DNA from: Saccostrea cucullata | Lineage: Eukaryota | Length of the DNA stretch: 64,000 nt | Assembly: GCF_032062105.1 (NCBI RefSeq) | Contig: NW_026941090.1 | Coordinates: 434,001-498,000, forward strand | Direction: 5' to 3' | Shown here: positions 1 through 64,000 of the stretch, piece by piece | Layout: the number at the start of each line of letters is the position of its first letter | Position numbering within the stretch: position 1 is the stretch's first letter | The notes under the pieces: generated by a model | The model's database searches: none | Seen by the model: the letters and a program-made list of their open reading frames with translations, nothing else | Told to the model about the DNA's origin: nothing | Position numbers and translations under genes: made by a program

Positions 1-12345: not shown

Positions 12346-15124
12346 TCATGACCTAAATAAATTTCTAAATCTTCCAAACATGGTAGTGTCCTGTATATTT
12401 CCAAGCTGCGCTTCATCCTGTTCTTTTTGTCGCTGTTTTTCTTCCTTCATTTTCTTCCTCTCTTCCAGTCTTCTTTTCATGGCTTCATTTTTTTCATGAT
12501 AAGTGTCAAATCTTCCTGTTAAACGATAATGCCTCCTTCTTTGGAGATAAATCTCTTTGCACTCATCTTGAAATGTTGGATCACTATTCCTTGAAAAGAA
12601 AATGATTTTAAGAAATGAGTTTCATCCATGTTTCCAACGTGCTTACAATAAGGTTATTTCACAGTTTGCATCATAATGAAAGAACTGTACTAGAATACAA
12701 AGGAAGACAACTGTAGGTAAATACAAGTCCTCATGATTTTAAGTACATATACTAATTTATCAAAGATGAAATGATCGAGCCATGCATGGTTTAAAAATGG
12801 TAAAGGAAAGAGCCTCGTCAACTTCTTGTGCATACTTTTTTTTATCAATGTAGTGCATGTACATGGTGTGTAAAACTATATTGTATCAATTAGTTTAACA
12901 CAGGGGCCTGTTCAACAAAGCGAATGTTCGCGAGCGCTTGCCAAATTTCTTATACCTCCAGTAGAAATGTTTGTGAGTGCTTGCTTTTTTGAACAAGCCT
13001 CAGGTGTAAAATTCATTATTGTTGATCATTCATCTTCATTCTATTCTGTGATTCTGTGATGTACTATCTTGTAATGAAACTGGTGTAAAGCATTTCGTAT
13101 GCCATTTTCAAAATTATTTTAATATGATTATCAGATTTCATTGGAGCCCAAGAAGACACAAACTAAGAAACCTCTATATACTATTTAGATACTTACAGAT
13201 CTGTTAAACATTGATTGTATTTTTTGCTCTGTGTCCTGCATCTCCATGGAAACAATACATAATGTTCATCTGAGCATGCCATAAAATCTGAAAAGTTCAT
13301 ATGTATTAATTTGGTAATACTGGTGTATCACTGCATGAATGCATCTAATCATCCAAAGGACTTATCATCCATATTTATATTAAATACACATTTAAAAAAT
13401 ATTATAGAAAAATATACCATACTTTAAAAATTCAGGACTAATGTACATTTCGTGAATTAAATAATCTTCATGACAATAACAATTTTAGGTTTGCTGAGTA
13501 TATATGGACATAAATTTATCCAAAATTAAATGCGGGTATGTTTAAAATTCAACAATAAAAAGAATATTTTCATTTAATCGTAGAAATAGCAACACAGGGC
13601 TCTACATTAACTTTTTTCCCTACTTGTCCATTCGGACAAGTGACCAAGATATTTACTTGTCCGAACTTCAACTTCACTTGTCCGAAAAAAATTTCATTGA
13701 ATGTCTTATTCTGTCAACTTGAAAACTATTACATAAATGAAAAAAAAAATAAACGTGCTTAATTTATTAGTCTTGTTATTGATAAAAAAGACAAACACAT
13801 ATAAAACAAAATTTTATCTACACAACCTGACCTGACAACAACATAATTGTTTGCAAGTGAATCTGTAATTCAATCAGATTTATTGCAACTTACATAGCGA
13901 TTGATGCCAAGTTTACACTGCTTCCGTTTGTATTCGATAAACTTATCAATTAAATCAATAGTTGTTTTTTTTATTAATATTCAAAGACTTCTTTACATGA
14001 AAAATCACTTGTCCAATGGCATCATTCACTTGTCCGTAATTGTGAACAACATAACCAACTGACAACAATTGTATCAAATTATTTAAATCACCTTATAATG
14101 ACAATATATTGACGCCATTTTTATAGCAAAATCTACTCTATTCAAACAAATTGAAATCTATGAATTAATTGCCTGTATCCGTGACAGCCCTAGACATAAT
14201 CCGAATGTTCCTGGCATCATTCTCATGTGAACACATCAACTGAACCATATTTAAAAAGATATATTCCCAAAGAACCTCAAACATTGAAATCTATGATGCC
14301 TGTTTACCTAACAGTTCCTGCTCACAAATAATCTTTCCTCGTTCTCTCATTACATTTCCTACCAAGGTATCCTCTTCCACTTTGCGCAAAGTTCTATCCT
14401 CAGGATCACCTGAAATATTTATATTAACTGATATATATTAAAATCACATGAATTACATTAAATAATTATTTATGAATTACATTTTATACAACACACAACA
14501 CAGAAGATTGTTCATATGAATGCAGAAATATTCTGGAAGGGGTTGCTTGTGCAAAGATTGAATAAATGGAGATTCTACATTACATTATTAAATGAACCTA
14601 GGTGGTAGATGTTTATGTTTTTTAAAATTAAATATTGGTTGTTTCTGAGAGAAAAATGGGGTTTTGTTTTACATATGTACATAATTTTAATTTCTAACTT
14701 TAAAAACCCTGTTATCCAAAGAAAAATGGGTTGGTTCTTCAGAATGAGAGACTTAAAACAACTAGGATCAAGTTGCTGGGGCAAAATTTGATTGAGTTTG
14801 TTTCTGAAGTGAGAAGGACAAAAACTTTAAGCAACAACTTCAAATAATATTAGAGAAAGTAGTTATAGTTCACAATCAGAACATGCTACCAATCTCAAAC
14901 AATCCAATCTCAAGCATGCTGCACGTTCAAGTTCATTACAAATTCGTTACACAACCTTTTGATTTGGTCATTTTTGAAGCAACCCTTTTTCCAATTTAAA
15001 AATTACCTAGTCCTTTAGGACCCCCTGCCATATGATGTGGTAAAACTGTTTTGATTTTGCGAACATTTTCCTGTGTAGGGTTTTCTGTACTATTTGTCTG
15101 CTCCGCCGATTCAGGTGTGCTCAT
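12346..15124 (-). CDS. CMC1: COX assembly mitochondrial protein CMC1-like (twin CX9C), about 184 aa
   Basis: Exons 15124-15007, 14409-14308, 13287-13197, 12589-12346 (555 nt, phases match). Peptide GGPKGLGDPEDRTLRKVEEDTLVGNVMRERGKII-CEQELLDFMAC-SDEHYVLFPWR-CRTQSKKYNQC-LTDLNSDPTFQDECKEIYLQRRRHYRLTG. The true start may lie slightly upstream. Confidence 0.9.
12905..12999. mobile_element. Short MITE in the last CMC1 intron
   Basis: Imperfect TIRs ggcctgttcaacaaagc and gcttttttgaacaagcc. Confidence 0.5.
13595..14040 (+). mobile_element. Truncated hAT-like DNA element in a CMC1 intron
   Basis: Begins CAGGGCTCTACATTAAC; repeated subterminal motif acttgtcc (about 5 times); no matching right TIR seen. 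Confidence 0.45.
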
Positions 15125-17055
15125 GTTGACATTTATTCTACTTTCATTTTCGAAGGTTGTTTCACTTTTTCTATCCCCTATATCATTGTTAAAAATGTTT
15201 ACAAAACAGTCTGTGAAAAATTGCCAACATATAAACTTTATTTTGCTTAATAATTTTGTTTGGCTTTTCATCCTCGAACTATACTGTAAAAATACATCAT
15301 TTTTATTTTTATTAATGAGGTAAGGGGCTTTCCCCTTCTGGGCATCGTTGTACTTTGCCTACCATGGACAATCTTTTACAGTAAATCTTACAAAGTATTC
15401 AACAAATGTGGCGTGAAAAACCGGTTGTCGGATTTAACTAAATACTGTACTACGTGACTTCCATTCATTTGTGTAACAGTTAGGCTATGGAAAATCATAA
15501 GTATCCCGCCGGGGCCCCACTTTCCCCTCATAAACAAATGGACAAGGTGTAATGGACAAGTCTTGAGGAAAGGTCAGTATTCATGTCTTTACTGAAATTA
15601 CGAAAAGTTACACGATTATATAATAAAACATTATCTTTTTAAAGTATAAGACATGTTCTTTATTTATTCCCATTACTTTGTTTTCGGTGTAATTAACTAA
15701 CATGTGTATCTTATAATTATTAGCATGAATAGCTTCGAATCATCATCATGATCATGATTACAGAAGCTTTCCGTTAGACATACCGCATTGACGTACGTAG
15801 CAGGATTGAAAACAGCTTTCAAAACATAAGCAATAAAGAAAAAGAGCGGCATGTTAGGTTATACTGAATTGGCCTTTCCCATGGGGATGCGTGTATCACT
15901 GCCTATATTTTTAATAACTTGTCAAAAAGTTATGTAATTCACAATATAATAATATTATTTTAAGTATATATACATGTATATATAAGATGGTGATGAAATG
16001 AAAACAAATGATCTTGTGAAAGGAGTTTTCCGATTAAAAATATTTTTCCAACAGCCCCACCAGATAAAATGTTTTCTGTTGTTGAATATATCAGAAACAT
16101 GAAGCCTTTTGTCAAATTTGCAACTTTTCCATTGAAATATATGATAAATATAGATTATAGGCCTAATACCATGTTAATTATTTTCCTTGAAATTTTAAAA
16201 TAGGTGTACTTTATATAAAAAGTAATGTTAAATGCCATCCAATATAAATTTTTGGGCAATCAAAGCCACAGGTACCTGACGTTACTTAATTTTCTTTTAA
16301 TAAAAAAAATATACCCCCTACCTAATATAATAAACTTATTAGGTAGGATATTAACGTCAGGTGCCTGTGATCAAAGCACCTCTGACTTTGAAGAGTCATG
16401 TCACACCCTTAGATCTTAATCTCTGTGCAAACTTTATGAGTTTCTCATTTATGAAATATAAAAACAAACATCCTCCGGTCCTCGTGAAATTTAAATTCCT
16501 GGTAAGCTTCAAACAATTTTTGGAAATCTACATTGATTTTCAGCCCGTATCATTGACCTTGTTCCAAAAACTTTTTTTGAAGAAAAAGACGACGATACCT
16601 TTTTTTCTGGATTTACACAACATTGACCTTAGTGTCAAGTATATATGTCCTTTTTATGCGTTACAATCTCGACACTTCGTTATGCTTTAATTACTTTTGC
16701 CCTATTTGTTATTTGACTCTGTCTTAAAGTCAAGATACACCCTCGAAAAGTTTGTTTCTTCTGTTGCTACCCCTCTTAGTTTTTCTCAAAAGTTACAGGG
16801 ATATTTAATTAATTAAGGCAAAAGTTTGACCACACACAGTATCCTCTCCTCGCAATCTTCAATCCCATGTAAGTGACAGAATAAAGGGCATTACAGTGAT
16901 TACACGATCTTGTTTACAAACATTCCTTAAAATGTAGCAAAGTGCATGTTTAGATGAAAATCTGATAGACTAAGTTGATCATTGATAAAATATTCGTTCA
17001 ACACTTGAACAAAAGTCATATCAATGATTTTATTATAGGAGGTGAGATCGCCATT

Positions 17056-20000
17056 ATGACGGACATTGAGAATTACGAATTCTCCGTGGACTTCCAGACA
17101 GCAGCCACCAAGGAACTGGGCTTCCTTAAAACAATAGACGAATACCCTTCTCTGTATGGAGGGCCTGTACTCAAATACGCCATATTCAGGTACCGCAATT
17201 ATTATGTTCTTAATTTTTCTTAATATGTACGACTCAGCGTTTTATGTGTCCGTCAGTATATAAGACAATTTAATATTTATTATATACATGTCTCACCTTT
17301 GTGGTCAAAAGGGGAGGCGGTCACGTGTTTGTGTATTTAAATGAGATTTTTAAACGATAAGTTGTTTTTTTGATGCTGCGGAAATAAAGAACCACATTAA
17401 CTTACTAAAAGGATTTTTTTTTTCATATTAATGTATTAATTTTAAAAAAATGGTATATGTAAAATATTATTGACCTGTACTATGCAGCAATGCTTCATTG
17501 ATGGAAAAGCCTTGGCTATCTTTCAAACACCTTCAAAAACCCTTCCTAACTAGTTTAGTATTAAAATATTGCATAAGGAAAGTGGTTCTCATAAGAAATC
17601 AAGAGTGGAAAAATTATTAAGTGGTTGTAAAATTGACAGTTTCAGAAACCCATTATTTAAGGAATTATCTATGTTTCCAACTCACTAGTTGATGTCAGGG
17701 GCATCAACTAATAGTTGGATTCCTTTCTACAGTTTGAAACAAAATTGTGAATTAATATTTTAAAAATGTACAAATTTTAAACTATCGTTGATGTCCCAGG
17801 CATTTCAATTTCAAGTAATGCCCACTGACAAAATTAATAAATTTTAAAAATGTACAAATTTTGAAATGCATATTGACATTCTGGTAGGATGATTAAAAAA
17901 AAAACTCTTCCAACTTTCAAAACTTTATCACAGAGAAATAAATCGAAATGGAAATAAATTATGATTGAAATAAAACCTTGATAAAGTGCAAAGAATCCCT
18001 CAAACAATTTAAGGAATTTTGAATCCTACTGTCGATTGCTATAAACGGAATAATACACGTACACGTAGTGTTGACGTAGACAGGGAATTGAAATTATATT
18101 ACACTGTATTAACTCGTGAATCCTTAATGTAGGTATGAGACGTTGTGGCTGCCATTCGCTGCGGAACATAAGGATCTAACTTTGACTGCCCCGCTAGACA
18201 TCGCATGGGTGTGGCATTGTCATTTACTAGCTCCCGTAATGTACGTCAGCGACTGTCTGCGGACCTGTAATACGGAAGTCAACCATAGCCTTACACCAAC
18301 TGTAGACGCCGCGGGTACAGAACAGTTATGGTCAAAGAAATACCCGGATGTTAATTTTAATGTGAATCTCGTCGAAACGGGAATCAAACCACCTTCATAC
18401 GAATCTCGCATCCAGTACGACTTGGAAGCCGCAGCAGAAAGACAGCAAATGTTCTACTATCAAGTCTCCTTACCTCATTATACTGATGAAAAGTTTCTTC
18501 AAAATGCTATAACGCGTTACAAGCAATTTCTAACATTAAAGCGGCTAAATCCAGAATCTTTCGTTGTCCCATGCTATGATGTGGACTTGATTTGGCATTC
18601 ACATCAAGTTCACCCAGTTGGTTATAAGAAAGATACAGAAACTCTTCTAGGAAAACTGTTCAATCACGATGATTCTGTCAATGATAGAAAAGAAGGATCA
18701 AAACTCGTCATCTCTGATCGGGAGACACGAACGTTATGGCGCGAAGCATTTGGAACGAACTTTTCAGAATTCGGTGCCATGTACAGAGGTAAACCACCGA
18801 GAGGTCATCTGTTTTCTGTTTCCAGTAATGTCATAGAGCAGCACTGTTCCAAACATTTAGAATTTCAATTGAACAAAGCAGAAATTATAGACTATACGTC
18901 GGCTTTGAAAGTTCATCAACTGAAACTGAATGCAGTATTTAGAAACGGGGTAGATATAGAACTTTTGAAGCTAAAGAAGCCTGTACAGGGAGTATGGAAC
19001 ACAACCTCCCACAAGATACCAATGTATGATATCGACACAGAGATGGTTGAATCCATCAGTGTGGAGCTTTTCAAATATGGCGCGCTAGGAAAACTTGGAA
19101 GTAAAACTTTAGTGGGAAGCGGCAGAGTAACTTGCAGAGAAATGTTGCAAGATTGTAAAAAGCGTTCATCAGATGTATCTTCGATTGTACGTTTATCTAA
19201 TGGAGAATCTATTGAACTACACCACACAATCAAGATTACAGAATCGAGAGACTGTGCTTTAAAGTTGGAGGCCGGGAACTTTGAGATGGCGATCATTCCC
19301 GAACACAATGAAGATCTCTGGGGACCTATGCCTTTACCGCGCCTCCCTGAAGGAGTTGACAACAGTTGTTCTGTGGCAAATCACAGGTAAGGTGAAAGAA
19401 AATTAAAAAAAAAAATGTTATGTAGCCTGCATAGTTTCGTTAATCTACTAGTATTCTAATATACCCTCTGAAATTGTATTTTTTCCCTTAGAATACGAAA
19501 CGCAGATGGAGAAGTAATGTTCACAGCTCGCGTTATACACAGTTTGCCACTGATGACGTCAGTGGTACACGTGTACTATCATGATAAGTTGAATGTCGTC
19601 TGCCATTTGATAGGACCTGACACTTTACCAACGCCAACACAGGTGTGATGAAATAATATAATAATTTTTTACATGAATTTTATCTCTCTAAACTTAAGCA
19701 AATGTAAGATCTACTGATATTTCCTTTCGATACTGCAAAATAAGAAATTAAAAAAAATAACTTTCCTTGTTTTGCAATAGGTTCAGTCATCTGATGAAAA
19801 TTCCCCAATTACTCTCTCACCACAAAAAGGAGAACGTGCTATGATAATAAAGAATAACGAAGGAGACTGGGCAATATTAGTTGGACGCTGGACAGGGGTC
19901 AGGAAGGGTGTTCCAGGGAGAAGAGGTAGTTCTATAGCTTAACATGAACACATTTGTCTTTAGATTCTAGAAATTAGAGGTTGGGGTTAGTTTTAAACTT

Positions 20001-20984
20001 CAGCGCTCAGTCTGAGTTTTCTCTATTTTAGCTACCAAACACCAAACAGGCAGAGCACCAATACGAGGTAGTCCAGGCCACTTAGAGGTCACGATGTATA
20101 GACTACCTACAGGGGAACGTTCGGTAGTTGAACTTGACAGTGAACAGTTCCGTTACTATGACTTCACAGTCAAATTTCACGGTTTTGAGGCAGATTTTTC
20201 CAAATGTACAGTCAAAATTTCTCCAACAGATGGAGCTGAAAATCTTGCGCTGGTATTTTGTATCAGTGTTTTACAAGTACTTTGTCAACCAAGACCACCA
20301 GATTGGGAACCAGTCAAAGAAACTACCTCAGAAATGCCTGCGTATGTTAGCAAGAAGAAAGAATTTCCGGTAGACAAACTAGCATTGGTAATGGCCTTTG
20401 GATTTCAAATATGTTCACCATCAAATCATCTTCTAAGAAAGCACTTTAAGAAAAAGAAAGAAGATAAGGAGCATGTGGCGCCTGTTTATGCTGGTGGCAC
20501 CGTCAGTGAGCCAATGCATGATACACCTGTCATTGAGCCAGATGTTTATGATGATGATGATGGAAATGACGATGATCAAGAAGTTGACCAATGGGAGGCA
20601 GCAATGTTTTGTTGTAAAGACGAGGATTTTGAAAATATGTTGGCAGATGAAGATGGAGAAGATGGTGATGATGGGAATGTGGACAATGCTGACGGCGATC
20701 CAGGAGGATGTGGTGGTTGTGGTGGCTGTGGAGGGGGTGACGGGTATGGGGGAGAGGAGAGTGGTGGCGGCTGGGGTGGGGACACTGGAGGATACGGTGG
20801 GGATAATGATGATGGTGGTGGTGGTGGTGGGTGGGGTGGAGATACAGGAGGAGATGATGGAGGTGGTGGATGGGGAGGTGACACTGGGGGCGGCGGTGAT
20901 GGGGGTGGTGGTGATTCAGGGGGTGGCGGCGGTGGGGGAGATGGTGGAGGTTGTGGTGGTGGATGTGGTGGTTGTGGGGGTTGA
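17056..20984 (+). CDS. Glycine-rich domain-containing protein (GRDP/DUF1399-like), copy 1, about 878 aa
   Basis: Exons 17056-17189, 18133-19386, 19492-19642, 19781-19925, 20032-20984 (2637 nt). Motifs AIFRYETLWLP, PLDIAWVWHCHLLAPVMY, RQQMFYYQVSLPH, FLQNAITRYKQFL, VVPCYDVDLIWHSHQVHPVGY, NHDDSVNDR, GAMYRG, then an acidic/Gly tail ending GGCGGGCGGCGG, as in plant GRDP1/2. Probable 5' UTR exon ends at 15572. Confidence 0.9.
17657..17958 (+). mobile_element. Degenerate palindromic (Crypton-like) element related to 35677-36178
   Basis: Shares taaggaat, gttgatgtc/gcatcaac and the end caactttcaaa..ttatc.cagagaaa..gaaatggaaata with the copy at 35677. Confidence 0.5.
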
Positions 20985-22849
20985 AGTTAGACATCATATT
21001 GTTTATAAAGAAGATTTAAACGGTGTATAATTGGCAAAATTTGTTTTCCATTTTAATGAAAAAAAAAAAGATTTGTTTACTGTGTGAAAGGGATAAATGC
21101 CTTTATTATTAGATATCTTCACAATTTATTTATGCTTTGGGCATTGATAAGGAATTAAAGAATTGTAATTGAAACTTGCAGCAGCTAAAAATACGAAAAC
21201 CTTTTTTGGAACTCCATTACATTGTTTCCAGTTTCTTTTTGATATATTTTTGGAAGAAAGACACAATTATAAGAGTTGAAAATGGCTTCATTGCATTACC
21301 GGAGATTTACAATTTAGTCGATTACCATAACCAAAAATTGTAAAAGAACATACGATTTCATGAAAGAAAATTCGAAATGAAGCATTCTGATCGGAATGCC
21401 CATTATTACAAAGATGTATCTCCCAGAAAGCAAATAGCCGTTAGGTTAGGGGAGAGTTTCTTCAGAAACAGACAACTTATATTATGATTCGAGGCTATGA
21501 GCAGAAGAAATGAAATCTAGAACGAAGCGTGGGTTGAGGATGAAAAGGTTCGTCGCTGTTTTAGGAAACACAGTAACAATGTTTACAGATCCTTGTAATG
21601 TCTGCAGTTTCTTTCCACTTTAAGCCACTTGTTTTATACTTTCGTTTTTAGCCACATGTACATCTCTTCAGTAACTGAGTGATGTTTTTTTATGTTGAAG
21701 ATTACATGATAATCCAATTTTATTTTTAAACAGTGAAATACATATCAAGACATTGCAGAACAGTTTTAATTTTTTTTAACGAGACACTGCTTTAATAGAA
21801 CAGTTTTAATTTTTTTCATATATAAATTATTTCTAAAAAAGTGAGCGAAAGTGCATAAAATATTGTATTATTAGTCAATCTTTAGACAGGCGTCTTCAGA
21901 AATTGGTTCTAATTACAATTGATAACATCATTAGATTTTGAGAAGAGTTGATGGAAATATATTGGATGTAAATATATACTTACTAACTTTTGCTAATTAT
22001 TAATTAAATTCTTTAAATTGTCCATTCGTAAAAACCTGTACATTTTCCCATGATGATTCGGAGAAGCGGTACATCCTTGTAAACAGAAGAGGAAAATGTT
22101 TCTGATATTTATACATGTATATATTGATTCCGAAATAATCTAATAAAAATATTCTGTAATGATATGAAAATACTTTACATTTGATTAGAAATTGTTTTAG
22201 TTGTGCAATATTGATTCATTTTCGGTAATGCAAATACTAGTATCTTGTTTATTGAATATTAGGATAGATCTGAATTTGATGTTCATTGTTTAAGATATCT
22301 GTAAGTAAAGGAACATGTGTAATATAATGTTTTTTACCATAAATGTTTATACAAATTATACTCTGTTGCTGGTGCTATGGGTATATACGTGTAGTTTTAA
22401 AGAACAATATTTGTTTATTATGAACAGATTATTTTGTTTTCATTGTATTATTTATTTTGTAGTTTATGTCCTTATAACTGTGATTAAAAATTTCCTTGAG
22501 AATATTAATGGATATACGTGTATACATGCATATTTACATATTGATTCTAGAACAACAAACATATATTTACTTTTTTGATTTTGTTTGTATATTAGAGTGT
22601 ACATGTACTGGTATATTAATATTATAGTTTTTAGCAGTTTCATATGTTATTATTAATTTTTTTTCTTACATGTAGTTCGTCCATGTATATGTGTTGTATT
22701 ATCTACAATAAATTTTAAACACAGTCCTTTAAGGTATGACAAGTTTTATTTTTTGAAAAAAAAGTCAGACTTTCCATATATTGGGTAAGTAGTGTTAACA
22801 AGTGAGCATGCATTATGTAAAAAAAAAAAAAAAACTGAAGTTATGTATT

Positions 22850-23252
22850 CAAAATTCCCAGGATCCAAACTATATAGTAAATTAATGAATTGAGAAGGAC
22901 GGTTTAATTGCGATCCTGTTGTTTTCCTTAATATTCCTGATACGTTTGTATAGATCTCCCATTGAAGCCTTACCTTCCAACCTCCATCACCACCCCTTCT
23001 GCCTGGGGTCATAATTTGACTTAAGATTAATATTTTCCAGCCGATTTTTGAGACGTATAAGCCCTTTAAGTTTTTCAAGATGTAATTGAATATTTATGCT
23101 TTTTTTCTCCCCTTGAAAGAGAGCATTGCGCTTGAATTCAACAAACTCAAATTCCCTTCCCCAAGGTTTTTAAACAGACAGACAGCTAGATAGAAAAAAT
23201 GGAGTGCATGGATGATGGACAAACCTCTATCAGGAAAGTTCACTGGAGACTG
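22850..23252 (-). mobile_element. Degenerate HINE fragment
   Basis: cagacagacag microsatellite near 23175, end resembling atcaggaaagttcact, and a ccccttgaaa...aacaaactcaaattccctt satellite-like unit. Confidence 0.4.
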
Positions 23253-24366
23253 GCTGAGGCAGTGGCGTATATTCCATGTAGGCAAAAGGACTGTAGCCTA
23301 CACATCATTTTGTCAAGGATAGAAATTTAGTTGAAAAAAGGGGAGTTGATAATAAATTTTGCCTACTAATATATTACTTTGTTGCAAAGGCCAAAAAAAG
23401 CATTCTTAGCAATCCGCTTTTTTAAAATTGCCTATCCCATGTAAATATTTTCAGTCGTGCTTTTAAAGCCGATATTAATGTGTTAAGTCTTATCAGACAA
23501 TTTCAAAACCATCGACAGCAACAGGATAATTGAAATTGATAACTGGAAATATTTTTGGTTAGTAGGAAGTTAACGTATTGATCGTATTTCGATTACATGT
23601 ATTTAGAAAGGAAGTTTCTATACTTTCTGAGCAATGTAAAAATAGCTAAAAGTTCTCAATTTTGTGAAGTGTTCTTCCTATCATGATATTGTCTATCCAT
23701 ACTGCGCCTCAGATTAAATCTGTGACTTCACACACTAGCCTACACATCAGGAGAAAGGAATATACACGAGCTAAAAAGGAATAACAATTTTCTTCTTTTT
23801 AGGTGTATGCGGATATATATCGGAATTCTTTTGGTTGATAGAGATATTTTCATTACGCAGTGGTACATCTTCCTAACCTCATTCATGACAACCACGAAGC
23901 AAGTCGTGCGTGCCTGGTGTCACAAATTAATATGATTTTTAGGATAATATGCAGATTTAAATTTATAAAAGATAAAGTAAGTATATCAAATATACACAAT
24001 AGAAAAGGGGGAGCGTTAAATTTTCGTAAACGTTTAAAAATTATTCAGTCTGCTAAAAAAATAAACCAATTTTAAAATTCTTTTACGCTATTAACTAGGC
24101 TACTACTCTTAGGGGTTTTCCCTTCATGGAAATTTTGAAACTAGGTCTTTTAAAAAACAATCTGTGAAAAGCAAAAAGTCTTCTATGACAAAATAACGCA
24201 TTTATGAAAAAAAAAAATTTAAAAAAATATTGTGCATTATAAATATTTGTTTCAGATACACGATGGTATTATATATGGACGTTCCACCACAAGGCAGTCT
24301 TGGTCCACATATACCCTTACAAACAAAAGGTGTAAATGGACAAGTCATGAAGACAAGTCAGTGATT

Positions 24367-25592
24367 TAAGAAATGAATGTAATATTTTTTTCTTTGATCG
24401 ATGTATCAAAGAAAAAAAATATTACATTCATTTCTTATCATTTAATTATGACTTTAAATTGATAAAATGAAAGTTTCTTTCACTTTTCAAATTAAATTTA
24501 TGCATCAAAAACAGTGCGCACGAATACATCGCCATAACGTTAACGTTGCTGAAAATTCTATACCATGCTTTTCAAATATTGTCGTGTGATTACCAACAGT
24601 CTCCGAAATAATTTACAGTTCTTTAACACAAAAAACTTACCTGTTGTGTTATGTATATTTTCTCCGGTAAGTTATCTAGTTCAAAAATATAACAGTTCTA
24701 GGTCACAGAAACTTTGGATTTCATTTGCGCATCTTTTCATCTGAATTTCAAACTGAATATACGAGTATATCACAACATGTCAATGTTGTAAAACCTGAAA
24801 GAGTCTGCCGCCGATAGTTCAAGATTAAAGAATTCCGTCCTCAATATTCATAGTGTCCTCGATCATTCGTTTCCCATGATTTAACAGATTTACGGTTTTC
24901 CCCGCTTTGGTAGCATAATAAAACATTTTTTCAGAGTTCTGTTGTTTCATACCAGACATCTAAAAGTCAAACATTTAAGCAAAGTATGCCGATTAAACAA
25001 TTTCCTTGACCAAGAGTTACTTACATACTGGAGGTTAATTATTCCTTCATTGTTCAACCAATTTAAAATTTTTATATTTGCTATTTTGAATTAGAAATCA
25101 TTATTTTCCTGAAGTATATAAATTTTTGGAAGCCTCCTTTATTTAAAAAAAATTATTTGGTAAAGATTTTCCACCAAATATTTCTACTATATTTTCTTAA
25201 ACTTGGTAAGACAAAGAGGGAAAATCACTGAGTCGACCTCCAATATGGCGGCCAACGGGAGGTAACTTTCGCTAAATTCAGGCCTATCGAAAACTATCTA
25301 TTGTCGTCATGCAGACGATTTCATTTGTTTTAGCAAAGGGGAATAATTCAAAATGAAAAAACGAAAGTAGAAAGTAAGTCAGGAACGTAACGGACAGGTT
25401 CCGAAATTCAGGAAAATATTTATAAAAGCAAAAGTATTTAATTAGGCCTATTCCTTCAAAAAGTAATCCGGAAGCGGGAATATACATGTAAAAAAGTATG
25501 CTTAGTGCAAGCGAACTCTAGATTTTATTGATGCAGTTATCAAAAGAATTTTTTATCCAATCAGAATCAAGTATTTTATAGAAATTAAATGA
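24367..25592 (+). mobile_element. Crypton-like non-autonomous element with terminal palindrome
   Basis: Palindrome taagaaatgaatgtaatattttt...aaaaatattacattcatttctta (24367-24437) followed by tcatttaat, whose inverse attaaatga closes the element at 25584-25592. No TSD. Family assignment is inference. Confidence 0.55.
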
Positions 25593-26702
25593 TTCTAGTA
25601 TCTTGAAGTAGTACAAAGATAAATCATACAATTATTATTCCGTGTTCGAAAAGAAACAGCATCATATACTTTCTTTTTGTGGGTTAGATCACGTCTTTGT
25701 GTACAATGTAAACTTTCAATACAAAAAATGTTCATCCTGATCGGCATTCTATACGAAAGCTTTAAAAAATGAATATGGAATGTCAATTGATTTTTGTCGA
25801 ATATAAGGTCGTGTTTTGTAGGGTTATGCTTAATAATTAAACACAATGTGGCAATTTCCTTACAGTTAAATAGCTGTTAAAAAGGATACCTGTTATTCGT
25901 TAAATAATTATTATGCAGCCATAAAACCCTACCATAGATAGTTAATATTCTTTGTATTTTTAAGTTAGCTTCCAATGTCTTTAAGATACATGTAAAAAAA
26001 ATTATGTATACTGATTGAAAATGCAGCAGTGAAATAAAGAAGATGGGCGGATAAGGCGGGCAGAATGCCTATAGCATCAGATATTAAGAAATCACATTTG
26101 GTATGTAAATTGAGTATATAAATTTACATCTCATTATTGAAATTTATGAAATTATGAGGAAAAAAAAAACATTTTCTGAGAAAAAATAAATCTCTTTAAA
26201 AATTTCATTCATAAAAATATTCCATTTGACCCCGGCAATAAAATACCGAAGTATCAGACTGACTAACGCGCTAACCACTAAGCTACATGGCTCTTGTGAA
26301 TCAGTGGCATTTAAATCATGTTTGTGATATGACCATTGACTTAATGGACTTGAAGTATTTGTTGCGAATGTTTTGTCATAAAAGTGTATTTTTAAGGTCT
26401 TCCCTCCATTTTTTTGTAAACCAAAAAATATATAAATTATCGCAAACTTTTAGGATTATCCTTCGTGGCACATTGAAAAAAATTGTTAAAGTATGAAAAA
26501 ATGATCGTTTTTGTTCTTTTAAGTCAGTGTATGCTTTTTCATAGGCAAATATTTTCAGTTTTTGTGAGATTTTTGTAAATAATAGAGATTTTACATTAAG
26601 TATACTTTAATATACGATGAGATATGACATAAAATTTGGATGTAATGTCTGATATTTCTTATAGCCCATCTTCTTTTTAATCATAGGCGAAAGATTGCCA
26701 TT

Positions 26703-29690
26703 ATGTCGGACATTGAGAATTACGAATTCTCCGTGGACTTCCAGACAGCAGCCACCAAGGAACTGGGCTTCCTTAAAACAATAGACGAATATCCTTCTCT
26801 GTATGGAGGTCCCGCCCTCAAATACGCCATTTTCAGCAGATTTGCAAAAAGTCTTTTGTTTTTGTCCTATGATAATGCTTCTCCTTCGTGGCTGATATGT
26901 TAATAAAGCTTGTTAAGAGAAGTCACGGTGGCTTGTCTACCTGAATGTTGATATTCTAGTAGGTCCATATGAATACTGCATGATTCAACTGCCAGCATTT
27001 GCAAAAAATAACTTGTTTGAATAAGCCACAGAGCAAATTAATATTTTATTGCGATCAACTTTATGTTGAATATATAATTATATTGATTAACAAATATATC
27101 TCAATTCAGCACTATAAGACGAATTTCCAATGTTCACCTATAAATGGTACATATTGTGTTTGATAATGCCCTTCAAACAGTTAAACGATCGATTTCGTTC
27201 CACACACTACGGACAGATTGTCAAAATGTCGGACGACTGAAGCGAGTAAATTTATTTATTGCTAGTATTTTTTTTTATTTAGAAAATTAGTTTATTAGGC
27301 TAAATTCCTTTGATGGAAAGTGTACACAAACTGAAGATAATTTGTTTCGATTAATTTGGTAGATACTAGTACCGATATTTTAAATTCAACTTTCTAGGTA
27401 TGAGACATTGTGGTTGCCATTCGCTGCAGAACATAAGGATCTGACTCTGACTGCCCCGCTAGACATTGCATGGGTGTGGCATTGTCATTTACTAGCCCCC
27501 GAAATGTACGTCAGCGACTGTCTGCGGACATGTAATACGGAAGTCAACCATAGCCTTACACCAACTATAGACGCCGCGGGTACAGAACAATTATGGTCAA
27601 AGAAATACCCGGATGTTAATTTCAATGTGAATCTCGTCGAAACGGGAATCAAATTACCTTCATACGAATCTCGCATCCAGTACGACTTGGAAGCCGCAGC
27701 AGAAAGACAGCAAATGTTCTACTATCAAGTCTCCTTACCTCATTATACTGATGAAAAATTTCTTCAAAATGCTATAAAGCGGTACAAGCAATTTCTAACA
27801 TTAAAACGGCTAAATCCAGAATCTTTTGTTGTTCCATGCTATGATGTGGACTTAATTTGGCATTCACATCAAGTTCACCCGGCTGGTTATAAGAAAGACA
27901 CAGAAACCCTTCTAGGAAAACTGTTTAATCACGATGACTCTGTCAATGACAGAAGAGAAGGATCAAAACTCGTTGTCTCTGACCGGGAGACACGAACGTT
28001 ATGGCGCGAAGCATTTGGAACGAACTTTTCAGAATTCGGTGCAATGTACAGAGGTAAACCATCGAAAGGCCATTTGTTTACTGTTCCCAGTGAAATCATT
28101 GAGCAGCACTGTTCCAAACATTTAGAACTTCAATTGAACAAAGCAGAAATTTTAGACTATACACCGTCTTTGAAAGATCATCAACTGATACTAAGTGCAT
28201 TGTTCAGTAATGGAGTAGCTAAAGAACTTATAACACTGAAGGAACATGTCCAAGGAGTATGGAACACATTCTCCCACAAAATACCAATGTGTGATATCGA
28301 CACAGAAAAGGTGGAATCCATCAGTGTGGAGCTTTTTAAGTACGGTGCCCTTGGAATATTAGGAACTTTAGTGGGAAGCGGAAGAATAACGTGTAAAGAA
28401 TTAATAAAGAATTGTAAAAACTTCTCATCAGACGTGTCTTCGACTGTACGTTTATCTAATGGAGAATCCATTGTTCTACACCACACAATCAAGATTACAG
28501 AATCTAGAGACTGTTCTTTGATGTTGGAAGCGGGAAATTTTGAGACGGCGATCATTCCCGAAAATAACGAAGATCCCTGGGGACTCATTCCTTTTCCGCG
28601 CCTCCCTGAAGGAGTTGACAACAGTTGTTATGTGGCAAATCACAGGTATTATAAACGTCCATAACTAAAGGTACTCTGATTATACTCCTCTGAAAATTTA
28701 TAATTAAAATCTTTTTCCCCTCAGAATACGAAACACAGACGGAGAAGTGATGTTCACAGCACGCGAAATACACAGTTTGTCACTGATGACGTCAGTAGTT
28801 CACGTGTTTTATCTCGATAAGCTGAGTGTCATCTGTCATATGATAGGTCCTGACACTCTACCAACTCCATCTCAGGTTTAAAAAATAACTTTTTTAACAT
28901 TAATGCAATCAGTGTCTTCAAAATAACCGAAAACGTTGCAAATATTTTGTGACAAAAGCCAAAAGCAATCTTGATATTTTTTTTACGAAATTACAATAGG
29001 TTCAGTCTTCTAATGAGAATCCCCCAATTACTCTCTCACCACAAGAAGGAGAACGAGCTATGATAATAAAGAATAACGAAGGAGACTGGGCTATATTAGT
29101 TGGACGCTGGACAGGGGTCAGGAAGGGTGAACCAGGAGTAATAGGTAAATTGTAAAGCAAAATAATTTTGTCATATTTTTTTCTTCAGAGGGTGATATAT
29201 ATAACTTGAGTACAATGGACTTTTTTGTATTTTAGCCACCAAACAAAATGCAGGTAGAACAGCTACAGGAAGCCCAGGTCACCTAGAGGTTATGATGTAT
29301 ACATTGCCTACAGTTGGGAAGCGTTCGAAAATGGTTTTTTACAATGAACAGTTGAGTTATGACTTCAAAGTCAAACCTGAGAGTTTTATAGCTGATTTTT
29401 CAAAATGTACTTTAAACATTTCTCCAAAAGATAGTGCTGAAAATATTGCACTAGTATTTTGCATCAATATTTTACAAGCACTTTGTAAACCACTCGGAAA
29501 TGGTGATGTAGGGATTTTAGAAACCACGTACGGCGATCAAAATAAATGGGATGATCTGCCTTTTAAAGAAAAACTTGGGAGGAGCTGGGACAAGGCTGAA
29601 TGGGGCGTAGAAGATGGGGACGGCGATGGAGGGGGAGATGGAGGGGACGGGGGAGGGTGTGGTGGGGGATGTGGAGGGTGTGGGAGTTGA
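26703..29690 (+). CDS. GRDP/DUF1399-like copy 2, about 710 aa (first coding-exon donor defective; possible pseudogene)
   Basis: Exons homologous to copy 1: 26703-26836, 27398-28645, 28725-28875, 29000-29144, 29236-29690. All exons are open, but 26837-26838 reads CA instead of GT. Confidence 0.8.
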
Positions 29691-29915
29691 GGCTGACGTC
29701 AGATTAATGCTGCAGAAGAATTGCATGCTGTTGATAATGCTTTTTGTAATTTAATGAAATAAAATATTTGACGTTTTGATATCTTTAGATATCTTAATGC
29801 TGTAGTCATGATAAAGAAACGACGAGAAATGTTCATTGTCTGAAATAAATCTTGAAACCCGTAATGATAAAATTGTATGGAAAATGTTGAACGAAAATAT
29901 TCAATACATATGTTA

Positions 29916-30970
29916 TAGGGATGTCAAATCGGTCAATTTTCAATACTCGGTTACTCGGTCGTTTTTCCGATCGAGTACCCGGGTACTCGGTAAAAGTGTA
30001 AATAAATATGAACAAGTAAATTGAAGACTGCAAAACATGGTAAACACTTGTAGAAATAAAACCAGATGCACTGATAGGAGGCTTATCCGTAATTTATTTC
30101 TATTGTAATAATGATGAGCATTTGTGTGTAGTCCACTTCGTGCCCGACGAAATTTAATATAACAATTTTTAAATTCAATTTATTTATCAATTTATTTATC
30201 AGATAAACACAAGAAATAAAATCATAAGTTGTTCACAGTGTTTTTGTTTAAAAAAAATAATCTGCTCCGTAATTGTAATGTAACTCTTTGTAGCGTTTGA
30301 CGACCAGGTATCGGTCGTCAGAGCTACGTACAGTATCAACTTGAACTTGATCAAGTTCTGCTAACAGAGCGGATTTACGATTTTAGTACACTTGTTCGAT
30401 CCGAGATTTATATAATATTACGGGACGGTATTTTGTAGTTTGATGCAACGATGGACATCAGTTTTTTTAAAGCCTTTGCCTTAAACCAGTTGTATTGGCA
30501 TGTAATCAAACAAAACCATATCAACAATCGCACGTGTAATATCATCCGCTCTTTTCCCGAGAATTTACGGCTTCTCGGACAGTTGACAAACTCATCTAAT
30601 TTATTTAATTTAAAACATAATGGATCTTAAACGATGTTCAGTGAAAACAAATCAAACAAAAATAAGGGAAGAAGGCAACCGAAGGTGAGAAAAGCCAGGT
30701 ACCCCAGGTACTTGGTCACGATAATTACTGTATAAACACTGTCACAGGCGATAACGGTCATTTAGAGTCGTAGTAAACCCTAATTACTGTATGTACAATT
30801 GCAATGAGCATTTTACGTTTTAAAACAGATTGTTTAATACATTAATAAATAAGATTAGAAATATTCAAAAATATACATCCGAGTAACCGAGTACCGATTT
30901 TAGTGTTCGATACTCGGACGTTCAGGTATTAGCGAGTACCCGGTTAACCGGGTACTCGTTGACATCCCTA
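29916..30970. mobile_element. Non-autonomous hAT element, 1055 bp
   Basis: TIR TAGGGATGTCAA / TTGACATCCCTA; perfect 8-bp TSD ATATGTTA (29908-29915, 30971-30978); subterminal tactcgg/ccgagta repeats. Confidence 0.93.
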
Positions 30971-31427
30971 ATATGTTAATAAAAGGAGTTAACACTAAAC
31001 ATGTTTATTCTCTATTTTGTAGATTGATGAGAACATTAAGAAAAGAGAATGATACGAAATAATTTGCACTTTGCCGTTTTCATGCATTTTTAAATGTTTC
31101 ATTGAAACAATGTAAATTATTTTCCTCATGGAAATAAATAACTATATATATATTATAAATGTTAGTATAATTAAAATTAAACTTAATTTACTTGTTATTA
31201 CATGTACTTAATGCACTTAAAACCAGTGTAACCTACCCATTTTCAATGTTAACTGTTCTGAAATGTCTTTTCATAAGCATTGAGAGGTTCCTTCTAGACT
31301 TTCGGATGCATCCGATACATGTATTCAAAGTTATTTAAAAAGGTCCAAATCTTCAGGGACAATAATATTCGAAGCTATTGAACACTGTGCAGTATACTTT
31401 GATTATTAAATAAAAGAATGAAATATA

Positions 31428-32930
31428 TATGGAGATGACGAACAATATTCAAGCACAAAAGTCCATTTAAAAATACAAATCGGGAGCAAACACGGACCTC
31501 TAAGGTGCAATGAAGGACTGGGCTTCCCCTGCCGTGAGGTTCTTGACAATTCAGTGTATAAATAATGGCCTAGTAATCATTATAAAAAGCTCCAGTCAGC
31601 ATCTGACTTAATGATAAACTGAACTTCTTATACGAAGTCGTTGTATCGAATATAAAACATCCGAAGTGATGACTTAAAACTTTTGATATCATTGTCTCCA
31701 GTTTGTTTGCCTCTTGTTAGAAATTGTTCAAAAGTATTGCATGCTACTGCGTATGGGTTCACTGAAAGATAAAAATTCCATATGTAGGTGATAAGAGTAT
31801 ATTGCTACATAAGTATGGGAAGTTTTTGACTGAAAAGTTGAAGTTTATCATAAAGTTTTGATGTAAGGTAACCATTGACGTCTTTTTCAAGTATAATATA
31901 AAAATATGAAACGGATGTGTCAAACTCTGTGGTATCTTATACTTCAAATTTACTTGGATATATCGAGTCCAAATATGAAATAAAGTTATTTAACTATTAT
32001 TAATTTATAATTAAATGTCGAGTTGAAGACCATAGCAAGGCAAGTTTTGTCTTCTTATGTAAAAGTTTTTGCATAAAGTTTCTGCTCCATATAATATAAA
32101 GATAGATCTGCAAATGATTGTGTGCAGTTAGTACCATGGTAATTCTAGCAGAATTGTTGGAAGATCTGATCTCTAACAACATGAAAAACTACATAGATAA
32201 ATTAACATCAACTGTCAATTAGAAACTTAATCATCTTTTTTAAATATCACCAATCATCCTCTTAATTTCAAATAGAGAACTTACTTGTGTGTACATTCAG
32301 AATATTTTTCACAAAGTAATGCAATTGATCAATGAAAAGTAAGTAAATCTACGAGTTCCATTTTTATTGAAAAAAAGCAGCTGTCTAAGATATCAAATAG
32401 CCCGGGAGTTAATTTGTCATCGGGAATGGTTGTGTAAGGTGTTGAAAGGTTATGATGTGATTGAATTTGGTTTGTGATTTCATTATTTCTTAAGGTTCCT
32501 TGGAGTATAAAATCCACTTCTGATTTACGATTTACACCAATTTTCGAATATACGGAATAAAAAAAGGATCGATGTATGGTAGAACATTTACTAGAACCCG
32601 TTTTATATCTTTCTATGAAGGATCTTTATGGAGTTTTGGAATCCAGCATCAGTACAGTAATTGAAATTCTATTTGAATGTTGGGAATATTAAAACTATTT
32701 AAAACTGACGAAAGATTTTGAAGAATTTACTCCTTATATAGAGAGCTGTGGGTATAAGTTGGATTATGAATGGAACGTGGGGGGAATATGGGTAAAGTCA
32801 ATCAGGTGCAAGATTGGAAAGTAATTTTTCTCTGCCAGAATATCACAGAGTTTGCAAAATGCATTTCAAAAGATGTCGTTATGAAGTTCAAAACTGCTAT
32901 GCAATAGAATAATAATACTGAAATAATAAT
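31428..32930 (-). mobile_element. Decayed Penelope-like retroelement (RT region and 3' end)
   Basis: Minus-strand relics LSTPYTTIPDDKL (cf. DFSTLYTTIPH), a frameshifted GIPMGTNCA-like segment near 32130-32150, and NFNFSVKNFPYLCSNILLSPTYGIFIFQ. The terminus matches the 4170 copy. Confidence 0.7.
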
Positions 32931-34560
32931 ACTTAACAATTTTCTCTTTTTTTTTTGCCCCACCCCCTTCTTTTTTTTTTTTACACAAAAAACTTTCTTT
33001 TTAATGTAATTTATTTTATTTCTTCAGTTTTATTTAATTCTGTCCGTAATTCAAGATTGGTATGGGTTAAGGTGGAATATCCCTCTGATAAGAGAGATAA
33101 CTTTCTTCATACATTTTGTCATGAATTTCATTGAATTGTCATGCCACAGTATCATTCATAAGGACCATTTTGTAGTCAACTCAGTCTAGCCTGTTCTATC
33201 GTACAGATGTTGATTTCTAGTTTCTATTACTAGTATATTTATTATTTATAATAGTTTACCTAAAACATTTATACTAAGTTCCTTTAAACGGTATAAATTT
33301 AGAAATTTCTATCTCTTAACGTAAAAGTCTTTTAATTGTACAGAAATTTCAGATGCTGAATTGTTTATAAACATTTAATTAATATTTTGTTTCAATAAAA
33401 AATATTTTCAAGGGCGATAATTCTTGTTTATGGATGGGTGTTATTCTACATGCACAGAAAACAGTTTGATATTCTGATTTAAAAAGCAACGCTTCAGTAT
33501 GTTTTCTTATGGGAATTAGATAAGTATGAGAGTAAATATTATTTTTATATATACCTCATATTTGTAATTTAATTGGGAGATAAAAAATAATTGATCTTTC
33601 TATTTACCATATCAAATTTCTTCACATCATGATTTGACATATTATTCATTTCTGAAAAAGTAAGCAACGCTTCATACTTCAAAGTATTTTCCATTTGAAT
33701 TTCATGCTATAGTTGTTGCTGAAAATCAATGTTGGGAATTAAAAAAAAAAGTCGTGAAATTTGGAGCAGAGGGATATTGCCTCTTAAATTTATGGAAAAC
33801 ATAGGGGACGAATGGACGATATTTTATGCTTAATAAATACACATACTTCTACTTGTCTATATTTCATGTAAATTACACAACTAGTACTTTTGTGGCTTCT
33901 TCCCTGATTATCAAAATAAGAAGGTAAACGCATATGTTTTTACTTAATAATTATTATGTAAAGAATTCGAAAAACACAAAAAAGTCATGTACCGTTCGAG
34001 TAGATTCGTAAAAATCACAATATTAAACATTTTCCAATTCTTCAATCGATTTGAACAAGTTAGGATGCAGCATCACATGTCATTTTTATCAAACTTGACG
34101 GACGCTATTGTTTCTATTGAGATAGATTGTGTGGCTGTGCACCTGCATTGTTTAATGAAAATCGACTAGATGATAAAACGCAAATGATAAAAACATCAAA
34201 ATCCTGACATTCTAATTCCGTTGACACAAGGGGTTCCCTGTAAAGAGACAGTGTTATTCTTGTTGAAAAATTGTCACCCAGAGACACGTTGATATTTGTA
34301 TGCTTTGCCGCTTCTACAACAGTATTGTTTCTAAGGGTATCACGGCTTTGGAATACGATATTATTTTTATTTACGGAAAAGTGTAAATAGGCCAAGGCTG
34401 TGGATTATATCTAAATAATTTATGAAGGTTAGATTTCTTTAAAATCATCAATAAAACACAGCAAAACATGTTTTGTCATAAGAAAACGTACAACATTTAA
34501 AAACACTGCATATATTTAGCGATGCAACGTTGGAATGCGTTTACCTGCGGAACCTTGAGG

Positions 34561-34568
34561 TATAAATA
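34561..34568 (+). promoter_or_regulatory. Candidate TATA box of PY-motif gene 1
   Basis: TATAAATA about 130 bp upstream of ATG 34693. Weak evidence in AT-rich DNA. Confidence 0.3.
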
Positions 34569-34692
34569 GATTATTTGTTTATATGTTTAAATATATACAG
34601 ACAACTCGTGGACTTATCTAGAACATACTGGTAACAACTGAATGGATTCTACATAGACTTGAACATTATTTTCATTATGGTGTTATCCAACA

Positions 34693-37036
34693 ATGAATGG
34701 AAATGTTACAGGTGTACCTGAAGAGAACGGTGGTACTTCAGTATTATCGGCGGGTGAGTTTATCACTTGGGAGCTATTTACCATATAAACAAAATAATAT
34801 TCCTTATATCAGATTGCAAAAATTTAATCTTATCCGTTGGACAGTTTATTTTTCTTTTAAAATATAGTCATACTATTTCTAAGTTCAATACTTAAATTTT
34901 AGAAGACCAATACAAATCTTTGGGTCATCTCTTATGTTTCCATTTTGCTATATAAATGATCATGAGTGAATTAATTGTGAATGGTCTTTGAATTCATGTT
35001 ATTTCAGGTAAATATGTATTTGCGTCAAATTTTTACAAGAAATATCATTCGGTATTGATTGCAGGTGATTCCTCGACGTTACTTGTGTCAACAACAACAA
35101 CGCTTCCATCAGTTCACCATGATATAAATTATGATCCACCCAAGCAATTTGAAAGTAAATTCTACTTTGAAAATGAAATAATTTAATAATTATACGATTG
35201 AAGGTTCAAAATATACTTAATCAGTGTATGAAGGTAGGCGTCATAATTTTTAAAATAAATTTGATGTTGTACATAATTTATATATTCTACAATCTTATAT
35301 ATACGTAGGCTTACAGTGAAAGTTGTGTCCCCTTACAGGGTATGAAGCAGAAGGGACAATTCATCTGGTGGCCGTGGTATCCAGTGTTATTGTGTTCATT
35401 GGGATGATATTTACTCTCAAATCCATTGTAAGCTTTTTAAGGGCCCCTCGACGACCCAGTAACAATACGTGTAGTACGTATGGCAATGCTTTATTCATTA
35501 TTTTTCAAGGCTTGAACAGATTTTTACAAAAGACTGTTTTGCAATTTATTCTATTTATTTATCAAAAATAATCCTCTGACCCTCTTTACCTTTCATTAAT
35601 GTTGTCAAATCGGAGGATTTTTTAGTAATCAGTTACTTGCTTACTTTTTCTCGATTGGAAGACAATTTGAGTGAATTAAGGAATCACTGTCTAATTAGGA
35701 GAGTATGCCAGGGCATCAACAATAGTGGGAAACATGGGGATAATTTGCATAACGGGCGAGGCCCGTTATGCTAAAATTATCCCATGTTTCCCACTATTGT
35801 TGATGTCCCTGGCATACTCTCCTAACTAGACAGTGATTCCTTATATTTTCATTTCATTGTTAGATAAAATGGTAGATTTAGACTTAAAAAATGTAGACAT
35901 AGACTTAAATTACACGAGGACGTCCATACCAATTTCAATAGTCCTCGCCCAATGACGTCAAACACCTAGGCAGCCGCACGAGAATTACATGCACATTTTA
36001 CCTCCTTAGCGTCAGACACAGAGACAGATGCGCACGAGATTTGCATGCATTTTAGGCCTCCTTAGCTCCTGACCTATCGACCTGCCTAATTTACATTCCG
36101 GCAGAATTATCAAGAAATAAACTCCGACAACTTTCAAAGAGTTATCGCAGAGAAAAAAAAATAGAAATGGAAATATAAAGTATGTAACATTTTCTTTGAT
36201 AATGATAGCTTAAGAATATAGTGGCTTTCAAAACAGAATTATCTGTTCAATCTGTTATCATTCTTTTTACATAAGGCAACACATTTGCAAGCATAAATCT
36301 TAAGCATTCAAATTATAATTAATGCTTTTAGTAAAATCATGAAATGATTGCAAGGAAACCTATTTCAAATTTTATTCCCACCATTGTGTTTTAATTTCCC
36401 CTTCTTTATTCTGAAATCCGTAAGACACGTGTTGCAGAGTCGTTTTTTATGCTTTGCATGATTATAAAAAGCTTGGTATTGGAAAACAAAAAGAAACATT
36501 TTCAGAAATTATATGATCCAAATTATTATGAAATGAAGAATATTACAACACGACTTCTGCTTTATCATTCAGGTGGCATTAGACCTGGTCCATCTTTTCT
36601 CAACTGGCTGGCAGACGAGCCTCCTCCCTACCCTGGTAAATATTCACGGACAAATGTGAATTATCTCCCTTCTTACGAATCTGCACTTGATATTGATCGA
36701 CGTCTGCGATGGGCACGTGATGCAGCGGAAGTGGCAAGGTCCAAGGAGGAGGAAGTGAACCAAAAGGCACTTACATCAGAAGAACTGACTAGTGATGGCG
36801 GAGATGATGTAACAGCAGTTGTATTTATTCTGGGTGGAGACTTAGAAACAAATCAAGAAAACTCAGCTAATCACGGCAGTGATAGACAGATAAACAATGT
36901 ATACCCAACACCAGATACTTCTATAGAAATTGAAAGAGAGAGAATAAATGTACTTGAAGAAAGTGATTTACAAGGGGCTACGGGAAGCCTAACACGAAAC
37001 TCTGAAGAAGATGTGGACTGTGACCGAAATTCCTAG
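34693..37036 (+). CDS. Single-pass membrane protein with PPPY/LPSY motifs, paralog 1, about 249 aa
   Basis: Exons 34693-34753, 35065-35154, 35339-35473, 36573-37036 (all phase 1; 750 nt). Starts MNGNVTG, Thr-rich stretch, TM IHLVAVVSSVIVFIGMIFTL, cytosolic DEPPPYPGKYSRTNVNYLPSYESAL. Confidence 0.8.
35677..36178 (+). mobile_element. Crypton-like element with a ~167-bp near-perfect palindrome (35677-35843) in an intron
   Basis: Arms taaggaatcactgtcta...gcataacgggc and gcccgttatgc...tagacagtgattcctta, loop gag at 35758-35760. Then tatattttcatttc with the imperfect inverse gaaatggaaatata at ~36165-36178. Confidence 0.65.
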
Positions 37037-37757
37037 TATTCAGTCTCAACTAGAACTGTGATAACTTTTAATACCCAGTGATTATCTTTATACGTCTAAA
37101 AATTTAGTTGTTGTTACATAAAGTAACGTGTATTCCAAATATGTTTACATTTATATATATATGAAATCTTCATATCAAGCCAATTTTTCTTGATTACCTG
37201 AAGTTGAGTATCTGTTTTATACATTTTTCATTCATATTGAATGAAAGTTATGATGAGTGATACATGCGTTACGGTGACTGATCTGGGTATACCAATGAAG
37301 AGAGATTATACCCATGTACTAATTTATACGTGTTCATACATCTGTTTAAATTATCAGTGATATCATACATGTATGTTGATATGATTGCTTTATTTAATCA
37401 TTTGATAAAAGTCAAAAATTCAATAGAGTTGTTTGTTTTGCACTAACTTATTCTATAATTCTAACTGTTGGTTTATAAAAAATGCAAAAAGTTTTAAACT
37501 TCAAGATGATAAACCTCAAGGAGATGGGCGTGAAAATTTTGATATATCACATTCATATTAATTTCTAAATCATAACACATTAGACAAAAATCTAACGGTG
37601 AGATTGGAAAAAAAATGTAAAACATCTCAAAAAGAATAAAGGTACTTTAACATTGGCTTTACATTTTTAAGTCAACAGTTCAAACGGTGCACATTTTTCC
37701 TTTAACAGAGAGATATACAGCTAATTCAAATTACCTTCTTAAAAAATGAATATTATA

Positions 37758-38550
37758 GATAACGGACAGTATTCAATCTCAAACGTCCATACAGCCAAGG
37801 AGCAAGGCAAACACAGACCTATAGAACATCACGGATGTGATGAGGTGCCTTCGAGGAGTGGATATCTTTTGCCGACTTGTCTCAACTTGCTAGCGCTCCT
37901 TGTCATGATAGGAAAAACGATAAAATAACCCAAAACAATTCAGTGCGTTATTCATGGCCCAACAATTAGTTAAAATAAGTCACACATCGTTTGACTTAAT
38001 GATAGATTGTATTTGGTGTCATGACTCATGGTCATTTTTTGACCATAGAGGTTGCGAAATGACTTGAGACGAGAGTGTTGATTGTCTTTCATTTAATTAT
38101 TTGTCAATACCTTACCTCGTTTTAGAAATGTTTCATACTTAGAGCATGGTCTTGAGTATCAAATCAACCGGGATACATTACTACCATATCAGGGTACCGG
38201 GTAATAAGGATATATTGCTACATTAGTAAGGGAATGCGACGATTGAAAAGTTGAAGTCATCACATTTAGCTAAAATGTAATGTTGTAATGTAACCATTAA
38301 CGTCTTTTTCTAGTAAAATATCCAAATATGAATCAGATTTGTTAGATTTTCTGGCATCTTTTATTTCAAGCTCATTTAGAAACATGAATAGACGAAACTA
38401 TTGTTAATTATTGATAAATCGCCAGTACATCTAACTGGTGAAGTTGATGGCCACAGTAAGTGTTTTCATCTTCTCATGCATGATTTTGAATAAATTATGC
38501 TTTATGTACACAAAAACAAGTTTGCTTATATAACGGGCTCAATTCAAGGT
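37758..38550 (-). mobile_element. Decayed Penelope-like element fragment
   Basis: Terminus gataacggacagtattcaatctc matches the other copies. The interior aligns by eye with 31430-32150. Confidence 0.6.
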
Positions 38551-38563
38551 CAACACCAGCTAC

Positions 38564-39348
38564 CAGGGATTTATCAGGCTATTTTGGGAAACGCCATTTT
38601 TTGGAAATTGGGAAAAAGTTATCGGCTTTTTAATGAAATTGGGGAAAATATATATATGTTGCTTAAACCATGTATTCACTATTCAGGTTCAATTTATTTA
38701 CTGCAGTAATTTGGGCTACCAATTAACAGACAATTAAATATGATCCAACTTCATTAATCATCATACAAGATCAAGTATGAAAAATAGACTAATAAATATG
38801 CTATGTAAATTTGAATTCAATGAGTATTCATTTCATACAACTTAAGGTAGTATATTTGTATGGCATGATATTCCAATTTAGGTCATGGGAGATCAGGATC
38901 CTCCTTAAGTCCCTGGGGAAATATAATAACCCTCCTGCAAAATAATTCAAACTAAATGCACATTTTCTAAAATATGCATTGAAAATATATTTTTCTGTCT
39001 AAAATAATGCCTTCAGTTTTTACCATTCACTCGTAGATCAATTGAGCTAGTCAAAATAAGTAAATAAACCTATAGAAATACACACTATCACTACTTCAGA
39101 AAAAATCTGAGGAAATTCGGAATAAAAGTTGGCGATGTTTTTAAACATGTGTTAGCTTTGCTAAATGAGTTAAACTGAGGAAAATTACTAATTTACTTGG
39201 TGTTTTTCCAAGGATAATTGAAAAAAGCAATGTTCTGCAATTGGGAAAAAATACTGCCAAATTGGGAAAAATTGAACTCATTTTCAATTGGGAATGGCCC
39301 ACAATGGGGTCGAATTTCGGCCCCTGAGAAGGCACTGATAAATCCCTG
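38564..39348. mobile_element. Non-autonomous DNA transposon with 14-bp TIR and 5-bp TSD (hAT5-like)
   Basis: CAGGGATTTATCAG (38564-38577) and CTGATAAATCCCTG (39335-39348); GCTAC flanks both sides; subterminal ttgggaaa repeats at both ends. Confidence 0.88.
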
Positions 39349-39409
39349 GCTACTCTTTTTTAATAAAAAAAAAAATACATCAAAGTTTCCTTTAAAGAAC
39401 AAAACGGTT

Positions 39410-39938
39410 AATGTGACACGAGATGAACTGTATATATAATATAAACGTGATGACTTTAACTTTTCAATCGTCAACTTTCCTTGCTTATGCAGCAATATAC
39501 CCTTCATCACCTCAATACGGAGTTTATATATTTCAGTTGATTCGATACCAAAGGGCATGTTCTACCTATGAACAATTTCTAAAACGAGGTAAATAATTAA
39601 TAAACAAGTTGATGAAATAAAAATATTAGCAGGCTCGTTTAAAGTCATCATTTTGTAAGTTCTATACAATGACCTTGTCAGCAAATACAATTTATCATAA
39701 AGTAAAATATTGACTGACCTTTTAATACTTATTGTTAGTCAATTATTTATACACTGAATTGACAACGGATTTTTCCGTTATTTCCCAATCATGACAAGGA
39801 GCACATGGCCAGTGTGACCGGTTGGCAGGGTATGCTCACTCCTCCATGGCACCTGATCCCACCTCTGATGTTTTGGATTTTGTACTGTTTTATGGATTTT
39901 TGATCTTGAATACTTCTCGTTATCTCCATATGTTTCAT
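39410..39938 (+). mobile_element. Penelope-like element, 3' part (RT thumb and terminal region)
   Basis: KRDDFNFSIVNFPCLCSNIP, then frameshifted YGVYIFQLIRY..ACSTYEQFLKRG, followed by gtgtgaccgg...ctcctccatggcacctgatcccacctctg...cgttatctccata. Confidence 0.8.
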
Positions 39939-42056
39939 AATTATATATTCCTATATATCTCTTCCTGGAGCATTAATTTTAAGAATTTACAGAGTGAATA
40001 CTATGCGTACAGGTAATCGAGATCTTTAAGTTATGTACACTGCATATTGATGTCAAATGGATCAAAAAAGATCATTGCATGACCAAGGAGATCGTTCAAG
40101 GATTTCACACCTTTCAAGGCATATTATCAAAAAAAGGACAAAACTTGTCTCTTGGTTGTCTCCTTTAGTCTTTCACTGATCACTCTTGGTACCATTTGAT
40201 TTTTTGGTAATCTTCATAGACCTGACAATGATCTCAAATGGTCACAAAAGAGACATTTAGCGAACCCTCGAAGGTTACTTTACAGAAAGCAGTGCAACCA
40301 TTAATCTTTTAATAATATTTTAGTGAACTTTCTTTGCGCGTTTAGACCGCATATTAAGATCACAAAAGATCGAATGAATTTTATATCGACCAAATGTTTT
40401 ACAAACTGTGTAGGCAAAACCATGCATTTTTACGATCTTTGAAAGACTAGTTGGTTAGAAGACACGAGAGACTGGAGATCATGGCTTTATGGTTAAGAGC
40501 GTATTGAAAGATCATTTACACGGTAGCCAAAATTATCAACGGTCGCCGACCTTGTTTAAATGAGATTTGATAATCGTATATATTAAGGAAATCAAAGACC
40601 TACATTGTGAACTGATTACAGAAAATTGCTGACAAAGATGTCTTCGATTGTTGAGATAAAACTTAAGATATTTTTTTCGTTATTTCATTTTTACGTTCAA
40701 ACTGAACAAAAATCTTTCAAATATTAGTTTACTGGTGAGAGCTTGTGCAAGGTCACAGAACATGGTATTCATTGATAAATAGGTATGTATTTCTTTTCTC
40801 AAAAAAGGTATTGATAATTTCCCTTGTCAGGTGAGGAATATGATTGTTTTTTTTTCAGTAAATCGAGTTACATTATCTTTATAATAAAAACTTATCCACA
40901 GGATTTTCAGAGATGTATATTATATTCTTAAAAGTTACTAGTATTTCATTCCATAGTATTCTGGATTGAGAGACTGATGGCTTGATTAGAGGGAGTATAT
41001 TAAAACAGCCATAAATTTCTCAATAGAGAATAATTTCATAGATACCTTGACACATATAGTTTTTAGAAAGACGCAGCATGATAAGATTATGAGACAAGCA
41101 AAAATAAGGAAGTGATGCACGGATATTGGGTTTTAGATTAAGGAAACCTCTGGAAATTTTAAAAAAGTGCTTAACGAAGCTCTACGATGTACATTCACCT
41201 ATGAACTTTATGTGGAATGACGAAGTAACCTAGATATAAGTTTGTGTCACAACACTTGAGCAAGGTTCAAATAAACAGACAATGTAGACCTATGTTTATT
41301 GTTGGAAAAGGAAGCGTCATGAGCAAATATTTTCCACAAAAGCACCGAACATCTGTCCAGATTACATAATTTACGAATATATCAAGTGTATTATAAGTGT
41401 TTTGAAAGTGAAGTGACAAGCGACGTGGAGCGGTGATAACAAATTATAAACAACAATCAAAATACATGACTCTGTGTTCAGCTAATCGTGACTTTGAAAT
41501 AAAGAACGACTTCGCGATTGATTGTAGAGGGATGTTTAACTTAGACTGACAAAAGATAGTAGTTTAAGTACTGTAAGTGCAGAAGAATGTCAACAAAGAA
41601 TTTACAATACCTAAGGACTCTCGTCTCGTGACGACATATTTATGGACGCGCTGTACAGATTTTACAACGGTAAGTGAACTTTCTTTGTGAAGAAGAGCAA
41701 TTAGAAGTACAAGTTTAACGTGTTTAAAAGATAAATTTGAAAACGAATATGTCCGAGAATTCTGGACAGTTTGCCGCTGGGTAGAGCTTAAAGTTACAGA
41801 GTTATACAAGTTCTAAAAATACCCTTGAACTGTATATTTGTATACACTTTTATTAGGCGTTCAAAATGGGAAGAAACAAAAAACCAACAGAAAATTTTAG
41901 AAAGGTTTTAATTTCACAATTTCTAAATGTTAATTGTTCATAATACCAAGGTATTTTGTATAACATGATTATTAATATAATCCATAATTATTACAAAGAC
42001 ATGAAATGGATTTCATCTTTATAATTTTTATTATTTGCAGCTGATGTAGAATACAG

Positions 42057-42598
42057 ATGGATTCAAATGGTACAGGTATGAATGTAACATGGGGAACCAT
42101 GAGTGCTGAATAAAATTACTTTTCTAAACGACAAAAAAAGCACAATTAAATCGTGTAGTTCAGATTTTGCAGGAAATGTAGAGCATCGCAGCAAAGAAAT
42201 TCTCAGTTTCATTTATTATTTTTTCTTTTCATTTTTGAAGAAGACCTCCATCCTTCTTTGCCAGGACATGGAATGAGTCGAATTATCATAACGAACATAA
42301 AAGGTAAAAATGGGAAAGGAGAAATAATTTGATGAATTTAGGAAAGCAGGAAAGGAATATGGGATTAAATCACTGAGATCACAAACATTATTATCCTACT
42401 GAGTACTTTGTTTGGTCAAAACCCTCATGCTTGCTCATCTGCTCAAAGACATAAACAATGAACTTTCTAATTTTTAGGTCACCTGAGTAAACTCAGGTGA
42501 CCTATTGCTATCTGTTTTCGTCCGTCGTCGTACGTCGTACGTCGTACGTCGTTCGTAAACTTTTGAACATTTTCAGCTTCTTCTCTGCAACCACTGAA

Positions 42599-42629
<31 letters not shown>

Positions 42630-42877
42630 TATGGGTGAAAGGGAACAAAAATTGTGAATTTCATTATCCCTGCCCCCCTGGGGCCTGAGGGGTGGGGCCA
42701 AAACCACTAAAATTAATGCAATCTTTGAAAATCTTCTTCTTTACTCCTGGACATCAAGCAGTCAAACTGTTTGCATGATTGTAATCAGCATTGAGTCCTC
42801 TACCAAAATTGTGAAATTCATGGCCCTGGGGTCAGGGGTTCTAGTGCTAGGGCAGGGCTAAATAAGTAGGTAGTGAT

Positions 42878-42909
<32 letters not shown>

Positions 42910-45900
42910 GCTCCTGGGTATTAAATAAACCAACTAAGTAGTTAGTTATGATGAGCAAGAGTGCTTCTACCAAAATTGTGAATTTTATGGTCCCAGGGTC
43001 AGGGGTTCTGGTGTTAGGGCGGGGCTCTCTTGATTATATACATTGAAAATACATGATTTCTTTGAAAATCTTCTTCTCTGCCCTTGGGTATTAAATAAAC
43101 TAACTAAGTGCATAGTTATGATGAGCAAGAGTGCCTTTATCAAAACTGTGAATTTTATGGCCCCAGGGTCAGGGGTTTTGGTAGGGGGGGGGGCTTTATA
43201 GATTATATAGTAAAAATACATGAATTCTTTGAAAATCTTCTTCTCTGCTCCTAGATATTAAATGAATTAACTAAGTGCATAGTTATGATGAGCATGAGTG
43301 CCTCTATAAAAATTGTGAATTTTATGGCCCCAGGGTCAGAGGGGGGGGGGTTATACAAGATTATATAGTAAAAATACATGAATTCTTTGAAAATCTTATT
43401 CTCTGCTCCTGGGTATTACATAAATTAACTAAGTGCATAGTTATGATGAGCATGAGTGCCTCTATCAAAATTGTGAATTTTATGGCCCCAGGGCCAAGAG
43501 TTCTGGTGTTAGGGGGGGGGGGGCTCTATTGATTATATAGTGAAAATACACAAATTCTTTGAAAATCTCCTTCTATGCTCCTAGGTATTAAATAAACTAA
43601 CTAAGTGCAAGTTATGATATGAGTGCCTTACCAAAATTGTGAATTTTATGGCCCCAGGGCCAAGAAGGGGGGGGGGGGCTCTATTGATTATATAGTGAAA
43701 ATACACAAATTCTTTGAAAATTATGCTCCTAGGTATTAATAAACTAACTAAGTGCATAGTTATGATGAGCAAGAGTGCCTCTACCAAAATTGTGAATAAT
43801 TTTATGGTCCCTGGGTCAAGGCTTCTGGTGTTGGGGGGGGGGGGCTTTAGATTATATTTTTATTCTTTGAAAATCTTCTTCTCTGCTCCTAGGTATTAAA
43901 TAAACTGAAGTGCATAGTTAAGATGAGCAAGAGTGCTTTTACCAAAATTGTGAATTTTATGGTCCCAGGGTCAGGGGTTCTGGTGTTAGGGTGGGGCTCT
44001 ATTGATTATATAGTAAAAATACATAAATTCTTTGAAATCTTCTTCTCTGCTCCTAGGTATTAAATAAACTAACTAAGTACATAGTTATGATTAGCAAGAG
44101 TGCCTCTACCAAAATGTGAATTTTATGGTCCCATGGTCAGGGGTTCTGGTGTGTGGGGGTGGGGGGGGGGGGGGCTCTATTGATTATATAGTGAATATAC
44201 ATTAAATCTTTGAAAATTTTCTTCTCTGTCTCTGGGTATGAAGCAGATGAACTACCTAAATAGTTATGATGAGCAAGGGCCCTAATCTTGCAAAATTTTG
44301 AATTTCAAGGCCCCAGGGTCAGGGGTGGATGTGGGGCTCTACTTATATACTGAAAATGAATTAATTGTTTGAAATCTGCTCCTTTGTATTTATAAAACAT
44401 TTATTTATTTTTTGATAGGCAATTTTAAAAGGCCTTTTTAAAATTTGTGCAATGTGTGGACCTAGGGTCAGGGGTTTATTTCACAGTGTTAGGGGCATTA
44501 CTGATTATTGCTGAATATTACTGATTAGTTGGAATGCATTTTTTTTCCCCTACCTTGTGTATGGGTAATACCCCTGCGAGGTGATCATGAATAATTCATG
44601 AATTACCTTGAATTTTTCATGAATTTTATTCATGAAACATGAAACGTTCATGAAGATCCTATGAACTTATTATTGCATATTTAAATCAATAAACCAAGCT
44701 AAGCAACTGCTAAGTGTATTGTTATGATGATCAATGGTGCCTCTTTCAAAATTGTGAATGCCATATAGCATCTGGCTTAAAACATGAATCAAATTCAATA
44801 ACTGGAAAGTTGTTGCAGAATGCTCAGGTGACCTATAAGGCCCGTGGGCCTCTTGTTATTTTTAACATATGGCGTACAGTATGAAAACTATGTAATCTTG
44901 AATGCAACACGCCAACTTCTATGAAATTCAATGGTGTGAAAGAGATACAAACTACAACCTTTTGGAATTTCAGAACCCAAGCTTTTTATAATGGAGGACC
45001 CTGTCTTTATGGCTATTACAGGAGTGATCCTTTTCTTTGGACTTTTGTTTCTAGTGAGGGAAATCATCACTAGGATAAAGGACCGGCAGCACGGCCACCA
45101 TCCTATCAGACGAAGAAGGAGTGGAGGTGAGAAAACAAATTAAAAGCGTAAAGAATTAGATAATATAGTTGCTTTAAAATATATTTTATTCAAATTTATG
45201 AAACCGATTAAAATCAGGCATAAATGCCCATAATCGTTCTCTCGATGACAATACAGTTCAAAGAGAAACTACAAATGAAGGCTACGAAAAACAAACCTGA
45301 GATTAGATTAAAGGCAAAAAAAAAAATGATATACAGCATCGAGTACAATTTCAAAACTACAAATTAAGATAAAAAAAAGCAATATTTGATTAGAATGACA
45401 TATATATGAGGACAAGGAACAGTAATCATGTGAAGGCCATCAAAACAATACAAATTAGGAGTTAAGGAAAGAAAACCACTAAACAAAATATATAGCACGA
45501 AGAAACATTTGAAACTAACAAGTGAAGGTAACAAAACTAAAGGTGAGATTACAGTAAAAGTCACCAAAACAAATAATATACCACGGAGGACCAATGGTTT
45601 AGATGAAGAAAAGAGAGACATCCAATGTTAGATACAGATTTTCCAATAACATTCAGGATTTGTAGGCTATGGTTGAACAGAAAGGACTTAGATCCTGGTA
45701 CATGTACATGAAAAAGAGATCAGATTGAAAATATTAAAACATGATTTTTAAGCCATCATGGGTTTTAAAAAATAGGTGCTTTTCTTTCGCCAGTACTTCT
45801 TAGATTATGCTAACTCGTTAAGCGTCTTCTTTATTAAAAATTGTATGTGGTCAGTATAATTTTACAGATCAAGAGAGCGAACCAGCAGCCTCGCCTTCAT

Positions 45901-46292
45901 CGACGCCATTTTCTGACGACCCTCCGCCATATCCAGGGAAATATTCCAAAACCAACATCAATTATCTCCCTTCATATGACTCCGCAATCAAAATGGCTCC
46001 CGAGTTGCGAATGTGCAATATCAATGAAATGACTCCACCTGCGGAATTTTCTGGTTTTGATGAAAGTGAATATTTAGATTACAGTGATCATATAGGCACC
46101 GCGGAAACAGAAAATGATTCTGTCTCTATCCAAGTGAGCCATGAACTTTTGACAAATCAAGAACGTGAACTTAGAACAATAACAGGTGATCAGCAGGTAC
46201 CTAGTGAAGGAGGTTCGTCACGCCAGACATCTATAAATGTTGATGGATTAACGTTAAATCCTAGAAGTTCAAGTGATGAAGAGAATTTATAA
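42057..46292 (+). CDS. Single-pass membrane protein with PPPY/LPSY motifs, paralog 2, about 198 aa
   Basis: Coding exons 42057-42075, 44974-45126, 45868-46292 (phase 1; 597 nt). MDSNGTEPKLFIMEDP, TM VFMAITGVILFFGLLFLV, then DDPPPYPGKYSKTNINYLPSYDSAI. The ORF track misses most of it. Confidence 0.8.
42471..44857 (+). mobile_element. Intact HINE with ~167-bp internal satellite array, in the first coding intron of PY paralog 2
   Basis: 5' IR aggtcacctgag-taaa-ctcaggtgacct (42476-42503); (CGT/GTAC) microsatellite ~42519-42556; 3' subTIR ctcaggtgacct (44823-44834); hairpin aggcccgtgggcct (44838-44851); T-rich ends. Confidence 0.92.
42640..44400 (+). repeat. About 10 tandem units of ~155-170 bp
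   Basis: caaaattgtgaattttatgg.cccagggtcaggggttct...poly-G...ctctattgattatatagtgaaaatac...tttgaaaatcttcttctctgctcct recurs at ~42800, 42967, 43137, 43304, 43462, 43628, 43781, 43940, 44105 and 44290. Confidence 0.93.
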
Positions 46293-46479
46293 TTATTGCA
46301 ATCATTTTATACAAGAAATATTTAAAAAAAAAAAAAAAAGAACCTACCAACGTTAATCTAATGCTTTTACTTAAATTATTTGCATTATATAGGTTACAAT
46401 TGGGAAACATCGGGATACAGAATAAACAAAAGGAATTGATTATCTCGTTATTTATTTTTCAAATAGTTCCATCATTTTT

Positions 46480-47545
46480 ATACGTAATTTTTACGTCCCC
46501 CTAAACGTACATGTATGGATTTTTTTTAATTTCTGGGTTTTTTATGTATTACTTGTGACAAGACCTTTCTTTGGGTATTAACATATTTGAGTTTTTTTAC
46601 CTTGACTTAAAAGTTTGACTTTTGTAAAAAATAAAATCTGTTTTTTTTACCTTGGCCATATCTTTTTAACAGTCGGTGATAGTTCTTTCATAGTTTTCAG
46701 GTATATAAGAGTTTTAGCAATTTCAAAATTAGAATTAACCTTGGCCATAGCTTTTAAACAGTTAGAACTAGCTTTTTATAGTTCATAGATGTATTTCCCG
46801 TGACAATTTTGACTTTAACCTTGGAATTTGACTTTAAAAAACCTTTGAATTTTTTGATGCCATGTATGTGACATTTATAGATTTCACTTGTATTAATTGT
46901 TGTGACAAAACTTTCCCTTTGGTACTTTTATTTTGAACTTTTGACATTGAGCTTGGAGTTTGGTCCAATTTTAAAAAAAAAAAGCCTTTGCCATAACCTT
47001 TGAACGGTTGGTTCTTTGGCTTCGCGAAACACTGATGCACCCATGTGTCAACTAATGACGAAGGTAGTTTCTCAAACGCAAGTCAAACTCCAAAGTCAAA
47101 ATCAAAAATGTCCCTACCCAAAATGCACTAGTCTCAATGAATATGCATTTGAGGTATGAAAGCCAAGGCACCAACCGTTGAAAAGTCATGACCAAGGTTA
47201 AAGTGCTTTTAAAATTGGGTCCATTTATGATTTTTTCATACCCAAAGAACAGCCTTGTCGCAATTAATATATTTGAAAAGTATGTAAATCATATATCCAA
47301 CTATTTAAAAGTTTTTGCTAAGGTTAAAATTTGATAGTTCTAAATAAAGGTTGCCACATTCCCAGGTCAACGTCAAAAGGTATTCAAATGCATGTAAATA
47401 TCTTTCCCAAGAAATGCACCTGAAAACCATAGCTCCATCCAATCAAAAATTATTGAAAAGGTACAAGTTTTTCGGACAAGTAGATAAACAGACACATAGA
47501 CAGACGGACAGGGCTAACAGTGACATAGTCATGCCAGATATTTTG
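46480..47545. repeat. Old degenerate HINE-like repeat remnants
   Basis: Recurrent tgtgacaa, accttggccata and tttgacttt segments; cagacacatagacagacggacag microsatellite at ~47490. Confidence 0.4.
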
Positions 47546-48834
47546 TACATGTAAGATTTTATTAATATCAAAATACTTTGTGTTATAATTTGTTTGACTT
47601 CGGGCCCTTATTTTCACTAAATTTACAAGGCTTTAATGTAAATCTACACCTCTTAAATTCTTAATTCATAACACTTTAAATAATTAAAATTTTAAACATT
47701 ATATTCAGCTTAGATTCTGTGATTTCTCTTACAGGTAAATATTCATCAACATTTTCAGAGAAAGAATGTATAAACAGTAAACATATACATTGATTTTTTC
47801 TAAAATCTATTCATTTTATGCAGATTCACGGCAAGCCTTTTAATAGTAGACCATTCTAATTGATGACAAAGGCTTAAGCAGTGTATATTGTATTGAGTTG
47901 TGCAGGCCAATCGAAATTTATCAGTTGTCCTCCTTTCAGCACGGAGCGCGAATTGCATAATTCACACGTACGTATACTGTAATTGGAATTGTTGAATAAA
48001 TCTTCGGTGACTGGCACTGGAGCAGAAAATTGGTCACACATACTTGGCCACAGACGAAAACAAAGCTTGTTCTACACTGGAATTGCATTAGGGTGCATTA
48101 TTCTTCATAATATATCACTTCTTGTTTGGGAAAACAAAACAATGTGAAGTGCTTACTTATGTCGACACGTTTTGGGGATATACCCCGAATGAGGGAGTGG
48201 TAACCAGAAACATCTTGTGACTCTCAGTTTAAAATTCTCCCTATTTTTAGAAGTTTGAATTGAGTAATTTATTTGGTGCATTTATATTGACAACTGTTCA
48301 ACTCTACATTTGCATCATGGTATAAAAAGAAGTGTCTACATTAAACAACGGACCAAGGTAAGATTTATTATACATTATGTCCAGAAACCAGAACTTGAGT
48401 TGATTTTGATTTCAGTTTATTTTTAATACCGTATACCCGGTATATATGTTTTGGTTCAAAGAGTGAATACTCAGTTGACATTATACATATTTGTAACATA
48501 GATAATGGAACCATTTTGCTACGAAAAATACAAAGTATGAAAAATTTGCCATTCGGAGAACATATTGGAAAATTGTCAAAAACAGAATATACATGTTTGT
48601 ATTTTTACCTTGAGTATATTACTTTCATTTTTTGTACACATTTAAATATTAAACATTGAAATATTTCTTATTCTTATATTATACAGTAAGCAAATCACAG
48701 CTTCCATTTCTTAATTTTTTTGTCTTTTCTTTTTAGTTTATATGTATTTGTCTTACTCAACTAGCTGACTCTTTGTCCTTGTGTTTTAACTCTGTACCCA
48801 GAATAGTACAGTTTAAGTGTACGAATTATATAAG

Positions 48835-50013
48835 ATGGCAAATATCAGCACAGGTAAGTGATATAAGTATATTATACAAATAATGATTGAATCGATGGCC
48901 TTATTGGTTTTATTGAATGGATTTCTGGTTCCATAAACTTATTCATTTACTGATTCAGAATCGTTGATGCCTAGAGATAATACAACTATGTTTCTCGTGT
49001 CCAGTCATGTTACAGCTGTAATTCCCGATAAGTACCGTGAGTAGATCTGTTGTTCTGACCACTGATTCAGTTATATCTATCTAAAAGCATAAATGTTGCA
49101 TTTGATAAAAATTCAAAATCATGATTGTGAACCAATGTATGTGCTAATATATGTATATACAGTGTATTGTTTTCTTTCAAAAATGTTAACATGTACCCGT
49201 ACAGCATTGTAGTGCTGACTGATTCCTAAATTGTGGGTTTCAAGGATTTTCAGCCTTTATCTAACTTGATGTTAATAAGTTTGAGTTGTAATCTACTTTT
49301 TGAATTTTCAAATTAGCATGATAATTTTGCATTAAATCTTTTCGTTGCTAGGATACCAGACTGACGTAATGGCGGATCCCGTGATTCTTTCCGTCCTGGC
49401 TGGTTTTGGAGCCATTGTGATAATAATGCTCCTCAGGGTGCTTTTCAATAAACTCTCTGGTGAAAGGTCAGGAACGGAGGGCACCAGAATGCAAAGGCTT
49501 CTTAAGTCTGAAGATTATATCACAGTTTTCAAAGAATCTGTTGAATATCACCAAATAAACACACGTCCTAGCTCTTACTTGAGACTACAGAAAATAAAAT
49601 CATAACCAATGAAAATAACTTAATTTGTTATTAGCTTTTAAAAAATAAAGCTTACTAGATATTTGATCCGTGTTGTAGATCGTTCGATATCCTCCATTTC
49701 CTGTTTTGGATACGACGATCCACCACCGCCATATCCTGGAAAATACTCAAAGACAAATGTGAATTATCTCCCTTCATATGACTCCGCCATGAAAATGGAA
49801 CAAGAAAGGCAAGCAATGAATAATTTACCAGAGAGTACGGGTTCGGCAGTATTTTCCATATCCAGCGAAAGTTCCGCTACCTTTCCGAATTCAGCAAACA
49901 ATAATGAAACTCAGAACAGTAATGACGTCATAGACTGTACAACTTCCGTCTCAACGGCGTCGATAAACTGTGAAATAAGAAAACTTGGTGATTCCCCCAC
50001 TGACACTGTGTAA
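48835..50013 (+). CDS. Single-pass membrane protein with PPPY/LPSY motifs, paralog 3, about 155-162 aa
   Basis: Coding exons 48835-48853, 49352-(49459 or 49466), (49679 or 49659)-50013; both donor/acceptor pairs keep frame. MANISTGYQTDVMADP, TM VILSVLAGFGAIVIIMLL, then DDPPPPYPGKYSKTNVNYLPSYDSAM. Confidence 0.78.
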
Positions 50014-51047
50014 CAGACGGGTGAGGAAAGACAGACTACAATAGATTCTTCTCTGCATCCGAACAGCAGCGTTGATTTACATGCATCCTTCAACACACAA
50101 CAACAAATATGAAAAATAAAATTGTTAAATCAAAATATACATGTATTTATACATGTATATGTGTATTTATGTACAATATATGTGTTAGAGTAAGAATTTC
50201 AGGTACCAAAATAATCTTTCTTTTTCTAAACAAAATAAGTTGTCACTTCCAAGCATATTCAGATGAGTATAGAAATTTACAAGAAAAATACATTTAAGTA
50301 TCATTTTAGGAAGTTGATATGAATATTAAGCAATTTGAAACTATAATTTTATAGAATTATCGAACTATCTAACTGTGCATGCGTAATGATAATAATTAAG
50401 GTCAAGTAAATACCAATTTATTCAAGGACCATTTTGCTATTATTATAATATAGTTTACATCATGGATCTTGTAACTTTCATTTCAGTGTTCATTACAACT
50501 GCACTTAAGTAAAGAAAATGTTTGTACCCATCGAATGTTTTATCTGTGAACATGCATTTTTGTCTTTCATTGTCAGTAATTTATATCAAATATGGCAAGT
50601 GATATCTTGAACTGAGAATATTATCAATAAAGAGAAGAAAACTATTGTGTAATAGTACCAAACCATAGCGAACTGTGTGAAGTCCTCTATAACAGGAAAC
50701 ATGGCTGATAGTTTTGAAAATAAATCTGACCACTGTGGGAGGATGGTCAGCTGAGATATTGTTTGTCAATGATAACATTACTTTGACCATTCGGAAAATC
50801 TCGTTGAGATGGATGAATACAGGTCCATATTATCTTGCACTTATCATTTCCGGATAACGCGCACCTGCCCGATGTTACGAAATATATGATAGTTAGAAAA
50901 TGTTCTAACTGTGAAGAAGGGTGGTGAGAAAAGTTTCTAGTTGACACAATGTTTGACAGGTCATTCAAAATATCACGTAAAGGGAGTATTGGAACTATTA
51001 TCTATTTGGAATTTACTGATTGAGGATGAAAATTAAATGTCGCGAAA

Positions 51048-52080
51048 ATGAGCTGGCTCATCCTCTTCTTTGCCGTTAAATTGATTAACTTTGCAGGTAA
51101 GTTTTAAAAATTACAACAATTCAATTTTTAATACGTGATTTTATATACTAATGTGAATTCATCAATATTCGTAATAGACCATTGTTCTTTGATCTCATGG
51201 ACTATCCTTAGGACAAAGGCTTTATCATCGTATCTCTGCTTTGTATTTACAAGTTACCATAAAATCACAAACTGGTAAAATTTTAAACAAATGCCAAAAA
51301 AAAAACCGACCCACGAAACTAGAATGGTTCTGCAGTATCTATAAAAACTGACCAGGAACTTTTAACTCCATGTAGTACTGACTTGACGTCATTTTAATTC
51401 GTTAGGGTCAATTAATGTTGTTAGCAATAAAAATTGAATTTAGTCCATGAGTGTTTGTTTCGTGGATAACACGTATTTTAAGAAAATTTCCTCTGCTCAT
51501 ATTTCGATTGTTATATGGACTTTTGATCTTGAATACTGTTCGTTATCTCCATATGTTTCATGAAATTATATATTCTCGGGATGTTAATCTGTGTGTAAGT
51601 AAAACAATTGAATTCACGAGCATTAGTCCCCAAGAAATCAATGATGATCTTACAGAAATCTATTTTAAAGTTTTATTTGAAAATGCATTTTTAATTACAA
51701 ATATTTAAGAGTACTAACTAGTTTTCTTAATCAACAATGAGCTGAGATTATCCTGTCTACAAAATTCAATATTGTCTCAGACTTCCAAAGTGCAATGAAG
51801 AAAATAAAGATAGTCTCATACAGAAGCAACTGTTTTTTCCTATTAAGGCTTACTTTGCGACAACTTAATTTACGCTTCTCTCTTTTTCATTTTCAAATTC
51901 TTTTAAGTAATCTATGATTCAAGTCTATTTTAACGTACTAATATACCAAATATCGAGAAAATAAATACGGATTGATATCCAAATATCTATTTATAATTAA
52001 TGTTTTTGTAAACTATCTGTATATAATGTATCTTCTATAAACATAAATACATATACGCTGAAAATTATTGTTGTAGTCTT

Positions 52081-52130
<50 letters not shown>

Positions 52131-55100
52131 CTTTGACTTTGAAAAACCATATCTATGAATTCAATTCACGTATAAAAATAACATGATTTTCAGTACGAAA
52201 TTCTGAATAGAATATTTTTTAAAATCATACGTATCATATACATTAAGAAGTTATTAAAAAAAAATTAGAATTGTTTATTGTTTACGACAGTTTGCTCTCC
52301 ACCTTCCCCACCAATGAACGTCAATGTTGTGAACAGAGAAAACTCGTTTATTGTCACTTGGGATGTACCTTCACAAACCTACGGAAAGATCACCGATTAC
52401 GTGCTACTAGCGACCATTTTACCGGAAGCGAATCACACCATATACAGATCAAATATACCTATGACAATCATAGGTGAGTGTGGGGCGATACTTAAAATGT
52501 TTGAATTATGAAACTTTGGTTGAAAACATTCGTACTTTTCCTTTCCGTTACAGATGCATCTTTACATGCTGGAAGAATGTTCCTTATAACAGTGGCAGCT
52601 GAGAACAAAGATGGCCTGAGCAAACCTTCCAGACCTTTCTATATACGAAAACGTCAGTATTTTCTACTTAAATTGCAATGAATTTAAACGGCAAATATAC
52701 AACAAAACAAGTTACATCACTTTCCCTTTGTTTTAAGTTAAATAACTTGAAGAGGCAATACATTTTTTCATTATTTTTGTAGCCTGTGGAAGGAAAATCA
52801 CAATGGAACCAGGATCAAAGAAGATGATTTCTTCTCCAGGTTTCCCAAGTCAAGTAGCAAGGGGAGTGCACTGTCAATGGGATATTATAACAGCAGAAAC
52901 GCATTCACTGCATTTTCATTTCCTCCATGTTGATATAGGAGAAAACAATTCAACAGATCATTCCCTTTGCACAGATGCTTTCATATCAATAGGTGACAAT
53001 TTACATAAGATTTGCAGAAATAGTTCAGACTTATTCGGCAGTTCAATGGAAACAGTTTTATTTTCTAGTGGAGTAAAGAGTCTAAACATCACAGGATTTC
53101 AAATGTTGATTACAACAAAAGGTAGGAATATACTAGTAAGCTTATAAATTACATGCACTAGTACTCATTACTTGTAATAATGTCTAACGAAATTGATTAG
53201 TATGATTTCATACTTTAAAGATGGTGTCATTACGATATTTAGTAAATCGATTTCATGATTCAGAATTCACCAAATATGCCAAAGTAATAAACTATTTTGA
53301 TACCTTTTAGTTAAAGCACCTGGACCTCCAGTAAATATTACGATGACATCAACCACAAACGGCGTGTTTATCAAATGGTTACCTCCAGGTGGACATTATT
53401 TACCCTTGACATCATACACTCTAAAATATCGCCTTACAAATTACCAGAGAGAAATCGTGCTCTCTTCCAGAACTACATGGTTTAGCATTGATACTCGAAA
53501 CTTCAAAGGACAGCTTCTCATGATTTCTATATACGCCAACATAAGTGAAATAAAAGGAGAAGAAAGCAAAGAATTATATTTTAGGGCACGTAAGTAATTA
53601 ATAATTCACATACAAATTTTAAAGTTATGACTTTTTTATTATGATCATAAAAGATAATCGACTTTAAAAATATTTTTAGTTTTCCTTATAATTAGAATAA
53701 AGAAATTTGTATTTTAAGCGTGTCACAGGAGGATTAAATTATCAGAATCAGAAGTAGAAATAGTGTCCCCTGGATACCCTGGGCCCTACCCTCCTGGTGT
53801 CAGTTGTGTATGGGAAATAGTTAACCCGAAAGCAGATAATATGACGATTACAATAGTGGATATGGACATAGAGAGCAGCTTATCGTGTAGTAGTGACTAT
53901 TTGGCTGTTTCTCTTGGGGAATCCTATAGAAAATGTGGAGTTACTGATAGACCGACGAAAGTGACTACTCGGAATAAGAATTTGAGTATTGGATTTGTGT
54001 CTGATTTCAAAAGGCAGGGACGTGGATTTCGAATCAAAGTTGAAAGAACTGGTAAGTAATAAATTTTAAAGGATCGGTTAATTTTTTTTAATACCTTTGT
54101 TCTAAAAATATTGCTGTAACGAATGAATTCTTTTCTTCTTAACCAGAAGCAGACATACATAAAACAACGTCAAAGAAGTATGATTTTACTTCAACACAAG
54201 AAAAGAGCTATTCTACGAGACCTTTGGTGACAAACACTAAATTCATTGAAGGAAGCACAGAATCTCAAGCTAGTACAATTCAATCAATACATGAACTAAC
54301 AGAAAATGTAGTGAAGTCAACTCAGAATTTGACTTTAAGTCCCTTTTCAGAAAAGACAGAATTAAGTAAAATAACAGACAATCTTGATCTTACACATTCA
54401 ACGCAAAATGCGAGGTCCGACACGACTCCTTTCACATTTGAAACAATAATGGAATTTAGTTCAACAAAAGCATCGACTTCGTCACTTCAAGCATCGATGA
54501 ACACGTCATTTAAAGACAAGTTGAGACCATCAACATCGTCATTGTCATCATCAACATCATCGACATCACCACCACCACCAAAAACATCATCAACATTAGG
54601 GTCTCTTTTTAAGTCAACCACGACTTTAAGAAAACATTTGACATCAACGGTTTCACCGTTCACAAATAACAATGCTAAGTCAGAAGTTTTATCTACAGAA
54701 ACGTCAAAATCATCCTCATTTCTTCGCTTTGAACAAACGCACAAACTGACAACAGAAGCAAGTATATCCTTATCACATCATCACCTTGAGATTAATGAAA
54801 GTAGTATAGGTAATTCTTATTTAGTTGAATTTAAATTAAATATGAAACATCAATACATATATAATTAATTGTTCTTCTTTTCATCATTATGTAAAAGAAA
54901 AAGAAATGTTTCTGTTATCAATAATATTAGAACACAAAATAGAATGCCCACTATAACTCACTATCAAACAATAAAAAACATTTTATTAGGTTTTTTTTAC
55001 ATACCACGAGTTGAGAATTAAGCATATGATGATATTATACAATCCATTTTTCAGAAAATGTCTTGCATAATATTTCTGTAAACCTGGAGTTCAGGAGCAG

Positions 55101-57281
55101 AAAAAGAAGTCTCCGTGATTCCTCCCCCAGTGATATGCTTTCGTCCTTACATGATAAGGTAAGAGACAATATAGGTATGTGTGTATGGTTATTACTATTG
55201 TATCATTTACATATGTCATTAAAAAATCACCAAAATATGAAACAGAAATGTGTTAAGTGCACCATACAGTTAATATATATATAGGCAGTACAACACGTTT
55301 GAAGAAGCAATTTTTCTTTTGGAAAATGAGCATATTTTTAAATAAGAATTAATCTGCCGGCATCTTTACCTCTATTTCCTCTCTCTTTATCATATAAACA
55401 TTCCTATTTCAGCTGTTTGCCATTTTCAACAACCCCTCTGGTATTCTTGTTGATCTTGAACTTGATCTGATCAAGAACGTGACAAGAACGTAAGTATCAT
55501 TAACTCAGCTATATTTGAAACATTTGCTGGGAATTCGATAAATATGCGGCATTCAATATACAAAGGACATAGTTATGGAAATATAATGATGTTTAAAATT
55601 ATAAGATTGTTTCTTATTTCGTTTCAGAGAATATAATTCTATGATTGTGTTACTTACCTTAATGTTCAGTGTGCCTAAGCTTTTGACAAAAATGAAATCT
55701 GATGTGGAATTCCATCTCAGAGGATGTATCAACGAAACTGTCTCTAAAAATCTATCAAAAAACTGTATAACTTTTGATAACTGGAAATTAGACTGCAAGA
55801 AGCTATCAAAATTTTGTGCAGAGAAAACGTTTTGTAAGTTTTTTAAATTTCTTTAAAATAAATAAATGATTTTTCACATGCTTCAAAATCCTATTAAGTC
55901 TAATTATAATAAAATCAAGAGATAAGATGGAAGAAAGTTGCTGCTACTTTGTAGATAACCAAGAGATAACGTCCCCTTGTGCTTTGGTCCACGGATATTG
56001 CGGTAACAATTCAGTCTGCACCATAAACAGGTCTGCAGAACTTGGGATTGTTTGTCTAAAAACAAACTTGACAGTTCAAACCTCTACAAATTCAAAAGCA
56101 TAGTAAGTGGACAAAAACAGCACAATTCGAAGATATTAGAATTGAGAAATTGGGTAGATTGTAAATGTCAACACAAATGATTAAAGTTTTAAAGAGAAAA
56201 TCTTTCGATTAAATATATTAATAGATGCATATCTTATTCAAGAAGCAAAAGGAGTAGTAAGGCTGAATATGCACACTACATGGCTACTTGTCCGAAATAT
56301 CTGACGTTTTCCAGTTTTCTTTTTCACGATTCTGATATTCCTGGCACGTAAAATATCAAAATAGTGAAGAAAACCTGGAAAACGTCAGATATTTCGGACT
56401 ACATGACTGCCAAATATGTGCAAAAATCTATTTTAGTGGGAACCAAAAAATGACTTTTGTGATAATCGGAGGTTCTTTAGCGGCAGCAGTGATCTTACTC
56501 TTACTAGTATTTGTAATATTCTACCGCAGATGTTCGAAAAGGAATGTGCCAGTCACAGTAAGTATGATTTAATGCGTTGATTGACCCTTGGTGTGAAAAT
56601 TATATAAATTATAGAAAGGAATACCGAATTCACTGCAGCTTTATGTAGATTAAATTTCAAGTAAAGAGACTTGAAGGACCAATAAACATTTAAGATGTTA
56701 CTTTTTATTACCTTGGTATCAGTAGTTATTGTATTTGGGCATTAAAGCGCTTTTTGAAATTATTTAGCATCATCAACCTTTCAACGACATTTTGCTCAAC
56801 AGCCGGTACATTGGTGATAAGAACGTAGAATTCACGGCCTTTACTTCCAAGGATCTGCAAAAATACAGTAAAAAGAGAAAAACGATACTGAGCTTTTCGT
56901 TTCCAACAAAGTCTATCAAATCATATGACAAGGTACTGCAGTATACAAAGATAACCTTAGATAGTACAAAGACGTGGAATATAGATAATTGTTTTTGTAC
57001 ATTAAAAAAATGCAATAAATGGTGTTGAGCTGGTAAAATAATAAACTTTCAACACTTTAAAATATAGCTAAGTACTTGTATGCTAATACATGTTCTATGT
57101 CCTGATATTCATTAAACATATAAATAGATATGCATATATTGATATTTAGCGAACATTCATTTTGCAGAATGGAGACATAGTTGAACACAAACTGAAACAA
57201 CTCGCTTTTATTGAAGACCAAAAAGCATTGAAGAAGCGACTTCAGCTGAAATACCGTTCGCGGAGTACAAACAGTGTTTAA
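51048..57281 (+). CDS. Type I membrane protein: signal peptide, FN3-CUB-FN3-CUB, Ser/Thr mucin stalk, SEA-like, EGF-like, TM, cytoplasmic tail; about 959 aa
   Basis: Exons 51048-51096, 52291-52473, 52554-52652, 52783-53121, 53311-53589, 53719-54051, 54147-54809, 55055-55158, 55413-55489, 55628-55833, 55955-56102, 56437-56557, 56768-56932, 57168-57281; phases consistent (2880 nt). FN3: PSPPMNV..VTWDVP..ITDY..VAAENKDGLSKPS. CUB: ISSPGFP..CQW and SPGYPGPYPPGVSCVW..CSSDYL..FVSD..GRGF. TM FVIIGGSLAAAVILLLLVFVIFY-RR. Confidence 0.85.
51490..51560 (+). mobile_element. Short Penelope-like terminal fragment
   Basis: tatggacttttgatcttgaatactgttcgttatctccatatgtttcat is nearly identical to 39891-39938. 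Confidence 0.55.
52086..52128 (+). repeat. (GA)21 microsatellite
   Basis: Perfect GA run in the first intron of the FN3/CUB gene. Confidence 0.97.
56290..56399. repeat. ~110-bp hairpin element in an intron
   Basis: Perfect 25-bp arms gtccgaaatatctgacgttttccag and ctggaaaacgtcagatatttcggac, with imperfect pairing further inside. Confidence 0.8.
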
Positions 57282-58378
57282 CACCTTTTCCTGAAAAATA
57301 TTTTTATAATTTTAAGATGTTATTTTTTTTTTAAATACAACAAAATACCAATTATATATTTTACATGTTTTATTTTTTCAAAGTAAAACAATACAAAGTA
57401 ACAAACATGATTTTCATGTGCTATTATTAATTTTTCATGTTCATGTTATGTATAAGCTTTGTTTGATTAATGCTTTTCTACATATATGAAATAAATTCTA
57501 TTTTTCTTTTAAAAGTCTCTATATGTTTATGTATCATTTAAAGAATACCCTTTTATGGAGACCATTAAAGGTGTCTTAAAAGGCATTTTAAAATTTCTTT
57601 TGTAGGCTTTCTGAAAATAATTAATCAGATAGTTTCAGTACTTGAAAACCACTTACGAAAATCACATGAGAAGAAGGGAAGCTTACTTCCCTTTATAAAA
57701 GAATTCAAAAAATAATTTATTGCTACGATAACTGTGGGTGCCATTAAAACAAACACTTCCCCGGCATACCTGTGTCGACGAGGTAAATAAGAAAAACTAC
57801 GGATAGGACATGACGCTTGAAATATGTGCATCATGATGTCTTAGGAGTGGGTATTATCATTCTCTTAGCAGATAGGAAATAATTCAAAATCAATACTAGA
57901 ACATTTCAAATATGTAAGACATGTAAACATTATGAAATGCTTTGATTACAAGTCGTAGATCCCTAAAGGTGAAAGAGATTTCCGGATACAGTATTTTTTT
58001 GATCCTGAAAAGTACAGTCCATAAGTATATTTTAAATTGTTGTAACGTATAATAAAATCAAAATATTAGAAAATGTGAAAGTAGAACAAAGGATCGTGGT
58101 ATCAACTGTTTGAACAAGAAAATAAAAGGAAGCTGGATGGGGTGTTCCCCAATTATTTCTTTGTTAGATATAACACCCATTAGCACACCAGGGTAGTAAT
58201 AAACCGATAACAGCGGAAGTGGGTGTGGGCTTTGGTGACCTCTCTCTCTCTCTTGTGTATTTTGGGGATTTAGCCTGTTTTACGTCATTTAAAATTTAGG
58301 TGTGATATAAGACGCATCTAAAGGGGATGCCAGGGACATTTTAGCCAGAAGAAACATTACACTAGAAATAAAATAAAG

Positions 58379-61300
58379 ATGTCTAGATTTTTCGTGATCT
58401 GTGTTCTACTTTATTCTGGATATTCATACGCTGCAGTTCTAAGTAATCAAAGAGGTATGATGCATTTTTCAAAGAAAGATTTTTGATGACAGGTCTTTTT
58501 AAATAGACAAAAAATATTTCTAATGGTTATATTCTTTAATTTAAGATATTTGTTATTCTTTTTTAGATGGAAATACTTTAGACAGAAAGGTAAATTGAAA
58601 TCTATAATACATGTAATGTTACTAGTAAATTGATAAAATAATAATAATAATAAAAGAAACTCATAATTTTATGAAAAACATGTGTTGTTGTTCTGCAAGC
58701 ACTCGCAATTTATCAATTTTATTTAATGAGAAACAGTTATATGAGAGAATAATAGTAATATTGCTTAGAGGGATGTTTTTCCAGTTTTGATTCTCAGTCA
58801 AGAAATATTATTTGTCTTAATGATATATATTAGGCCCAGGACTCCCATCTCTGTTTCTTATTTCGAAAAAATATAATGTTTAGGTGGATAACATAGATTC
58901 ATAGGTACAATGTATAGTATTGCAATTCAAGTTTCTATATCTTTCAGTTTCTATAAATGAAAACACGTCAAACATTTATGATTTTATGTAACGTTTATTT
59001 TTCTTGAAAATTCAAATAAAATTGCTAAAGTTTCGTTCGTTTTACAGTTATCAGCGCTTCGTGATCTTGTAAGTATAAACCAAATTTCTTTCTTTTGAGA
59101 ATCAACTTTCATTTATAGTACACGCATTGTATATGTTTAATATTTTATTCTTTATTGACAAAGATTTTATAAATTGTTATTTAATTTAGTTAAATGAAAT
59201 CAAGAATGATAATATTGAAAAGGATGCTACAGTCACTGTAAAGAGCGGTTCAATTGCAAAGGAAAGCGATATGACATCACCTAAAATGTCCAACATAGCA
59301 AGCACTCAGAAATCTTCGCAGTTATCACCGGAAGAAATTGCCGTTTTAAAGGTTAGCTGACTCATAAATTTTGAATTTCTGAAAAAGGGGTGTGATTTCA
59401 AACAAGCAATTCGTTTTTTCTGGTAAAAGTCCTTTAAAATAAGAAGAAATTACGCAATTTTTGATAGATTTTATTGCTACCAGGTTTTACAGAGATCAAC
59501 AAGTTTAAAGTTCTGAATATTGTGATTTTCAATTTTCAAAAAATTCATTGCAATCAGATTAAACAGAGATTTAAAATTTAAGAAGCGGTTTAATATTGTT
59601 ATAATTTTTGAAATACTATTTTATCAATTTAATGATAATGATAGTAAACATTATGATTTATTGCATATTCAATTGTTATACAAAATTTTATTTCCTGAAT
59701 GATTCAGCCAATGAAATTGCTTGATACAAGTGAAATTAAATTATTTTCATATCACCTAAAAAGCTGCGAATTGGAAATGTGAAATGTTCACCTGTAACGG
59801 CATGTAAATATACATATACTCAAAAATGTATTGCTGGATAAATAATATGAAAATAAAAAAAAATTGAATTTTTATACACAGAAACTAAAAGCAACATTAA
59901 AGGATGAGATAAGGGAAAGTGATGAAGGCCTAAAATCATTCAAAGAATATATTAAGAATGAGAAAGGTATAATTTCTTTAATGCACAAAAATTCAAACAA
60001 ACCATAAGTATGACTCGCGAAAACACATTAATCGATTTATATGATTTTTAAAATGGTTTTAAAAAAGTATAATCGGTAGTCTTTTATGTCCAAATTAATC
60101 CAATAAAATAATACAAATACATAGAAAATTAAAAATTAAACAACAGGTATTCATATTCTCTTTAAATTAATTTCAGTGCCAGAGCAGGTAGGCACCTTTT
60201 TAGATGGACCTTTACCTGTGGAATCTGTTTCAGACACAGATCGATTGAAACAGTTAGCCTCTCTTATGTCTGAGAGATCTAAAAAGGAACAAAGTAAGTA
60301 GAGTACTTAATAATAATGAATCTGAATACTATACTTTAAGAATTAAAGGATTATCTACCTGTTTAACTTTGATCCAAACACAGAGCTTTAGGAATTTATC
60401 CAGGCATTTTTTTTTCAGCTGAGAAAGATGGTTTTGGTAGACTTCAAGAGAGTAGTAAGTTGTAATGTTGTTACAGAAATTTTAGATGCCAGACAGGAGC
60501 AGTTATAGCTAAATGATAATGACACAGATTTATAAAAGCTTTAGATTCTTTCAATAATAAGATTGTTTATTTTCAATTGAATTTTTTAAAATGCCCTGTC
60601 TCTTTAGTTCTTCCTTTTCTTTGCGAATAGAAATGTGTTTGTTAGAATGAGTCAGAAAAGACACTTGATAAAATGTAATAGTTGTATTTTAACTTTCAGA
60701 AAACACAATTTCAACTCGCAAAAAGTCCTTTAGAGAAAATCGTAAGTAATGGAACCCATAATATATATATTTACAAAACATTTTAAGAATAAAATTATTT
60801 TGTCTTACAATAACATAACATATCATAACATTAACTTACATAATTAGAAAGTTATTATTTTAATATCATTTTCTTACTCACCTGAGTTGGAGGCAGACGT
60901 AATCTTTTCTTATCAAAATTTGTCGTCATTGTTATTATCATTGATGTAGTAAACATTTCACAATTCCCTCTTCTTCATAAACTTTCAAGAGAAATTTCAA
61001 TCAAGCTTAAAATAAAGTACTCTTGGGTCGAAGGAATTTCAATTTTGAATGTGGGACCATGTCCATTTTTAAAAAAAAAAAGATATCCAAGGAAACGTAA
61101 AAAAAACCCAGGAAATCATTTTAAACACTCTTCCCAAGAATAACTGGAAAGAAAATTTAATCATCATCTGGTAGATTCTTAATATTAATTCAGGTATGCC
61201 ATTATCATGGCTCATATGGTAATCTGGGTAGAGATACGGCGGAGATTTAAACCTGGTACCTTACAATCACTTAGCAAGTCCTCTAACAACAGGCTTTCAA

Positions 61301-62778
61301 GACCATTTGGAGCGTGATGAAATATGTATTCAGAAACCTTAGGAAGGCTTCAAATCAATAAAGCAGTGCGGGCTTTAATAATGACAATGCGTAGGGTAAA
61401 AAAAAAAATGATGACAAAACTTTCACTGCTTCATGTAATACTAGCATTATTTGCCATTTCATATGATTAAACAAACAATTTTCTTGGAAAAGCAAAATCA
61501 AATTTCCATTAAAAATATTTTCTCTCAAAATCAAATATGCACCTCTCTTCTAAGATTGTACTTGCCAATGAAGAATGTGAGAACACAGTATGATAGCTAG
61601 TATTTCTTATAATTAAACAAAAACTGGAAAAGCAAATTCAGTTGCAAATTGCATCTTGTTTGCCCCCTCAAAAGTCAAATTTTAAAAAGAAACGAATTCA
61701 ATAAATTAGAAATATAAATTAACAGAAAATATATGTTATCAAGCAGTGTATTCACAATTTTTGTGTGAAACATTGGTTTTTAAAAATAAATTAAAGATAA
61801 TCGCAAGTAATGATCAAACACATTTATATATCTACACATTATATCAAAATAGATTGAACACACCTTCAGAAATTTAAACAAAAAGATTTTTCTGTAAAGT
61901 CTTTAAAAAACGAGGCTGGGTCATTACTTATGTGCTTTGGCAGCCATTTTAATTAAATATTATTCAAAGTTTGATTATAAAAGGCAAATATTCTCCATAT
62001 GAAGATATAGAAAATGATCAAATTTTAAAATAAAATGTATGAATTTTTTCTTACTTGTGAAATGATAGTAGACAGCTTAATTTACCGTATTTCTTTAAAA
62101 AAAAATTAAGTTAAATCTGGTGGTTAATTTGAAACATTGATATAATTTGTCATGATCAAACCCATTTATATATTAAGATTAACCTTCAGAAATTTAAAAA
62201 AGTTTTCGTCTTTAATACAATTTAAATATTTTTTTAATTTTGGTTTTTTTAGTATTTTAAAGTGATTGAAAGTCATGAATTTAAACATACTTTTTATATT
62301 CCCCTTTGTTTCTTTTCAGTTCTCGACGTGCTGGTGGATAAATTACTAGAGGACACAGATTTATTGCTAAAGAAAGGATTTTCTCTCACAGATGTATTAA
62401 ACAATTTATCCGGAAAAGGTTTGTAAACATGCAAGATGGAATTATGATTATTTATGAGCCGTTGCTTTAACTGGTCAAAAACTTAATTTAACTAGTATTA
62501 TAGTAAATATTATAAAATTAATATAATTTAACAGAAAAAGGTAATAAACAAAAGACATTTATCACTGTATATGAACTTTTTTTCATTATAAGATTTTTGA
62601 TTGCCAATAGAAAATAGCAAAGAAAGACTCGCATCTATAAGGAATTAAAAAGATTTTTATAAACTTATGAAACGTATATTTACATGCTCTTTTAATGTTT
62701 CTTTTAGCAAAAATGGAAAGGGAGAGAACAGCACTTGAACAGACATTAGAAAAACTTTTAAACAAGGAACACATATAG
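58379..62778 (+). CDS. Uncharacterised secreted, charged helical protein, about 243 aa, encoded by 10 short exons
   Basis: Exons 58379-58454, 58567-58589, 59048-59068, 59190-59351, 59882-59966, 60177-60293, 60419-60454, 60700-60741, 62320-62418, 62708-62778; GT-AG and phase-consistent (732 nt). Signal peptide MSRFFVICVLLYSGYSYA; ends ERERTALEQTLEKLLNKEHI. Absent from the ORF track. Confidence 0.75.
60870..61200 (+). mobile_element. Very degenerate HINE 5' fragment
   Basis: actcacctgagttg...ttttcttatcaaaatttgtcgtc...gtaaacatttcaca resembles HINE starts. Confidence 0.35.
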
Positions 62779-64000
62779 AAAAAATAAATAATATATTCAA
62801 CATTCGTGTGTTTTTATTACTGAAAGTGTTGATAATATTTTCCTATGCTGCTGCACAACTGAAACACAACAGACTTTCTCAAGCTACAAGAAAATGCAGT
62901 GACCTGTCTTTTAATAGAGTATTTAATAGAGTATGCTAAAATGAGATAAAAAAAGTACATAGCATATGTATATAATACGACAATATTTCAATGGAATACT
63001 ATAGTATTTGTTATCCCGATAAACAAATGTCAAAGTGAGAAAAGCAAAAGTTTCAAATTGTTTTTCAACGATAAAACTGGAAGAAAATTTGCTTGTATTT
63101 GAAGACCATTGTATGTTTTATTTTTATATTTCAAAAATGAAAGAATATGCAATTTAGACAATAAAGAGAAAAAAAGTATAACAAATAATTGAAGATGTTC
63201 ATTTTGATATTTGTATTTTTGCAAATTAATCTTTACAGATGAAGAAATATTCTTACTGTATCCAGGACATGTTCAACTTGGAACACAACCACTGCCTCTA
63301 ACATTGTTTCACCTTCATCCTATAAAATAATATTTGTCACTCTTCAGTTTATTTATAGTTTCAATGAAAGAAGAAGTTTTAGGTTGGAACAAATATTTTG
63401 GATGATCATTTTCCCCATGCTTAAAATGATTATATGTTTAAGCTTGAAATGCAATACTAGTACAAATGTACGATATATAATGCACAGATTGCTATTTCAT
63501 CGTTCTGTTACCACAGACAAAGTCGAGGGTCTATCCTACCATCAAGGTTTCAGAATATCATTCTTTTTGAAAATGTTAAAACAATTGTCCAAAGTACATG
63601 CAGTTAGATATTTGTAGTAAATGATGTTTTCTTGCACTTTTGAATTTTTTTTTTGTTTTTGTATAATACCCCTCAAAAGAATTTCTGAAAAAATAAGAAT
63701 AACGATAAACATGGTCTTTATAAATTATTATTAAAGTCTGTAAAGATCATATCATTTAATGTTGTACTTCTCTACTGAGTTTGATTAAATGCTCACTGTA
63801 GTAACAATATCTAATCAAAGCATTACAATATTTTGAAGCTTTTGGCGTGCTTAAATAATTTCACGAATCAAAACACTAAATAACCTCTTGATGCAAGAAA
63901 AGAAAATGATTTTTCGCTCAATCATACTAAGCAATATATCAAACAACCGACGTTGAATTCGGATAAATGTAGAATGCGTTTTTACAAAGTATTGCTATAA

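What the first reader, a model, noticed from the sequence alone, without database searches (positions are those of the whole stretch)
34693..50013. Tandem triplet of Commissureless-like dual-PY membrane adaptors
Seen: three same-strand genes encode short proteins with no signal peptide, one TM helix and an acidic low-complexity tail. They are barely alignable except for a near-invariant block, D[DE]PPP(P)YPGKYS[KR]TN[VI]NYLPSY[DE]SA[LIM] (~36614-36690, ~45915-45990, ~49714-49790). Established: PPxY and LPxY bind the WW domains of NEDD4-family HECT ligases. Drosophila Commissureless uses an LPSY motif (GLPSYDEAL-type context) to route Robo receptors to endosomes, and PRRG4, PMEPA1 and NDFIP are comparable adaptors. 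Inference: this is a lineage-specific family of ubiquitin-ligase adaptors. The fixed PPPY-to-LPSY spacer would fit tandem WW domains, and its two conserved tyrosines could act as a phospho-switch.
Basis: partly seen in the sequence, partly recalled or inferred. Interest (0 to 1): 0.8.

Follow-up and report, generated by a model that had tools for sequence, protein, structure and literature searches.

The report
Oyster dual-PY membrane protein trio
Three neighbouring oyster genes encode small single-pass membrane proteins that share only a 24-residue PPPY...LPSY block, which most likely recruits NEDD4-type ubiquitin ligases. The family is real, expressed, confined to oysters and uncharacterised, but it belongs to a well-known kind of adaptor.

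Summary
Three same-strand, four-exon genes of Saccostrea cucullata lie at 34693-50013. RefSeq lists them as LOC134257125, LOC134257164 and LOC134257089, all "uncharacterized". Each encodes a signal-peptide-less membrane protein with these parts:
- a short ectodomain that has no cysteine and starts with an N-glycosylation sequon;
- one TM helix;
- a basic juxtamembrane stretch;
- the block D-x-PPPYPGK-x8-YLPSY-x-SA-[VILM];
- an acidic disordered tail.

Transcript contigs join the TM and PY exons of genes 2 and 3.

The family has four old subfamilies spread over Saccostrea, Magallana/Crassostrea and Ostrea. All named relatives are oysters. A profile search of 1.84 billion representatives found the same family plus one unrelated Shisa-like protein.

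No member reaches a Pfam threshold for Comm, WBP-1, Shisa, PMEPA1, BEAN1 or NDFIP. The weak Comm signal also appears in a Shisa control, so it is generic.

Best reading: a lineage-specific family of N-out/C-in PY-motif proteins that recruit NEDD4-family ligases. They work like Comm or NDFIP but are not members of either family.

The "two conserved tyrosines" do not: only one is invariant. Function is untested. Interest is moderate.

The parts
34693..34753 (+). Gene 1 (LOC134257125) coding exon 1. Holds the start codon and the N-terminal sequon M-N-G-N-V-T. The following intron is phase 1.
   Evidence: tblastn of P0007; sequence read; product equals RefSeq P0134.
35065..35154 (+). Gene 1 coding exon 2: Thr-rich ectodomain.
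35339..35470 (+). Gene 1 coding exon 3: acidic pre-TM residues, TM helix (35356-35412) and basic juxtamembrane stretch. The donor is T|GTAGTA.
   Evidence: AlphaFold helix 49-85 with block-mean pLDDT 81-97 over residues 51-80.
36573..37036 (+). Gene 1 coding exon 4: PY block (36614-36688), predicted helix starting at the LPSY tyrosine, acidic tail and stop codon.
42057..42075 (+). Gene 2 (LOC134257164) coding exon 1: 19 nt encoding M-D-S-N-G-T (the sequon).
   Evidence: product equals P0136.
42241..42303 (+). Gene 2 coding exon 2: ectodomain.
44974..45126 (+). Gene 2 coding exon 3: TM helix (45000-45056) and basic, His-rich juxtamembrane stretch.
45868..46292 (+). Gene 2 coding exon 4: PY block (45915-45989), acidic tail and stop codon.
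   Evidence: Junction 45126|45868 seen in runs X2, X3 and X5.
48066..48834 (+). Gene 3 5'-UTR exons: about 48066-48360, and 48735-48834.
   Evidence: Transcript contig L007 mapped onto the window.
48835..48853 (+). Gene 3 (LOC134257089) coding exon 1: 19 nt encoding M-A-N-I-S-T (the sequon).
48959..49036 (+). Gene 3 coding exon 2: ectodomain with a second sequon (N-T-T).
49352..49501 (+). Gene 3 coding exon 3: TM helix (49378-49434) and juxtamembrane stretch. In this assembly the intron begins TT, not GT (49502-49503).
49679..50013 (+). Gene 3 coding exon 4: PY block (49714-49791), Ser/Thr-rich acidic tail and stop codon. The 3' UTR runs to at least 50208.

Best explanation
The three genes are old tandem paralogs of an oyster-restricted family of small type III (N-out, C-in) single-pass membrane glycoproteins.

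Their only strongly constrained cytoplasmic element is a 24-residue bipartite PY module: PPPY, then an 11-residue spacer holding an invariant P-G-K and an invariant Tyr, then LPSY-[DEN]-S-A-[VILM].

The most likely mechanism runs as follows. The module binds class-I WW domains of NEDD4-family C2-WW-HECT ligases. This brings the ligase to the Golgi, endosome or plasma membrane, and may activate it. There the ligase ubiquitinates the protein itself and neighbouring membrane cargo, which is then sorted to lysosomes. That is how Comm, NDFIP1/2 and PRRG4 work.

Shown here: gene structure, expression, inferred topology, family range and the pattern of constraint. Inferred: WW binding, ligase recruitment or activation, and cargo down-regulation. 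The invariant Lys in P-G-K may be the acceptor for the adaptor-linked ubiquitin that stabilises ligase engagement. This last point is speculation, by analogy with yeast ART adaptors.
For: Constraint on the block. Over 30 distinct blocks the profile is D-x-PPPYPGK-x-[SPH]-x-T-x-x-[ND]-YLPSY-x-SA-[VILM], with PPPYPGK, YLPSY, S and A invariant. The spacer is 11 residues in 54 of 55 proteins. Synonymous codon differences far outnumber non-synonymous ones inside the block (9-11 against 2-4). Elsewhere the proteins evolve fast, with internal tree branches of 0.4-2.2 changes per site.

Age of the family. Four subfamilies each span Saccostrea plus Magallana/Crassostrea, and two of them also include Ostrea. 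The module has therefore been kept in parallel since before these genera split.

Topology puts the module in the cytosol. A sequon sits at residues 2-7 in 17 of 19 full-length members. Over 21 members the summed net charge of the 15 residues on each side of the TM helix is -36 (N side) against +68 (C side). There is no signal peptide.

Structure prediction. AlphaFold gives one confident TM helix, a helix starting at the LPSY tyrosine, and disorder elsewhere. This fits a short linear motif displayed on a flexible tail.

Motif context. LPSY-[DE]-x-A-[hydrophobic] matches the extended Comm motif GLPSYDEAL and the PRRG4 motif GLPSYEQAV, which are required for function (PMC5578492). Comm PY motifs recruit Nedd4 to ubiquitinate Robo1 (PMC12101832). 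NDFIP PY motifs recruit and activate HECT ligases (PMC6913780).

Partners exist in this genome: at least 32 WW exons, including clusters of 3-4, and a canonical NDFIP gene.

Language-model look-alikes of two paralogs are Comm, BEAN1, TMEM52B, LDLRAD4/PMEPA1 and WBP1 clusters. Several of these are PY-motif membrane proteins. The tool's own guidance treats such hits as leads only.

Precedent for the lysine idea: ubiquitin attached to an adaptor strengthens Rsp5 binding (bioRxiv 10.1101/2021.11.25.470069).
Against: There is no binding, localisation or loss-of-function data for any member, and no paper mentions these loci.

PY motifs are short and arise convergently, and they also bind non-ligase WW proteins.

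An 11-residue spacer is outside the geometry shown to give strong WW-tandem synergy (exactly two residues, PMC6744271). The conserved spacer may therefore serve another partner.

No cargo-binding element is identifiable.

In this assembly gene 3 has a TT where the splice donor should be, so one of the three copies may not make the full protein in the reference animal.
Confidence: 0.6

Rival explanations
1. The proteins are ligase substrates rather than adaptors. They would be surface glycoproteins whose own abundance is set by PY-dependent ubiquitination and endocytosis, as for ENaC subunits. Their real activity would lie in the glycosylated ectodomain or the TM helix.
For: The ectodomain keeps a conserved N-terminal sequon, and subfamily 1 keeps a Thr-rich, mucin-like stretch. 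The NDFIP paper notes that PY adaptors are themselves degraded (PMC6913780). No cargo-binding element was found.
Against: The ectodomains are very short (15-58 residues) and diverge quickly. Apart from the sequon, nothing in them is conserved across subfamilies. Selection is concentrated on the cytoplasmic module.
Confidence: 0.2
2. The module binds non-ligase WW proteins such as Yorkie/YAP, KIBRA, MAGI or WWOX. The proteins would then act as membrane tethers or scaffolds in growth or polarity signalling.
For: Class-I WW domains of these proteins bind PPxY and LPxY. PRRG2 and PRRG4 bind WW-domain proteins, per the title and abstract of PMC3764795. The genome holds many WW exons outside ligase-like clusters. 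The conserved spacer suggests a specific partner.
Against: The high-affinity rule for KIBRA/MAGI tandems, two PY motifs exactly two residues apart, is not met (PMC6744271). The LPSY-[DE]-x-A-hydrophobic context is the one documented for Nedd4-binding adaptors (PMC5578492).
Confidence: 0.12
3. The family is a true, highly diverged homolog of insect Commissureless and controls Robo receptor trafficking in oysters.
For: The architecture is the same: no signal peptide, N-out, one TM. The motif order is the same (PPxY before LPSY-D/E-x-A-L), as in invertebrate Comm (PMC5578492). Comm clusters are the top named language-model look-alikes for two paralogs. Four of 27 members give sub-threshold PF15957 hits.
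Against: None of the three window proteins hits PF15957. The best score in the family is 15.9 bits against a cut-off of 27. A bona fide Shisa protein with a TM and PY motifs also scores 11.3 bits, so the signal is generic. The spacer is 11 residues here and 5 in Comm (PPCY 220-223, LPSY 229-232; PMC12101832). The TM-proximal Cys conserved in Comm (PMC5578492) is absent from the three window proteins. No relatives were found in any other phylum.
Confidence: 0.07
4. The pattern is an annotation artefact or pseudogenes: chance open frames with no function.
For: Gene 3 has a non-canonical TT at its donor in this assembly, and its RefSeq model is truncated.
Against: Spliced transcripts from several studies, orthologs in at least six oyster species, and purifying selection on the block.
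Confidence: 0.01

Closest known systems
Drosophila Commissureless (Comm; Pfam PF15957)
   Same: No signal peptide, and a single TM with a cytoplasmic C-terminus. PPxY is followed by LPSY-[DE]-x-A-[L/I/V/M]. The rest of the protein evolves fast. By my recollection, not checked here, the fly comm genes also lie clustered.
   Different: No window protein hits PF15957, and the family stays below threshold. The spacer is 11 residues against 5. The ectodomain is much shorter and starts with a sequon. The conserved TM-end Cys is missing in genes 1-3. The family occurs only in oysters, Comm only in insects.
NDFIP1/NDFIP2 (Pfam PF10176, NEDD4_Bsd2)
   Same: Cytoplasmic PPxY plus LPxY-[DE]-E-A motifs on an endomembrane protein that recruit and activate NEDD4-family ligases. 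The oyster's own NDFIP exons read PPEY-PG... and LPSY...LPTYEEAE.
   Different: NDFIP has three TM helices after the PY region, with a cytoplasmic N-terminus. This genome has a separate canonical gene on contig C9868. No member of the new family hits PF10176.
PRRG4 / PRRG family
   Same: Single-pass, with an LPSY-E-Q-A-V type extended motif plus PPxY. Two members lack signal peptides. PRRG4 is a functional Comm analog (PMC5578492).
   Different: PRRG proteins carry an extracellular Gla domain, and their PPxY lies after the LPxY. Neither is true here.
Shisa-like superfamily (Shisa, WBP1, VOPP1, TMEM92, CYYR1)
   Same: Short single-pass proteins with cytoplasmic PPxY motifs. One oyster-type Shisa protein (P0060) was the only non-family hit of the profile search, through its Thr-rich stalk, TM helix and PPPYPG.
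   Different: These families are defined by a Cys-rich ectodomain. All 21 family members examined have no ectodomain cysteine. None hits Shisa_N or WBP-1; one member gives a sub-threshold CYYR1 hit (E 0.1).
PMEPA1/LDLRAD4 and BEAN1
   Same: Small single-pass proteins with PY motifs that bind NEDD4 ligases. They appear among the language-model look-alikes.
   Different: No hit to PF27646 or PF28336. Those are chordate families with different conserved helical regions.

Membership tests
Commissureless (PF15957) | Match to the Pfam Comm model at or above its gathering score (27 bits). | tested here: not met
   P0001, P0134/P0007 and P0136/P0021 give no hit at E<=10. The best score in the family is 15.9 bits (P0057, subfamily D), and 4 of 27 members match below threshold. 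The genome-wide exon scan does not hit these loci. The Shisa control P0060 also scores 11.3 bits.
Commissureless (PF15957) | PPxY followed by an extended LPSY-D-E-A-L motif in the cytoplasmic tail. | tested here: met
   PPPY and LPSY-[DEN]-S-A-[VILM] are invariant in 30 distinct blocks. The spacing differs, though: 11 residues against 5 (PMC12101832).
Commissureless (PF15957) | [quoted passage not shown] | tested here: not met
   Absent in the three window proteins. Present at the last residue of the 19-residue TM window in four of the five subfamily D members examined and in one C. virginica member.
Commissureless (PF15957) | Relocalises or ubiquitinates Robo in a PY-dependent way. | not testable with these tools
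   Needs cell or embryo assays.
Shisa-like / WBP1 / VOPP1 / CYYR1 | Cys-rich ectodomain, with a Pfam Shisa_N, WBP-1 or CYYR1 match. | tested here: not met
   No ectodomain cysteine in 21 members. No family member reaches these models; one gives a CYYR1 hit at E 0.1, below threshold. The control P0060 hits Shisa_N at 49.9 bits.
NDFIP (PF10176) | Three TM helices following N-terminal PY motifs, with a Pfam match. | tested here: not met
   One TM helix only and no PF10176 hit. The canonical NDFIP gene lies elsewhere in the genome.
PRRG (Gla-domain PY proteins) | Extracellular Gla domain. | tested here: not met
   No Gla-domain hit in the Pfam scans. The ectodomain is 15-58 residues, Thr/Ser-rich, with a sequon.
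PMEPA1/LDLRAD4, BEAN1 | Match to the PMEPA1_helical or BEAN1_helical models. | tested here: not met
   No hits. These families appear only as language-model look-alikes.
Generic PY-motif NEDD4 adaptor (functional class) | Cytosolic [LP]PxY motifs on a membrane protein. | tested here: met
   Two invariant PY motifs lie C-terminal to a TM helix. The flank charges and the N-terminal sequon place them in the cytosol.
Generic PY-motif NEDD4 adaptor (functional class) | Direct binding to ligase WW domains and PY-dependent ubiquitination of cargo. | not testable with these tools
   No complex prediction or binding assay is available here.

The most novel reading that the evidence does not exclude
The 24-residue block is a new composite ligand. 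It would hold two PY motifs at a fixed 11-residue distance, with an invariant P-G-K lysine and an invariant tyrosine between them. It would engage two WW domains of one NEDD4-family ligase and offer its own lysine for the adaptor-linked ubiquitin that locks the ligase on. Through this module the oyster family would do the job that Comm does in insects and NDFIP in vertebrates, setting surface levels of Robo or other receptors. The origin could be deep homology with Comm or convergence.
Probability: 0.12. Interest if true: 0.7.

Novelty: new member of a known kind. Interest (0 to 1): 0.4.

Why it matters
Small PY-motif membrane adaptors decide which receptors and transporters NEDD4-type ligases remove from the cell surface. 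The known ones (Comm, NDFIP, PRRG4, Shisa-like, yeast Rcr/Bsd2) seem to have arisen repeatedly, and Comm itself is thought to be confined to insects.

This oyster family is a clean natural example of the same design. Four subfamilies kept one 24-residue module, including the length of its spacer, while everything else drifted. That gives a ready-made set of natural variants for asking what, beyond the two PY cores, determines ligase choice and activation. It also provides a first candidate for a Comm/NDFIP-like regulator in a lophotrochozoan.

On the practical side, the work gives a functional hypothesis for a set of "uncharacterized protein" entries in oyster genomes. It also flags one RefSeq model, LOC134257089, that lacks the functional exon.

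Tried and rejected
- Pfam scans of exon translations and of 30 or more full-length members: nothing over threshold. I first read the recurrent sub-threshold Comm hit as a possible sign of homology. I dropped that reading after a Shisa control with a TM and PY motifs also gave a Comm hit, and because none of the window proteins hit at all.
- Comm model against the whole genome: only Thr/Pro-rich low-complexity frames.
- Block region against PDB sequences: no match.
- Rfam over 34-51 kb: nothing.
- Origin of the block from the oyster's own NDFIP exons: only the generic PP.YPG and LPSY/LPTY cores are shared, so there is no evidence of exon capture.
- My first splice model for gene 3 (donor at 49460) and my two candidate donors for gene 1 were settled by the transcript and protein data: gene 3 uses 49501, gene 1 uses 35470.
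- Endocytic YxxPhi, NPxY, ITIM, LIR and FFAT readings of the block or tail were considered by eye and do not fit across the family.
- A search for a second allele of the gene 3 donor in the assembly found only the one copy.
- I did not build or search a self-joined spliced model. All full-length proteins used are ones returned by the tools.

Full report
WHAT IS THERE

A regex scan of all six frames finds the PPxY...LPxY block three times on the + strand, at 36620-36676, 45921-45977 and 49723-49779. The window is AT-rich animal DNA.

Exact protein look-ups identify the genome as Saccostrea cucullata. Gene 1 is LOC134257125 (P0134, 249 aa). Gene 2 is LOC134257164 (P0136, 219 aa). The 116-aa RefSeq protein LOC134257089 (P0039) is letter for letter the window's gene 3 read through its third coding intron. 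All three are named "uncharacterized protein".

GENE MODELS

Every full-length sequence I used came from the tools.

| Gene | Coding exon 1 | Exon 2 | Exon 3 (TM) | Exon 4 (PY block) |
|---|---|---|---|---|
| 1 | 34693-34753 | 35065-35154 | 35339-35470 | 36573-37036 |
| 2 | 42057-42075 | 42241-42303 | 44974-45126 | 45868-46292 |
| 3 | 48835-48853 | 48959-49036 | 49352-49501 | 49679-50013 |

- Gene 3: a 1167-nt transcript contig (L007) maps onto the window as five exons, which are the four coding segments plus 5'-UTR exons at about 48066-48360 and 48735-48834.
- Gene 2: contigs of three runs from three studies skip 45127-45867 (GT..AG) and so join the TM exon to the PY exon. The two small upstream coding exons were placed with P0021.
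- Gene 1: tblastn of P0007 and inspection of splice sites give the exons above. Its predicted product is identical to RefSeq P0134.

All nine coding introns are phase 1 and sit at equivalent places. In genes 2 and 3 the first coding exon is the same 19 nt long and encodes just M-x-x-N-x-[ST]. This shared structure, together with the tree below, shows tandem duplication of one ancestral gene.

PROTEIN ANATOMY

None of the proteins has a signal peptide.
- Ectodomain: 15-58 residues, with no cysteine in any of 21 members. It begins with an N-glycosylation sequon at residues 2-7 in 17 of 19 full-length members. In subfamily 1 it carries a Thr-rich stretch.
- TM helix: one per protein (Kyte-Doolittle 2.4-3.5 over 19 residues). 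AlphaFold gives helix 49-85 in gene 1, with block-mean pLDDT 81-97 over residues 51-80.
- Flanks: acidic residues precede the helix and a basic stretch follows it. Summed over 21 members, the 15-residue flanks carry net charge -36 on the N side and +68 on the C side.

The sequon and the positive-inside rule both indicate an N-terminus outside and a tail in the cytosol. This topology is inferred, not measured.

The block lies 26-41 residues after the helix. AlphaFold predicts a second helix (130-163, block-mean pLDDT 59-73) that starts exactly at the LPSY tyrosine. Everything else is predicted disordered. The tails are acidic, with net charge -16, -16 and -6.

THE BLOCK

Over 30 distinct blocks from 113 fetched proteins the profile is D-x-P-P-P-Y-P-G-K-x-[SPH]-x-T-x-x-[ND]-Y-L-P-S-Y-x-S-A-[VILM]. 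PPPYPGK, YLPSY, S and A are invariant.

The spacer between PPPY and LPSY is 11 residues in 54 of 55 family proteins.

The one in K-Y-S is Y in only 15 of 30 blocks; the rest read L, T, N, M or H.

Between the three window genes the 23 block codons differ at 9-11 codons synonymously and at 2-4 non-synonymously. The identity is therefore kept by selection on the peptide, not by recent gene conversion.

FAMILY AND RANGE

The genome has five PY exons: the three in the window and two on contigs C12215 and C5270 (P0027 and P0026). In the latter two the TM helix and the block share one open frame.

Word-based searches returned 56 proteins. Every named one is from Ostreidae: S. cucullata, S. echinata, Magallana gigas, C. 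angulata, C. virginica and Ostrea edulis.

A profile of 18 members, searched against 1.84 billion cluster representatives, gave only 24 hits at E<=0.001. These are the same family plus P0060. P0060 is a Shisa-domain protein matched through its Thr-rich stalk, TM helix and PPPYPG.

A maximum-likelihood tree resolves four subfamilies:

| Subfamily | Support (UFboot/SH-aLRT) | Genera |
|---|---|---|
| Gene-1-like | poorly resolved | Saccostrea, Magallana, Crassostrea |
| Gene-2-like | 85/90 | Saccostrea, Magallana, Crassostrea |
| Gene-3-like | 97/96 | Saccostrea, Magallana, Crassostrea, Ostrea |
| D | 100/100 | Saccostrea, Crassostrea, Ostrea |

The duplications therefore predate the split of these genera.

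In S. echinata the three orthologs have neighbouring locus numbers and are reported on a contig of the same length. The C. virginica members, and separately the O. edulis members, likewise share one contig length, which suggests a single chromosome per species.

COMPARISON WITH KNOWN FAMILIES

No member reaches any Pfam threshold.

The Comm model PF15957 is the most recurrent sub-threshold family, matching 4 of 27 members with a best E-value of 0.015. Three observations weaken it:
- The hits whose identity was shown are all subfamily D, at 13.9-15.9 bits against a cut-off of 27.
- The three window proteins give none.
- The Shisa control P0060, an unrelated TM-plus-PY protein, also scores 11.3 bits.

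The Comm model run over the whole genome hits only low-complexity frames elsewhere. The language-model look-alikes of P0001 and P0007 are Comm, BEAN1, TMEM52B, LDLRAD4/PMEPA1 and WBP1 clusters. The tool's own guidance rates such a mixed list as a lead only.

I conclude that the resemblance to Comm lies in architecture and motif, not in demonstrable family membership. Shisa-like, WBP1, VOPP1 and CYYR1 are excluded by the absence of ectodomain cysteines. NDFIP is excluded by TM number and by a separate canonical gene. PRRG is excluded by the absence of a Gla domain.

MECHANISM

Established knowledge:
- PPxY and LPxY bind class-I WW domains.
- Comm needs its PY motifs to recruit Nedd4, ubiquitinate Robo1 and send it to lysosomes (PMC12101832).
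- The extended GLPSYDEAL motif is essential in Comm and recurs as GLPSYEQAV in PRRG4 (PMC5578492).
- A core 25-residue PY region is what Comm shares with NDFIP1/2, whose PY motifs recruit and activate HECT ligases (PMC6913780).

The oyster block has the same order (PPxY first) and the same LPSY-[DE]-x-A-hydrophobic context. It sits on the cytosolic side and is the only strongly conserved cytoplasmic element. The genome encodes WW clusters typical of NEDD4-family ligases.

My best explanation, at confidence about 0.6, is therefore a lineage-specific set of PY adaptors or activators for these ligases.

The fixed spacer is real, but its meaning is open.

The conserved P-G-K, T, N/D and Y in the spacer suggest that spacer residues make contacts themselves. 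The invariant lysine could be the acceptor for adaptor-linked ubiquitin, which in yeast strengthens Rsp5 binding (bioRxiv 10.1101/2021.11.25.470069). That is speculation.

Rival readings are listed with their tests in the Rival explanations section: self-regulated surface glycoproteins, tethers for non-ligase WW proteins, and true Comm homologs.

NOVELTY AND SCORE

No paper in the searched library mentions these loci, or an oyster PY-adaptor family. The genes are in RefSeq but unnamed.

The kind of protein, a small PY-motif membrane adaptor, is well known and arises repeatedly. I therefore rate this as a new member of a known kind, of moderate interest (0.4). The 24-residue module with its fixed spacer, and the question of a Comm-like regulator outside insects, are the parts worth an experiment.

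CONSTRAINTS OBSERVED

Reads were laid on 5951 letters, below the 6000-letter limit. No typed long sequences were used.

Noticed in passing
window 49495-49510 (donor at 49502-49503): The intron after gene 3's TM exon begins TT in this assembly. Transcript contig L007 joins 49501 to 49679, and one contig of run X5 spans the same intron. The RefSeq model LOC134257089 reads through and ends after 116 aa without the PY block. This is either a donor-loss allele in the reference animal or an assembly error. An in-frame GT lies at 49460-49461.
   Followed up: partly
window 42793-44335: A satellite of about 160-167 bp, roughly 9 copies at 75-80% identity, lies inside gene 2's second coding intron. Very many RNA-run contigs pile up at 44300-44900, which suggests a dispersed repeat.
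   Followed up: partly
tails of genes 1-3 (P0134 about residues 176-188; P0136 about 126-136; P0001 about 140-150) and the C-termini of P0026/P0029/P0032/P0038: A second, weaker shared element of the form [VI]-x-F-[ST]-[ILVG]-x-x-[DE]. It reads AVVFILGGDLE in gene 1, AEFSGFDESE in gene 2 and SAVFSISSESS in gene 3. Subfamily D ends in a conserved V-F-T-[LM] C-terminus, which might be a PDZ-type ligand. Its function is unknown.
   Followed up: no
L004 (C12215) and L005 (C5270): Two further family genes (P0027 and P0026, 209 aa each) read PPPYPGK-L-S instead of PPPYPGK-Y-S, and have the TM helix and the block in one open frame. They are nearly identical and may be haplotigs or a very recent duplication.
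   Followed up: partly
C. virginica LOC111123957 (P0121/P0122 against P0018): Isoforms X1/X2 and X3 of one RefSeq locus are proteins of two different subfamilies, with different N-termini, TM helices and PY exons. Either neighbouring tandem genes were merged in the annotation, or read-through transcription occurs across them.
   Followed up: no
window 18389-18481: An unrelated open frame (KPPSYESR...SLPHY, then a region that continues as a longer conserved-looking protein) also matched the loose PY regex. It lies just upstream of the interval (20700-29690) where another reader noted GRDP paralogs, and it is not part of this family.
   Followed up: no
G000 C23227:302243-302335 (about 132 kb upstream of the window): A WW-domain exon (50.2 bits) lies on the same contig as the PY-gene trio. 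This is probably coincidence.
   Followed up: no
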